Below, piece after piece: positions 1 through 64,000 of a stretch of DNA of 64,000 bases; within the stretch, counting starts at the first letter, position 1, and the number at the start of each line of letters is the position of its first letter. This DNA is from a virus (taxonomy: Duplodnaviria > Heunggongvirae > Uroviricota > Caudoviricetes). Made by a program: the position numbers and the translations under genes. The stretch lies in IMG/VR virus record IMGVR_UViG_3300036790_000261, positions 24,725-88,724 of that record; one strand, 5' to 3'. The notes under the pieces were generated by a model. It was given only the letters and a program-made list of their open reading frames with translations. It did not search any database and was not told the origin of the DNA.

Positions 1-45
1 AAGATGATCTTCCCGCTGCCGGTGATGGAGGTGGTCAGCCGGTGA
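1..45 (+). CDS. 3' end of an upstream gene (partial)
   Basis: Frame is open from the window edge and ends ...KMIFPLPVMEVVSR then TGA 43-45. The stop overlaps the GTG start of the next gene (GTGA coupling). Confidence 0.3.
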   Translation, partial: KMIFPLPVMEVVSR

Positions 46-635
46 TCTCCGTGCTCTGCCCGTCCCGGGGTAACCCCGAGTGGCTGAAACGGTCGGCGAA
101 ATCCCTGCGCAGCACAGCCCGGGGTGAGTTCGAGCTACTGGTTGCCGCTGACGACGATGACCCTGTGACGATTGAGACGGCCGCGGAGGCGGCTGATACT
201 ACGGTCGTCTTGCCGCGGGCGGGTTACGCCAGGCTGCACGTTTACTACCAGGCGCTCGCTGATATCGCGGCCGGCGACTGGCTACTGGTCTGGAACGACG
301 ACTGCATTATGCTCACGCCCGGGTGGGACGTGATTATCAGGGCACTGCCGCCGGAAGTCCTCGTCGCTGACGTCCAGTCCCCGCACTCGCCGCTGTGCTG
401 CCTGCCTGCTGTCCGCCGCAGCGCAGTTGAGGCCATCGGCACGTTCAGCTCGGACAACCCGCACATCGATACTTTCTGGCAGGACGTCGCGAACTCCCTC
501 GGGGTGATGCGGGCCGTCCCTGTCCGCGCCAGCGTGGAATCACCGGTTAGCGCCAATTCCCACGGGTTCTACGAGGCGGGGCACCAGGAGCAGATGGCAG
601 CGTACGCGCAAGTTCTCCGGGAGGCACTAGCGTGA
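42..635 (+). CDS. glycosyltransferase, GT-A/GT2-like
   Basis: The N-terminus ISVLCPSRGN resembles the GT2 (V/I)S(V/I)xxPxxN start. There are acidic DDDD and NDDC (DxD-like) motifs. The gene is translationally coupled to the next GT2. Confidence 0.5.
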   Translation: MISVLCPSRGNPEWLKRSAKSLRSTARGEFELLVAADDDDPVTIETAAEAADTTVVLPRAGYARLHVYYQALADIAAGDWLLVWNDDCIMLTPGWDVIIRALPPEVLVADVQSPHSPLCCLPAVRRSAVEAIGTFSSDNPHIDTFWQDVANSLGVMRAVPVRASVESPVSANSHGFYEAGHQEQMAAYAQVLREALA

Positions 636-1261
636 AGCCCCTCGTCAGCGTCATCACCCCGACCTGGCAGCGGCACGAGCGGCTGCTGAACCGCTGCGTC
701 CCGTCGGTCCAGGCTCAGGCGTACCCGCGGGTCGAGCACGTTATCGCCTGCGACGGCCAGGACCCGGAGCTGGCGCAGCGTATTGACAAGCTTGCGCAAC
801 GGGTTGGGGCCTTCTGCCACCCGGTGACGTTCGTTCACCTGCCTGAGCACGCCCCGGAGCAGCACTGGGGGCACCTGGCGAGGCTAGCCGGGATCGAGGC
901 GGCGAAGGGAGAGTACATCGCCTATGTCGACGACGACGACGCCCTGCGCTCCGATCACGTTGCCAAGCTTGCCGCCTGCCTTGACGCTGACCCGGAGGCT
1001 GGCTGGGCGTACTCCGTGATGGAAAGCCACAACAGCTCCGGGGCTACGCAGATCGGCTTCACCCCGCCGTCCTGCGGCCAGATCGGCACCCCGATGATCA
1101 TGCACCGCCGCGAGACACTACAGCACGGCACCTGGGGGCCCGCCTCTTCCGTTGAGGACTGGGAACTGGTGCAGCGCTGGATGAACGCCGGGGTCAAGCA
1201 CGTGCACTACACCGGGGTCACCGTAGACGTCTGGCCTTCCGCCTTCCACGAGCATTCATGA
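632..1261 (+). CDS. family 2 glycosyltransferase
   Basis: It has the SVITPTWQR N-terminal GT2 signature and a YVDDDD DxD motif. The GTG start overlaps the upstream TGA. Confidence 0.7.
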   Translation: MKPLVSVITPTWQRHERLLNRCVPSVQAQAYPRVEHVIACDGQDPELAQRIDKLAQRVGAFCHPVTFVHLPEHAPEQHWGHLARLAGIEAAKGEYIAYVDDDDALRSDHVAKLAACLDADPEAGWAYSVMESHNSSGATQIGFTPPSCGQIGTPMIMHRRETLQHGTWGPASSVEDWELVQRWMNAGVKHVHYTGVTVDVWPSAFHEHS

Positions 1262-1282
1262 GCCGCATGGTAGCGTGACGCC

Positions 1283-1462
1283 ATGAGTACACCTGAGCCT
1301 CTTGACGAGCGCCCGGCCGGGGCGGTAGAGATCCGCGGCGGTGACAAGCCCGAGGACTTCATCCCCGGTCCAGGCTTCCGCACCGGCAGCGTTGAAGAGC
1401 TGCTCGGTAAGCATGTTCCTTACGCTTCGTGTGACTGCGGCTGCGAGGACGGGTCTGAGTGA
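1283..1462 (+). CDS. hypothetical small protein (59 aa)
   Basis: ATG start, high third-position GC, and a stop that overlaps the GTG of the next gene (GTGA). It was not in the ORF track because it is under 60 aa. Confidence 0.35.
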   Translation: MSTPEPLDERPAGAVEIRGGDKPEDFIPGPGFRTGSVEELLGKHVPYASCDCGCEDGSE

Positions 1463-2034
1463 CCCTCGACGTCTTCACGGCCGCCCAGCAGACGATCCGG
1501 CACGTGCAGAAGGAAGAGCACCGCTGGTTCAAGCAGGGCGACCCGACGTCTCCGACGCTGCCCTGGATGCCGTTCCAGCCCGCCGAGTTCCTCTCGATCC
1601 TCTTTGAGTGCGTCCCTGAGCTCGCGGGCCGGGAGTTCCTGGACGTCGGGTGCGGCCCCGGCACCAAGATGCGCCTGGCCCGCGACTTCTTCGGTATGGA
1701 AACTGACGGTATTGAGATTAACCGCGAGATGGCCGTTGCCGCCGCCCCGCATGCCTCATGCCCGGTAACCACGGGCGATGCGCTGTCTGTCGGCCCCGGT
1801 TTCTACAGCGGCTATGACCTGATCTGGCTTTACCGGCCGTTCCGTGACCCGCAGCTGGAGACCCGGCTTGAGGCCCGGGTCATGGACGAGATGAAGCCCG
1901 GCGCGATCCTGGCCGGCGCGCACTGGGAGATCTGCCCGGCGGACCACCGGTGGATTCCAGTTTTTGACGACTGGGAGATCCGCCGCGGCGCCTGGATGAA
2001 GCCCCGCCCTGTTGACGACGTGCCGCTGCCGTGA
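1459..2034 (+). CDS. class I SAM-dependent methyltransferase
   Basis: Motif I FLDVGCGPG plus the downstream acidic loop (GMETDGIE). Confidence 0.75.
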   Translation: MTLDVFTAAQQTIRHVQKEEHRWFKQGDPTSPTLPWMPFQPAEFLSILFECVPELAGREFLDVGCGPGTKMRLARDFFGMETDGIEINREMAVAAAPHASCPVTTGDALSVGPGFYSGYDLIWLYRPFRDPQLETRLEARVMDEMKPGAILAGAHWEICPADHRWIPVFDDWEIRRGAWMKPRPVDDVPLP

Positions 2035-2300
2035 CCGCGCTCTGGGACCTGCTGCCCCCCGCGATCGTGACGCGGGCTAAGGCGATCGTCGCCGTCATCG
2101 GCGTCACCGGGTTCATCGTCGTCAGCTTCTTCCCGTCGCTCGCCACTGATCACTACGTGGCTGCCGCGATCGCCGTGCTCACCGCCCTCGGCGTCTGGGG
2201 CGTGCCTAACCAGAATGCTAAGACCGAGCGCCCTGTGGGGTTGCGTCACGCAGACGGCACCCCGTACGTGTACAAGGAGAAGCGGCGGCACGAGCGGTGA
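2031..2300 (+). CDS. small membrane protein
   Basis: Two predicted hydrophobic helices. The GTG start overlaps the stop of the methyltransferase gene. Confidence 0.5.
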   Translation: MTALWDLLPPAIVTRAKAIVAVIGVTGFIVVSFFPSLATDHYVAAAIAVLTALGVWGVPNQNAKTERPVGLRHADGTPYVYKEKRRHER

Positions 2301-2524
2301 CTGCCGCGCAAGCGTGGCCGTGGGCGCTGTCGGCAGTGACGCTGCTTAGTGTCTGGGTCATCGGGCTAAAGCGGCACGAGGGCTGGCTGATTGGCCTGGC
2401 CGCGGAAGTCTTGTGGGCAGTGTGGTCCGTGCTGTACCACGAATGGGGCTTCCTGGTGTCCGCCGGGGCGTTCAGTGTTATCTACGCCCGAAACTGGTGG
2501 CTGTGGCGGTCAACGGCAAGCTGA
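2297..2524 (+). CDS. small membrane protein
   Basis: Hydrophobic and Trp-rich. GTGA coupling. This is the last gene of the glyco-operon. Confidence 0.5.
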   Translation: MTAAQAWPWALSAVTLLSVWVIGLKRHEGWLIGLAAEVLWAVWSVLYHEWGFLVSAGAFSVIYARNWWLWRSTAS

Positions 2525-2539
2525 CTGCCACGTGGCAGT
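2524..2539. promoter_or_regulatory. conserved palindrome ACTGCCACGTGGCAGT, copy 1
   Basis: A perfect 16-bp palindrome that starts on the last base of the upstream stop codon. It is one of six copies in the window. Confidence 0.5.
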
Positions 2540-2610
2540 TGAACTAGGATTGAACCGATACCCGAGGCCGTAGTCTGCGGAGCCGGGGCGTACCTGACGA
2601 AGGATGCCCT

Positions 2611-2928
2611 GTGACCTCTATCCCGCTGTTTAACCGGCCCGACGAGTGGTTCTGCCCCAACTGCGATGTCACCGATGTCACCGCGCCGCTGCCGCCCGGC
2701 CAGTCCCGCTACCACCCCTGCCCCGGCCTGCACGGGCTCAACGCCCCGCTGATCCGCCAGGGCGTGAACGTCAAGGTAGAAGCGCACGAGCGCGAGGACT
2801 ACCTGAACGGCGACCTTCAGCAGACAGGCGACAACGGCCGTGTCTACATGAACGTTGAGGTCACCCGCGAGGACGGCACGGACGTTACTGTCTTCGCCGG
2901 GCTCGCCCGCGCAGAGATGAAGGTGTGA
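2611..2928 (+). CDS. hypothetical protein (CPNC...HPCPG, possible zinc ribbon)
   Basis: ORF with a Shine-Dalgarno-like upstream sequence and high GC3. Confidence 0.5.
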   Translation: MTSIPLFNRPDEWFCPNCDVTDVTAPLPPGQSRYHPCPGLHGLNAPLIRQGVNVKVEAHEREDYLNGDLQQTGDNGRVYMNVEVTREDGTDVTVFAGLARAEMKV

Positions 2929-2931
2929 GCC

Positions 2932-3453
2932 GTGACCTGGACTACCTCAGCGATCTTCCAGCAGGCGGCGCTCAATCCACTGCTCGGTAAGGCCACCGGG
3001 TCTACGAACCCCACGACTTTCGGCAGCTGGACGGCTGACACCATCAACGTCGCGCTGTTTCTAACGGGCGCTACCCCGGACAAGACCGCCGCCGTCGGTA
3101 GCACGGGTTACAACACGGGTGTCTGGACGACAGGTAACGAGGCCCCGGGCACGGGTGGCTACACGCAGGGCGGAACCGCACTCGCCTCTAAGGCGAACAC
3201 TATTGACTCGGGTTCGTCTTCGCTGTGCTTCACCGCGGCTAACCCCTCCTGGACTAGTGCCACCATCTCTAGCGTGTTTGGCGACTTGGTCTACGACATC
3301 ACGATTGCTTCAGCGGGTAGCACTGTCGCCAAGCAGGGGTTCTGCTTCAACTACTTCGGCGGCTCGCAGGGCGTTACGGCGGGGACGTTCACGATTCAGT
3401 GGGCTACCCCGCCCAGCGGTGCCGTTACCGCGGTTTTCAACTTCGCTGTCTGA
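2932..3453 (+). CDS. hypothetical Ser/Thr/Gly-rich protein, probably virion-associated
   Basis: GTG start coupled to the upstream gene. The composition resembles structural or fibre proteins. Confidence 0.4.
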   Translation: MTWTTSAIFQQAALNPLLGKATGSTNPTTFGSWTADTINVALFLTGATPDKTAAVGSTGYNTGVWTTGNEAPGTGGYTQGGTALASKANTIDSGSSSLCFTAANPSWTSATISSVFGDLVYDITIASAGSTVAKQGFCFNYFGGSQGVTAGTFTIQWATPPSGAVTAVFNFAV

Positions 3454-3485
3454 CCCTTCCGGCTACCGCCTGAGGGGAGGCCGCC

Positions 3486-4991
3486 GTGGCCACGCTTACC
3501 CGCGTTCAGCACAACAGCATGACGACGACCAGCACCACGGCCACAAACTTCAACACAACCCTTGGTGCCGGGGACACGGTCGGCAACCTGCTGGTAGTCA
3601 CCATTGTGCTGGGCACCAACGGGCTTACGCTGACAGCCCCCTCTGGCTGGGTTCAGGCGGGTTCCTCGGAGGTCGTTTCCGGGTCTCTCGATACCCGGAT
3701 CTATTACCTGGTGGTCAGCTCGGGCAGCGTCACTAGCTTCAACTGGAGCTTCGGCGCTACCGCGCACTCATTCGGCTGGACCATCGACGAGTGGAACAGC
3801 TCTTCCGGATGGCAGGCTAGCCCGGTAGACAGCACCGCCGGGGCCGTTCACACGTCACCGTCGACTGCGGTCAACTGCGGTACCCCGTCGGCGACGACCC
3901 AGGCGTCTGAGCTGTGGCTCGGCGTGCTGTCCTGGGCGAACAGCGGGCAGACGCTGTCGGGTGTGACCGGCGGCTGGTCGACCGGCGATACCGCTACGTT
4001 TACCGGCCAGAACACGCAGACGGCGTTCTTCCAGATCGCCACGACGACCGGCACCCCGAGCCTCGCCGCCACCATCAGCGCGTCCACGGTCAACGCGGGC
4101 GTTGTCGCCACCTTCATGCCCGTCGCCGGCACCACCGTTAACGCGGGGCTCGCCACGGCCACCGGGCTTGCGCTTCAGGTTCCGTCTAACGCCCGGCTCG
4201 CCACCGCTACAGGTACTGCCCTCCAGGTCCCGGCGCCTGCTGGCCTGGCTACGGCTGCCGGCGCTGCGTTCAAGCCGCTGTTCACCGTCCCGGCCCAGCT
4301 GGCGACCGCGACCGGCACCGCGCTGCAGGTTCCGTCTAAGGCGGGGCTCGCCCACGGCACCGGCAGTGCCTTCCAGGTTCCGGCCCCGGCTGGCCTTGCG
4401 CACGGCGCGGGCAGCGCGTTCACCCTCACCCCGTGGAAGGACACGGTCTTCGCGGGGCTGGCCGCGGGCTTCGCCGAGACGTTCCAGCCGACCCCGCGCA
4501 TCCTGCGCACCCCGCTGAACCTGGGGGCGGTGCTGACCGAGGTCACGGCAGACGGCTTCCTGCGTGTAGCCACCGCTGATGCTACGTTTACCCTCGCGGA
4601 CTACGGGGCTACCCTGGCACTAGCTAACTTCGGCGCAAGCCTGACGGGATGGACGATGCAGACGGCCCCGCTGACTCTTAACGAGTTCAACGACGTCACC
4701 ATCAGTATCACCGTGACGCAGAACGGCAGCCCGCTCAACCTGACCGGCGACACGCTTAACCTGCTGCTGAAGACGGCGCCGAACACCCCGGACTCCAGCG
4801 CGCTGATCTTTTCCTCGGCTGGCGGGTCCCCCGCGATCGTCATCACCAACGCAGCTGGCGGCCTCGCTACCGCGATCATCCCGAACACCGACCTCGACGC
4901 CGAGACCTACACGTTCTACCGGCTCGACGTGGTCAGCGGCGGCCTGACCAACACCACGCTGTACGGCAGCGTCGTCTGGATCTCGCTATGA
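3486..4991 (+). CDS. structural protein with tandem AGLATATGTALQVP-type repeats (fibre or decoration-like)
   Basis: 501 aa, Ser/Thr/Ala/Gly-rich, with five or more imperfect 14-20 aa tandem repeats at about 4140-4440. It sits directly upstream of the head-tail connector gene. Confidence 0.5.
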   Translation: MATLTRVQHNSMTTTSTTATNFNTTLGAGDTVGNLLVVTIVLGTNGLTLTAPSGWVQAGSSEVVSGSLDTRIYYLVVSSGSVTSFNWSFGATAHSFGWTIDEWNSSSGWQASPVDSTAGAVHTSPSTAVNCGTPSATTQASELWLGVLSWANSGQTLSGVTGGWSTGDTATFTGQNTQTAFFQIATTTGTPSLAATISASTVNAGVVATFMPVAGTTVNAGLATATGLALQVPSNARLATATGTALQVPAPAGLATAAGAAFKPLFTVPAQLATATGTALQVPSKAGLAHGTGSAFQVPAPAGLAHGAGSAFTLTPWKDTVFAGLAAGFAETFQPTPRILRTPLNLGAVLTEVTADGFLRVATADATFTLADYGATLALANFGASLTGWTMQTAPLTLNEFNDVTISITVTQNGSPLNLTGDTLNLLLKTAPNTPDSSALIFSSAGGSPAIVITNAAGGLATAIIPNTDLDAETYTFYRLDVVSGGLTNTTLYGSVVWISL

Positions 4992-6022
4992 GCGCCACCG
5001 TCTATTACGACAACCCCGCTGAAGCCGCGGCCGTCGTCCCGGTGACCTTCACGTCACTGGCGGGCGCTGTTACCGACCCGGCCTCGATCAGCTGCGTCAT
5101 CACTGACCCCACTGGCACGGCAGCGACGTACACCTACCTGGGCAGCGGGCCGAACAACACGATCACCCGCTCGTCTGCAGGCAACTACGCGCTGAGCATC
5201 ACCGGCCTGGTCCTCGCCGGGCTCTATGTCGGCACCTGGGTGGGCACGGGCAACAACGTCCAGCAGGTCACCCCGACGACCTTCCGGATCGTGCCGCTGT
5301 CGGCCGTCGGGACCGGCATGAACCTGTGGTACACCGGCCGCGAGGAGCTCAAGTCCCGGCTGAACATCACCGACAGCAACTCGGACTACGAGATCCAGAT
5401 CGCCATTCAGGCCGTTACCAACTGGATTAACAATTACTGCGGGCGGCACTTCTACCAGCTGGCCGAGACACGTACCTACGTGCCGACGAACATCTGGGAA
5501 CTGCCGGTCGACGACCTGGTGTCCACCCCCGCGGTCGCCGCCGCCACCCAGGTCAACCTCGACTACGACGGCGACGGCATCTACGAGGTCGCCTGGGGCA
5601 ACCCGGCCCCGCCCATCGGCAACGGGCTCAACTACGTGCTGAAGCTCGGCACCCCCGGCGGTTACGAGGACAACTACAACGTCAACAGTGCAGGCGTGCC
5701 CCGGCCGTACACCCAGCTGCAGGCCCTCATGTCCGGGCAGGGGCAGAACCCGGCAGGCGGCGGCTGGCTCCCGTTCATCTGGCCCTACACCCACCTCAAC
5801 CGGGTGCAGGTCGTCGGGACCTGGGGCTGGCCCGTCATCCCGCCAAGCGTCCAGCAGGCGTCCATGCTGCTGTGCACCGACGTGTTCAAATCCAAGGACG
5901 CACCCTGGGGTATTGCTGGTACGGCCGAGACCGGGCTGATGCGGGTGACCTCATCACCCTGGGTGGTGGAGCTTTTGCACGATTTTGTAAATACTCGCAG
6001 GAAGGTGGGAGTTTTATACTAA
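4988..6022 (+). CDS. head-tail connector/adaptor (gp6-like) with an N-terminal Ig-like extension
   Basis: Residues about 115-200, EELKSRLNITDSNSDYEIQIAIQAVTNWINNYCGRHF, match the gp6-like connector pattern (LK.xL.I.D...D..I..I.AA..I..Y.GR.F). The N-terminal 110 aa form a beta-rich extra domain. Confidence 0.5.
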   Translation: MSATVYYDNPAEAAAVVPVTFTSLAGAVTDPASISCVITDPTGTAATYTYLGSGPNNTITRSSAGNYALSITGLVLAGLYVGTWVGTGNNVQQVTPTTFRIVPLSAVGTGMNLWYTGREELKSRLNITDSNSDYEIQIAIQAVTNWINNYCGRHFYQLAETRTYVPTNIWELPVDDLVSTPAVAAATQVNLDYDGDGIYEVAWGNPAPPIGNGLNYVLKLGTPGGYEDNYNVNSAGVPRPYTQLQALMSGQGQNPAGGGWLPFIWPYTHLNRVQVVGTWGWPVIPPSVQQASMLLCTDVFKSKDAPWGIAGTAETGLMRVTSSPWVVELLHDFVNTRRKVGVLY

Positions 6023-6043
6023 GGCTTTGCGTATGCTGTCTTC

Positions 6044-6553
6044 ATGCGCGAGGTCCAGTTGCACGGGAAGGTAGCCGCCGGACGTGTCGCCCGGGTCGAC
6101 GCCGCTGACTACGAAGAGCTGATGCAGTACCGCTGGCTCGGCTGGGAAAAGCCAGCGAGCGAGTATCGAAGGTCTAACGGGCCCTACGCGTGCCGCCAGT
6201 ACCGGGTGGACGGCAAGAGCGTGCTGCTGTTCATGCACACGTTTCTCACAGGCTGGAGGCGGACAGACCACATTGATCACGACGGGCTGAACAACCAGCG
6301 GTACAACCTGCGCGAGACCACTACGGCTCACAACGAGCACAATTCCCGGGCACGGATCAACACGTACTCCAGGTATAAGGGTGTCACCTGGTCGAAAGCC
6401 TCGCGGAAGTGGCAAGCTGGCATCAGAGTAGACGGACACTTGTACTACCTCGGTCAGTTCACTGACGAGAAGGAAGCCGCTCAGGTGTACGACACAGCTG
6501 CTATGCGTGAGTTTGGGCCACACGCCGTTTTCAACTTCCCGGAGGGCAAGTGA
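6044..6553 (+). CDS. HNH endonuclease with a C-terminal AP2 DNA-binding domain
   Basis: The HNH core is HIDHDGLNNQRYNLRETTTAHNEHN. The AP2 domain is YKGVTWSKASRKWQAGIRVDGHLYYLGQFTDEKEAAQVYD. Confidence 0.75.
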   Translation: MREVQLHGKVAAGRVARVDAADYEELMQYRWLGWEKPASEYRRSNGPYACRQYRVDGKSVLLFMHTFLTGWRRTDHIDHDGLNNQRYNLRETTTAHNEHNSRARINTYSRYKGVTWSKASRKWQAGIRVDGHLYYLGQFTDEKEAAQVYDTAAMREFGPHAVFNFPEGK

Positions 6554-6661
6554 AGCTACGTGTGCTTGTGCGGCTGGAGGACTGGTGGTGTCACCGGCTG
6601 GAGCTCCCGGGTCACCGTCGGTTCTGTGACAAGTTTGACGCCTGGGTCCTAAGCTAAACAC

Positions 6662-6934
6662 ATGGGATACGACGGAAAGTACGGCAAGGTCACTACTGAG
6701 CACGGTGACATCCCCGACGACGAGCCGGTCATCGTCTTCCGTGCTCAGGACCGGCTGTCCGTCAGCGTGCTCCGGGCCTACTTCGAGCTGTGCAGGGTGG
6801 CGGGCAGCCCGCAGCGGCACCTCGCGCTTGTCTCGGGTGCGATCCGGCGGTTTGCCGACTGGCAGGAAGCGCACTCAGGGCAGACGAAGGTCCCGGACAG
6901 CGAGCGCAGCAGGGCGTGGATGCCGGAGGTCTGA
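6662..6934 (+). CDS. hypothetical protein
   Basis: High GC3 and an ATG start. Confidence 0.45.
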   Translation: MGYDGKYGKVTTEHGDIPDDEPVIVFRAQDRLSVSVLRAYFELCRVAGSPQRHLALVSGAIRRFADWQEAHSGQTKVPDSERSRAWMPEV

Positions 6935-7122
6935 TGGGCAGGTTGCACGGCCGGGCCTGCATTCTGTACTTGACGGACGATGACGGCAGGGTGCTTGAAG
7001 TTCCCGTCGGAGACTGGACAATCGATTACGCGGGGTACCCCTCGGTGCCGGTCATGCGGTTTCGAGTCGTAGGGCCATCGGACGGGATCTTTCATGGCGC
7101 CCAAGGCGAAGGTGAAGGCTAA
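6934..7122 (+). CDS. hypothetical small protein
   Basis: The ATG overlaps the upstream TGA. GC3 is moderate. It overlaps the 5' end of the next ORF. Confidence 0.3.
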   Translation: MGRLHGRACILYLTDDDGRVLEVPVGDWTIDYAGYPSVPVMRFRVVGPSDGIFHGAQGEGEG

Positions 7123-8185
7123 AGGGGTCGTTACCCCGAAGAACAACGCCGCCCCGACGGGCCTGCACCTGTCAGCCGCGCAGCGCAAGGCGTACAACGC
7201 GACATTCACTGCCTCCGCCACGGCTGGCTTCCAGAAGCTGGCCCTTGCCCAGCGGCGGCAGGCGATCGCGAACGCGGCCCAGGTGCTGCGCAACTCCCGG
7301 CTGCAGGCAGCCGCCACCGTCCAGCAGAAGGCCAGCGCCGCGCACCAGGCGGCCCGCACCGCCGCGATCGCCAGGTTCGCCGCTCAGCAGACCTACCGGC
7401 AGGGCCGGCTAGCCCACCAGAACGCTGCCCTCCAGGCCCGGCTGTTCGCCGACTACGAGCGGCACATCCAGGTTGCCGCCCGGCTGCAGTTCGCTTACAA
7501 GGGCGAGAAGGCGTACGCGCACGAGGCTGTCATGCGGACCCTTACCACTGCTGCGGCTACCAGCATCGAGGAAGCGCTGTTCGCCCGTGCCGCCAAGACC
7601 GCGAAGAAGGCGGTCAGCACCGTCGGGAACCCGCAGTCCAGCTCGCCCGCCGCGGTCAACGCCCGGCTCGGCGCCGCGCAGGTCATCGCCAGCGCCAAGG
7701 CCGCCGCGCTCGCCGCCGCCCGTGCCACTCCGGCCGGCCGCACCGCCCCCCGCCCTGGGCCCGTCAAGCTGCGGGCTCCCGGCATGTACAAGTGGCGAGG
7801 TGACCCGGACGGGTATGACTGCGTTGCCGCGGCGATCATGAACAGTTGCCAGCAGGCCACGGGCTACCGGTTTTCCGATGTCAAGTACATGGTCCTGGCG
7901 GCCGAGCTCGGGCAGTGGCCGGAGGGGCCGCCTATCGAGGACGCGCTGAAGTACGTGAAGAACAATTGGGAGATCCTAGGCGCTCCCCGCCTGGTGAGCT
8001 ACGAGCCGGTTCCGGTGCACGCCCGTGACCACTGCGTTACTGGTTTCGCCACGGAGAACGGGTCGCATGCCGCCCTCATGTCCGGTCCCCGGTACGTCAT
8101 CAGCTGGGGCCAGCTGCTTCTTCTTGACGACGTGATCCTTCCGGGAACTGAGGTTGAAGAAGCCTGGGCCCTGCTGTGGAAGTAG
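7094..8185 (+). CDS. hypothetical protein: N-terminal Ala/Gln-rich coiled-coil region plus a C-terminal putative papain-like Cys peptidase domain
   Basis: The C-terminal 130 aa contain a DCVAAA...GSHAALM Cys/His arrangement. The N-terminus resembles a scaffold. Confidence 0.4.
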   Translation: MAPKAKVKAKGVVTPKNNAAPTGLHLSAAQRKAYNATFTASATAGFQKLALAQRRQAIANAAQVLRNSRLQAAATVQQKASAAHQAARTAAIARFAAQQTYRQGRLAHQNAALQARLFADYERHIQVAARLQFAYKGEKAYAHEAVMRTLTTAAATSIEEALFARAAKTAKKAVSTVGNPQSSSPAAVNARLGAAQVIASAKAAALAAARATPAGRTAPRPGPVKLRAPGMYKWRGDPDGYDCVAAAIMNSCQQATGYRFSDVKYMVLAAELGQWPEGPPIEDALKYVKNNWEILGAPRLVSYEPVPVHARDHCVTGFATENGSHAALMSGPRYVISWGQLLLLDDVILPGTEVEEAWALLWK

Positions 8186-8194
8186 GCTAGCCGC

Positions 8195-8653
8195 GTGTCG
8201 AACATCACCGTCGTGCGCGAGGCCCTGGCCACCCAGATAGGGCAGCTCGCGTTCCCGGCGCTGCGGTCCCTGCCGGAGATGGAAGGGCAGGTCAACCCGC
8301 CGGTCGGGATCGTCATGCTGGGCGCTGCGAACTACGGCACCACCTTGCAGGGCGCGACCGGGTTCCTCGGCGGCGGCGTGACGATCGCCCCGACGGACAT
8401 CGCCCTTGACTACCTGATCCTGGTAGCCCAGGCGTCGACGGTTGAGCGGTTCGAGGCTGCGCTAGCCGCCTGGCTCGGCTTCGAGAATGACGCGACCGCG
8501 GTGTCCGTGCCGGCTGCCGTTGCCGCAGACTCCTCGCTGGGCGGTACTGTCGCCTGGTGCGTCGCGAACTCAGCGGACCGGCCCGGCCCTGTTGAGTGGA
8601 ACGGCGTGCACTATTTCGGTACCCGCATTCACTTCAGCGTGTCCCTCCAGTAG
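8195..8653 (+). CDS. putative neck or tail-terminator-like structural protein
   Basis: 152 aa, located in the neck region between the connector and the major tail gene. No diagnostic motif was found. Confidence 0.3.
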   Translation: MSNITVVREALATQIGQLAFPALRSLPEMEGQVNPPVGIVMLGAANYGTTLQGATGFLGGGVTIAPTDIALDYLILVAQASTVERFEAALAAWLGFENDATAVSVPAAVAADSSLGGTVAWCVANSADRPGPVEWNGVHYFGTRIHFSVSLQ

Positions 8654-8707
8654 AAGGAAGTTACGGCCGGCCGAGAGCGCTTCGGTCAACTAGGAGGTGG
8701 TGCCGGG

Positions 8708-18249: not shown

Positions 18250-21200
18250 GTGCCGGCCTACTCAGGCAGCTCCTTCCCGTACTGGATGACGATCCAGGAC
18301 AACGGCTCTACGGCTAACGCCGGCGCTGTGTCTGAGAACATCCCGGTCACGGTCGGCACCAGCTACACGTTCACCGTCTCTGCTGCCTACTCCGGGTTCT
18401 TCTCCGGCGGCGTCAAGCTCACCCTGGAGTGGTTCACCTCCGGCGGGACGCCGATCAGCACGGTGACCGCGACCAGCGGCGCGATGTCTCCCGACGAGAT
18501 CGTCACCTTTTCTACGGCCTCGACCGCAGCCCCGTCTAGCGCAGCGTTCGCGATCGCCACCGTTGCGCTGAACGGGCTGCCCGGCGAGGCGAACGTGCTG
18601 TCGGTCTTCGCGGCGGCCGTCACCCCGGCAGGCTCGGTGCCGGTCAACCTGAACTACGCGTTCACCTGGACGTTCTGGCCGTGGACGCCGTCTAACAGCG
18701 CAACCCTCGGCTGGCAGGCCGACCAGTTCCTGCTGAACAACTCCGACTCGCTCACTCTGGCGCACACGATCGAGCTGATGGGCGGCGCCGGCGGTGTCTC
18801 CTGCCAGGCGATCCCCGAGCTACTCGACTCTAACGGCGTCGGCCCCCGTTACCGCATTCTCGCGCCCCCGTCGCTGAACTCCGCGGCGTTCGGCTACGAG
18901 TCGTCTTACGACCTGAACGCCCCGCAGCCGACCCAGGACGTCGTCGCGTCCATGCTGCTCGACGGCGAGCGCCCCTTCGGTACAAGGGCATCCAACAGGA
19001 CCATCTCGCTGCCGGTGATCATCTTCGGCACGCTCGCCGGCGGCATGCGCCAGGTTCTGGCGGCCCGCGAGTACCTGATGTCGCTGATCGACCAGCAGAC
19101 CTGGGAGATCGCCTGGACCCCGGCCGACACCGGTAAGCCGCTGATTTACGACGCGTTCCGGGCGCTGCCGTCCGTCCCGGTCTACGGCATGAACCACTCG
19201 GCTGGCGGTGCCGCGAGCAACTCGACGGTCGGCCGGGCGAACTACCCGATCGCGCTGATCACGCTGACGGTCCAGGCGCTGCCCTACGGGCGCTCAGACA
19301 TCGACGGCGTGCAGACCCTGCCGGTCAGCAACAGCCTGATCAACGCGCCCGTGCCGCCCGGGGCGCAGCTTCTCGACAACTTCTCCGTGGTCACCCCCGG
19401 CATGGGCTGGGTGCAAGACGAGTCCAAGTTCGTTCAGGGCGGTACCGCAAGCATTCGCTACGACGCGCCCGTTCCCCTGTCCAGCCCGTACCCGGCGGCT
19501 GTCTACGCGGCTGCGCTCAGCTCGCCGGTCAGCATCATGGGGCTGCCTGCAGTATCGGTCTGGCTCGGCCAGGCGTATGACACCCAGTGGCCCGCGGCGC
19601 CGACGTTTGCCTCTAACGTCACCCTGGCCTGGACGCTGCTGGACGGCAGCGAGCGCGCCCTGTCATTCTCGACGACTCACAATGCCGCGGCCTGGGGCGC
19701 GTCCCCGTCCACTCCCAAATGGACCCTGGTGTCAGCGCCGGTTCCGCAGGGGAACCAGAACTTCTCCTACGGGAACGTCGTCGCCTACTCAGTGCGGCTT
19801 ACCAACTGGGCCGGCTCGGGCAACACCGGCTTCGTCCGGATGCACGCCTGGCTGAACGACCTGACCGCCAACCCGCAGACCGTCGCCAACCAGGCCAGCC
19901 CCCGCGGCATCTTGTACAACCTGTTCTCACTGCCGGGCAGCGCGCGGGCGCCGGTCAACGTGCAGTGCCAGCTGCCCGCTACCGCGCCCGTCGTGCAGGA
20001 GATCACCAGTCCCGCGTCAGGCACCTGGATCGTGCCGCCCGCGGTGTACGCGCTGCAGGCTGAGGCGTGGGGCGGCGGCGGCAGCGGCGCTACCGTCAAC
20101 CAGTCCCGCCCGACGGCAGGCGCAGGCGGCGGCGGCGGTGAGTACGCGGCTGAGTCGCTGCTGGCAGTTGTCCCCGGGACGGCGATCCCCTACAGCCTTG
20201 GCGCCGGCGGCACCCCGTCCCAGATTCAGCAGACGGTCATCGACCAGACGGTGCCCGGCCTGCACAACTGGGTCGCCCCGGCGAACGTTACCTCCCTGCT
20301 GGTGGAGTGCTTCGGCGGCGGCGCGGCAGGCGCGGCGGGAGCTGGTGGCGGTGGCGCGGGCGGGTACTCGTCCTCGACCCTCACCGTCGTCCCCGGCACC
20401 TCTTACCTGATCTCCGTCGGCGCCGGCGGCATGGCGAACACGGGCACCACCTCGGCGGACAACGCTGCCCGCAACGGCGGTGCCTCCTGGTTCGGCGCGT
20501 CGACGGCGACCGGCCCGTCTAACGCGCTAGTCGCTGCCTCCGGCGGTACCTCACCGCAAACCGGAACCGCAAGCGGAGGCTCAGGCGGTAACAACGCCGG
20601 GTGCCCTGGCACGACGCAGTTCCCCGGTGGCAACGGCGGTCATGCCCCCGGCGGCGGCGGAGGCGGCGGCGGCGGCTGCGGCGGGCACAGTGGTCACGGC
20701 GGGCACGGCCGGGCGCCTAACGCCAACGGCAACGGCGCCGCCTGGTGCGGCAACGGCCAGGGCGGTAACGGCAACGGGCAGGGCGGCGGCGGCGGCAACG
20801 GCTCGTCCGCGCCCGGTACCCCGTCGGGCGGCAGTTCTCCCGGCGGCGGCGGCGGCGGCGGCTTCTGCGGCTCGTTCTTCCAGTTCGCCGCGCAGGCCGC
20901 GCAGGCAACCCCCGGCCAGGCGCAGGTCAACTACATGGGGGCCAACGGCGCCAACGGCATGGTGCAGCTGACCTACGCGATCGGCAACGGAAACCCGGTT
21001 AACGGCGGGGCGACCACCTTCGGCTCCAGCGCCACGACGGGCGTCACCGTGACTGCTAACGGCGGCTCCAGCGCAGCGATCAACGCGGCGACGGGCGCGG
21101 CGGGCGGTTCCGGCTCGGCGAACACGGTTCACGCGTCCGGGGGTGCGGGCGGGCTGGACACCGGTACCTCGATGGGCAGCTGGATGCTCGGCCCGTCGGT

Positions 21201-23484
21201 GAGCTCCCTGTTCCAGACGCTGTCCTCGTTCAGCTACACCACGGCGACGCACACCTCGGGCACCGCGGGCAGTTCGTGCGCGCAGGGCGTCGGCATGGTC
21301 CTCGTCCAGTCGACTGCGCCGGTGCAGGACCTGACCGTGCAGGACTCGGCGGGCAACGTCTACCTGAACCAGGGGCAGCAGGGCGGCGGCACCGGCGGGG
21401 CAACGGGCTGCGTGTACCTGTTCACCGCGCCGCTGGTCTTCCCGATTACCACCGGCACCACCCTGGCCCTGGCCTCGGCGACCGCCCAGCAGTACGGGGC
21501 GATCTGGTACGCCTCACCGTGGGCGCTGGACGCCACCGGCTCCAACACCGGGCAGGCCAACGGCACCGGCACCGCGCTGAGCGGCCAGTTCGGCGTAGCC
21601 GACAACGTCTCCGCGCAGTACGAGCTCGTCGTCGCCTTCAACGCCACCAGCCAGAGCTTCGGCACCCCGACGTTCGGCGGTAAGCTCTGGTACGCCCCTG
21701 GCTCGACGAGCTCACTGACCTCGGGCAGCCTCTCGATGCAGGCGTACGTCGGGCTGAACGAGGGAGGCGGCACCGGAAGCGCTAACGGTGACGCCTTCGC
21801 CCTAACGCTGGGCGGCTCGTCGAGCTGGGCGGTGCTGTGCATCCCGATCCTGGCGGCGAGCCAGCAGGCGTACGTACCGCAGCTCGACTGGCGGGCCGGC
21901 ACCACCCCGGGCACCTCTACTACCTGGGGCACGGACTGCTCAATCTCCGCTGAGGGCATGATCGCGGTGGTCGGCATGGCCGGCTCCGGCAGCGGCATCA
22001 CCGCAGGCCCGTCGGCTGTCTCTGACCAGGGCGGGAACGCCTACACGATCCAGAGCACCACGCTGCTGCCCGCTAACGGCGGGGTAATGTTCCTGGCGAC
22101 CGCCCCGGTGACCGCAGCGATGGCGCAGGGCGCGTCCGGTACCGTCAGCTGGGGTCATGCGTCGGGCGCACCCAATTACTGGACGGCCGCGTACTGGATT
22201 CCCAACGCAACAGGCCTCGACGGGGTGTCTGCTGTCACCGGCAACAGCGGCACCCCGTCGGGGACGTACGCACCGAACAGCACGAGCCCGATGGCGCTGG
22301 CGTTCCTCGGCAACGCGGTCAGTGTTACCGCTGCCTCCGGCATGGCCGCGCCGTGGAACTACCTTGACCTCAACAACCAGAACTACCTGACCGGCCAGAC
22401 GTGGGCCAGCCAGGTTACCGACCGCACGGCCGTTACCGCCGCGACCACGATGACGTCGGACCCGTGGGGGCTGATGCTGATCGGCTTCGCGATGTCCGTG
22501 CGGGCAGCAGGCGGCGGCGCGGCGGGCGGGCCCGGTAACGCGGGGTACCCGTCTACCTTCTACGCGGGCGGCCCCGGGTACTCCGGCGGCGGCAAGGGCG
22601 GGCTCGGCGCGCAGTCCCTGAACACCCAGGGCGGCGGCGCCAGCCTGCCCGGAGGCGGCGGCGGCGGGTCGTTCGGCTCGACCACCACCTCGATCGAGGG
22701 CGGGCAGGGCGGGCAGGGCGCGGCCAGGCTTACCTATTCTCCGCCGCTCACCCCGTTCAACACGCTGCTCGTGCACCGGCCCGGCACTAACGCGAACCAG
22801 AACCTCAACCCGCTGGTGCCCATCCCGTTCTCCGACGTGCCGAATAACACCCAGTACGTCGTCGCCAACGCGGTGCAGCCGAACGTCAACGCGGTGTTCA
22901 ACTCGACCTACTCGGTGCTGCTAGTCAGCCACACCTGGAACTCCGCGACCCTCGGGGTAGCCCGCACGGTCACCGTGACCATCTCGCAGTTTGAGTACCA
23001 GGGCGGCCCGGCCAGCTCGGTGCAGGTCAGCCGGTCGATCGTGCCCGCTACCGACATCGTCAACGGCATCGTCAACATGGGCGACGTCACGTTGCCGATC
23101 AAGGACTACGCCAAGTTCAACGACCAGTCGTACTTCACGGTCTCGATCAACGACACCGACCAGTCGGACCGCTACATGGACGTGCTTTTCCTCGATACGA
23201 CCGGGCAGACTGTCCTGCTGAATATCGACCCGTCGCAGCCGGGCTACAACAGCTACGTCAACTACTACATCGACGAGCCCACCGCCGACCGGGACCTCGG
23301 GTTCATCGGCGGCACCACCCAGGACCGGCAGCACAACGTCTCGCTGATGGAGTACACGTTCATCTCCGGCGGCCCGCTGTACATCGGCGCGGGCGACAAC
23401 CTGCTGCTCACCTACAGTCCAAGTGGGGCGCCCAGTCTAGGGGTATCGTATTCTCCTCGCTGGTACCTAGATAGAATAGTGTGA
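18250..23484 (+). CDS. minor tail protein, glycine-rich (1744 aa)
   Basis: Multiple Gly-rich-domain motifs (VxPGxxYxxxVGAGG). Poly-Gly tracts of up to 13 residues. It lies directly after the tape measure gene. Confidence 0.7.
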   Translation: MPAYSGSSFPYWMTIQDNGSTANAGAVSENIPVTVGTSYTFTVSAAYSGFFSGGVKLTLEWFTSGGTPISTVTATSGAMSPDEIVTFSTASTAAPSSAAFAIATVALNGLPGEANVLSVFAAAVTPAGSVPVNLNYAFTWTFWPWTPSNSATLGWQADQFLLNNSDSLTLAHTIELMGGAGGVSCQAIPELLDSNGVGPRYRILAPPSLNSAAFGYESSYDLNAPQPTQDVVASMLLDGERPFGTRASNRTISLPVIIFGTLAGGMRQVLAAREYLMSLIDQQTWEIAWTPADTGKPLIYDAFRALPSVPVYGMNHSAGGAASNSTVGRANYPIALITLTVQALPYGRSDIDGVQTLPVSNSLINAPVPPGAQLLDNFSVVTPGMGWVQDESKFVQGGTASIRYDAPVPLSSPYPAAVYAAALSSPVSIMGLPAVSVWLGQAYDTQWPAAPTFASNVTLAWTLLDGSERALSFSTTHNAAAWGASPSTPKWTLVSAPVPQGNQNFSYGNVVAYSVRLTNWAGSGNTGFVRMHAWLNDLTANPQTVANQASPRGILYNLFSLPGSARAPVNVQCQLPATAPVVQEITSPASGTWIVPPAVYALQAEAWGGGGSGATVNQSRPTAGAGGGGGEYAAESLLAVVPGTAIPYSLGAGGTPSQIQQTVIDQTVPGLHNWVAPANVTSLLVECFGGGAAGAAGAGGGGAGGYSSSTLTVVPGTSYLISVGAGGMANTGTTSADNAARNGGASWFGASTATGPSNALVAASGGTSPQTGTASGGSGGNNAGCPGTTQFPGGNGGHAPGGGGGGGGGCGGHSGHGGHGRAPNANGNGAAWCGNGQGGNGNGQGGGGGNGSSAPGTPSGGSSPGGGGGGGFCGSFFQFAAQAAQATPGQAQVNYMGANGANGMVQLTYAIGNGNPVNGGATTFGSSATTGVTVTANGGSSAAINAATGAAGGSGSANTVHASGGAGGLDTGTSMGSWMLGPSVSSLFQTLSSFSYTTATHTSGTAGSSCAQGVGMVLVQSTAPVQDLTVQDSAGNVYLNQGQQGGGTGGATGCVYLFTAPLVFPITTGTTLALASATAQQYGAIWYASPWALDATGSNTGQANGTGTALSGQFGVADNVSAQYELVVAFNATSQSFGTPTFGGKLWYAPGSTSSLTSGSLSMQAYVGLNEGGGTGSANGDAFALTLGGSSSWAVLCIPILAASQQAYVPQLDWRAGTTPGTSTTWGTDCSISAEGMIAVVGMAGSGSGITAGPSAVSDQGGNAYTIQSTTLLPANGGVMFLATAPVTAAMAQGASGTVSWGHASGAPNYWTAAYWIPNATGLDGVSAVTGNSGTPSGTYAPNSTSPMALAFLGNAVSVTAASGMAAPWNYLDLNNQNYLTGQTWASQVTDRTAVTAATTMTSDPWGLMLIGFAMSVRAAGGGAAGGPGNAGYPSTFYAGGPGYSGGGKGGLGAQSLNTQGGGASLPGGGGGGSFGSTTTSIEGGQGGQGAARLTYSPPLTPFNTLLVHRPGTNANQNLNPLVPIPFSDVPNNTQYVVANAVQPNVNAVFNSTYSVLLVSHTWNSATLGVARTVTVTISQFEYQGGPASSVQVSRSIVPATDIVNGIVNMGDVTLPIKDYAKFNDQSYFTVSINDTDQSDRYMDVLFLDTTGQTVLLNIDPSQPGYNSYVNYYIDEPTADRDLGFIGGTTQDRQHNVSLMEYTFISGGPLYIGAGDNLLLTYSPSGAPSLGVSYSPRWYLDRIV

Positions 23485-23498
23485 CGGGGGGTACCTGA

Positions 23499-26400
23499 GT
23501 GACCTCGACCCCCCCGAAGCCAAGCCTGCTCAAGTCCACCGCGCTCGCCCAGGCCACGGCGGTGGCCAACCGGCTGAACTCCCTGCTGCCCACGGTGCCG
23601 AGTGCCGAGTCGCCGGTCACCGTGTACCAGGCGGGCACCATCGGGGTGGGCGGGCAGCTGAGCGCGCCTACCTCGGTGTTCCCGGTCGGCACCGGCTATT
23701 ACGGGGTGTGGACGGCGCCGGACCTGAACGACGGCAAGCCGTACACGATGCAGGTGGAGTGCTTCGGCGGCGGCGGCGGCGGCGGGGGCGGGTCCTCCAC
23801 TTCGGGCGGCGGCGGCGGGGGCGGGGCTGAGTACGCCCGGGAGACCTCGTACCCGGTCAAGCCCGGCGTCAACTACGTCTACGTGGTGGGAGTACCCGGC
23901 TCGGCGGGCACGGCGAACAACGACGACAACCAGGGCGCGACCGCGGGCGGCACCGGGGGGCTGACCGTATTTGACATCGCCGGAAGCGGCGTCGCGGGCG
24001 GCGTGCAGGCCAACGGGGGCCAGGGCGGGGATGTCGGCAATACCGGCATCGGCGGGAACGGGGGCCTGGGCAGCTTCAACACCACTGAGTTCCAAGGTGG
24101 CCCGGGTGGTACCAACCTTCCAGGCGGCGGGGGCGGTTCCGGCGGCCAGGGCGGTACCGACAATCCCATCGCACTGCTGAACGCAGGGCTGCTGAGCTCG
24201 CCGCCGGTCGCCTGGTACCTGATGAACGACGCGTCGTCCAACGGGCAGCTGAACGACAACAGCGGCGACGACAACCCGGCTAACCCGGGCAGCTACGGCG
24301 GCGGCGGCCTCGCCTACGGGCAGCCGGGAGCCCCGTCCCAGGTCCCCGCGTACGTCAGCCCCGGCAACCCGCCGAGCTCCCCCAACCCGACGACCGCCGG
24401 AACCCAGCTGCGGTTCGTCCTCGCCCAGCTGAACCAGCAGTCCGGTTACGCGCTGTGCCCCGGCTTCGCCTTCTCCGGGCACCAGGTCACCGTCTCGGGC
24501 TGGGTGACCCCGGACCCGACGGGCACCTGGGGCAACACCGCGACCGGCTCGCGGGCGGTCATCGCCACTAACTGCACGGGGTACGCGAACTCCAGCACCG
24601 CGGGCGTCGCCCTGTACTTCAAGAACTCCGGCACCAGCGCTCACCCGAGCTGGACGCTGAACTTCTACTGCGCTAGCTCAGGCTCGCACCAGACGGTCAG
24701 CGTCAGCGTCCCGCCGGTCGCGAACACCCCGGTCTACGTGGCGGCCACCTTCAGCTCCGGCGCGATGACCGTGTACGTCAACGGCACCTCGGCGGGCACG
24801 GCCACCGCGGGCTTCAGCAGCCTGCCCGGCTTCCCGACGGTGCCGTTCGGCGTGACGCTGGGCGCGGACCCGCGGATCACCACCGACTGGTTCTTCGGCT
24901 ACATGTCCAACCTGTGGTTCTCGCCCGGCGTGCTGAGCTCAGCGGGCGTGACCCAGGCGTTCAGCGGCTCCGGCGGCAGCTCAACCGAGGGCGGGGCCGG
25001 CGGCGGCGCGTCGGGCGGGCCGGCGGCACTCGGCGGCGCCGGGGCGGCAGGCAGCGGGTCGACGGGCGGGGCCGGGGGGACACCCGCTACCCAGCCTGCG
25101 ACAGACGTCGGCCTGAACACCCCGGCCTCAGCGGGCATCGCGGGCGCGGCGGGTAACGCCGGCAACCCGGGTATCACCGGCGCGGCGGGCGCGGGCGGCG
25201 GCGGGGCAGGCAGCTCGACGTCACCCCCGAATATCGTCACCGTCCAGGTGCCGTTCGTCACGGCGGCCTCTTACTGCGGGACGGACGCGACCGGCGGCAG
25301 CGCGGGCACGGTGTACAACCCGGTCATCCAGGGCGCCACCGGGCGGCTGTTCACCGGCGGCCAGTCGCAGGACGCGGCATCGGGCTCCAAGAACTCTCTG
25401 CTGGTCCTGCCGCCCAGCCTGGCGGCCAGCCTGCAGCCGGGCAGCTTCACCGTGCTCCGGGTGACCCTGACGGTAACCAGCGCTAACCCGCAGGCGGCGC
25501 AGAACGCGCTGATGCAGGTCGGCTGGGCGGCCGACACGTTCCTGCCGATCACCTACGACGCGAGTGACACCGCGGGCTCGGCGGGCGTGGTGGAGATCCC
25601 GGCCGGGGCGTTCACCGTCACCGCGGACCTGACCGAGTCTCAGCTGGGCGCGTTCCTGCAAAACGGCGGCGCTAAGGCGCTGGTTCTCGGCCCTGGCCCC
25701 AGCCCGACCTTCGCCGCTTACAACTCCGACACCGCGGCTGACTTCTACACGGCTGTCTACGGGCCGGGCGCGGTAGACAGCGCGGGCAACAGCCTGGCCC
25801 CGTTCCTTACGGTCACCTACGCGCAGTCGACGACCGTGCAGCAGGGGTCGCCCGGCGGCGCGGGCGCGGTGCTGCTGACCTTCCTCAACCAGGCGCAGAC
25901 ACTGGTCGGCAACTGGACCGCCGCGGACGGCATCAACGCCTCCGGCGGCCAGCTCACTGAGACGACGGTCGTACTCGGCTCGACCTTGCAGGACGCTGCC
26001 CGGATGAACGCGATCCGCGAGCAGGTCAGGGCTGAGGTCAAGGCGGAGAACCGCGCGATGATCAGGGAGGCGATGGCCCGGCTCGGCTCGGTTCCGGGGG
26101 CGCCGGGCACCCTGCTCGGCTACACGGCGGGCATGACCACGGTTACCCAGACGACGCCGGGTACCTACACGTTCACCGTGCCTTCTGACGTCACCTCGCT
26201 GAGCGTCGCCTGCTGGGGCGCGGGCGCGGGCGCTACCGGGGGCAGCACCAGCCAGGGGCAGGGCGGCGGCGGCGGCGGCGCGTACGCGGGCGAGCCGAAC
26301 TACAACGCCGCCCCGGGTGACGTGCTCACTTACATTGTCGGGGCGGGCGGCGCCGGGGACCACGTCGGGTCGAATAATTCGCCGGACGGCGGGTTCAGCG

Positions 26401-27464
26401 CGTTCGACACCCTTAACATCGACGGTCCCGGGGTCCTGGCTAACGGCGGCCAGCATTACAGCAGCAGCCGCAACTTCGGGCCCGGCGGCACGACCTCGGG
26501 CAACACCGTCAGCTTCGCCGGCGGCAACGGCGGCCCGCTGAACTCCGGGCAGAACAACGGCTCCGGCGGCGGCGGCTCGGCGGGCGCGGGCGGTAACGGC
26601 GGCGGCGGCAACTCGGGTGTCACCGGCGGCCACGCGGGCTCGGGCGGCGGCGCGGCGGGCGGCGCGGGGTCTACTAACGGCAGCGGCTCAGGCGGCAGTG
26701 CGCCGGGTGCGGGCGGCGGCGGCGCCAGCCAGGGCACCAGTGCGTTCACCGGCGGCTCGGGCGCTAACGGCAAGGTCGTCATTACCTACGTCTCGTCCAC
26801 CGCGCTGGCGACCTCGATCGCGACGGCCTCAGGCAGTGACGCGGCGGGCAACCCGTACCCGACCGGCATCGGCACGACTGAGCTCGCGGTGAGCGGCACC
26901 ACCACGACGGCGAACCAGATGGTCAGCAACACCACCACGACCAACGTGCTCGCCGTCACCACCAACGCCACCGTCGGCGGCAACCACACCGTCACCGGCA
27001 ACGTCGCGGTCGGCGGCGTCATCACCGGCCCGTCGGGCGGCACCCTGGAGTCCAGCAGCGGCGTGCACGTAGCCGGCGCCACCCTGATAGACGGCGGCCT
27101 GACCGTCAGCAGCACCGGGGCGAGCATCAGCGGCGGCACCGACACCGACTCGCTGACGGTCAGCGGCGGCTCGACAACTGAGCTCGCCGCCGGCCTGCAC
27201 GCGGGCGGTGCCATCCTGGCTGACGGCGGGCTGACCAGCACGACCATCGTCACCGCCAACGGCTCCGGTACCAGCGAGTACACCGGCGGCATTCACGCGG
27301 GCGGTGCCGTCCAGGCCGACGGGGGCTTCATCGGGCCGGCCATCCCGGGGTTCCCGGTTTCCATGGGCGTGACCATCGGCACTGTGTCCGGCTCCGGCTC
27401 CAACGTGATTGCTACCGGCGGGCTCGTCAACCTGCTCAACGCCATCAACTCGGCACTGACTTAG
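23499..27464 (+). CDS. minor tail protein, glycine-rich with a LamG/concanavalin-like domain (1321 aa)
   Basis: Two Gly-rich domains (VECFGGGGGGGG..., VACWGAGAGATGG...). A LamG-like block at about 24420-24950 (VSGWVTPD...LYFKNSG...VYVNGTSAG). Confidence 0.7.
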   Translation: MTSTPPKPSLLKSTALAQATAVANRLNSLLPTVPSAESPVTVYQAGTIGVGGQLSAPTSVFPVGTGYYGVWTAPDLNDGKPYTMQVECFGGGGGGGGGSSTSGGGGGGGAEYARETSYPVKPGVNYVYVVGVPGSAGTANNDDNQGATAGGTGGLTVFDIAGSGVAGGVQANGGQGGDVGNTGIGGNGGLGSFNTTEFQGGPGGTNLPGGGGGSGGQGGTDNPIALLNAGLLSSPPVAWYLMNDASSNGQLNDNSGDDNPANPGSYGGGGLAYGQPGAPSQVPAYVSPGNPPSSPNPTTAGTQLRFVLAQLNQQSGYALCPGFAFSGHQVTVSGWVTPDPTGTWGNTATGSRAVIATNCTGYANSSTAGVALYFKNSGTSAHPSWTLNFYCASSGSHQTVSVSVPPVANTPVYVAATFSSGAMTVYVNGTSAGTATAGFSSLPGFPTVPFGVTLGADPRITTDWFFGYMSNLWFSPGVLSSAGVTQAFSGSGGSSTEGGAGGGASGGPAALGGAGAAGSGSTGGAGGTPATQPATDVGLNTPASAGIAGAAGNAGNPGITGAAGAGGGGAGSSTSPPNIVTVQVPFVTAASYCGTDATGGSAGTVYNPVIQGATGRLFTGGQSQDAASGSKNSLLVLPPSLAASLQPGSFTVLRVTLTVTSANPQAAQNALMQVGWAADTFLPITYDASDTAGSAGVVEIPAGAFTVTADLTESQLGAFLQNGGAKALVLGPGPSPTFAAYNSDTAADFYTAVYGPGAVDSAGNSLAPFLTVTYAQSTTVQQGSPGGAGAVLLTFLNQAQTLVGNWTAADGINASGGQLTETTVVLGSTLQDAARMNAIREQVRAEVKAENRAMIREAMARLGSVPGAPGTLLGYTAGMTTVTQTTPGTYTFTVPSDVTSLSVACWGAGAGATGGSTSQGQGGGGGGAYAGEPNYNAAPGDVLTYIVGAGGAGDHVGSNNSPDGGFSAFDTLNIDGPGVLANGGQHYSSSRNFGPGGTTSGNTVSFAGGNGGPLNSGQNNGSGGGGSAGAGGNGGGGNSGVTGGHAGSGGGAAGGAGSTNGSGSGGSAPGAGGGGASQGTSAFTGGSGANGKVVITYVSSTALATSIATASGSDAAGNPYPTGIGTTELAVSGTTTTANQMVSNTTTTNVLAVTTNATVGGNHTVTGNVAVGGVITGPSGGTLESSSGVHVAGATLIDGGLTVSSTGASISGGTDTDSLTVSGGSTTELAAGLHAGGAILADGGLTSTTIVTANGSGTSEYTGGIHAGGAVQADGGFIGPAIPGFPVSMGVTIGTVSGSGSNVIATGGLVNLLNAINSALT

Positions 27465-27472
27465 GAGGCGGC

Positions 27473-29200
27473 ATGGCCTTTGAGAAGCTCGACGCCACCC
27501 TGCTGTGCACGTGGGCACCCCCGCTGCCGCGCCGCGCGTTTCCTATTCAGGCGGCCGGGGTGACCAGTGACGGGATCAGCCTGGGCGGGGTGGCGGTCAA
27601 CGGGCAGCGGTACGGGTACTTCCTGCTGAACACCAGCCAGTGGCCGGTGAGCGCGAGCCTGAACCTGCCGCCGGTGAACGTGGGGGAGCGGTTCCAGCTG
27701 TGCACCGCCGCCTCCGGGTCAACGTTCCCGCCGATGCCCGCGTTCGCCACCGGGCAGGCGCTGCCCGCGTCCCTGGTCTCCGGGTCCGGCAGCGGCAGCA
27801 GCGCCCCGGCGCCCGACCTGTTTGACGTCTTCCTGATGTTCAACACGGAGTACGTCAAGAAGGACCCGACGCTGTGCTCCGTGGTTTCCACCCGGCAGAA
27901 CTCAGCGAACTCCTGGTACGTGTACTACTCGCCGTACAACCCGACGGTGACGGTGACGCCGAACAAGGACGGGTTCGTCACGGTACCGGAGCTGTCGAAC
28001 CCGAAGTGGCTCGGCCAGGCGGGGCACGTCGCCGGCCTGAACTACACCTACGCGATCCCGGGCGGCCCGGACCAGCTGACCTGCCTGCTGCAGGTTGAGC
28101 CGAACTACCGGACCGACGCGATCAACCCGGGACGGGTGGTCACCGCGCACCGCGGCGGCTCCTGCATCTGGGAGGGCACCCTGACCGAGCCGACCCCGTC
28201 CCCGACCGGCTGGCAGCTGACCGCCAACGGCTGCGGTACCTACGGCAGCAACTTCAGCGCCTGGTGGCAGCTGAGCTACCCGGACTCCTGGTCGGTGGAC
28301 GGCCCGATTGACCTGGCGATCGCCCGCGGGCTGCGCTGGACGAACCTCGGGCTGAATAACCCGGGCGGCATCTACCTCGGGCCGGTGCAGAACCCGGGGT
28401 CGCTGACCATGACTGACTTCATGAACCTGCTGTGCACCGGCGGGGCGCTGTCCTGGCAGCTGGTGCAGCCGCCGTCAGCGAGCTCGTTCCCGCCGGGCCC
28501 GTGGGTGATCGACCTGTTCCCGCTGCCGACTGACACCTCAGGCAACCCGATTGCGTCGGCGCCGAGCAACGTCTTGTCCTCCCAGCTGTTCACCTTTAAC
28601 CGGTGGTCCCGGTCAGACCTGTCGTCCACCTTGTCCCGGCGACCGCCGGACCTGTACGTCGTCAACACGAACCCGATCGGCCGGACGATCACTGCCGACA
28701 TCAACACGATCGTGATCTACTACCAGGTCACGGCGGATACCACCGCGACCAGCACCGACGCGGCCGTCGCGGCGACCTACGGCACCACGTTCGCGGACAT
28801 CCCCGCCTCCGTCGCGATGCACGGGCGGCTGGAGTACTTCCTGGACGTCAGCTCAGCCGGGGTGATGACCCAGCCGCAGGCCGCGGCAATCGGGCAGAAC
28901 GTGCTGAGCAAGTACGTGCGGGCGAACTTCTCCGGCAGCTTCACCGTGCAGCCGGGACAGCTGCTGAACGTCGGCGGCTTCCCTGTTGACCTCGGCTGCA
29001 ACTGGGGCGGTTACATGGCCTCGGTGCAGGTGGAGAACTTCGCGGCCGGCGGCGAGGTCGGCTTCGCGCCGATGACGTTTCAGATCGGGGAGTACGCCTT
29101 CGACGACGACACCCAGACGGCAACGGTTACCCCGTACCAGAACGCGCGGAACGACCTGGCGAGCGTTGTTGCGCAGCTTTATCCCGGGAAGTTTTCCTGA
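27473..29200 (+). CDS. minor tail protein
   Basis: 575 aa, Ser/Thr/Pro-rich, the last gene of the tail module. Confidence 0.5.
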   Translation: MAFEKLDATLLCTWAPPLPRRAFPIQAAGVTSDGISLGGVAVNGQRYGYFLLNTSQWPVSASLNLPPVNVGERFQLCTAASGSTFPPMPAFATGQALPASLVSGSGSGSSAPAPDLFDVFLMFNTEYVKKDPTLCSVVSTRQNSANSWYVYYSPYNPTVTVTPNKDGFVTVPELSNPKWLGQAGHVAGLNYTYAIPGGPDQLTCLLQVEPNYRTDAINPGRVVTAHRGGSCIWEGTLTEPTPSPTGWQLTANGCGTYGSNFSAWWQLSYPDSWSVDGPIDLAIARGLRWTNLGLNNPGGIYLGPVQNPGSLTMTDFMNLLCTGGALSWQLVQPPSASSFPPGPWVIDLFPLPTDTSGNPIASAPSNVLSSQLFTFNRWSRSDLSSTLSRRPPDLYVVNTNPIGRTITADINTIVIYYQVTADTTATSTDAAVAATYGTTFADIPASVAMHGRLEYFLDVSSAGVMTQPQAAAIGQNVLSKYVRANFSGSFTVQPGQLLNVGGFPVDLGCNWGGYMASVQVENFAAGGEVGFAPMTFQIGEYAFDDDTQTATVTPYQNARNDLASVVAQLYPGKFS

Positions 29201-29232
29201 AACTTTAACTGAGAACGTGCTAGCTTCAAGGC

Positions 29233-29820
29233 ATGCCCGCACCTCGAAAGCACCCTGACCCGGAGCTTGGTACGAAGTTCGGCTACGGAACTGTGCTCGC
29301 TCTCGTTACTTTTAAGCGCACGACGAACCGGCAAACCTGGGAACGCGGGGCTGTCCTTGGGTGTGACTGCGGGAACGAGTACCTCGCTGATTTGTCCGCC
29401 CTGTACCGCGGTAGCCGAAAATCCTGCGGGTGCAAGCGCAAGAAGAGAGGCTTCGTCGCTACGCCGGGATACGCGGGCCACGCTCTCTACTACACCTGGC
29501 ACGGCATGATGGACCGCTGCTACAACCCTGACGTCAGGAACTACAGGTGGTACGGAGGCCGAGGTATAACAGTCTGCTGTGAATGGCAGGGCCTGGAGGG
29601 TCTTCGCAACTTCGTTGTCTACGTCACCTGCGTTCTCGGGCCACGACCTACTGGATGCACGCTCGATCGGATTGACAACGCCTGTGGGTACGAGCCGGGT
29701 AACGTGCGCTGGGCGACAAGAGCTGAACAAGAAGAGAACAAACGCCTGTGGTGGGAAGACAGCACGACAGTTCGACAGCGCACAGAGAGGTGGAGGAAGA
29801 GCATGGGTTACGGAAGCTGA
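29233..29820 (+). CDS. HNH homing endonuclease
   Basis: CDCGNEY...YGGRGITVCCEW...EPGNVRWATRAEQ. Paralog of 12222..12767. Confidence 0.7.
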   Translation: MPAPRKHPDPELGTKFGYGTVLALVTFKRTTNRQTWERGAVLGCDCGNEYLADLSALYRGSRKSCGCKRKKRGFVATPGYAGHALYYTWHGMMDRCYNPDVRNYRWYGGRGITVCCEWQGLEGLRNFVVYVTCVLGPRPTGCTLDRIDNACGYEPGNVRWATRAEQEENKRLWWEDSTTVRQRTERWRKSMGYGS

Positions 29821-29978
29821 GTTCCTGACGGGCGTTCCTGCACTGGTTTTCGTGTCTCACATGGCCCGTCGGGATGACCTTAGTCGCCTGAAATCTTTGC
29901 GTCTTGCATACTGTTAGGTAGGTCCTGAGGCCGTATGCGGAGCCAGGTTCTCGCCGGAGCGAATGACGAGGGAGAGCC

Positions 29979-30365
29979 GTGCCAGGGACCGAGGACAACC
30001 CCGTGCTGGGCCCGGTGCCTCAGCAGAAGCGCGGCCTGACCCGCCGGGAGAAGCTGTTCGCGGGCGCGATGATCTTGCTGTTCGTGGTGCTGAGCGCAGG
30101 CACCCTGATCAGCCAGCAGCTGCAGCAGAGCAGCTTCGAGACGACGATCACGACCAACCACAACGCGAACCTCCAGCGCCAGGCAGCGCAGTCCGCCGCG
30201 ATTGAGGCGAAGCTGTGCAAGACCCTGAAGCCGCTGGTCCCCCTGGCGAAGCTGAGGGCGCCTGCTGGTGACCCGGCGAGCAACCCGTCGCGTGCGTTCG
30301 AGCAGCAGCTTGTCATCAGGCTTGCCCCGCTCGCCCAGCTCGGGTCCGACATCGGGTGCCCGTGA
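29979..30365 (+). CDS. membrane protein (one N-terminal TM helix, Gln-rich)
   Basis: TM helix ILLFVVLSAGTLI. It follows the tail genes and is a possible lysis-associated or holin-like gene, without proof. Confidence 0.4.
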   Translation: MPGTEDNPVLGPVPQQKRGLTRREKLFAGAMILLFVVLSAGTLISQQLQQSSFETTITTNHNANLQRQAAQSAAIEAKLCKTLKPLVPLAKLRAPAGDPASNPSRAFEQQLVIRLAPLAQLGSDIGCP

Positions 30366-30727
30366 ACCCAGCGTGGGTTGCTGCGATTGTAGCCCTCGCC
30401 GGGATTGTCGCAACGGCCGTCGGCTGGCTGCTGCGCAAGTCTTACCATGCCTTCCGGACAATCGAGGCGTTTCGCGAGGACTGGAACGGCGTCCCGGCTG
30501 ACGTTAACCACGTGGCCCGCCCGGGTGTCTTGCAGCGGGTGAACATGATGGAGCAGACCGTTGACGGCCTGGCGGTCCAGCTGTCTGACGTGCAGGGTCA
30601 GGTGCACCTCAACAGCGGGCACTCGATGCGCGACGAGGTGCAGCGGATCGAGGCCGCGGTTGAGATGCTGACCGGCAAGATGGATGACGTGCAGAACACT
30701 GTGGACGTGCTGAAGGCCCGCCCCTAG
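30356..30727 (+). CDS. membrane protein (N-terminal TM helix plus coiled coil)
   Basis: TM helix WVAAIVALAGIVATAVGWLL followed by a coiled-coil-like tail. Confidence 0.4.
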   Translation: MPVNPAWVAAIVALAGIVATAVGWLLRKSYHAFRTIEAFREDWNGVPADVNHVARPGVLQRVNMMEQTVDGLAVQLSDVQGQVHLNSGHSMRDEVQRIEAAVEMLTGKMDDVQNTVDVLKARP

Positions 30728-30776
30728 GCGATTTCCCATTGGCGCGCGTTCATGGTTTGGCCTGGGGGCGGGCCTG

Positions 30777-30792
30777 ACTGCCACGTGGCAGT
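30777..30792. promoter_or_regulatory. conserved palindrome ACTGCCACGTGGCAGT, copy 3
   Basis: Perfect 16-mer at the convergent junction of forward and reverse genes. Confidence 0.5.
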
Positions 30793-30898
30793 TAGCAGAC
30801 GCAGGAAAGGCTGTGCACGGTGCAGCCCCGGTTTACGCAGTACGAGCAGATAAGGCACATCGTGCAGCCGCGCCGGCGAGAACGCCGCATACGAGAGG

Positions 30899-31384
30899 TC
30901 ACTGCTTTCCTTCCTCCGGCTTCGCGTGACGGGCCGGGGGCGTTTCCTGCTTGGCCGCACGCTTCCGCCGGGCTTCCTCCCGGTCCCGGCGAACAGAGTC
31001 GGCGTGCTTGATCCGGCCGCCTGCCTGCCTGCCGAGCTTGCGGGCCAGGTTCTCCAGGGCCCGCTTGACCGCGATCGCGGTGCCGGTCTCCGGGTCGTAC
31101 TCGTCGGCGTTGTCCCGCTTGGACCAGCCGGTCGCCGTCATGATCGCCGGCCCGTACCCGTCAGCAGACAGGGTTGCCCGTGCCACAGTCGCGTGCGGGT
31201 CGGTGAGAACCTGCACCTGTACGAGAACCGACTCAGGAACGCCCGCCTGGACAGGAAAAGGCACAGGCACGGGCGGGTACGACGGCAGCTGGTACTGACC
31301 CTGCGGGGCCATCGGGGCGAAGATGCCCGGCTGTTGTTTCTTTGGCTTGTTCACACTTGTCACTTTCGTTTCGAGCAGGGGCAT
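30899..31384 (-). CDS. hypothetical protein with a basic C-terminal tail
   Basis: The ATG (MPLLETK) overlaps the end of the upstream Cys-rich mini-gene. High GC3. Confidence 0.5.
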   Translation of the reverse strand: MPLLETKVTSVNKPKKQQPGIFAPMAPQGQYQLPSYPPVPVPFPVQAGVPESVLVQVQVLTDPHATVARATLSADGYGPAIMTATGWSKRDNADEYDPETGTAIAVKRALENLARKLGRQAGGRIKHADSVRRDREEARRKRAAKQETPPARHAKPEEGKQ

Positions 31385-31509
31385 TCCGGGCAGCGGCACG
31401 TGCACGGCGGCAGGCACACGCAGGGAGAGTACGTATAGACAGGGCCGCTGCCGCCCGCCCCCGAGCGCACGTTCACCGGGACTTGGTCACAGCACTTGTC
31501 GTCGTCCAC
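31360..31509 (-). CDS. tiny Cys-rich metallothionein-like peptide (49 aa, 11 Cys)
   Basis: MDDDKCCDQ...SPCVCLPPCTCRCPECPCSKRK. The GTG overlaps the TAG of the SPFH gene (TAGTG). High GC3. Confidence 0.4.
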   Translation of the reverse strand: MDDDKCCDQVPVNVRSGAGGSGPVYTYSPCVCLPPCTCRCPECPCSKRK

Positions 31510-32447
31510 TACTTGCCCGCTGAGGCCGTCGGGATGACGATGCCCGACCCGCTGCCGGGCCAGCAGGAGCCGCCTGCCGGGACTGTGATCTGCCCGGCAG
31601 CCCAGGCGCTCATGCACTGCTGCACGAGGACCAGCGGGTTGTTGGCCAGGTTCTGCTCAAGCAGCTTGTTAGCTGCCGCCTGGGCAGATGCCGTCTTCTC
31701 TGCCTCGGTGGCAACGACTGTCTTGGCTGCCTGGTTGGTGGCCGCGTTGATCTGGTTCTGCACGGTGGTGTCGTAGGTCAGGGGCTTGAGGTTGAGGGTC
31801 GCGATGTTGATGTCACTGCCGACCCGTCCCTTCAGCGCTGTCTCGATCAGGCCACCTAGCTGGACTGTGCTCGGATTAGTCGGGCTGCCGGCCTTCGCGC
31901 CTGTGGCAAGCGGGGTGATCGGGTCGTACCCGTCGAGCACGGTGTTGGTGGCGGCGTTCAGCTCCGGGTCTAGCAACCCGCTCTGCAGGCCGGCTGTCGT
32001 CTTGTAGTTCGCGAAGATGTCGTCGGCCGCAGGGACGGCAGCGTTCCACCGAACCTGGACCGTTGCCTGCGCGGTCTGGCCGCCGGCAATGCGGACTGTG
32101 AACGTCTCGTCGGTCAGCTGGTAGCTGTCGTCGATGGTGGTGACGTTGTCCCAGGGCGCAGTCAGGTCGGGCCCTGGACCCTCGTGCCCGGCAAGCGCGC
32201 CGAACGACGTGACGATCCCGATGTCCCGGGTGCCGACGATGTTGAACGAGCTGACAAACACCAGCAGGCAGGTGAAGGCGGCGCAGGAGACAGCGAGGCC
32301 GAATGCCCAGGCATGCACGAGAGCGCCATCGGCCAGGCCACCGCGGGACGTCCTCTTGCCCTTCTCCGAGTGGCTGAGCCGCGCTAGAACAGCGAAGCCG
32401 ACTGTGAACGCCGCGACGATGATCGCGAAGGTGAAAATTCCTGACAC
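31509..32447 (-). CDS. SPFH/band-7 (stomatin/prohibitin-like) membrane protein
   Basis: Two N-terminal TM helices, then the SPFH core IVGTRDIGIVTSFGALAGHEGPGPD...TVRIAGGQTAQATVQVRW. Confidence 0.65.
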   Translation of the reverse strand: MSGIFTFAIIVAAFTVGFAVLARLSHSEKGKRTSRGGLADGALVHAWAFGLAVSCAAFTCLLVFVSSFNIVGTRDIGIVTSFGALAGHEGPGPDLTAPWDNVTTIDDSYQLTDETFTVRIAGGQTAQATVQVRWNAAVPAADDIFANYKTTAGLQSGLLDPELNAATNTVLDGYDPITPLATGAKAGSPTNPSTVQLGGLIETALKGRVGSDINIATLNLKPLTYDTTVQNQINAATNQAAKTVVATEAEKTASAQAAANKLLEQNLANNPLVLVQQCMSAWAAGQITVPAGGSCWPGSGSGIVIPTASAGK

Positions 32448-32561
32448 GCAGGACTCACTTCCTGTTTTCGGGGGTGTGCATGCCTGATCTTAACTTACGT
32501 CGCACAGTAGGTATTCCGTTACCTCCGCTGGAATGTCGGGGTCCCTCGCTAAGCTGGCCGC

Positions 32562-32981
32562 ATGACAAGTGTGGACAGGGCAATCGCCGACGCGCTGACT
32601 GCCGAGTACCAGGGGCGGACCCAGCTGACCGGCCAGCCTGAGGTCGTCATCGTGGACGTACCGCCGGAGAGCAAGCTAGAGCAGCTGCTGTGCCTGGAGG
32701 AGAAGCTGCGCAGCGCGCACGAGGCGGCCGACGCCAACTGGGACGAGTGGAAGAAGGCGGTCAGCGGCGAGCTCGGCAGGCTGTACCCCGGTGAGGCCGC
32801 CCCGACCAAGGCATTCGAGATCACCGGCGGCCCGATGTGGAAGGCGCTGACGGTCAGCTGGCGCAACGGCAAGGAGTACCTGCCGACCACCCTGATCAAG
32901 CAGCACATCCCGCAGGTGTGGAACGCGTTCAAGAAGACGTCCGCGGGATACTGGGACATCAGGCGAAAGGGCAAGCGGTGA
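32562..32981 (+). CDS. hypothetical protein
   Basis: ATG start, high GC3. Confidence 0.5.
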   Translation: MTSVDRAIADALTAEYQGRTQLTGQPEVVIVDVPPESKLEQLLCLEEKLRSAHEAADANWDEWKKAVSGELGRLYPGEAAPTKAFEITGGPMWKALTVSWRNGKEYLPTTLIKQHIPQVWNAFKKTSAGYWDIRRKGKR

Positions 32982-33166
32982 GCCTGTCTAACGTCTGGGC
33001 CGAGGATCTCGACGACGTGTCCCTGACCTTCCTGTACCGCATCCTGAACCGGATGATCGAGAACGGGCACAGGGGGCTTGAATCAAAAAGCGAGCAGGAC
33101 ATCGCATGGGCGGTCAAGCATGAGTACGAGGAGCGGGCTGCGCTACCAGACACGCGGGTGTTCTAG
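32978..33166 (+). CDS. hypothetical small protein (62 aa)
   Basis: The GTG overlaps the upstream TGA. It is coupled to the downstream ATG through a TAGATG overlap. Confidence 0.4.
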   Translation: MSLSNVWAEDLDDVSLTFLYRILNRMIENGHRGLESKSEQDIAWAVKHEYEERAALPDTRVF

Positions 33167-34999
33167 ATGGGCCTGGCATCGGAGTTCATGGCCTCAGCAC
33201 CGCGCTCTCCTAATGCCAGCGACGCGTGGGCAGAGCGGTACGGCGGGGAGCTGCGCGGGATCGTCACCCGGTACGCCGCGCGGATGCCCCGGTCCGTGCA
33301 GAAGCACCTCGGCCCCTCGGAGCTCGGGCACGAGTGCCTGTCTGGCGACACCGAGGTAGTGACCCGTTACGGTCTCCGTCAGATCTCGGAGCTGGCGGGC
33401 GCTGAGCCCGAACTGCTCGTGCCGATGCGGTACGAGGGAAGCGAGATCCGGAAGCACTGGGGCAGGTTCCAGCAGGTTCCTGTCACCTGCTTCGGTGAGC
33501 GTGAGCTGCTTAAAGTCACACTGCGCCGGAATCAGGCAACGAAAGTCATCCACGCGACGGCAGACCATCACTGGTTCCGTTCGTACTGGTCGGGCAAGGT
33601 CAAGAAGCAGGAACGCCTTGCCACGACTGAGCTGAGACCAGGGCACAAGCTCACGCAGCTCCGCCGGGCGATGCCACGGACGACCGCGCTGATGCCTGTC
33701 GCCGTTGCGCAGGGGTTCGTGTTCGGTGACGGTACGAAGGGCAGCAGTGACAGCAAGCATCGGGCCGCCGTCCTGAGCCTGTACCAGAACGGCAAGGACG
33801 AGGCGATGCTGCGCTTCTTCCCGGGCGAGCACAAGCAGTACAAGGACTCCGGTCACGCGCATACCTACATCCGGAACCTGCCTCGTTACTGGAAGGAGCT
33901 TCCTCCTGTCGATGAGTCTTGCTCGTTCCTGGTCAGCTGGCTGGCCGGCTACTTCGCTGCCGACGGTTCAGTGGGCGCTGATGACGGGCACTGCTCGATC
34001 TCGTCCGCCGACTGGGCGCACCTGGATTTCGTGCGCAGCGTCGCTGCTGTCTGCGGAATCGGGTACGGGCAGGTTACGACTGGGCTGCGCATCGGGATCA
34101 GCGGGAGCAAGCCCGCGGCAAAAGCAACTCCGCTGTACCGGCTCAGCCTCCGGCGCAGAGACCTGCCTGCGTGGTTCTTCCTGGTCGAGGAGCACCGTCG
34201 CCGGGCAGAAACTGCTAACGCTACCGCTGAGCGTGATCCACACTGGCTGGTCGAGTCTGTCGAACCGACGGGCCGCGTTGAGCCGGTGTACTGCGCGACG
34301 GTTGAAGGCGCTCACGCTTTCGGCCTTGCCGATGACCTGATGACAGGCAACTGCGACCGCCAGGTAGTGGCGAAGATGTCGGGCAGCCCAGTTACTAATC
34401 ACGTGGCGGACCCGTGGGCGTCGATCATGGGCACGGCCGGGCACGCGTTCGTCGCGGACGCATTCGACTGGGACAACAAGCACAACAACTACCTGCGCTG
34501 GCTGACTGAGGCACGGGTTACCCCCGACCCCGGTCCCGACCCGCACCCCGGCACCGCTGACCTGTATGACACCTACAGCCGCTGCGTGATCGACCACAAG
34601 TTCCAGGGTGACTCCACCCGGGGCAGGCTGAAGTCCAAGGGCCCGCCGCGGCACTACTACGTGCAGCTGCTGCTCTACCGGCAGGGCTACCTGAACCTGG
34701 GGCTGCCCGTCGAGCGGGTGGTGATCGTCAGCTGGCCGCGAACGAAGTCGACACTGGACGACATGTACGTGTGGTCGCACGTGCCGGTCCCGGAGGACGA
34801 CCTGCTGGTGCGCGACGTGCTGGCGGCGACGGGGTTCCGGCAGTACCTCGCTGCCCTGGTGCGCGCCGGGCAGTTCGACCTGATGGACGTTCCCGCTGTG
34901 CCGGAAGATAACGAGTGCTATTTTTGCGGTCTCTACCGGCCCCAGTCGGCCCATGACGGCAAGTACGGCTGCGCGGGGACGCTGATGAAGGAGAAGTGA
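33167..34999 (+). CDS. PD-(D/E)XK Cas4/RecB-like exonuclease interrupted by an intein
   Basis: Extein: ADLYD...VIDHKF (D...DxK), a QLLLYRQGY (QxxxY) motif, and a C-terminal CYFCGLY...C Cys cluster. Intein: CLSGDTEVV at its N-terminus, two LAGLIDADG motifs (GFVFGDGT, LAGYFAADGSV), and it ends ...LMTGN before +1 Cys. Confidence 0.6.
   Translation: MGLASEFMASAPRSPNASDAWAERYGGELRGIVTRYAARMPRSVQKHLGPSELGHECLSGDTEVVTRYGLRQISELAGAEPELLVPMRYEGSEIRKHWGRFQQVPVTCFGERELLKVTLRRNQATKVIHATADHHWFRSYWSGKVKKQERLATTELRPGHKLTQLRRAMPRTTALMPVAVAQGFVFGDGTKGSSDSKHRAAVLSLYQNGKDEAMLRFFPGEHKQYKDSGHAHTYIRNLPRYWKELPPVDESCSFLVSWLAGYFAADGSVGADDGHCSISSADWAHLDFVRSVAAVCGIGYGQVTTGLRIGISGSKPAAKATPLYRLSLRRRDLPAWFFLVEEHRRRAETANATAERDPHWLVESVEPTGRVEPVYCATVEGAHAFGLADDLMTGNCDRQVVAKMSGSPVTNHVADPWASIMGTAGHAFVADAFDWDNKHNNYLRWLTEARVTPDPGPDPHPGTADLYDTYSRCVIDHKFQGDSTRGRLKSKGPPRHYYVQLLLYRQGYLNLGLPVERVVIVSWPRTKSTLDDMYVWSHVPVPEDDLLVRDVLAATGFRQYLAALVRAGQFDLMDVPAVPEDNECYFCGLYRPQSAHDGKYGCAGTLMKEK
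33335..34351 (+). mobile_element. intein (Hint domain plus LAGLIDADG homing endonuclease), about 339 aa in frame
   Basis: It begins at Cys57 (CLSGDTEV) and ends at Asn395 (TGN) before the C-extein CDRQ. The boundaries are estimated from motifs. Confidence 0.5.
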
Positions 35000-35060
35000 T
35001 GGGGTCTGTCACCTGCCTGCGCGGGTGCCCGTACTACGTTAAGGAGAACGGCGTCTGGGT

Positions 35061-35348
35061 GTGCGGCGTGTGCAGGACCCTGAGGTAGGAGGCGCGGTGT
35101 ACCACGCGGAGCTGAACATGAACGAGGCCCGGCGCCGCGTGGTGCTGTCCACCGTCGGGGACACCGTCGCCGGGGACGTCTTCTACCTGGTTTCCGACCC
35201 GGCGGAAGTCTGGCTGCGGGTCTACCCGGCGGCGCACGAGTACCCGTTCGTGAAGTTCGGGGTCGACGTGTGGCACTCGGTCGAGACCCTCGGCGACCTG
35301 CGGGAGCGGGTCATCATCATCCACAACACCAAGGAGAGCAGCACGTGA
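35061..35348 (+). CDS. hypothetical protein
   Basis: ATG start, high GC3. Confidence 0.45.
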   Translation: MRRVQDPEVGGAVYHAELNMNEARRRVVLSTVGDTVAGDVFYLVSDPAEVWLRVYPAAHEYPFVKFGVDVWHSVETLGDLRERVIIIHNTKESST

Positions 35349-36007
35349 CTCAGCAGGGATACCGGCACCGGATCGTCATCCAGGACCGGTCAGGAAGCAT
35401 GGGCCAGATCCTCGAAGGCGCGCAGAGCGGCCTGGACGAGTTCATCGCCGGCGAGGCGAAGCTGCCGGGCAAGGTGACGGTCAGCCTGTGGGACTTCGAT
35501 ACTGAGATCCGCTGCGTGCACTCGCTGGCGGAGGCGGTCCTCGGGTACAAGATCGAGCCGCGCGGCGGAACTGCGATGTACGACGCGATCGGCGACGCGG
35601 TGACCGAAGAGGGCCGGAAGCTCGCGGCCCTGCCCGAGGACGAGCGGCCGGAAGACGTCACGATGATCATCGCGTCCGACGGGCTGGAGAACCGCTCCGT
35701 GAATTACACCGGCCAACAGGTGAGGGAAATGCTGGAGCACCAGCAGGGCTACTACAAGTGGCGGGTCATCTACATGGGCTGCAACCAGGACGCGCTGAAG
35801 GAAGGCGCGAAGATGGGCACCCAGTCGGGGCTGACGGTGAACACGGCTGGCACCAACTCCGGCGCTTCCAGGGGCTGGAAGATGTCATCGGACTACATGA
35901 GCCGGGTTCCCGTTGCCTCGGCGGCCTCCGGTCAGAGCGTCTTCTTCACCCCGAAGGAGCGGGCGCTTGGCGAGTCTGCCGAAGAGGCTGGCCCCGAGGA
36001 GGAGTAG
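35345..36007 (+). CDS. von Willebrand factor A (VWA) domain protein
   Basis: MIDAS motif IVIQDRSGSMG. The GTG overlaps the upstream TGA. Confidence 0.6.
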   Translation: MTQQGYRHRIVIQDRSGSMGQILEGAQSGLDEFIAGEAKLPGKVTVSLWDFDTEIRCVHSLAEAVLGYKIEPRGGTAMYDAIGDAVTEEGRKLAALPEDERPEDVTMIIASDGLENRSVNYTGQQVREMLEHQQGYYKWRVIYMGCNQDALKEGAKMGTQSGLTVNTAGTNSGASRGWKMSSDYMSRVPVASAASGQSVFFTPKERALGESAEEAGPEEE

Positions 36008-36314
36008 CTGCTAGGTTGGCACGCACGGAGCACCTGAACCGAACACCGACAGGCGTAACGTACGACGCTCAAAGTGACAGGTCAGGCAAAAGCTCCCAGG
36101 CGGAGGCAGTGTCCCCAGCGGGCACAGAATTCCCAGCTGACTCATTAACAGGCCTAACAGCCGGGGTCAGCCAGGGCTCAGGAAGTCCTCCAGGGCCAGG
36201 GTAGTTAGGGGCGGCGTCACAGCCAGGTACAAGGCGCCGGCGCCGCCCCGCACAAGGATCAATGCTCACGGACCATGGACAAGCTCAGTTCTCACGGACC
36301 AAGGACAAAGGATC

Positions 36315-37688
36315 TTGACTCAGCAGCCTTACCAGCAGCAGCAGGGATACCCCGGGCAGCCGAATTACGCTCCCGCCCCGGGGTACCCTCCTGCTCAGCC
36401 CGGTTACGCCGTTCAGCCGTACCAGCAGCAGCCTCCCCCTCAGCAGTACTACAGCCCGCAGCCCGCTCCGACCGGGTACCAGCCCCAGCAGCCGGGTTAC
36501 CCGCCGCAGAACGGCTACGGCCAGCCGCCCCAGCCCCCGCAGCCCGAACTGCCGCGCGGCAGCCTCAAGGACTACGTTGACCAGCCCGCGGGCGGCTTCG
36601 GCCCGTCGCTCGCGTTCCCCCAGGCGGGCACCCAGTACTGGTGCACCGTCGCGCGGAACGTCGGCGACGCGGACATCAAGCCGCAGACTGACATGATCAC
36701 CGGCGAGGTGCGGACGTTCCCGGACGGCCGGGTCAAGTGGATGATGTGCGTCCCGGTGCTGATGCAGCCGTCCCCGCAGTACCCGGAGGGCATCGCCACC
36801 TGGTACGTGAAGGGCAACGACCGCGCCGAGATGACCCGCGCGATGGAAGCGGCCGGCGTCGGGATCGACCCAGCGACCGGCACCCTGTTCCCGCCGCGCG
36901 CCGGCGACACCTTCCACGTGCACTTCACCCACGAGTCGGCCAGCAGCGGCAAGGGCCGGAACCCGACGAAGGTCAAGCGGGTCACCTACACGATGGGCAA
37001 CGGCGAGGCCCCGCCCCCGCAGGTCGTGCAGGGCCAGGTCATTCAGGCGTACCAGCAGGCGACGGGTCAGCAGATGCCCGGGGCCTTCAGCCAGCCGACG
37101 ATGCAGATGGCCCAGCCTGCCCTTGCGCAGCCGCAGAACCCGACGCAGCAGCTCCCGCCTGTTCTGCAGGGTTACAACCCCCAGCCGGGCTTCGCCTTTC
37201 AGCAGCCGCAGCTCTCGTACCCGCAGAACCCGCCGCAGCAGCCTCAGTACCAGCAGCCTCAGGTTCAGAACAGCATGCAGGGCGCTCCTGTTCCCCAGAA
37301 CGGTTACCAGCAGCCCGACTCTGCACTGGCGTACCAGCAGGCGACGGGCCAGCAGATGCAGCCTCAGCAGCCGGGCCCGTACGGTCAGCCGAACGCGGAC
37401 TGGAACCCGTACGCGCAGCAGCCTCAGCCTCCCCAGCAGCAGTTCGACCCGGCTCAGGCTCAGCAGTTCCAGCAGCAGTACCAGCAGCCGGCGTTCCCTA
37501 CGCCTGCGCCGCCTGTCCCGGGTGGTCCCCCTTCGGGTCCTGCTCAGCCCTCGGGTGCGCCGTCCCCTTCTAGTCCCCCGCCTGGCTGGCCAGCTGACGT
37601 GCCGTTCATGGAGGGGCTGACCCCGGAGATGGCCCGGGTCGCGGCGTCGGTGAAGTACCCGGGCACGCAGATGCCCCCTCAGCAGTAG
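36315..37688 (+). CDS. Pro/Gln-rich low-complexity protein with a central globular domain
   Basis: 457 aa. Long PQ-rich N- and C-terminal regions (QQP, YQQ repeats) flank a roughly 180-aa globular segment. Confidence 0.5.
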   Translation: MTQQPYQQQQGYPGQPNYAPAPGYPPAQPGYAVQPYQQQPPPQQYYSPQPAPTGYQPQQPGYPPQNGYGQPPQPPQPELPRGSLKDYVDQPAGGFGPSLAFPQAGTQYWCTVARNVGDADIKPQTDMITGEVRTFPDGRVKWMMCVPVLMQPSPQYPEGIATWYVKGNDRAEMTRAMEAAGVGIDPATGTLFPPRAGDTFHVHFTHESASSGKGRNPTKVKRVTYTMGNGEAPPPQVVQGQVIQAYQQATGQQMPGAFSQPTMQMAQPALAQPQNPTQQLPPVLQGYNPQPGFAFQQPQLSYPQNPPQQPQYQQPQVQNSMQGAPVPQNGYQQPDSALAYQQATGQQMQPQQPGPYGQPNADWNPYAQQPQPPQQQFDPAQAQQFQQQYQQPAFPTPAPPVPGGPPSGPAQPSGAPSPSSPPPGWPADVPFMEGLTPEMARVAASVKYPGTQMPPQQ

Positions 37689-37780
37689 CGAAACGGGCAG
37701 CGGAATGCTCTGGCCGTGCCGTATGTTACGTATGGCGTCGGCCGGAGCATTCTGGCGTCTACTGACTGACAAGGAAACGC

Positions 37781-39106
37781 GTGAACGACGAAGACTACGA
37801 CTGGATGGCTGGCCCTGCCACCGTCCCCCTTGAGCCTGTCCGCTCAGCCCCGCCGTGGGAGCTAGCGACGCTCACCGATACCCCCGTCGTGCCGGGCTGG
37901 CACACCGACACCATGACGATGGCCGCCCCGGGCGACCTGAAGGAGAACGACGATGATACTGCTGCCCGTCGGAGTGACGATCGCGGTCTACTCCGTGCTC
38001 GTGCTCGGGCTCGCCGCTCGCAGGTTCGCCCGGTGGACGCGCCGGATGTGGGCACCCGTACCCTGACGGTTATCGTCCCGGCGTATAACGAGGCGGCCGG
38101 GCTGCCGGAGACGCTGACCTCGGTGATGCGCCAGACCGAGGCGGCTGACCGGGTCCTGGTGGTTGACGACGGCAGCAGTGACGGCACCGCCGAGGTCGCC
38201 CTGGCCTACGGGGCTGAGGTACTGCGCCGGGACCAGTCGTCGGGCAGCAAGTCAGCAGCACTCAACTACGGGCTGCTGGAGTGCGACACCGACCTGGTGC
38301 TGAACGTGGACGGCGACACGGTTATCGCCGACAACTACGTCAAGCTGGTTAAAGCGGCATTCGCCGACCCGATGGTCGCCGTCGCCGCCGGGTCAGTCGG
38401 GGTGTGGAACCCCAAGGGCATCCTGCAGCGCGGGCGCCAGGCGGAGTACCTGCTTAGCTTCCACCTGTTCCGGCCGGTTCAGAACGCCTGGGGATCGCCC
38501 TTGGTGTGCTCGGGCGCGGCATGCGCCTACGACCGTGAGCCATTGGCTGCCGCGGGCGGGTTCCCGGATGACACCGTCGGGGAGGACATGGACTACACCT
38601 GGCGGATGATGCTCGCCGGGCGCAAGGCGGTGTACGTCGCCGGGGCTGAGTGCTACGCCATCGACCCGAAGACGACCGCGCAGCTGCGCACCCAGTTGTG
38701 GCGGTGGATGTCCGGCTACTTCCAGTGCCTGCGACTGCACTGGCGGGAGATCCTCCGGCACAAGAAGCTGCTGGGCTTGCTGGCGGTGCTGTCCGTCATG
38801 GACCTGCTCAGCCTCCCGCTGTGGCTAGCGACCCCGTTCGCGGTAACCGGCAGCGGGCGGGAGATCGCCGAGACGGCACTGCTCTCGCTGGTCGGCACCG
38901 ACCTGCTGATCTCACTGCCTGTCGTCCTAGTCGGCGCGGCCCGGCGCAAGATCAGCATCTGGTGGACGCTAGCGAGCTTCCCGTGCATCTGGGTGCTGCG
39001 GGCGTTCAACGCCTACTACTTCACCAAGGCAATGATCTGGGAGCTGGCCCTCGTCCCGTGCGAGTGGAAGACCAGCCTGTCCGTCTTCAAGAAAGGCCAC
39101 GCGTAA
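37781..39106 (+). CDS. processive family-2 glycosyltransferase (NodC/chitin/hyaluronan-synthase-like) with C-terminal TM helices
   Basis: LTVIVPAYNE, DGD, and the QLWRW (QxxRW) motif, followed by three or more hydrophobic helices. Confidence 0.7.
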   Translation: MNDEDYDWMAGPATVPLEPVRSAPPWELATLTDTPVVPGWHTDTMTMAAPGDLKENDDDTAARRSDDRGLLRARARARRSQVRPVDAPDVGTRTLTVIVPAYNEAAGLPETLTSVMRQTEAADRVLVVDDGSSDGTAEVALAYGAEVLRRDQSSGSKSAALNYGLLECDTDLVLNVDGDTVIADNYVKLVKAAFADPMVAVAAGSVGVWNPKGILQRGRQAEYLLSFHLFRPVQNAWGSPLVCSGAACAYDREPLAAAGGFPDDTVGEDMDYTWRMMLAGRKAVYVAGAECYAIDPKTTAQLRTQLWRWMSGYFQCLRLHWREILRHKKLLGLLAVLSVMDLLSLPLWLATPFAVTGSGREIAETALLSLVGTDLLISLPVVLVGAARRKISIWWTLASFPCIWVLRAFNAYYFTKAMIWELALVPCEWKTSLSVFKKGHA

Positions 39107-39108
39107 AC

Positions 39109-48609: not shown

Positions 48610-49109
48610 TCGACAGTGCCGTGGGGTGCGACCCCGGCCCGGCTACCGGACTGGCGTTTCTCGACTACGAGGACGGGCGGCTCGTCGGGCGCAGTCTTCT
48701 CCAGGTCGTCGGGGCGGACGCGCCGGTCGTGCTGCGCGGCATGCTGGTCGCTTACTACAGCGATGACTTCAGCACCGGCCCGCGGGTCGGTCGTCGCGTC
48801 GGGTCGGTGGAGAAGTTCGTCACCGGGGCGAGCGCCGGGTCGCGGGGGAAGAACGCGGACGTCACCCGGCAGCTGGTGATGGAGCTCACCGAGGTGCTGC
48901 AAGAGTTCGGCTACACGGTAGCGATCCGCCCCGCCGCGGACGTCAAGCCGTGGGCAAACAACAAGCGGCTGGTGGCCGCAGGGATCGTCAGCTCGGAGAA
49001 GGCGATGCACGGCGACATGGGGCACAGCTACGACGGGGCCCGGCACTGCCTGTACGGCGCCAAGGAAGCCGGGATCATCCGGGACCCGCTGATCAGGAGG
49101 ACGGCGTGA
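48606..49109 (+). CDS. RuvC-like Holliday junction resolvase
   Basis: N-terminal IDSAVGCDPGPATGLAFLD, matching the RuvC motif I pattern. Confidence 0.5.
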   Translation: MIDSAVGCDPGPATGLAFLDYEDGRLVGRSLLQVVGADAPVVLRGMLVAYYSDDFSTGPRVGRRVGSVEKFVTGASAGSRGKNADVTRQLVMELTEVLQEFGYTVAIRPAADVKPWANNKRLVAAGIVSSEKAMHGDMGHSYDGARHCLYGAKEAGIIRDPLIRRTA

Positions 49110-49333
49110 GCAAGTGCGAACACAACTGGAGTGACTGGACGGTCTGGTTCTTCTACGGGTCAGGCCTGGACATCCGCGAGCGGTTCTGCCGCAACGACAA
49201 GTGCTCCGTCTGGTCTGACTACGAACAGCGCCCGCACGAGCACGACTACGCCCCCGTTCCCGACCCGTTCGCCCCGATCGGCACCGGGCTGACCCTGCAG
49301 ATCTGCACGATCTGCCACGACGTGAAGAGCTAG
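49106..49333 (+). CDS. hypothetical Cys-rich protein
   Basis: GTGA coupling. CxxC...CxxC. Confidence 0.4.
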   Translation: MSKCEHNWSDWTVWFFYGSGLDIRERFCRNDKCSVWSDYEQRPHEHDYAPVPDPFAPIGTGLTLQICTICHDVKS

Positions 49334-49343
49334 AAGGAGAAGC

Positions 49344-49463
49344 ATGGCGCACAAGCACGAGCACACCACTTTCCTAGGCAGGTTTTACGATATGGCGCGG
49401 CAGAAGTGGTACAAGAACTGGCAGTGCGCCTGCGGTGACGAGAAGCAGGAATGGGAGAACTGA
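49344..49463 (+). CDS. mini protein (39 aa)
   Basis: Shine-Dalgarno AAGGAGAAG upstream. It overlaps the next gene through ATGA. Confidence 0.3.
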   Translation: MAHKHEHTTFLGRFYDMARQKWYKNWQCACGDEKQEWEN

Positions 49464-49576
49464 TGGCCGGGCTACCCCCCATGAGTACCTGCTCGTACTG
49501 CCACCAGGACTACCCGACCGTCGGGATCAGCCGGCACGAGGCCGCGTGCCCCGACAACCCGGCGAACAAGTTATGA
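49463..49576 (+). CDS. mini zinc-ribbon protein (37 aa), paralog of 49573..49677
   Basis: CSYCHQDYPT...H..ACPDNPANK. ATGA overlaps at both ends. Confidence 0.35.
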   Translation: MAGLPPMSTCSYCHQDYPTVGISRHEAACPDNPANKL

Positions 49577-49677
49577 GTAACGACGACACCCGGTGCCCGT
49601 GGTGCAAGGGCTTCTACCCGACCACAGAAATCGAGGCCCATAAGCGGACGTGCAGCTTCAACCCGGCTAACAAGTGA
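49573..49677 (+). CDS. mini zinc-ribbon protein (34 aa)
   Basis: CPWCKGFYPT...H..TCSFNPANK. Confidence 0.35.
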   Translation: MSNDDTRCPWCKGFYPTTEIEAHKRTCSFNPANK

Positions 49678-49680
49678 CTG

Positions 49681-49833
49681 ATGGCCCCGGAACCCTGTGA
49701 CGACCCGGCCGGGCACACCTGGGTAGACAGTGAGACGTACTGCGAGGTCTGCGAGTCCCACCCTGCTGTTTACTGCCGGACCTGCTCGGAAATCGTCGAC
49801 CTGATCTGGGACGCTGACCCGAGGGAGGCGTGA
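49681..49833 (+). CDS. mini Cys-rich protein (50 aa)
   Basis: CEVCESHP..YCRTC. Confidence 0.35.
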   Translation: MAPEPCDDPAGHTWVDSETYCEVCESHPAVYCRTCSEIVDLIWDADPREA

Positions 49834-50192
49834 TGTCCTTTTCAGTGCTCGTGAAGACCACCCCGCACATGCTCGGCTCCTACTCCTACGAGCTGGTCAG
49901 CCGGGAGGCGGCCGAGGTGTTCGTGCAGCGGTCCGACGTGTGGTGGTGGTGCTTCCCGGTGGAGGAGGACACCCTGGACGGCAGCAGCTGGCGCAAGGGC
50001 GGGGCGTGGGCCGGGGCTGAGCACATCGCGGACGCCATCGGGGTCAAGCCTTCCGGGCCGGCTCCTGCCGAGGCTTACCCGTTGCCCGGCAAGTTTCAGC
50101 GGGAGGTTGCAGACAGTATCCCGATGGAGGCCTACCTAGCCGACGCGAAGAAGTACGAAGACAACGAGGAGGACGACGATGACCGCTGGTAG
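49833..50192 (+). CDS. hypothetical protein with an acidic C-terminus
   Basis: TGATG overlap with the upstream gene. High GC3. Confidence 0.45.
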   Translation: MSFSVLVKTTPHMLGSYSYELVSREAAEVFVQRSDVWWWCFPVEEDTLDGSSWRKGGAWAGAEHIADAIGVKPSGPAPAEAYPLPGKFQREVADSIPMEAYLADAKKYEDNEEDDDDRW

Positions 50193-50304
50193 CACCGAGC
50201 ATGAAGACAAGTTTTACTGTGACGTGTGCCAGGGCTGGTTCCCGAAAGGCGAGTTCAGGGAGCACTACCACAATGACAACCGGTGGCAGGCCGTGCGCTC
50301 CTAA
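50179..50304 (+). CDS. mini zinc-finger protein (41 aa)
   Basis: Shine-Dalgarno GAGGAGGA. YCDVCQGWF...H..H. It overlaps ORF 50201..50458 in a different frame. Confidence 0.3.
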   Translation: MTAGSTEHEDKFYCDVCQGWFPKGEFREHYHNDNRWQAVRS

Positions 50305-50454
50305 GATCCGGTTCAACGACGAGCTCGGCGCACGGATAGCGCTGCTGCGGACCGGGAGCAGGAAGCAGCGGCGCAAGAGGAACGAGACCCGGGTGTACCG
50401 GTGCGAGCTCTGCCGCGGGTGGCACCTGACCAGCCAGCCGAAGAGGGGGAAGAC

Positions 50455-50835
50455 GTGACTGCAGACCGGAAGATCCAGTGGTGCCGCCGGTGTCATCACG
50501 CGATCACGCTGCTCGGCGGCACGACCCAGGGCTGGGGGCACGTCAGCGACGACGACTGGGCGGGCCCGCAGGGCGAGTGCCAGTGCACCTGGGACCTGAC
50601 CCCGTGCTCACCCGGACTGCCCGCAACCAGGGGACGGCTGGCAACCCGTACCCCGACGCCGATGGGCGGCCTCACCGTTAACTACGTCCTCTACGACGAG
50701 GCGCCTGTCTGCATCCTGAACATCGCCACCGACGGCACCCTCACCGGTACGTTTGAAATGGAGCTCACCGAGTACGGCAAGGCGTGGGTCGCCGCGGAGA
50801 TCCTGAAACTGAAACTGGCTGACCCGCCAGCATAG
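50455..50835 (+). CDS. hypothetical protein sharing the CILNIATDGT module with the GH16 protein
   Basis: GTGA start. It contains a 32-nt stretch identical to 41357-41388. Confidence 0.45.
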   Translation: MTADRKIQWCRRCHHAITLLGGTTQGWGHVSDDDWAGPQGECQCTWDLTPCSPGLPATRGRLATRTPTPMGGLTVNYVLYDEAPVCILNIATDGTLTGTFEMELTEYGKAWVAAEILKLKLADPPA

Positions 50836-50844
50836 ACTTGCCTC

Positions 50845-51735
50845 ATGAGCATCACCCTGGCCTTCGATGCCACGCACCTGTTCATCGGCCAGCTGCCACG
50901 TGGCAGTCAGGCGTGCGGGTACGACACCGGCAGCAACGGGGTGGCCTGGACGGCCGCGGACTGGGCGGCGCACCCGGGCGCGGTGCACATCGACCAGGAC
51001 GTGCACGCTAGCGACTTCACCGCGGACGTGCTTGACTGCGAGAAGGGGGCAGTGCCTGTCGGGTCGGGACTGATCCCCCTGTGGGCTGAGTCTGCGCAGC
51101 ATAACTTCCGGCTAGCCGTCCGGCCTGGCCAGCGGATGCCGGCGATCTACTGCTCAGCCTCCAACGTGACCGCGAACGTCAACGCGCTGGTGCGCGGCGG
51201 GATCAAGGGCGGCGTCGGGCTGTGGGTAGCCAGCTGGGGGATCGGGCAGAACGCTGCGGTCGCTGACGTGCTGGCTGGCACGGGCCCGTTCCCGGTCATC
51301 GGCGTCCAGTTCTCGGACCTCGGTGACATCGACGCCGACGTGTTCAGCGACGCCTGGCTGGCGAACACCTCCCGGGTGCCGGTGCCGGCGCCGGCGTGGA
51401 CGTACGGGCCGGTGCGCGGGCTGCAGGTGGCCTCCGTCGGGCCCAGCTCGGTCAAGGTGAGCTTCAGCGCCCCGTCGGTGACCGTCCCCGCGGGCGTGGT
51501 GAACCCGGTCGGGATCGGCCGCTACGAGATCGCCGTCACCTTGGAGGGCAGCCCGGTCGACCTGAGTACCTACCCGCGGTTCCGGGTTAAGCGGCCTAAC
51601 CCGCAAGCTGAGCAGGTTGGCAGCCTCCCGCCGGGCACCGAGCTGACCGCCTGGGTACGAGCCTGGTCGACTGACCCCGGCGACTCGCACGCGGGCCCGT
51701 GGGCAACGGTTAACTTCGAGACGAAGACCGCATGA
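50845..51735 (+). CDS. putative glycoside-hydrolase-like protein with a C-terminal FN3-like region
   Basis: A TIM-barrel-like N-terminal half (GYDTG...VHIDQD...DCEKG). A palindrome copy lies at codons 17-21. A downstream GTG at about 50941 is an alternative start. Confidence 0.4.
   Translation: MSITLAFDATHLFIGQLPRGSQACGYDTGSNGVAWTAADWAAHPGAVHIDQDVHASDFTADVLDCEKGAVPVGSGLIPLWAESAQHNFRLAVRPGQRMPAIYCSASNVTANVNALVRGGIKGGVGLWVASWGIGQNAAVADVLAGTGPFPVIGVQFSDLGDIDADVFSDAWLANTSRVPVPAPAWTYGPVRGLQVASVGPSSVKVSFSAPSVTVPAGVVNPVGIGRYEIAVTLEGSPVDLSTYPRFRVKRPNPQAEQVGSLPPGTELTAWVRAWSTDPGDSHAGPWATVNFETKTA
50893..50906. promoter_or_regulatory. conserved palindrome core CTGCCACGTGGCAG, copy 5
   Basis: A 14-bp perfect core in the 5' region of 50845..51735. 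Confidence 0.4.
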
Positions 51736-51830
51736 CCTGGAACCCGGACCCCGGTTACGTGCTGATCTTGTCCGTTGTGTTCGCCGCGGCTGCCGCGACT
51801 GTCGCCCTGATGGTGCTGGGCGTTATCTGA
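51732..51830 (+). CDS. tiny membrane peptide (32 aa)
   Basis: ATGA overlap with the upstream gene. Hydrophobic. Confidence 0.3.
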   Translation: MTWNPDPGYVLILSVVFAAAAATVALMVLGVI

Positions 51831-51901
51831 GCCCCGTCCGCGAATTGAACGCGGGACCTCTTTCTTACCAAGAAAGCGCTCTTCCACTGAGCTAACGGGG
51901 C
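51830..51901 (-). tRNA. tRNA-Thr (anticodon GGT)
   Basis: Manual fold: acceptor GCCCCGT/ACGGGGC, D stem GCTC/GAGC, anticodon stem CTTTC/GAAAG with loop TTGGTAA, T arm CCGCG-TTCAATT-CGCGG. Confidence 0.7.
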
Positions 51902-51956
51902 GGGCAAGCGGGGCGCTCTGACCTTGGCGCGCGCAGAGAGGTTGGCCCCGCTTACG

Positions 51957-52091
51957 CTAGCGTTCTACCCGCTGGGTACCGCAGCACGGGCACCGGCCTG
52001 ACCCGTCGGTACTACGGCAGGTGCACCCGCAGCACCCGGGCCCGTAGTTGCCGTGCGTGCACCCGCAGTTCTTGCATACGGGATCACTCAC
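51957..52091 (-). CDS. tiny Cys-rich metallothionein-like peptide (44 aa, 10 Cys)
   Basis: MSDPVCKNCGCTHGNYGPGCCGCTCRSTDGSGRCPCCGTQRVER. Shine-Dalgarno GGAGGAAGAGC then GTGAG. It sits 16 nt after the previous peptide's stop. Confidence 0.45.
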   Translation of the reverse strand: MSDPVCKNCGCTHGNYGPGCCGCTCRSTDGSGRCPCCGTQRVER

Positions 52092-52107
52092 GCTCTTCCT
52101 CCGGGTT

Positions 52108-52248
52108 TTAGCATTCGAGGTGGCAGTCGTTGCTGTGCATGCCGCAGTGATCGAACCGCTTCGCCCCGCGGGCCTTGCACTCTGCGCAGCCGCACTTGCA
52201 CGACCCCTTATAGGGGCAGCTGCCGTTGCTCCCGCTTATCTCTCTCAC
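52108..52248 (-). CDS. tiny Cys-rich peptide (46 aa, 9 Cys)
   Basis: MREISGSNGSCPYKGSCKCGCAECKARGAKRFDHCGMHSNDCHLEC. Shine-Dalgarno CAGGAGGAAAAC then GTGAG. Confidence 0.45.
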   Translation of the reverse strand: MREISGSNGSCPYKGSCKCGCAECKARGAKRFDHCGMHSNDCHLEC

Positions 52249-52302
52249 GTTTTCCTCCTGAAAAGTTGGTGGGCCCCCGCCAATTCCCATGACGGGGGCC
52301 CG

Positions 52303-52375
52303 ATGTCACCGGGGGACTTGAACCCCCAACTTCAGTCTCCAGAGGACTGCGCGCTTCCGATTGCGCCAGGTGTCG
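52303..52375 (-). tRNA. tRNA-like, Gln (CTG) anticodon arm, imperfect acceptor stem (possible pseudo-tRNA)
   Basis: D stem GCGC/GCGC, anticodon stem CAGTC/GACTG with loop CTCTGGA, T arm GGGGG-TTCAAGT-CCCCC. The acceptor has two mismatches. Confidence 0.3.
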
Positions 52376-52419
52376 GTTGGTGCCCTCATGATCGTTGAGG
52401 GACAGCAGCTCTTGCGAGG

Positions 52420-52492
52420 GGTAACGCTCTGCCGACTGAGCTAAGGGACCATGCTGGAGGTCCCTCGGGGGGTCGAACCCCGGACCTTTACC
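52420..52492 (-). ncRNA. rearranged or permuted tRNA-like element (3' half, then CCA-GCAT, then 5' half)
   Basis: A 3' half (GGTAA-AGGTC-CGGGG-TTCGACC-CCCCG-AGGGACC-T-CCA) lies immediately upstream of a 5' half (GGTCCCT-TA-GCTC-AGTCGGC-AGAGC-G-TTACC). The two halves would form a complete cloverleaf except for the anticodon loop. Confidence 0.35.
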
Positions 52493-52638
52493 TTGCACTG
52501 CTGACCTCGCGGGGAGGGCCTCACGGCTAACGGCTCGAAGGACAAGGAGCTTCCGGCTTATCAGCACGGCTCCCGGCTAACGGCATCTGCTAGGTCCTTA
52601 CACCAGTAACACTACCCGACACCGGGCGCAAAGGCAAA

Positions 52639-52698
52639 CCCGGCTCACGAGGCGCTCCGTCAGTGGGCGACGTCTTCACCATGGCCTCGTGAGCCGGG
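52639..52698 (-). terminator. long hairpin (14-bp stem, 32-nt loop) downstream of the reverse-strand gene 52862..53629
   Basis: CCCGGCTCACGAGG ... CCTCGTGAGCCGGG is a perfect inverted repeat. Confidence 0.35.
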
Positions 52699-52861
52699 CC
52701 TGGTTAGTCCTCGGTGTCGATGAACAGCGTGCCGGTCTCCTCGTCCCAGGACAGTCCCTGGATGTTCGTCCACCGCCCGGCCACGTTGACCATGACGTGG
52801 GAGAGGGGCCCTGAAGCGTGGCTAACCGCCTGGTCAATCTCCAGCAGCAGCTCGTCGGGAC

Positions 52862-53629
52862 TCACGGCGCGGTCAGCCAGCCGAAGATGTCGGCGCCCTC
52901 GTTCAGCGGGGTGACCGTCGCCGAGTTCGCCTCCTCGCGGGCCATCTTCACCGCGGTGCGCAGCTTCGACAGCCGCTCCAGCAGCAGGGCCTTACGCTGG
53001 CGGGGCAGCGCGCCGGAGTAGTTCACCGTGCTGTTGTACTCGACGACCTGGTCGCGGGTCGTGACGTCTACCTGCTCCTGGAACTTGTCGGTACCGTTGC
53101 CGCGGTGCCAGTTGAACATGACCTTTTCCTTCTTGTCACCTTCCTGGGGCACCCTGGAGCGCCACTGTCCGGGCTCGGCGTTCTCGTCGGTCCAGTCCTG
53201 CACCGCGTCCAGCTCGGGGAGCGCGGTGACGAGGGTCTGCAGCTTGGTGAGCTCGCCCTCCAGGTACACCAGGTGCCGCACCGGGACGCCCGTCAGGACC
53301 GTGTCACCGTCGACCACCACGTCGGCCTTCGCGGCGCCCTGCGCGGTGTCCAGCGTCAGCGCGGTGTCCCACTTGCCGGTGAGCAGCTTCGCCGCGTCGT
53401 CCATCGCCTGCACCGCGGTGTAGCGAACCCGGGTGACCTGATCCGGCGTCACCTTACGGCGCGGTCCCTTGTTGTCCTTGTCGGGCTCGTCCGCCAGCCG
53501 GGACTTCTTCTCCATCCCGCTGAACAGTTCCTTGGTACCCAGGATGTGCGTCAGCCGGGCCAGGGACGTCTCCGCGTCGGTGCTCAGCCCGCCGATGATC
53601 GCGAGCAGCTGGTGAACCCTTACCGCCAT
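52862..53629 (-). CDS. hypothetical protein (256 aa)
   Basis: The chosen start is an internal ATG with GAGGAG upstream. The annotated GTG 53677 start would overlap the next mini-gene. Confidence 0.5.
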   Translation of the reverse strand: MAVRVHQLLAIIGGLSTDAETSLARLTHILGTKELFSGMEKKSRLADEPDKDNKGPRRKVTPDQVTRVRYTAVQAMDDAAKLLTGKWDTALTLDTAQGAAKADVVVDGDTVLTGVPVRHLVYLEGELTKLQTLVTALPELDAVQDWTDENAEPGQWRSRVPQEGDKKEKVMFNWHRGNGTDKFQEQVDVTTRDQVVEYNSTVNYSGALPRQRKALLLERLSKLRTAVKMAREEANSATVTPLNEGADIFGWLTAP

Positions 53630-53643
53630 GTTGTTCTCCTCTG

Positions 53644-53751
53644 CTAGTCCCTGACCGGGGGGCGAATACCGGTGCACCAGTAGTAGGCCCCGTCCTCAGG
53701 CCAGGTGTGCGGGTCGTGGTACCCGTTGTCGGTGCACTGCTTGCTAGTCAC
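53644..53751 (-). CDS. mini protein (35 aa, 2 Cys)
   Basis: GTG after GGGGAAATA. GC3 about 85%. Confidence 0.35.
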   Translation of the reverse strand: MTSKQCTDNGYHDPHTWPEDGAYYWCTGIRPPVRD

Positions 53752-53764
53752 TATTTCCCCTTGT

Positions 53765-53970
53765 CAAGCCGGGGCGTTGTTGTTCTGGTTTTCGTTCACT
53801 GTGTGGCCCCGGCGTTAATCATGTGGACTTCGTCTGTGGCGTGGCCGGGGCGTAATCAGATTGGGTTTCGCCTGTACTTTGTCCCCGGCGTTGTGATTTT
53901 GGTTACCGTCAGGATTCTGGCCGGGGCGCACGCGGTTTTGTTTTCGTGAGAACAATGGCCCCGGTAAGTT
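53765..53970. repeat. 38-bp periodic repeat array 1 (6 units). GC decamers alternate between GGCCGGGGCG and GGCCCCGGCG.
   Basis: Motifs at about 53767, 53805, 53843, 53881, 53919 and 53957. Each is followed by a T-rich core TTTTGG(T/G)TTTCG. Confidence 0.6.
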
Positions 53971-54379
53971 AAGGCCCCCCGCCAAGCCCCTGACGGAGGG
54001 TTCGTTCTTGAGGCTCGCGCAGCGCCGGGGGAGGGCTTGCGCTGCGGGGCTGTCCTCGTGCCGCCCGTGCACCATTATCAGCAGGGGTTGCGGGCCCCGT
54101 GCACGGACGGCCATCCCGGTCTCCCTCGCTAGCGGGCTTGGAAGAGGCCGGGACGTTGAGCACCTGCGGGCTTCGTAACCGGGGAGTGCACCTCCTGTTA
54201 ATTCTGCCTAAGCAAGAGACAGAAGGACAAAGGTAAATCCCGGTTCAGGCCTGCCCGCAGGGCGTCTAGTTATCCCGTAGTGACGCGGCCGGGGCACCGC
54301 CAGGTGAACAGCTGCGTGTCTCGCCACTCGTGCCCGTGGTGAATTTTCAGCGAGTCGCACTGCTGGTACGGGGCGCTCA

Positions 54380-54649
54380 CGCTAGCGCTGCCCGGGGAAC
54401 GGGCTGACCGCGGTGAGCCAGCGGTCGAGGCCGTAGCCCTGCTCGGTGCCGGGCTCGGCGGCGGGCGCGACGGAGGCGCCCTGGCTGTTACTGAACATCA
54501 CGTGTGTCTCTTTTCGGCTTCTTGCGCTTCTCGGTGCGGATCTTGCCGGACTTGATGCGGGCGTCGTGGCCCTGCCCGTTCCTGGCGGAGTGCATCGCCT
54601 TGTGGTGGCGGCGCTTGTGCTCGGGGTTGTTCCCGTCTCGTCGTGGCAT
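54380..54649 (-). CDS. putative small basic protein (about 89 aa). The frame is uncertain.
   Basis: An ATG...TAG open frame with high GC3 apart from a short A-rich middle segment. It is absent from the ORF track, so my coordinates may be off or an indel may be present. Confidence 0.25.
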
Positions 54650-54982
54650 GCGTTCCAGTTGTCGCGCTGGCGGGTGAGTAAGGCGTTACCCTTGTGGGCT
54701 TCGAAGTAGCAGTGGCCTTACGGGTGATGGAGCCCCCGGCCGGAATCGTACCGGCCACTCAGCGCTACCCGCATGCGATCGCCTGCGAAGTAATCGAGAT
54801 CCTCAAGGAGGGGGCAGGGGTGCCGCCGCCGGTGACTTCCCTGTCAGGTGCCTGCCGTCCCGGGTTGGGAGCGAGACAGCTAGCGTGTTAGCCGGCGGCG
54901 GCGGCGCGGGGCCGGGGTTCCACCGGCACTGACACTCCCTATCCGGAGCTGCCTCTCCTTGGGCTACCCGCGCGTTCCTGGT

Positions 54983-55047
54983 CCCGCAAGCCCGGCCCTG
55001 GCTAGCACACTCGTACTCGTACGGCCAGCCAGGGCCGGGCTTGCGGG
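54983..55047. terminator. strong hairpin (20-bp perfect stem, 25-nt loop) in an apparently non-coding 540-bp region
   Basis: CCCGCAAGCCCGGCCCTGGC ... GCCAGGGCCGGGCTTGCGGG. Confidence 0.35.
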
Positions 55048-55189
55048 AGACGGCAGGGCCTGAACAGGAAAGTATGGGCCGCCCTGGATCGCCCCGCCGT
55101 CTGGTATCAGTTTACCTGTGTCCTGCTGTGTGTCAAACGCGAACCTGTGATACTCCACTGGGGCGTAGTTTCATTAGGCCTCGTAAGAA

Positions 55190-55435
55190 CCATGTCCCCG
55201 GCGTGTTGTCAATAGTGTTCGCTTGGTTATTAGCCGGGGCGTGATGACGTGTGGTTCGCGCTAGTGCTCTGGCCCCGGCGAGATAAGCTTGGAGCTCGTA
55301 CGTCAAGTGGCCGGGGCGTAGCTATTTTGGGTTACGTCCTACCGCTGGCCCCGGCGTTCTCGATTTGGCGCTCGCCGTAAATGTGGCCGGGGCGTGCCTC
55401 AGTTAGTTCTCGTTCCGTCGATGTCCCCGGCCGCC
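55190..55435. repeat. 38-bp periodic repeat array 2 (7 units)
   Basis: GC decamers at about 55194, 55232, 55271, 55309, 55347, 55385 and 55423, alternating CCCC and GGGG centres. The array ends at the stop of 55438..55794. Confidence 0.6.
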
Positions 55436-55437
55436 TG

Positions 55438-55794
55438 CTAGTCCGTCGGGATGCCGTCGTCGGCCAGGGCCTGCAGCAGCTCCGCGGTGTCCCGCTCGCC
55501 CTTCTCGCCGGCTGCGAGGCGTTTCATGAGCCCGTCGTTGGCGGCGATGAACTTAGCTGCCTGCAGCCGGAACTCCACGTCGGGCAGGCCGCCTTCCTCA
55601 CGCTCGGCCATCACGTCAGCGACCGCCGCGAGCACGTCATCGGGATGCTTCTCCGCCAGCTTCAGCAGCACCAGGTGCAGCACCTCGCCGTCAGCGTTCA
55701 GCAGCAGGCCGCTGAGCAGCAACTTGATCTTCGCCCGGGTGTGCCGGTACGGCATGCCCTTCTCCGGGTCTTCCTGGTTCCACCCTCGTGGCAT
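55438..55794 (-). CDS. hypothetical protein
   Basis: AAAGGAG Shine-Dalgarno plus ATG. GC3 is high throughout. Confidence 0.55.
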   Translation of the reverse strand: MPRGWNQEDPEKGMPYRHTRAKIKLLLSGLLLNADGEVLHLVLLKLAEKHPDDVLAAVADVMAEREEGGLPDVEFRLQAAKFIAANDGLMKRLAAGEKGERDTAELLQALADDGIPTD

Positions 55795-55987
55795 CCGGGT
55801 CTCCTTTCAGTAGCGGGTACACAGCGGTCCCGAGTAGCGCGGTCAGGGTAAGTACAGCCAGCAGCGCGGTCCACCAGGACGGGGACAGGGCGCAGGCGAC
55901 CGCGAGCAGCGGGAGGTAGAACACCGGGAACAGGATCAGGAACACGCCGCGGAGGCAGAACGCGAGCACCCGCAGCCTGTCCCGCAC
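55691..55987 (-). CDS. small membrane protein. The 3' part overlaps 55438..55794 and may be the wrong frame.
   Basis: The N-terminal roughly 65 aa are hydrophobic with high GC3. The tail overlaps the next gene by 104 nt. Confidence 0.35.
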   Translation of the reverse strand: MRDRLRVLAFCLRGVFLILFPVFYLPLLAVACALSPSWWTALLAVLTLTALLGTAVYPLLKGDPDATRVEPGRPGEGHAVPAHPGEDQVAAQRPAAER

Positions 55988-55997
55988 GCTTTCCCCC

Positions 55998-56126
55998 TTA
56001 CCGGCTGCAGACGGGGCAGGCCGCCGAGATGCACATGAGCCCCCGGCACCCGTACCACCGCTGGTCGTCAGCTGACCACCAGCGGTGCCCTGGATGACAG
56101 GTTTCCTTAGTGCACTGCTGCTGCAT
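55998..56126 (-). CDS. tiny Cys-rich peptide (42 aa, 7 Cys)
   Basis: MQQQCTKETCHPGHRWWSADDQRWYGCRGLMCISAACPVCSR. The ATG overlaps the TGA of the upstream mini-gene. Confidence 0.4.
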   Translation of the reverse strand: MQQQCTKETCHPGHRWWSADDQRWYGCRGLMCISAACPVCSR

Positions 56127-56230
56127 CAGTGCCCCCCGTGGACCGCGTTGACGACTGTGTTCGTGATGACGCAGGCCAGCAGGACCAGCACGGCCACGGT
56201 GAACAGCCATGAGCTTCCGTTAAGCTTCAC
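56126..56230 (-). CDS. tiny membrane peptide (34 aa)
   Basis: GGGAAGAAGAAAC then GTGAAG, the same start context as the Cys-rich peptides. Hydrophobic. Confidence 0.35.
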   Translation of the reverse strand: MKLNGSSWLFTVAVLVLLACVITNTVVNAVHGGH

Positions 56231-56248
56231 GTTTCTTCTTCCCTGTAC

Positions 56249-64000: not shown

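Follow-up and report, generated by a model that had tools for sequence, protein, structure and literature searches.

The DNA analyzed here, a 64,000-nt window of a phage genome of ~120 kb that comes from soil metagenomes and was binned with a Trebonia (Streptosporangiales) MAG, carries a sugar island at the head-proximal end of its neck-tail module. The sugar genes number at least ten in the island, plus one separate, recoded glycosyltransferase gene. We regard virion glycosylation as the best reading of the island, with somewhat better than even confidence, and the sugars are probably attached to the phage's own fiber and tail proteins. The original prediction had likewise proposed glycan decoration of the virion. 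The presence of a glycan gene set in the structural region, its conserved linkage, the soluble transferases, and a precedent in mycobacteriophages all speak for that part, but not for the O-methylated sugars that accompanied it.

A translationally coupled chain of sugar genes

The genes described below between positions 1 and 10722 lie on the + strand, as does the recoding site. The window opens with ORFs at 42-635, 632-1261, 1283-1462, 1459-2034, 2031-2300, and 2297-2524, which have coding-type GC3 values of 0.79 to 0.88 and GTGA start/stop overlaps at 42, 632, 1459, 2031, and 2297. A seven-gene operon had been described; the chain is tightly coupled indeed, but the count proved to be an artifact of the window edge and too low, because the window start cuts the chain (its bases 1-45 form the last part of a 396-aa gene). 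A contig 100% identical to window positions 1-1584 (L001) supplies four further GTGA-coupled genes 5′ of the window, encoding a GT4 glycosyltransferase, a 122-aa protein, an Rmd-like sugar 4-ketoreductase, and a TcaB9/TylC3-type sugar 3-C-methyltransferase. The full chain across window and L001 has ten genes and eight GTGA overlaps, in the order GT4, 122-aa protein, reductase, C-methyltransferase, GT2a, GT2b, 59-aa protein, SAM methyltransferase, and two membrane proteins. None of its joints is of the ATGA type that had been listed beside GTGA, and the 59-aa gene does not overlap GT2b, since it starts 21 nt after the stop of the latter.

The three transferases of the chain and the separate GT-B enzyme described below contain no TM segments. 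GT2b (632-1261), a soluble GT2 (GT-A) enzyme of 209 aa and a core gene of the island, scores well above the gathering cutoff of PF00535 (61.1 versus 23.3 bits; E = 1.6e-16). Its DXD motif, with four consecutive aspartates, reads YVDDDDAL, its PDB matches are PglI and SpsA, and it has 20 relatives in IMG/VR at 40 to 65% identity. GT2a (42-635), which is soluble, 197 aa long, and joined by GTGA overlaps at both ends, is a probable GT-A glycosyltransferase that matches phrog_14945 (7.6e-10), reaches 18.6 bits against PF00535, under the 23.3 cutoff, and gave no match in a PDB sequence search. Of the two GT2 genes originally proposed, one is thus solid and the other only probable. GT4, on L001, matches PF00534 (5e-10) and phrog_7162 (5e-38).

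The C-methyltransferase (396 aa; 3′ end at 1-45, remainder at L001 7724-8914) resembles the NDP-hexose 3-C-methyltransferases TcaB9, TylC3, and KijD1 over its full length, including the N-terminal Cys4 zinc motif (CxxC...CxxC). Its residues 4-391 align with TcaB9 15-413 in the PDB sequence match (7e-40), and its record carries PF08421/PF08484 (zinc-binding and Methyltransf_14 domains). Unlike those three enzymes, it is phage encoded and adjoins structural genes. The adjoining SDR has as its best PDB match the GDP-6-deoxy-D-lyxo-4-hexulose reductase Rmd (3e-46), followed by a GDP-6-deoxy-D-mannose reductase (7e-33), while its NCBIfam equivalog scores all fall far under their cutoffs. With an SDR closest to the GDP-4-keto-6-deoxy-mannose reductase Rmd, the pair recalls the branched-deoxysugar pathways of actinomycete natural products. 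We identified no 4,6-dehydratase in the island, so the NDP-sugar precursor would be host supplied. On homology, C-methylation of a deoxysugar by the island appears well supported, and the matches point to a 3-C-methylated 6-deoxyhexose, an identity that, like the substrates, we infer.

The 59-aa protein (1283-1462), whose stop overlaps the methyltransferase start, has no family match in Pfam or PHROG; its N terminus, MSTPEPLDE..VE.RGGD, is kept in six lineages. The SAM methyltransferase (1459-2034; 191 aa) carries the motif LDVGCGPG and is, in keeping with the SAM-dependent methyltransferase that had been supposed, a probable class I enzyme, but its Pfam match lies under the cutoff (Methyltransf_25, 21.9 bits). 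It is 66 to 85% identical among relatives and has weak PDB matches to protein and O-methyltransferases (E = 3e-3). It gave no significant match to a characterized sugar O-methyltransferase family, only sub-threshold, generic class I matches; with matches this weak and unspecific, the O-methylated sugars were a guess. The two small membrane proteins expected at the chain end are borne out by hydrophobic segments in both: the 89-aa product of 2031-2300 (DUF7439; PF24220, 1e-7; segment 7-40; weak holin PHROG match, 1.4e-3) and the 75-aa product of 2297-2524 (phrog_2421, 2.1e-15). A perfect 16-bp palindrome, ACTGCCACGTGGCAGT (2524-2539), lies on the stop codon of the latter and is the first of six copies in the window, versus 0.09 expected. 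It had been called terminator-like; the palindrome and its copies are there, but it has no trailing T run, and no canonical terminator was found in positions 1-3600. Its fold z-score is −1.1.

Candidate acceptors and competing readings of the island

As anticipated, Ser/Thr-rich proteins of virion type follow the chain. Ser plus Thr account for 27% of p173 (2932-3453) and 25.5% of p501 (3486-4991), with ~10% in the enzymes, and for 24 to 32% of five flanking proteins versus ~10% elsewhere. The fiber-like virion protein p501, a candidate glycan acceptor, is modeled by AlphaFold (AF2) as an N-terminal beta domain (1-217), a disordered 170-residue linker (218-388) of Ser/Thr/Ala/Pro repeats, and a BppU-N/Ig-like C-domain (389-501), both beta domains being confident. 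Its fold resembles baseplate and minor tail proteins: Foldseek returned the 80alpha baseplate (5.8e-4) and TP901-1 ORF48 from the PDB and minor tail proteins from BFVD (1e-9 to 1e-5). Its partner p173, the other candidate acceptor, is a highly conserved Ser/Thr/Gly-rich beta protein with a poor AF2 model and 836 homologues, the best 120 of which are all at least 58% identical. Weak homologues adjoin large fiber/minor-tail genes in MiniFlayer and Gordonia phage Keelan; this weak homology and the gene context make p173 a candidate structural protein. The conserved p105 (2611-2928; 105 aa, CxxC) always adjoins p173 and in relatives often lies directly 3′ of GT2b, a synteny seen in L011, L012, and L017-L022. 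Further downstream are a head-to-tail adaptor (4988-6022; phrog_442, 1.3e-17; tblastn to annotated adaptors), a tail terminator (8195-8653; phrog_17840, 2.8e-8), and the major tail (tube) protein (10270-10722; phrog_10528, 9e-8); no major capsid gene was found in the window or 8.9 kb upstream.

Among relatives drawn from IMG/VR, JGI, Logan, and NCBI, more than 20 phages link the island both to Ser/Thr-rich fiber-like proteins and to the tail tube gene. GT4, GT2b, the small protein, the methyltransferase, p105, and p173 form a core that is kept, and the tailoring genes vary. If the virion is the target, the reductase and C-methyltransferase would turn a host NDP-4-keto-6-deoxyhexose into a 3-C-methyl-6-deoxyhexose donor, and the soluble transferases would put together short O-linked glycans on Ser/Thr-rich virion proteins while these are still in the cytoplasm and unassembled. 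As acceptors, one would expect the fiber-like modules encoded to either side of the island, with the tail tube as a further possibility, and the 191-aa methyltransferase would put a further methyl group on some acceptor. Relatives would retain the core genes and exchange the sugar-tailoring genes, and the glycan would therefore differ between phages.

Virion glycosylation has been described for mycobacteriophages Che8 (gp108-110), Corndog (gp35-38), and Myrna (Freeman et al. 2023, as cited in PMC11600133, PMC12363180, and PMC13313380). Che8 gp108 is a transferase-methyltransferase fusion, and Corndog has a methyltransferase and three transferases between portal and protease. As in both, tandem coupled soluble glycosyltransferases (here GT4, GT2a, and GT2b, free of TM segments) accompany a SAM methyltransferase, and as in Corndog, the glycan genes sit inside a structural operon, here flanked by fiber-like, adaptor, terminator, and tube genes. 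The sole PHROG in common is phrog_14775, shared by GT2b and the Che8 gp108 N-domain. The essential transferases Che8 gp110 and Corndog gp38 belong to phrog_854 and gp109 and gp37 to phrog_1721, versus 14945, 14775, and 7162 here. BLASTP aligned nothing beyond the DXD region, Che8 gp109/gp110 and Corndog gp36-38 all have other PHROG assignments, and the 191-aa protein gave no credible alignment with the Che8/Corndog methyltransferase (26 to 28% identity, one large gap). The island also differs in adding a 3-C-methyltransferase, a 4-ketoreductase, GT4, and a CgeB-like GT-B, and its likely acceptors would be fiber-like proteins rather than the capsid or tube C termini demonstrated there. In a more distant parallel, Megavirinae giant viruses are reported to glycosylate capsid fibrils through their own rare-sugar pathways, with clade-specific sugar sets (PMC10117803); they too combine virus-made unusual nucleotide sugars with transferases for virion fibrils, but they are eukaryotic viruses, and the proteins are unrelated. 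Counting against virion glycosylation are the lack of orthology between the island transferases and Che8 gp109/gp110 or Corndog gp36-38, the failure to locate a major capsid gene that would encode a Che8-type acceptor, the sub-cutoff Pfam scores of GT2a and the 191-aa methyltransferase, the weak homology behind a structural role of p173, and the two membrane proteins of the chain, which a cytoplasmic model does not account for.

Those membrane proteins, translationally coupled to the chain, would fit better if the island altered the host envelope instead of the virion, through receptor masking, superinfection exclusion, or an infection-time polysaccharide. The closest characterized relatives of GT2b (PglI, SpsA, TuaG, and NodC) make envelope glycans, and a processive membrane GT2 synthase, a polysaccharide deacetylase, and a GH16 enzyme at 37781-41472 clearly handle envelope polysaccharide. 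We nevertheless consider this reading improbable: none of the four island transferases has membrane segments, the chain yielded no flippase, polyprenol-phosphate transferase, or GT-C, and late structural genes surround it and are coupled to it, its core staying linked to p105/p173 and the tube gene in phages only 40 to 65% identical. Less probable again is that the transferases act on phage DNA bases, a non-virion phage or host protein, or a small molecule, with the Ser/Thr-rich neighbors a coincidence. DNA-glycosylating transferases are well known from phages, the window holds a DNA methyltransferase and DNA metabolism genes, and the best weak PDB matches of the 191-aa methyltransferase include protein methyltransferases; however, the island has no hydroxymethylase or base-modification gene beside it, DNA glycosylation does not typically involve a branched deoxysugar pathway, and the synteny with structural genes is conserved.

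The glycans that phage particles carry influence how antibodies recognize them and probably also adsorption and stability; to our knowledge, experimental documentation of such glycans has so far been limited to a few mycobacteriophages. The locus marks a group of soil actinophages (about 115 to 122 kb) that is large, abundant, and uncultivated and that pairs a conserved transferase core with interchangeable tailoring genes, including a branched-sugar C-methyltransferase, and so resembles O-antigen-style diversification on a virion.

The interrupted GT-B gene next to the tail tube

A third glycosyltransferase had been placed at 8708-9825. The neck/tail location stands, and the family is GT-B, but the interval is not one ORF, since its 1,118 nt are no multiple of 3, and recoding is needed. 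The reading starts in the frame of GTG 8708, with the −1 frame taking over from 8734/8737. The 5′ segment (8708-8737, frame 0) has the Shine-Dalgarno sequence AGGAGG, a GTG start, and the peptide VARILLVHPG, which matches the N terminus of intact relatives. After codon 10, a 5-nt TTTAG insert (8737-8741), absent from the intact L012, L032, L041, and L042, creates an in-frame UUA (8738-8740) within the site C CCG GGU UUA GCC (8731-8743); the window has a single UUA among 15,042 codons. The main segment (8734-9825) is stop-free in the −1 frame and matches PF13524 (Glyco_trans_1_2; 1.6e-8) above the cutoff, over the C-terminal half of GT-B only; there is no PDB sequence relative. GT-B lies directly upstream of the tail tube gene in every relative examined (L019, L021, L022, L026, L032, L038, L041, L101, and L102). 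The PF13524 match likens it to CgeB, a Bacillus subtilis spore maturation protein that acts on a proteinaceous surface layer, and JGI calls its homologues CgeB; unlike CgeB, GT-B is phage borne and always adjoins the tube gene.

From the comparison of lineages, we conclude that the interruption is a conserved recoding event and not a pseudogene. The insert is kept, together with the strong SD-GTG leader, in eight diverged lineages whose GT-B proteins are 55 to 88% identical. Substitutions are synonymous in frame 0 before the insert and in the −1 frame after it, so that each flank appears to be under purifying selection. In the 27 codons from the insert to ATG 8812, the −1 frame shows 4 to 12 synonymous versus 0 to 2 non-synonymous codon changes, while frame 0 shows 0 synonymous versus 7 to 15 non-synonymous changes and contains stops; the −1 frame has no start codon of its own between 8596 and 8812. 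That GT-B is a frameshifted pseudogene, or a truncated protein begun at ATG 8812 as in public annotation, is very unlikely: the 5-nt insertion relative to intact homologues, gene callers that begin at 8812 or at a downstream GTG, and the lack of strong downstream RNA structure would fit, but the constrained stretch to 8812, the conserved insert and leader, and a dN/dS of 0.17 to 0.26 (dS 0.47 to 0.72) between insert-bearing lineages, equal to that of an intact pair (0.21), speak against it. N-terminally truncated calls occur in 28 of 117 GT-B family clusters, scattered over the tree.

A proposed slip or hop at a rare UUA codon

We infer the mechanism and regulation of recoding as follows. A ribosome would stall when its A site holds the very rare UUA and Gly-tRNA occupies GGU. 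It could then slip by −1, giving the product HPG-FS-PDFS, or hop over 5 nt, giving HPG-PDFS, identical to the intact homologues. The slip site C CCG GGU is present in six of the eight lineages; L101 and L103 have U CCC GGU, and their lack of a GGG for classical −1 re-pairing would count against classical slippage. For a hop from the take-off codon GGU, the landing triplet AGC, which precedes the resume codon, pairs with the Gly anticodon at only two of three positions. No stable downstream stem-loop or pseudoknot was found (fold of 8725-8830, z = 0.06), and no stimulatory RNA structure at the site was significant by energy (z = 0.06 and 0.21). In a hairpin that was derived from one of the compared sequences, the take-off region pairs with the region of the GT-B start; 95.6% of cells retain this pairing, and two pairs are compensatory.

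Tentatively, TTTAG may be a conserved, transferable recoding switch that tunes virion decoration to the state of the host, although we would not bet on it. When the UUA tRNA is scarce, as the bldA tRNA is in vegetative Streptomyces, a slip or hop would yield the full-length tail-proximal glycosyltransferase; when it is available, read-through would give a useless 16- to 43-aa peptide. Glycan decoration would then follow the physiological or developmental state of a filamentous actinomycete host. Judging from the truncated calls, the switch may be present in about a quarter of the GT-B family. If so, these would form the largest natural collection of UUA-dependent recoding sites and, should bypassing be the mechanism, contain the shortest natural coding gap.

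In Streptomyces phage phiHau3 and two prophages, UUA-associated bypassing has been described for the large terminase gene (Smith et al. 2013; Antonov et al. 2023, PMC10732093). As there, a short frame-shifting block with conserved flanks opens at a very rare in-frame UUA, and its removal restores what would be the ancestral peptide, because the junction is highly conserved in uninterrupted homologues. Unlike there, the gene encodes a glycosyltransferase, the block is 5 nt rather than 7 to 10 nt and lies 10 codons from the start, and in six of eight GT-B lineages the sequence C CCG GGU would allow a −1 slip as an alternative. GT-B offers a compact 5-nt case for telling −1 slippage from short hops and for probing a possible phage sensing of host tRNA state. 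The block occurs in at least 8 diverged lineages here versus 3 of 100 genes for the phiHau3 terminase, and GT-B, a family with many natural variants, becomes the second one with UUA-associated recoding in actinophages, where such events are very few.

The glycosyltransferase island and its relatives

Third-position G+C of the plus-strand ORFs at 42-635, 632-1261, 1283-1462, 1459-2034, 2031-2300 and 2297-2524 is of the coding type, at 0.79-0.88 (window G+C, 66%). GTGA start/stop overlaps occur at 42, 632, 1459, 2031 and 2297; the one at 42 is shared with an ORF of which only the 3' end, bases 1-45, falls in the window. A look-up with the 197-aa protein of 42-635 (GT2a) recovered L001, a 10,453-nt Logan contig that is 100% identical to window positions 1-1584 and reaches 8,869 nt further upstream. 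It adds, with GTGA at every junction, a GT4 glycosyltransferase (PF00534, 5e-10; phrog_7162, 5e-38), a 122-aa protein, a 298-aa SDR whose closest solved relative is the GDP-6-deoxy-D-lyxo-4-hexulose reductase Rmd (3e-46), and a 396-aa C-methyltransferase, ending at window 1-45, with an N-terminal CxxC...CxxC and a full-length match to the sugar 3-C-methyltransferases TcaB9, TylC3 and KijD1 (7e-40). The coupled operon of the original prediction is present, but as a chain of ten genes rather than seven, the first of them beyond the window edge, with eight GTGA overlaps. Contrary to the claim that GTGA or ATGA overlaps join all genes, ATGA occurs at no junction, and the 59-aa gene (1283-1462) begins 21 nt past the stop at 1261 without overlap. 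Upstream of the chain, L001 encodes small membrane proteins and three further Ser/Thr-rich proteins of 137, 208 and 677 aa (u137, u208 and u677; S+T, 24-32%), the last with repeats of about 20 aa.

Two GT2 genes had been proposed. GT2b (632-1261) is a firm GT2 (PF00535, 1.6e-16; DDDD motif) with PglI and SpsA as its nearest solved relatives and only remote matches by tblastn, but GT2a is a probable GT-A enzyme by its match to phrog_14945 (7.6e-10), its PF00535 score of 18.6 bits falling under the 23.3 cut-off; it had no PDB sequence match. The 191-aa product of 1459-2034 carries the motif LDVGCGPG of a SAM-dependent methyltransferase, as predicted, but its methyltransferase matches were all sub-threshold and unspecific. 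Both predicted small membrane proteins (2031-2300, DUF7439; 2297-2524, phrog_2421) contain a hydrophobic segment. The 59-aa protein had no family match; we regard its gene as real because the N-terminus MSTPEPLDE..VE.RGGD is kept in six lineages. O-methylated sugars, also proposed originally, found no homology support; the homologies instead support C-methylation of a 4-keto-6-deoxyhexose as the putative tailoring reaction.

Over positions 1-12000, Megablast against 50,697 phage records returned no nucleotide-level relative and an Rfam scan no match. Promoter and terminator scans gave nothing informative. A 16-bp palindrome, ACTGCCACGTGGCAGT (CACGTG core), occurs six times in the window against 0.09 expected, at 2524-2539, 18153-18168, 30777-30792, 41955-41970, 50892-50907 and 56556-56571. 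By inspection of ORF and tRNA coordinates, most copies lie at or near gene-block boundaries; the copy at 50892-50907 is inside the ORF 50845-51735, and two adjoin the Arg and Met tRNA genes. None of the six has a T-run, and the palindrome was not found in L001 or related loci. Its role could be to bind a factor or to terminate transcription without a U tract.

In reverse orientation, the window corresponds to 33,608-97,607 of DASXDZ010000073.1, a 122,349-nt contig of the MAG GCA_036490375.1, labelled Trebonia sp. Time and again, the relatives lie on contigs of 114-122 kb, which probably represent entire phage genomes. GT2b relatives were found in 20 IMG/VR loci (40-65% identity), and further relatives came from JGI, Logan, ENA and NCBI. 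In the closest relatives, the order is GT4, small protein, tailoring genes, GT2b, mini-gene, methyltransferase and small membrane protein(s), followed by p105, p173 and a p501-type protein (2611-2928, 2932-3453 and 3486-4991 in the window), adaptor, p363, tail terminator, the CgeB-like third glycosyltransferase (GT-B) and tube. In more distant ones, GT2b directly adjoins p105-p173 and GT-B lies immediately upstream of the tube gene. The tailoring genes vary among relatives (other SDR types, a short-chain ketoreductase, cupins, extra methyltransferases), the C-methyltransferase and GT2a are present or absent depending on the relative, and the SDR and C-methyltransferase of the window share only 27-29% identity with counterparts in otherwise close relatives. 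Judged by gene content, the island appears to be a conserved transferase core with an exchangeable sugar-tailoring cassette.

We note that the same Trebonia MAG holds a second related phage-sized contig, L032 (DASXDZ010000203.1, 117,224 nt), with a p173 84% identical to the window's, an intact GT-B, and a cupin gene and a different SDR in its island; its genes of the u137/u208/u677 type follow p501 instead of preceding the island. Residues 27-127 of u137 matched L037 (CAWDSJ010000001.1, a 3.9-Mb contig of an alphaproteobacterial MAG) at 57% identity, which may reflect a prophage fibre module in a distant host.

Structural neighbours and candidate acceptors

The structural genes include a head-to-tail adaptor (4988-6022), a tail terminator (8195-8653) and the major tail (tube) protein (10270-10722), after which come chaperone-like ORFs and a 1,626-aa tape measure. 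The ORFs at 10828-11328 and 11241-11798 overlap and lie between the tube gene and the tape measure, the usual site of a tail assembly chaperone pair made by programmed frameshift. No major capsid gene was identified in either the window or L001, and a search for capsid genes via the GTDB genome collection gave only an unrelated alphaproteobacterial match. Between adaptor and tail terminator, 7094-8185 encodes the 363-aa p363, with an Ala/Lys-rich N-terminal half, a Cys/His-containing C-terminal domain, no Pfam or PHROG match and 45-51% identity in relatives. The HNH endonuclease gene that separates the adaptor from the neck genes (6044-6553) probably inserted as a mobile element, because the gene tables of L032, L034, L038 and L041 list no gene of that size there.

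We then considered the Ser/Thr-rich virion proteins that had been named as plausible acceptors. Among 836 homologues of p173, the best 120 were all at least 58% identical and none was named. Weak homologues lie in the satellite phage MiniFlayer, between capsid and adaptor and beside a large fibre/minor-tail gene, and in Gordonia phage Keelan, at the end of the minor tail genes. AlphaFold modelled p173 too poorly for a fold search (pLDDT 51.5), and a p173 profile found nothing meaningful among PDB sequences. For p501, tblastn gave no match; AlphaFold predicted an N-terminal beta domain (residues 1-217; pLDDT about 85-92), a disordered 170-residue Ser/Thr/Ala/Gly/Pro repeat region and a confident C-terminal beta-sandwich, which in Foldseek resembled phage 80alpha baseplate proteins and the TP901-1 BppU N-domain (5.8e-4 to 2.3e-3). 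The whole p501 model matched 92 predicted viral proteins at E <= 1e-3; a CenC-like carbohydrate-binding protein and annotated minor tail proteins were among them. On this evidence the structural neighbours are fibre-like virion proteins, and the predicted disordered Ser/Thr-rich linker of p501 is the type of segment that is O-glycosylated, making p501 a candidate acceptor. The Ser/Thr-rich p173, with a putative structural role, is likewise a candidate. BLASTP did not relate p173 to u137/u208, nor p501 to u677, as paralogues; in one relative, the p501 N-domain is fused to u677-type repeats.

The interrupted third glycosyltransferase gene

The third glycosyltransferase placed at 8708..9825 is a transferase gene, but this interval spans 1,118 nt and the homology runs on in the -1 frame past GGT (8735-8737). 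GT-B opens with a strong SD (AGGAGG), GTG at 8708 and VARILLVHPG, the N-terminus of intact homologues (VARILLVHPGPDFSVADVY). Relative to the intact genes of L012, L032, L041 and L042, it has exactly five extra bases, TTTAG (8737-8741), within CCGGG^CCCGG. The -1 frame offers no start codon between 8596, which has no SD, and 8812. Initiation at GTG 8596 was rejected, as it lacks an SD, overlaps the terminator gene and has upstream substitutions that are non-synonymous in that frame. Assembly error was rejected as well: the site reads the same in the NCBI contig and in three independent SRA assemblies, and seven other lineages from other samples (L034, L038-40, L044, L077, L101, L102, L103) carry the insert, with GT-B proteins 55-88% identical to the window's. 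A tblastn search with GT-B gave no match, and of 56 metagenome matches to a 17-mer, 55 arose by chance in sequences that lack the gene. Gene calls in the protein database omit the N-terminal segment in 28 of the family's 117 full-length clusters (90% identity); these clusters are dispersed across a neighbour-joining tree (22 parsimony changes), and the insert was seen at the DNA level in only eight.

The -1-frame ORF is uninterrupted in the window, L034 and L038; comparison among them gives dN/dS of 0.17-0.26 at dS 0.47-0.72, against 0.21 for the intact pair L032-L041. Upstream of the insert, every codon difference is silent in frame 0 but changes the amino acid in the -1 frame. Over the 27 codons from the insert to the first in-frame ATG, there are 4-12 synonymous and 0-2 non-synonymous differences in the -1 frame, and 0 synonymous and 7-15 non-synonymous in frame 0, whose products stop after 16-43 residues at positions differing among lineages. 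These patterns fit frame 0 before the insert and the -1 frame after it, as expected of conserved recoding at TTTAG rather than of a decaying gene.

The frame-0 codon after GGU is UUA, which accounts for 1 in 15,042 codons of the window's genes and is read by none of the four phage tRNAs (Arg-ACG, 18076-18149; Thr-GGT, 51829-51901; Gln-CTG, 52302-52375; Met-CAT, 56442-56517). Two mechanisms are compatible with the site. If UUA leaves the A site starved, the ribosome could slip -1 on C CCG GGU and yield HPG-FS-PDFS; alternatively, a 5-nt hop would yield HPG-PDFS, the same as in intact homologues. L101 and L103 read CAU CCC GGU UUA, lacking the GGG required for classical re-pairing, so their sequence favours a hop or a mechanism that would be independent of re-pairing. 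No energetically unusual RNA structure was found downstream of the site. A hairpin joins the SD/start region with the take-off region, its pairing kept in 95.6% of cells with two compensatory pairs, including GUG:CAC to AUG:CAU; this conservation is only suggestive because one of the eight sequences, all closely related, served to derive the hairpin. A published precedent for UUA-linked recoding is the phiHau3 terminase, in which UUA and coding gaps of 7-10 nt are bypassed, a type seen in 3 of 100 terminase genes, for which mass spectrometry in E. coli gives support (PMC10732093).

Elsewhere among the 44 genes counted, the only in-frame TTA is at 6011-6022, the adaptor's penultimate sense codon (..GTT TTA TAC TAA); L032 shares this end, and six other relatives end two codons earlier. 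The recoded 5' cassette (8708-8737) combines a conserved strong SD (GGAGGTG) with the spacer TGCCGGG, and most of its first codons are ones that this genome does not prefer (GCT CGT ATC TTG CTA GTT .. GGT TTA), whereas in the intact genes of L012, L032, L041 and L042 the SDs are weak and the codons mostly G/C-ending and preferred (GCG CGC ATC CTG CTG GTG). Because the two types differ in SD strength and codon preference, these sequences suggest that the cassette moves as a whole by recombination.

Virion glycosylation and other readings of the locus

Che8, Corndog and Myrna are documented cases of phage transferases glycosylating the virion, and annotation papers cite capsid and tail tube subunits as modified (PMC11600133, PMC12363180, PMC13313380). 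In Corndog, gp35 (methyltransferase) and gp36-38 (transferases) are placed between portal and protease, and Che8 gp108 is a transferase-methyltransferase fusion. The window proteins showed no significant BLASTP similarity to the Che8 and Corndog glycosylation proteins except in the DXD region of GT2b (8e-4 to Che8 gp108); GT2b and the gp108 N-domain match one PHROG, 14775. The essential family of Che8 gp110 and Corndog gp38 (phrog_854) has no counterpart here, and the 191-aa methyltransferase gave no credible alignment with the Che8/Corndog methyltransferase (26-28% identity across a large gap). The system would therefore resemble the mycobacteriophage one in outline, not as a member by descent. 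Set against that system, the locus has a non-orthologous enzyme set, putative branched-sugar tailoring, a variable cassette and one transferase gene with a conserved UUA-linked recoding site.

Taken together, these data make it reasonably probable that the locus serves phage virion glycosylation, with a putative glycan and putative acceptors; the original observation is confirmed in part and its interpretation supported in part. GT4, GT2a, GT2b and GT-B all lack membrane segments, consistent with cytoplasmic modification of proteins that assemble in the cytoplasm. That the island instead modifies the host envelope is unlikely: its GT2 relatives build envelope glycans, two membrane proteins lie within the chain and a separate module at 37781-41472 contains a processive synthase, a deacetylase and a GH16 hydrolase, but the island enzymes are soluble, lipid-carrier components are absent from the chain, and the island is coupled to the late operon with conserved linkage to structural genes. 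DNA or other targets seem less likely still, and that GT-B is a pseudogene is highly improbable, being contradicted by the selection analysis.

In the 37781-41472 module, the processive-type GT2 synthase (PF13641, 1e-29) has two C-terminal membrane segments and accompanies a polysaccharide deacetylase (PF01522, 2.7e-25) and the GH16 hydrolase (PF00722, 7.7e-8). The module is similar to PNAG/Nod-type synthase-deacetylase pairs and is a candidate for action on the host envelope. No integrase was found among ten window proteins scanned; a transposase-like gene (58379-59401, minus strand; phrog_4285, 2.2e-25) lies in a minus-strand block at 52-62 kb. A 1,321-aa tail protein with concanavalin-like Laminin_G_3 and Gly_rich_2 domains, encoded in a 72% G+C stretch at 23499-27464, is likely a receptor-binding fibre.

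Follow-up and report, generated by a model that had tools for sequence, protein, structure and literature searches.

The gene at positions 33167-34999 of the window, by which we mean the whole 64,000-nucleotide stretch of phage DNA analysed here, raises a simple question: is the nuclease that it encodes interrupted by a genuine intein and, if so, does this intein still splice and move? A sequence-only reading had proposed that a Cas4/RecB-like PD-(D/E)XK nuclease is interrupted here by an intein that carries a LAGLIDADG homing endonuclease. Exact intein-free alleles and fold matches to solved inteins bear out this proposal, and we consider it very probable that the locus is a bona fide mobile intein, and one that is probably still active, in the gene of a Cas4-like PD-(D/E)XK exonuclease from an actinobacterial tailed phage.

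Precursor gene and boundaries of the insertion

The precursor and its three parts, all on the plus strand, are as follows.

33167..34999, + strand: complete precursor gene (N-extein, intein and C-extein), 610 aa plus stop, from the list of open reading frames
33167..33334, + strand: N-extein, aa 1-56, with the C-terminal end ...LGPSELGHE
33335..34351, + strand: intein of 339 aa (1017 bp), a HINT splicing domain interrupted by a LAGLIDADG endonuclease, supported by its exact absence in relatives, AF2 and Foldseek
34352..34996, + strand: C-extein, aa 396-610, comprising the core of the nuclease and a C-terminal Cys motif, supported by tblastn and by AF2 of an intein-free allele

The start of the precursor agrees with gene calls on two related contigs, L003 and L004. 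In the 610-residue frame the N-extein ends in PSELGHE and the intein, precursor residues 57-395, begins with CLSGDTEVV, both exactly as had been proposed; the last intein residues are DDLMTGN, followed by Cys396 (Cys+1). The ending TGN had also been read correctly, Gly standing where a penultimate His would be. Matches to other phage genes respect these boundaries. The PHROG 1674 family ('exonuclease') matches the precursor (E=4e-47) as two stretches on either side of the insertion, and tblastn alignments with phage 'Cas4 family exonuclease' genes start precisely at residue 396. Upstream of the insertion, G49-P50-S51-E52 and G54 of the N-extein are invariant in 49 intein-free homologues.

The most direct evidence comes from an intein-free allele in a related phage, which the sequence-only reading had suggested looking for. 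The related metagenomic phage contig L003 is collinear with window positions 32499-40245 (87-93% nucleotide identity), except that precisely the 1017 bp at 33335-34351 are absent; the same gene is otherwise 92-93% identical at the nucleotide level. Its empty site reads …CTGGGGCACGAG/TGCGACCGCCAGGTGGTAGCG…, the slash here and below marking the point of insertion. The L003 product (P0121, 274 aa) and the predicted splice product share 97% identity with 100% coverage, and the gap in the alignment is exact. The insertion is likewise precisely missing from 120 intein-free proteins. A conserved non-intein insertion domain is ruled out by these exact intein-free alleles: the 339 residues are optional and occur sporadically among homologues. 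Nor can the pattern be due to chance, given the split PHROG match, the intein-free allele, the collinear contig without the 1017 bp and the best Foldseek E-value of 1.5e-13 for the intein model. A megablast search with the 4.5-kb region gave no match among 50,697 phage records, a set that thus contains no sequenced phage closely related to this one.

The interrupted protein is a Cas4-like nuclease

The spliced extein is 271 residues long and, as claimed, carries GTADLYD, DHK, QLLLY and a set of four cysteines. Its motifs lie within the C-extein.

34550..34600, + strand: nuclease motifs II (GTADLYD) and III (DHK)
34664..34678, + strand: QxxxY motif (QLLLY), with Q and Y invariant
34916..34972, + strand: C-terminal Cys motif CYFC-x14-C, with C245, C248 and C263 invariant

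In motifs II and III the Asp and Lys residues are the same in all homologues compared, 49 of them intein-free and 22 intein-containing. D126, D137, K139, Q161 and Y165, which make up motifs D, DxK and QxxxY, are invariant in the 49 homologues and present in the window. Structural comparison agrees with these motifs. When the intein-free allele P0121 is modelled with AF2 (pLDDT 86), the top Foldseek match is Cas4 SSO0001 (PDB 4ic1, E=2e-5), followed by RecE, lambda-exonuclease-like proteins, MGME1, Exo5 and AddAB, with modest TM values of 0.42-0.57. The assignment to Cas4/RecB-like PD-(D/E)XK nucleases holds, resting on both the invariant motifs and the model. PF12705 (PDDEXK_1) is reached by 12 of the 49 homologues (best E=8.6e-7); the window's own spliced extein reaches no Pfam or NCBIfam family, PF12705 included, and the extein-family profile retrieves only noise from the PDB. 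Since searches of the PDB at the sequence level gave nothing, structure prediction combined with Foldseek was needed.

Four cysteines of the spliced extein (57, 245, 248 and 263) are invariant, whereas a fifth, Cys134, is not conserved. The first of the four is Cys396 of the precursor (codon 34352-34354), the very residue that follows the intein. The resulting pattern, C-x187-C-x2-C-x14-C, consists of one N-terminal Cys plus a C-terminal CxxC...C, and we infer that the four cysteines correspond to the [4Fe-4S] ligands of Cas4/AddB-type nucleases. In Cas4 and AddB the final Cys spacing is CxxC-x5-C, compared with x14 in the present extein. The protein resembles Cas4 SSO0001 and the Fe-S nucleases AddB and Exo5 in its D, DxK and QxxxY motifs and in its Cys arrangement. 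It differs from Cas4 SSO0001 in sequence (about 16% identity) and in being a phage gene, with no CRISPR context seen among the neighbors examined. These neighbors are phage genes, and the fitting label should be 'Cas4-like' rather than Cas4. Within the window the phage context includes genes for a tape measure protein, a head-tail adaptor, a helicase and a methyltransferase. No functional partner was identified among the neighboring genes, and neither a recombinase nor an SSB gene was recognised beside the nuclease.

Splicing domain

The AF2 model of the intein (pLDDT 94.8) has a HINT fold; its best Foldseek matches in the PDB are TliVMA, PI-PfuI and PI-SceI (E-values from 1.5e-13 to 1e-9). 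The overall two-domain fold is shared with all three (TM up to 0.68 for the predicted model), but sequence identity amounts to only 11-15%, and these inteins are archaeal or yeast elements hosted by VMA ATPase or RNR proteins. All three belong to canonical class 1 and have a penultimate His. At the level of sequence profiles, the present intein matches class-1 DnaE inteins (7qil, E=9e-4), and the registers of blocks A, B, F and G agree. The splice junctions also align with those of reference inteins; the sequence-only reading had regarded absence of the junction residues as grounds for abandoning the intein assignment.

33335..33373, + strand: splicing block A (CLSGDTEVVTRYG) with the Cys1 nucleophile, aligned to the CLSYETEILT block of DnaE inteins
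33539..33580, + strand: splicing block B (TKVIHATADHHWFR) with Thr B:7, His B:10 and Trp B:12, register set by ATKDHKFM of the DnaE intein
34280..34327, + strand: splicing block F (EPVYCATVEGAHAFGL) with Cys at F:4 replacing the usual Asp
34331..34354, + strand: splicing block G (DDLMTGN) plus the Cys+1 codon, with Thr G:5, Gly G:6 and Asn G:7

The block A nucleophile, the TxxH of block B, the terminal Asn and Cys at +1 are all present. Across the intein family (56-116 copies) there is no variation at C1, H78, W80, C320 or N339, and at least 90% of the copies conserve T75, T337 and G338; for Cys1 the count is 56 members. The +1 residue is Cys in all the copies listed except P0105, which has Ser+1. 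In place of a penultimate His (block G:6) the family has a conserved Gly338. Penultimate Gly, Lys or Ser has been documented in phage inteins, and since a mycobacteriophage intein with Gly there splices (PMC5050341), the missing His is not disqualifying. In the Bethlehem RDF intein, a change from Gly to His at this position even made the precursor accumulate (PMC5050341).

Could the insertion nevertheless be a decayed, splicing-dead intein or a domesticated HINT/LAGLIDADG domain, with the nuclease either inactivated or functional despite the insertion? Such a reading might draw on the absence of the penultimate His, on the failure of curated HMMs to reach their cut-offs (LAGLIDADG_3, PF14528, 19.5-20.4 vs 22.5 bits; TIGR01445, 17.9 vs 24.5; TIGR01443, 15.4 vs 15.6) and on the gene call for the identical JGI contig, where the protein start was placed within the intein (P0001). 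However, the reading frame is unbroken, all catalytic positions are conserved, dN/dS is 0.12-0.20 in both intein domains (see below), close relatives lack the insertion exactly, and a penultimate-Gly intein has been shown to splice (PMC5050341). In addition, a retained insertion would probably disrupt the predicted cluster site, because it lies directly before an invariant Cys that is a putative cluster ligand. We therefore regard loss of splicing as highly improbable. The sub-threshold HMM scores mean that annotation from sequence alone would miss the intein, and a single-sequence phmmer search of the PDB with the whole protein found no match.

Homing endonuclease, selection and mobility

Both of the LAGLIDADG blocks that had been noticed were located within a domain that separates the splicing blocks B and F.

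33650..34231, + strand: LAGLIDADG endonuclease domain, intein aa 106-299, limits approximate, from Foldseek
33698..33736, + strand: LAGLIDADG motif 1 (VAVAQGFVFGDGT, GFVFGDG) with a predicted catalytic Asp
33926..33973, + strand: LAGLIDADG motif 2 (FLVSWLAGYFAADGSV, GYFAADG) with a predicted catalytic Asp, coinciding with a sub-threshold PF14528 match

In Foldseek comparisons, this part of the predicted model has a LAGLIDADG fold, matching I-DmoI (E about 1.5e-5) and the endonuclease domains of PI-SceI and PI-PfuI. In motif 1 the invariant positions are G127, G131 and G133, with D132 conserved in at least 90% of the family (the equivalent D188 is invariant in orthologues); in motif 2, W-x-x-G-Y-F-A and G211 are invariant and D210 is conserved in at least 90% (equivalent D266, invariant in orthologues). 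The window holds no second copy of the intein and no further LAGLIDADG motifs.

Comparison with the L004 allele gives a dN/dS of 0.12-0.20 for the two intein parts, splicing and endonuclease (0.20 in the endonuclease), and of 0.25 for the exteins; these values are rough, the alleles being far apart at synonymous sites (dS 0.6-1.5). Purifying selection thus acts on the splicing and endonuclease parts alike. We reject a decayed pseudogene in view of the intact frame, the conserved catalytic residues and the low dN/dS. Other observations bear on mobility. The 14 closest extein relatives are all intein-free, and inteins at this site are more similar to each other than are their exteins (for P0007, 73% identity in the intein and 52% in the extein); third-position GC content (GC3) is 0.77 in the intein vs 0.88 in the extein. 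This discordance between intein and extein similarities indicates homing.

An alternative is that splicing persists while the endonuclease is dead, so that the intein is now inherited vertically and homing has been lost. Homing endonucleases do often decay once fixed (a general tendency; bioRxiv 10.1101/2025.01.02.630785), but here neither catalytic Asp varies, most positions of the LAGLIDADG core are likewise invariant, and the endonuclease has a dN/dS of 0.20. The distribution is sporadic, with inteins more alike than exteins, and the population offers many empty sites, an abundance that would keep selection for homing in force. We therefore consider a dead endonuclease unlikely and favor a mobile intein.

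If so, translation of the gene would yield a precursor of about 68 kDa, from which the HINT domain would excise the 339-residue intein and ligate Glu56 to Cys396, giving the ...LGHE-CDRQVV... of intein-free alleles. The Fe-S cluster, and hence a functional nuclease, would form only after splicing, because Cys396 is the first of the four invariant cysteines whose pattern matches [4Fe-4S] ligands. During co-infection, the endonuclease of the freed intein would be expected to cut an empty allele around GGGCACGAG/TGCGACCGCCAGGTG, and repair off the occupied allele would copy the intein into the cut one. For annotation this implies a single 610-residue precursor whose mature product is a 271-residue nuclease; automated calls instead truncate the precursor (P0001) or label it 'hypothetical'.

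Class 1 or class 3 splicing

The residues of the splicing domain make an unusual combination: Cys1, the WCT triplet of class 3 inteins (Trp B:12, W80; Cys F:4, C320; Thr G:5, T337), Cys+1 and Gly in place of the penultimate His. In its original definition, class 3 has no Cys, Ser or Thr at intein position 1, although three WCT inteins in InBase 2009 began with Ser or Cys (PMC2807308). In the present family Cys1 is invariant, and the +1 residue is Cys instead of the Ser or Thr usual for class 3. C320 aligns with the Asp of VYDIGV in DnaE inteins and with the Cys of TACIGV in the class-3 Zeeculate intein. A local hhalign comparison with the latter is collinear but insignificant (E=0.4) and serves for register only, the global mode being misaligned. 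As far as sequence goes, either Cys1 or Cys F:4 may make the first attack.

The standard class 1 route, in which Cys1 would initiate splicing and the WCT residues would only assist structurally or catalytically, could equally well be right or wrong. Consistent with it, Cys1, Thr B:7, His B:10, the terminal Asn and Cys+1 are present and conserved, and the closest relatives of solved structure are class-1 DnaE inteins (Npu/Ssp; PDB 7qil, 4lx3, 4qfq). These give the best profile match among solved structures, have collinear blocks and share Cys1, TxxH, the terminal Asn, Cys+1 and the lack of a penultimate His (they end in ASN, the present intein in TGN). DnaE inteins differ in being mini or split forms that lack an endonuclease, and at F:4, B:12 and G:5 they have Asp, Phe and Ala in place of Cys, Trp and Thr. 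Against the class 1 route, F:4 is mostly Asp in class 1, and the combination of an invariant Cys at F:4 with Trp B:12 and Thr G:5 is strongly associated with class-3 chemistry in the literature (PMC2807308).

The class 3 route, a serious though tentative possibility, would have C320 attack the N-terminal junction and form a block-F branched thioester, from which the N-extein would pass to Cys+1, making Cys1 dispensable. WCT inteins that start with Ser or Cys reportedly still follow this route (Tori and Perler 2011). The WCT triplet is the published signature of class 3 (PMC2807308, PMC7664689, PMC7891396) and is invariant or nearly so in 116 copies of the present family, its register having been checked against both a class-1 reference and the class-3 RecB intein. 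The absence of the penultimate His fits as well, this residue having only a minor role in the MP-Be DnaB class-3 intein (PMC2807308). Several observations point the other way. Cys1 is invariant even among copies only about 30-40% identical, an argument for its necessity; nearly all copies have Cys at +1, whereas in class 3 inteins this residue is almost always Ser or Thr (PMC2807308); the nearest relatives of solved structure belong to class 1; and WCT grafted onto a class-1 intein was insufficient for class-3 splicing (PMC7664689). The class 3 route concerns chemistry and is compatible with a mobile intein.

A more speculative and, in our view, doubtful idea is that the family, which is phage-borne and closest in sequence to class-1 DnaE inteins, survives from a state ancestral to class 3 inteins. 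Were this true, either Cys1 or Cys F:4 might serve as the first nucleophile, and splicing could couple to redox state or Fe-S assembly. This arrangement would place three catalytic cysteines exactly at a predicted Fe-S ligand, in a family that returns again and again to Cys-ligand codons. More than 100 natural copies combining Cys1 with WCT bear directly on the evolution of class 3 splicing.

Relation to published exonuclease inteins and insertion sites

Inteins in Cas4-like exonucleases of actinophages have already been published, which lowers the novelty of the present one. Class-3 LAGLIDADG inteins of the MP-Catera gp206 type were described in Cas4/RecB-like exonucleases of actinobacteriophages, 40 of them in cluster C1 (Kelley et al. 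2016, PMC5050341), and a 2025 PhagesDB survey counted 138 (bioRxiv 10.1101/2025.01.02.630785). Like them, the present intein resides in a phage Cas4/RecB-like PD-(D/E)XK exonuclease, combines a HINT domain with a two-motif LAGLIDADG endonuclease, has the WCT triplet and interrupts a catalytically essential motif. Unlike them, it is inserted at GHE/CDRQ rather than in motif III (EFK/T, or DYK/T in Zeeculate gp67), and it has Cys1 and Cys+1, whereas the published inteins lack an N-terminal nucleophile and have Thr+1. It also belongs to a separate lineage. A tblastn search with the present intein against the 50,697 phage records gave one weak match (26% identity), to the RNR intein of Thermobifida phage P318, and BLASTP detected no similarity between the Zeeculate extein and ours.

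The site occupied in the window, GHE/CDRQ, directly precedes the first invariant Cys (site a); no description of an insertion there was found in the literature. In 45 relatives an intein is located at ...ECYF/CPFYRPQ, the second Cys site of the same nuclease (site b). The window itself has site b empty, with uninterrupted DNECYF/CGLYRPQ between 34924 and 34925 (…GAGTGCTATTTT/TGCGGTCTCTACCGG…). Relatives of the intein are also found at CxxC motifs of other proteins, 83 of the 116 copies being inside CxxC. Some homologues of the present extein (P0069, P0090) bear the published intein type after the DxK motif. Site a, the CxxC site and the published motif-III site thus make three independent insertion sites in a nuclease family already recognised as an intein hot spot, to which site a is an addition. 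Recurrent insertion at metal-ligand cysteines, as we take these to be, would offer a clean example of inteins choosing the most constrained codons of a gene, and hints that an Fe-S nuclease may mature conditionally. Natural alleles with two of the three sites occupied together also exist.

An optional insertion with exact ends

The sequence-only reading, which had proposed a LAGLIDADG intein within a Cas4/RecB-like PD-(D/E)XK nuclease, turned out to be exact in its boundaries. The precursor occupies a single long frame of the ORF list and is divided as follows:

33167-34999, +, precursor ORF, 610 aa
Residues 1-56, +, N-extein, terminating in ...LGPSELGHE
33335-34351, +, intein (residues 57-395), 339 aa, starting with CLSGDTEVV and ending with DDLMTGN
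33698-33736, +, LAGLIDADG motif 1, VAVAQGFVFGDGT
33926-33973, +, LAGLIDADG motif 2, FLVSWLAGYFAADGSV
Residue 396, +, Cys396, the +1 residue after the intein

Both predicted LAGLIDADG blocks are thus located, and the intein indeed ends in TGN with no penultimate His. The predicted splice product (residues 1-56 joined to 396-610) has the anticipated 271 aa and contains GTADLYD, DHK and QLLLY, corresponding to the proposed D..DxK and QxxxY motifs, as well as Cys at 57, 134, 245, 248 and 263. PHROG 1674 ('exonuclease') matches the precursor (4e-47) in two stretches flanking the insertion, the larger one from aa 394 on. Library HMMs by themselves are weak evidence for an intein: LAGLIDADG_3 is sub-threshold (19.5 bits, cut-off 22.5), as are TIGR01445 (17.9, cut-off 24.5) and TIGR01443 (15.4, cut-off 15.6). 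The JGI gene call from an identical metagenomic contig (P0001, 524 aa) is 100% identical to window aa 87-610; it starts at an internal Met within the intein and so misses block A and the N-extein, an error that the intein has introduced into the public annotation.

Intein-free homologues show the insertion to be optional, with exact ends. A sequence search with the predicted splice product, covering 5.8 billion proteins, returned 730 homologues, the best 120 of which, those listed, are 194 to 303 aa long. At 97% identity and with 100% of the query aligned, P0121 (274 aa) is the closest of them and represents the intein-less allele that the earlier reading had suggested looking for. In the multiple alignment, intein-free proteins read ...PSELGHE/CDRQVV... 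(slash, junction) across a clean 339-column gap. At the DNA level, L003, the 7.1 kb metagenomic phage contig encoding P0121, runs collinear to positions 32499-40245 of the window (87-93% identity); the alignment stops exactly between 33334 and 33335 and restarts at 34352, the empty site being GGGCACGAG/TGCGACCGCCAGGTG. The 339 residues are thus not a conserved non-intein insertion, since exact intein-free alleles exist.

Intein fold and splicing chemistry

An AlphaFold2 model of the intein, built from a 56-member family alignment (mean pLDDT 94.8, pTM 0.92), has as its top Foldseek matches in the PDB full-length endonuclease-containing inteins: TliVMA (1.5e-13), PI-PfuI (4.8e-12) and PI-SceI (~1e-11 to 1e-9). 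The free-standing LAGLIDADG enzyme I-DmoI ranks next. For the family analysis, 116 intein copies were extracted from a search with the full-length precursor. Cys1, Thr B:7, His B:10, Trp B:12, Cys F:4, Thr G:5, Gly G:6 and Asn G:7 are each conserved in at least 90% of the family, and C1, H78, W80, C320 and N339 are invariant in the 56-member subset. A family profile search of the PDB matches class-1 DnaE inteins (7qil, E=9e-4), placing ATaeHrWf opposite ATKDHKFM and vEeVyCAvv...LmTgN opposite SEDVYDIGV...FIASN. The splice-junction residues, whose absence would have spoken against an intein, are therefore present in alignment, and because this match aligns the blocks, the register of Trp B:12, Cys F:4 and Thr G:5 can be regarded as secure. 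An hhalign comparison with the class-3 intein of phage Zeeculate gp67 was collinear, with W, C and both LAGLIDADG motifs superposed, but not significant.

The 'WCT' triplet formed by these three residues defines class 3 inteins (PMC2807308, PMC7664689, PMC7891396). As originally defined, however, class 3 inteins begin without a nucleophile, and their +1 residue is nearly always Ser or Thr (PMC2807308), whereas the present family has an invariant Cys1 and almost always Cys+1. The combination has a precedent, because Tori et al. already noted three WCT inteins beginning with Ser or Cys (PMC2807308). We consider the chances of a class 1 route to be about even and those of a class 3 route to be slightly lower; the intein may also be able to use both. 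The absence of the penultimate His is unremarkable in a phage intein: Kelley et al. described phage inteins with Gly, Lys or Ser at this position, and a Gly-penultimate intein that splices accumulated precursor upon the Gly to His change (PMC5050341). What is most interesting is that Cys1 and WCT are conserved together in this phage-borne family, which exceeds 100 members.

The nuclease extein and its predicted cysteine ligands

The extein was modeled on the intein-free allele P0121 using a 49-sequence alignment (pLDDT 86.3). The best Foldseek match is Cas4 SSO0001 (4ic1, E=2e-5), followed by RecE, lambda-exonuclease-like enzymes, MGME1, Exo5, AddAB and Cas4 of the Cas4-Cas1-Cas2 complex. Since TM scores are modest (0.42-0.57), the modeled resemblance to the Cas4 group is family-level similarity and not orthology. 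D126, D137, K139, Q161, Y165, C57, C245, C248 and C263 are invariant in the 49 intein-free homologues, of which 12 reach PF12705 (PDDEXK_1); C134 is not invariant. The Cas4-like character of the extein and its set of four Cys are supported. In phage genomes, tblastn aligned the C-extein, from residue 396 exactly, with genes of 350 actinophage records that carry the annotation 'Cas4 family exonuclease' or 'RecB-like exonuclease' (~33-34% identity).

Cys396 corresponds to extein C57 and, being present and invariant in intein-free alleles, is a native nuclease residue, the first of the four invariant cysteines. In Cas4 and AddB, the [4Fe-4S] cluster is held by one N-terminal Cys and a C-terminal CxxC...C. 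By analogy, the precursor would be unable to assemble the Fe-S cluster correctly, and the nuclease would depend on splicing.

A family of inteins at predicted metal-ligand cysteines

The full-length search identified 31 proteins with an intein at the same GHE/CDRQ junction (site a); in many others the intein part alone matches. A second site (site b) lies inside the CxxC of the same nuclease family (...ECYF/CPFYRPQ) and accounts for 45 of the 116 copies; in the window it is empty (CYFC at 34916-34927, junction between 34924 and 34925). In four proteins of ~950 aa (P0002, P0003, P0004 and P0006) site a and site b of one nuclease gene are both occupied, by inteins 47-52% identical to each other. 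A further 38 copies follow C-x-x in other proteins, including PAPS-reductase-domain proteins, several proteins with no Pfam family and a family-A DNA polymerase homologue (P0077, ...DDMCLD/CETSG). Altogether, 83 of the 116 copies follow C-x-x. Two are found elsewhere: P0075, a group-1 glycosyltransferase, holds one and P0105, a protein of unknown family, the other. Copies in unrelated proteins (among P0075-P0120; for example, P0091 of Kitasatospora aureofaciens and P0118 of Actinomadura sp.) show ~45% identity and nearly always sit within a CxxC motif. The same family of more than 100 members lands repeatedly on predicted metal-ligand cysteines. By neighbour joining, the 31 site-a inteins group in a single clade, so the family may have moved to this site only once.

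In the truncated homologues P0069 and P0090, a different insertion follows the DxK motif (…DWKG/IFVSTPVATPDGW…), bringing the intein sites in this extein family to at least three. This intein lacks an N-terminal nucleophile and is unrelated to the window type. Judging by tblastn (38-40% identity, E down to 7e-52, with Zeeculate, Dexes and Frankenweenie among the matches), it can be assigned to the published class-3 intein family found in RecB/Cas4 exonucleases, terminases and DnaB helicases of actinophages.

Mobility and selection

We compared the window with its closest intein-containing allele, P0005 on contig L004 (extein 79%, intein 76% aa identity). In the splicing domain dN/dS is 0.18 (N-terminal part) and 0.12 (C-terminal part), in the endonuclease domain 0.20 and in the exteins 0.25-0.26; all of these values are approximate because dS is large (0.6-1.5). 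Both the splicing and the endonuclease parts are under purifying selection, and orthologues do not vary in the catalytic Asp of either LAGLIDADG motif. None of the 14 nearest relatives of the window extein has an intein, and most site-a alleles are more alike in the intein than in the extein (73% versus 52% identity for P0007, 69% versus 51% for P0008). Such discordance and patchy distribution are as homing predicts. Third-position GC is 0.77 in the intein and 0.88 in the exteins. Overall, the original observation is confirmed and its interpretation supported: the Cas4-like nuclease very probably contains a genuine mobile intein equipped with a LAGLIDADG endonuclease.

Relation to known phage inteins

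Inteins in actinophage Cas4/RecB-like exonucleases are already well documented. Kelley et al. described 40 in cluster C1 mycobacteriophages, all of class 3 and all inserted at the same point of a conserved nuclease motif (PMC5050341), and a 2025 PhagesDB survey counted 138, at motif III EFK/T (bioRxiv 10.1101/2025.01.02.630785). The present intein differs in its site, the predicted first Cys ligand, in having Cys1 and Cys+1, and in belonging to a distinct lineage. Since neither paper mentions Cys-ligand sites (in the preprint text 'iron' is absent and 'cysteine' occurs once), we place it within a known kind, as an allele with a new insertion site, and do not regard it as a new kind. Among 50,697 phage records, tblastn gave a single match to the intein, an RNR intein of Thermobifida phage P318, 26% identical over the whole intein. 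This match (MK240575.1, orf7 ribonucleoside-triphosphate reductase, locus 3001-3918) points to an intein that the annotation of the 985-aa P318 gene lacks.

Phage context

The window derives from a tailed actinophage, and head-tail adaptor and DNA methyltransferase genes are present along with the following:

13117-17997, tape-measure gene
31509-32447, -, 312-aa gene, PHROG 200 'lipoprotein' (1.8e-28)
32978-33166, +, 62-aa ORF
36315-37688, +, 457-aa ORF, both ends extremely Gln/Pro/Tyr-rich
37781-39106, +, family-2 glycosyltransferase-like gene
39627-40577, +, polysaccharide deacetylase (PF01522, 2.7e-25)
40594-41472, +, GH16-like gene
43424-45262, helicase

The 312-aa gene, with an N-terminal hydrophobic stretch, lies just upstream of the nuclease module on the opposite strand. 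The 62-aa ORF has no family match and abuts the nuclease start codon (TAG, then ATG directly); its 183 bp are missing from the otherwise collinear L003, and a 61-aa gene is at the same position in L004. The 457-aa ORF, also with no family match, is probably real because it is conserved in L003 as a 424-aa gene. The glycosyltransferase-like, deacetylase and GH16-like genes form a run of carbohydrate-active genes (37781-41472, +).

Follow-up and report, generated by a model that had tools for sequence, protein, structure and literature searches.

A YrlA-like, closed-acceptor tRNA-mimic module in a conserved candidate RNA downstream of a DUF7873 gene

The DUF7873 gene and the region downstream of it

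The window (the whole stretch of viral DNA that was analysed, 64,000 nt) carries on its reverse strand a DUF7873 gene followed directly by a closed-acceptor tRNA-like module, which lies within a longer candidate RNA (Table 1). The DUF7873 protein was found to be 100% identical to P0001, a protein of a 'Trebonia sp.' MAG (contig DASXDZ010000073.1). The family forms 2631 clusters at 50% identity, and among the 150 clusters listed all members are single-domain proteins of about 245 aa. DUF7873 proteins are mildly acidic, with a median pI of about 6. The family has at least 593 matches among bacterial genomes that represent species, and it occurs on at least 162 viral contigs. Sequence searches of PHROGs, NCBIfam and PDB gave no match, and neither a fold or function match nor a recognisable RNA-binding fold was found.

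Table 1. Coordinates of the DUF7873 gene, the candidate RNA and its parts in the window
Feature	Position	Strand	Basis
DUF7873 gene, 255 aa, start at Met17 of the longest ORF	52862..53629	(-)	Pfam PF25283, E 7e-57
Long GC-rich hairpin after the DUF7873 stop codon, then TTTGCCTTTG	52639..52700	(-)	Read from sequence
TAGTGT, -10-like hexamer (TANNNT)	52609..52614	(-)	Conserved column in alignment A3
Candidate RNA, ~330 nt	~52600 to 52270	(-)	Directly downstream of the DUF7873 gene, same strand
Conserved 5' domain of the RNA	52505..52602	(-)	Conserved in L001 and L004
Two GCCGTTAGCC direct repeats within the 5' domain	52584-52575 and 52534-52525	(-)	Sequence
Outer helix, 5' strand CAGCAG	52498..52503	(-)	Pairs with 52403-52408, minimum-energy fold
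Closed-acceptor tRNA-like module	52420..52492	(-)	YrlA match, model R1, covariation
Anticodon-stem 3' strand GGTAA	52492-52488	(-)	Sequence, coordinates checked by script
Variable loop AGGTC	between 52488 and 52482	(-)	Sequence
T arm CGGGG-TTCGACC-CCCCG	52482-52466	(-)	Sequence, RNAfold
Acceptor hairpin AGGGACC-UCCAGCAU-GGUCCCU	52444-52465	(-)	Sequence, RNAfold
Acceptor 3' strand AGGGACC	52465-52459	(-)	Sequence
Acceptor-closing loop T-CCA-GCAT (discriminator U, CCA, GCAU)	52458-52451	(-)	Sequence
Acceptor 5' strand GGTCCCT, TA next	52450-52444	(-)	Sequence
D arm GCTC-AGTCGGCA-GAGC, G next	52441-52426	(-)	Sequence
Anticodon-stem 5' strand TTACC	52424-52420	(-)	Sequence
Mini-hairpin CUC-GCAA-GAG, GNRA-type tetraloop	52409..52418	(-)	Compensatory change in relatives
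Outer helix, 3' strand CUGCUG	52403..52408	(-)	Minimum-energy fold
Conserved linker with CCTCAACG	52376..52402	(-)	Alignments A3 and A7, bacterial alignment
Third unit, 74-nt tRNA-like domain called 'tRNA-Gln(CUG)'	52302..52375	(-)	ARAGORN; Rfam tRNA 49.4 bits
GGGCCCCCG...CGGGGGCCC hairpin, 9 bp, then ACCAACTTTT	52271..52301	(-)	Position conserved in A3 and A7

The GC-rich hairpin that follows the stop codon is possibly the terminator of the DUF7873 gene; it was not called by a simple terminator scan because its loop is too long. The -10-like hexamer downstream of it is read as the putative promoter of the RNA, and in the six loci of alignment A3 this column holds TAGTGT, TAGTGT, TAAGCT, TAGAGT, TAAACT and TAGTAT. 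A simple promoter scan of 52150-52950 gave no match to the sigma-70 consensus near the RNA. The simple promoter and terminator scan of the same region called nothing, including the 9-bp hairpin at the 3' end, which together with ACCAACTTTT would form the terminator of the RNA.

Candidate helices recognised in the conserved 5' domain are AAGGAC/GTCCTT and GGGAGC/GCTCC, and in its bacterial counterpart GAGCG/CGCTC changes to GAGTG/CACTC and GAGTA/TACTC. This domain appears to stand in for the first tRNA-like module of those relatives that have two. An earlier note on this DNA had seen upstream of the module a degenerate copy of the 5' half of a tRNA, which turned out to be one of the two direct repeats of the conserved 5' domain and not a decayed tRNA half. 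Of the two complementary block pairs reported there as flanking the module, CAGCAG/CTGCTG indeed pairs in the minimum-energy fold, and the same position in L004 holds ACGGTAG/CTGCCGT. The other pair, GCGAGG/CCTCGC, competes with the mini-hairpin and was set aside in favour of this covarying hairpin, which reads CTC-GGAA-GAG in L001 and, with a compensatory change, GTC-GCAA-GAC in L004. On the 3' side, relatives carry CCTTAAACG after their last closed module as the counterpart of the linker motif CCTCAACG (alignments A3 and A7 and the bacterial alignment).

The third unit is probably the 3' domain of the same transcript as the module. An imperfect acceptor stem had already been noticed in this Gln-like tRNA, a useful lead, and it was traced to two non-pairs, C1xA72 and A3xA70. 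At the orthologous position, the relatives have similar bodies with the anticodons tcg, tag, atg, tat, gtt, ctt, gta, gct and tgt. No Rfam family was found for the RNA as a whole, and no description of it turned up in the literature on DUF7873, phage Y RNAs or actinobacterial and Streptomyces tRNA-like RNAs. The exact 25-mer taken from the element has no match in IMG/VR, and near and distant DNA searches of the INPHARED phages with the region and with 24 kb of the window matched only the neighbouring tRNA-Thr.

Fold and conservation of the module

The earlier note had described a permuted order on the reverse strand, with the 3' half of a tRNA through CCA, then GCAT, then the 5' half, and the sequence reads exactly so. 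The complementarity claimed for the acceptor strands (GGTCCCT/AGGGACC) amounts to seven Watson-Crick pairs out of seven, and that of the anticodon-stem strands (TTACC/GGTAA) to five out of five. When 52510..52399 was folded with RNAfold, the halves paired as proposed; the T arm, the acceptor hairpin, the D arm, the closing helix and the outer helix were all recovered, at -46.4 kcal/mol and z = -2.47. The nucleotides of the tRNA L-shape are retained, namely U8, A14, the GG of the D loop and a TTCRA T loop. The module is not a canonical tRNA, as its acceptor end is closed by UCCAGCAU and it has no anticodon loop. Its 'anticodon' end is open, and the outer end of the 5-bp stem runs on into other RNA domains. 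ARAGORN found no tRNA or tmRNA at 52420-52492, and the Rfam tRNA model gave no match there.

In order to describe its conservation, 159 DUF7873 loci were sampled, 80 bacterial and 79 viral. The homologous phages L001, L004 and L002 show the permuted arrangement and not an intact tRNA. The acceptor stems of the closest relatives read AGGGACC/GGTCCCT, CGCCCCG/CGGGGCG and GGGGACC/GGTCCCC, and their closing stem is either GGTAA/TTACC or GGTGA/TCACC. In a plain MAFFT alignment of 44 modules, which were picked by a regular expression that itself required pairing, both sides change in seven of seven acceptor pairs and in four of five T-stem pairs, and 97.5% of the cells pair, compared with 68% after shuffling and 39-49% when the partner strand is slid. 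Both sides also change at 20 of 21 pairs among 125 distinct bacterial matches. Alignment A5 was fitted to the structure of the family model. A14 is present in 150 of 152 modules and the D-loop GG in 140 of 152, and the tertiary pair 15:48, scored in 134 modules, is A:U in 119, G:C in 13 and another combination in two; these modules, too, were picked by a regular expression that required pairing.

The window and L001 are seed members of the family model R1, against which the window module scores 71.5 bits. Model R1 gave 140 matches at E ≤ 1e-3 in the 80 bacterial loci, all of them on the same strand as DUF7873 and downstream of it; one module or more was found in 77 of these loci, and two or more in 62. 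In the bacterial loci the RNA lies about 75-110 nt past the stop codon. At least one module was found by regular expression in 76 of the 79 viral loci. Two cultured Gordonia phages, Phendrix and Fryberger, carry two modules each in an unannotated gap after their DUF7873 homologue, those of Phendrix scoring 67.5 and 60.9 bits. The RNA is expected at about 80,900-81,390 on the minus strand of MN096369.1 (Phendrix) and at about 60,330-60,910 of MH479913.1 (Fryberger). In phages the RNA sits inside tRNA arrays, and it was also found in lytic-type large phages. The module is not exclusive to DUF7873, because similar closed modules occur in other viral contigs that lack the gene in the DNA examined.

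IMG/VR was also scanned for GGTTCGANNCC...CCA...TAGCYCA, a search for the RNA that did not start from DUF7873 and that came to serve as negative control. This pattern scan is no gauge of the exclusivity of the DUF7873 link, the matches listed being mostly tandem tRNA junctions. Among them were 137 real tight tRNA-tRNA junctions from viral contigs; acceptor strands complementary at seven of seven positions were found in none of these, and at six of seven positions in seven. The arrangement is beyond chance: this complementarity is absent from all 137 junctions, and the element recurs syntenically in relatives with compensatory changes. The score of the family model was rejected as the sole means of separating modules from tRNA junctions, since true tight junctions reach about 52 bits.

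The module has the topology of the YrlA tRNA-like domain

The only Rfam family that matched the module was YrlA (RF02553), a bacterial Y RNA, with a full-length model match over 52399-52504 (36.3 bits, E 6.2e-6). Weak YrlA matches also lie just downstream of DUF7873 in L001, L004, L005 and L006, where the identity of the protein falls as low as 29%. This likeness was not among the possibilities of the earlier note. In YrlA the tRNA-like domain runs T arm, closed acceptor stem-loop, D arm (PMC4201824), and a structure is available (bioRxiv 10.1101/312249). The module shows the same order, with the closing stem in the place of the anticodon stem and the nucleotides of the tRNA tertiary contacts at the elbow conserved. 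Its 7-bp acceptor stem is that of Mycobacterium smegmatis YrlA, and its 15:48 pair covaries between G:C and A:U as YrlA does between G15:C48 and A15:U48 (PMC4201824). Both RNAs occur in actinobacteria and their phages.

We regard it as likely that the element is a YrlA-like tRNA-mimic module within a structured non-coding RNA, conserved but unannotated and about 330 nt long, that is encoded downstream of DUF7873, with predicted tRNA-like processing and partnership. By analogy with M. smegmatis YrlA, which RNase P cleaves both in vitro and in vivo and which gains CCA (PMC4201824), the module is probably cleaved by RNase P as well. The cut, expected on the 5' side of GGUCCCU between 52451 and 52450, is probable because of the 7-bp stem and the N-C-Y/C-A after it. 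Trimming would then bring the 3' side to CCA, unless it already ends there. The product would be a base-paired, split tRNA mimic like the one shown experimentally for the M. smegmatis RNA. CCA is enriched behind the discriminator, being present there in 27% of the bacterial and 37% of the viral modules, most others having CUN, and it is not universal even among close relatives, L004 having UCCGCAU.

The same features could serve in cis. Modules of this kind might be processing or stability elements, a tRNA-like 'punctuation' without a trans-acting ribonucleoprotein, at which RNase P (and RNase Z or exonucleases) would cut the transcript of DUF7873 or of the tRNA island at set sites, as with mascRNA at the 3' end of MALAT1 or the tRNA punctuation of organelles. 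The RNA is always 3' of the gene and on its strand, at the distance from the stop codon given above for bacteria; it lies within tRNA arrays in phages, and the 7-bp stem with its C-Y/C-A tail suits RNase P. Like mascRNA and menRNA (MALAT1, MEN-beta), the module is a tRNA-like structure inside a longer non-coding transcript that is recognised by RNase P, a property that is predicted here. In contrast, mascRNA and menRNA are eukaryotic, have the normal strand order and an open acceptor end and serve in 3'-end formation, whereas the module is closed and permuted. Against a cis-acting role, a processing signal could do without a further 400 nt or so of conserved sequence, without a pair of modules, and without conserved inter-module motifs and elbow-contact nucleotides, and the RNase P cut would fall in the middle of each module and not at its edge. 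Moreover, in the clade of the window the gene and the RNA are set apart by a hairpin and a conserved -10-like element, an arrangement that points to a separate transcript for the RNA. A purely cis-acting role is thus considered unlikely.

It could further be argued that the RNA is an ordinary YrlA Y RNA that works with a Ro60 protein (Rsr) encoded elsewhere in the phage or host genome. This reading has in its favour the sole, full-length Rfam match and the shared topology, stem and 15:48 covariation, as well as the fact that the search for TROVE around the element covered the 64-kb window of a 122-kb source contig. However, the score is about half of the gathering threshold of 69 bits, and the relatives score 27-39 bits. 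The Ro60 motif GNCGAAN0-1G had no match in the RNA of the window or in L001, L004 and L002. It was found in 19 of 128 bacterial upstream stretches, where 5.7 would be expected, and is therefore not conserved. No TROVE domain was detected in ORFs of at least 400 aa in the window or among the genes called in the 10 kb to each side, within 6 kb in the Actinoalloteichus and Nocardia chromosomes, or anywhere in the complete genome of Fryberger, which carries the RNA. Published YrlAs lie less than 4 kb from rsr and on its strand, whereas the RNA described here has DUF7873 as its constant neighbour, located upstream and on the strand of the RNA. Also unlike YrlA, the relatives usually have two tandem modules, and their RNA, about 400 nt long, has further conserved domains; in the clade of the window a third tRNA-like unit follows, which is open and whose 'anticodon' varies. 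Taken with these differences, an ordinary YrlA is improbable.

Origins from tRNA genes and possible role

The view that the element is a circularly permuted tRNA-like unit and not noise held up, while the three origins proposed for it (a decayed tandem duplication, an att scar or a permuted tRNA gene) did not. A remnant of two tandem tRNA genes would consist of the first gene's 3' half and the second gene's 5' half, 4 nt apart. Dimeric tRNAs are known to mimic YrlA in searches, as Chen et al. 2014 warned (PMC4201824); the region is rich in tRNAs, and real tight junctions score up to about 52 bits with R1. Nevertheless, the two halves are mutually complementary over the entire acceptor stem, which none of the 137 junctions among the matches listed equals, and the flanks make a 5-bp closing stem. 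There is no 5' half upstream and no 3' half downstream that would complete the two genes, and ARAGORN and the Rfam tRNA model are empty. In addition, most of the 159 loci, bacterial as well as phage, keep the arrangement and show covariation in it. A tandem remnant is accordingly very improbable.

In the window, a single transcription unit has the 3' half, with its encoded CCA, ahead of the 5' half. A 3' half that runs through the acceptor end and is joined by a short linker to a 5' half downstream is also what the permuted tRNA genes of Cyanidioschyzon merolae and some archaea have. Two-piece tmRNAs have the same gene order, and phage tmRNAs lie near the related loci L007 and L187. A functional adaptor made from a gene of either kind can nevertheless hardly be maintained. 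In C. merolae and archaea the anticodon loop is regenerated through a bulge-helix-bulge motif, an endonuclease and a ligase, giving decoding tRNAs. Here the setting is bacterial or phage, and the conserved flanks yield no 7-nt anticodon loop; they consist of UGCAA and C-CUCGCAAGAG, followed by the CAGCAG/CUGCUG helix. A helix and a GNRA-type hairpin stand where the splice motif would be, and beyond the flanks come other conserved RNA domains. No Pfam family of RNA ligases or splicing endonucleases is on record within 10 kb on either side, and bacteria are not known to have an endonuclease that cuts the bulge-helix-bulge motif. The two-piece tmRNAs of alpha-proteobacteria, cyanobacteria and others resemble the module in the succession of T arm, acceptor 3' strand with CCA, loop and acceptor 5' strand, and excision of the loop leaves them with a base-paired, two-piece tRNA-like domain, like the one predicted for the module. 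In contrast to tmRNA, the D arm is full and canonical, there are no pseudoknots, and the 44 nt between the module and the next tRNA-like unit are too few to accommodate a tag reading frame. Neither ARAGORN, a program able to detect permuted tmRNAs, nor any Rfam tmRNA family gave a match at E ≤ 10, and only about one third of the family members have CCA.

Phage att sites often overlap tRNA 3' ends, but a recombination scar or an attP derived from a host tRNA gene can be practically discounted, with no integrase or recombinase family among the approximately 37-40 called genes within 10 kb on either side, a structure that keeps a set distance downstream of DUF7873 in bacterial chromosomes as well as in large phages of the lytic type, and a covariation that reflects selection on RNA structure and not on DNA identity with a host tRNA.

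Under the preferred reading of a YrlA-like module in a longer RNA, the RNA would fold like a tRNA body and be handled by tRNA enzymes. A partnership with the DUF7873 protein is probable, judged solely from their conserved adjacency, and the two may act as a ribonucleoprotein in the manner of Y RNAs with Ro60. The mild acidity of DUF7873 proteins, in which no RNA-binding fold could be recognised, counts against this. Phages might carry the RNA in their tRNA islands for a tRNA-centred purpose; candidate roles are the recruiting or decoying of tRNA-binding enzymes or toxins, and RNA quality control. The tRNA mimicry of bacterial Y RNAs is known only together with Ro60. The present RNA has the same kind of domain beside a different, uncharacterised and very common neighbour. 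If RNA and protein do cooperate, they would be a second, independent closed-acceptor tRNA-mimic system, in which the role of the mimic could be studied without Ro60.

A wider proposal, towards which we lean slightly less than against, is that DUF7873 and the RNA form an unrecognised, widespread and Ro60-independent ribonucleoprotein system, used by many large phages and by bacteria from several phyla. As an analogue of Y RNAs, the RNA would have at most three tRNA-shaped units, of which the two closed ones would be cut by RNase P while the open one would have a fast-changing 'anticodon', and it would serve tRNA-centred conflicts or RNA surveillance. These ideas are directly testable because cultured phages of Gordonia, Rhodococcus and Arthrobacter and culturable Nocardia and Streptomyces carry the RNA.

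The results also bear on annotation. In GenBank phage records the region of the RNA is blank, and the third unit is now called an ordinary tRNA despite an 'anticodon' that varies freely between orthologous loci. It was further observed that this 'anticodon' sometimes specifies Leu, Ser or Tyr in a body without the long variable arm of those bacterial tRNAs.

The element and its conservation

The element at 52420-52492 is a YrlA-like tRNA-mimic RNA with a different, uncharacterised candidate partner and a multi-unit architecture. On the minus strand, from 52492 to 52420, its segments follow one another in the order listed in the table, with a single G between the D arm and the last strand; the coordinates were verified. 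The acceptor strands pair at 7/7 positions and the anticodon-stem strands at 5/5. RNAfold of 52510..52399 recovered all four helices together with an outer CAGCAG/CUGCUG helix (-46.4 kcal/mol, z -2.47). The tRNA-like arrangement that the earlier note had read here, with halves complementary in both stems, was borne out by the strand order, the pairing and the fold. ARAGORN called four tRNAs in the window, none of them at 52420-52492.

A first scan of IMG/VR with the protein encoded next to the element, a member of the Pfam family DUF7873 (PF25283), gave seven loci. Modules, that is, tRNA-like units of T arm, loop-closed acceptor stem, D arm and anticodon-like closing stem, could be read from the sequence in 7/7, often two in tandem; a weak Rfam YrlA match lay just 3' of the gene in four of the seven (protein identities 65, 68, 32 and 29%). 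The acceptor stems were AGGGACC/GGTCCCT in the window and CGCCCCG/CGGGGCG, GGGGACC/GGTCCCC and CGGGTCG/CGACCCG in the viral loci L001, L004 and L002. Among the closest relatives the acceptor-stem differences are fully compensatory, the closing stem is GGTAA/TTACC vs GGTGA/TCACC, and the mini-hairpin varies as CTC-GCAA-GAG, CTC-GGAA-GAG or GTC-GCAA-GAC.

A covariance model, R1, was built from 23 modules. In 80 bacterial loci it gave 140 matches (E<=1e-3), 100% of which were downstream of the DUF7873 gene and on its strand, typically ~90 and ~240 nt from the stop codon; 77 of the 80 loci had at least one match and 62 at least two. In a MAFFT alignment of 44 non-redundant modules, preselected by a regular expression for at least 6/7 acceptor and at least 4/5 T-stem pairs, 97.5% of cells were paired against 68% after shuffling, and 39-49% when partners were slid by 1-3 columns. 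The covariation score was 0.758 against 0.215, with both-side changes at 7/7 acceptor and 4/5 T-stem pairs. Among 125 distinct bacterial matches, aligned by fitting to R1, both-side changes were seen at 20/21 pairs and the closing stem was paired in 83% of cells. This selection, the fitting and the membership of the window in the R1 seed have no bearing on the positional constancy or the strand bias. The tertiary 15:48 pair was A:U in 119 modules, G:C in 13 and another combination in two, and A14 was kept in 150/152. The module, shaped like a tRNA and with its 7-bp acceptor stem closed, is conserved, is linked to DUF7873 and is placed inside phage tRNA islands.

Tandem tRNAs and YrlA as comparisons

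A tandem-tRNA origin, also considered in the earlier note, was weighed with a pattern scan of IMG/VR (T loop...CCA...short gap...TAGCYCA), whose listed matches were mostly true tRNA-tRNA junctions. Among them, complementary acceptor strands were found at 7/7 in 0/137 cases and at 6/7 in 7/137. True junctions reached up to ~52 bits with R1 (Arg/Thr in L270, Pro/Gly in L219), so the score alone is no discriminator. A module is told apart from a junction by mutual complementarity, the closing stem, the missing other tRNA halves and synteny. All four contradict two tandem tRNAs at the element; the permuted order proposed in that note is real, and the tandem origin is not upheld.

In a permissive Rfam scan of 51600-53000, the one non-tRNA family of note was YrlA (RF02553, 'Y RNA-like'), as a full-model match at 52399-52504(-) with 36.3 bits (E 6.2e-6), about half of the gathering score of 69. 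According to Chen et al. (2014; PMC4201824), YrlA RNAs combine a stem that binds Ro60 and bears a GNCGAAN0-1G motif with a tRNA-like domain in the order T arm, loop-closed acceptor-like stem, D arm. Their genes share the strand of rsr and are no more than ~4 kb away from it, and searches for them are known to pick up dimeric tRNAs as false positives. The element carries this tRNA-like domain in the same 'permuted' order. In contrast to YrlA, which is tied to Ro60, the RNA has DUF7873 as candidate partner and several units. The motif was not found in the window RNA or its three closest relatives, and was present in only 19/128 bacterial upstream stretches. No TROVE (Ro60) gene was found near the DUF7873-linked RNA, either in window ORFs of at least 400 aa, on record among the ~37-40 genes called up to 10 kb away on each side, or within 6 kb in two bacterial chromosomes (Actinoalloteichus and Nocardia). 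For the same called genes, no integrase, RNA ligase or RtcB is on record. Nothing in the complete genome of Fryberger (67 kb), which carries a two-module RNA, is annotated as Ro-like, and no TROVE domain was found in its long proteins without annotation. Because of the score and the absent motif and TROVE neighbour, the element is regarded as a YrlA-like tRNA mimic and is not filed as a Ro60-linked member. No Rfam family and no paper was found for this RNA within an incomplete literature coverage.

Architecture, distribution and possible function

Comparison of the loci shows that the module is a single domain within a longer RNA, itself conserved, whose transcript limits are inferred. The bacterial form, from its alignment, is ~400 nt, and GAGCG/CGCTC covaries to GAGTG/CACTC and GAGTA/TACTC. 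In the window clade a short GGGAGC...GCTCC hairpin seems to take the place of module 1 in the 5' domain. The GCCGTTAGCC repeats (52575-52584 and 52525-52534, minus strand) are exact direct repeats that L001 and L004 also keep. At the corresponding sites, relatives show (C/T)T(C/A)AGC or CTGA motifs, likewise in repeated form. No complementary partner of the repeats was found, and they may serve to bind protein or RNA.

Coordinates and segments of the features described
Feature	Source	Position	Strand	Sequence or remark
DUF7873 gene	window	52862-53629	(-)	255 aa; Pfam E 7e-57; immediately upstream of element, same strand
Element 1, anticodon-stem 3' strand	window		(-)	GGTAA
Element 2, 5-nt variable loop	window		(-)	AGGTC
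Element 3, canonical T arm	window		(-)	CGGGG-TTCGACC-CCCCG
Element 4, 3' acceptor strand, discriminator, CCA	window		(-)	AGGGACC-T-CCA
Element 5, 4-base linker	window		(-)	GCAT
Element 6, complementary 5' acceptor strand, U8-A9, canonical D arm	window		(-)	GGTCCCT-TA-GCTC-AGTCGGCA-GAGC
Element 7, anticodon-stem 5' strand	window		(-)	TTACC
Window-clade RNA 1, conserved -10-like TANNNT	window	52614-52609	(-)	TAGTGT
Window-clade RNA 2, 98-nt 5' domain	window		(-)	two GCCGTTAGCC repeats
Window-clade RNA 3, module, then linker	window	52420-52492	(-)	linker CCTCAACG
Window-clade RNA 4, 'tRNA-Gln' (third unit)	window	52375-52302	(-)	
Window-clade RNA 5, 9-bp GC hairpin	window	52301-52271	(-)	
Bacterial RNA 1	bacterial loci			hairpin, then GGAGCGCAAGCTGAAACTGAAG
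Bacterial RNA 2, module 1	bacterial loci			D arm TAGCCCAAC-GGCAGAGGC
Bacterial RNA 3, between modules 1 and 2	bacterial loci			TCAGACTCTCGCTCCAGATTCAGC...
Bacterial RNA 4, module 2	bacterial loci			then ...CTTAAACG...
Bacterial RNA 5, 3' end	bacterial loci			small hairpin and terminator-like hairpin
Two-module RNA	Gordonia phage Phendrix, MN096369.1	~80,900-81,390		unannotated in GenBank
Two-module RNA	Fryberger, MH479913.1	~60,330-60,910		unannotated in GenBank
Third unit	L093	3530-3604		
Third unit	L094	3670-3743		
Third unit	L096	3479-3551		
Third unit	L095	2329-2400		
Third unit	L098	3573-3646		
Third unit	L102	3583-3657		
Third unit	L114	3588-3657		
Third unit	L130	3566-3637		
Third unit	L147	3556-3626		
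Third unit	L150	3602-3672		
Closed module	L190	1773-1845		no DUF7873 detected
Closed module	L271	1155-1223		no DUF7873 detected
Closed module	L187	4052-4126		no DUF7873 detected
Closed module	L206	11209-11278		no DUF7873 detected

The third unit, directly 3' of the module, has a C1xA72 mismatch in the window and the closest relatives and a second acceptor mismatch, in agreement with the imperfect stem noted earlier for this Gln-like tRNA. The anticodons at orthologous positions were ctg, tcg, tag, atg, tat, gtt, ctt, gta, gct and tgt, and three near-identical bodies (L130, L147 and L150) carry GCT, TGT and ATG. Bacterial tRNAs for Leu, Ser and Tyr have long variable arms; here their anticodons sit on 70-74-nt bodies without one. 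As a lead, the variation and the short bodies suggest a tRNA-like domain whose 'anticodon' would be free of ordinary decoding constraint.

The DUF7873 family counts 767+ relatives among the 90% clusters and forms 2631 clusters at 50% identity; nearly all of 150 listed members are single-domain proteins of ~245 aa. Species-representative bacterial genomes gave at least 593 matches, the majority in Actinomycetes and others in some Sorangium, Ktedonobacterales, Chthonomonadales and Armatimonadetes, and a second IMG/VR scan gave at least 162. The window protein is 100% identical to one on the 122,349-bp contig DASXDZ010000073.1, binned as Trebonia sp., which bears phage structural genes and whose sequence is also present in JGI 3300037258. 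Homologues, labelled 'hypothetical protein' in GenBank, occur in cultured phages of Gordonia (Phendrix, GodonK, Fryberger, Ronaldo and others), Rhodococcus (NiceHouse), Arthrobacter (Mimi and Racecar), Pseudanabaena, Vibrio, Rhizobium and Ralstonia. In cultured phages the gene is followed by a 350-580-nt gap without annotation, then by tRNAs. In this gap R1 found two modules each in Phendrix (67.5 and 60.9 bits), where gene and RNA lie mid-array among ~20 tRNA genes, and in Fryberger (46 and 48.9 bits). Phage tmRNA genes were also seen in L007 (1141-1416, Rfam 38.6 bits) and L187 (2077-2420, 53.3 bits), at a distance of a few kb from either the DUF7873 RNA or closed modules.

In M. smegmatis, the acceptor stem of YrlA is 7 bp long; RNase P cleaves this RNA both in vitro and in vivo, and it has a CCA end (PMC4201824). 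On this precedent, and on the C-C/U-A enrichment after the discriminator, RNase P is predicted to cut 5' of G52450, with the 3' side of the cut ending in CCA; the product would be a split yet base-paired tRNA mimic. CCA follows the discriminator in 27-37% of modules, the remainder being mostly CUN. The RNA might serve as a decoy or recruiter of tRNA-binding enzymes or toxins, or in RNA surveillance. Adjacency points to DUF7873 as its candidate protein partner; against this, the protein is mildly acidic (pI ~6) and no recognisable RNA-binding fold was found in it.

Closed modules elsewhere and neighbouring features

The link between RNA and protein is not exclusive, since closed modules without DUF7873 were found in the examined DNA of four viral loci (see the table). 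They lie in viral tRNA islands, with no overlapping ARAGORN tRNA, and the closed module may have a wider role as a building block of phage tRNA regions. One of these loci, the AT-rich contig L206, has no DUF7873 within the 13 kb examined; it carries a ROOL RNA (8971-9618, Rfam 298 bits), followed within 20 nt by a closed module (9638-9741, R1 56.4 bits, no ARAGORN tRNA).

In the window, a weak second module-like match lies at 54677-54785(-), inside the gene-free 54650-55437. The R1 score at 54696-54765 is 19 bits (E 0.0025), and that of Rfam YrlA is 20.3 bits (E 0.59); the T arm, GGCCGG-TACGATT-CCGGCC, is degenerate. About 100 nt upstream, TCTCGCTCC at 54882-54874(-) resembles the bacterial inter-module motif. 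The match may stem from a decayed copy, or it may be fortuitous.

Directly 3' of the RNA's terminator-like hairpin, an ORF at 52108-52248(-) starts with GTG behind a strong ribosome-binding site, AGGAGG. It encodes a ~46-aa peptide that contains 8 cysteines (MREISGSNGSCPYKGSCKCGCAECK...); L001 and L004 have a comparable Cys-rich ORF 3' of the RNA. An intergenic array at 55110-55400(-) contains repeated CGCCCCGGCC...GCCGGGGCC hairpins, whose loops are ~30 nt long, and several promoter-like TTGAC(A/G) boxes, including TTGACA-N16-TAAACT, and looks like a promoter or operator cluster reading along the minus strand.
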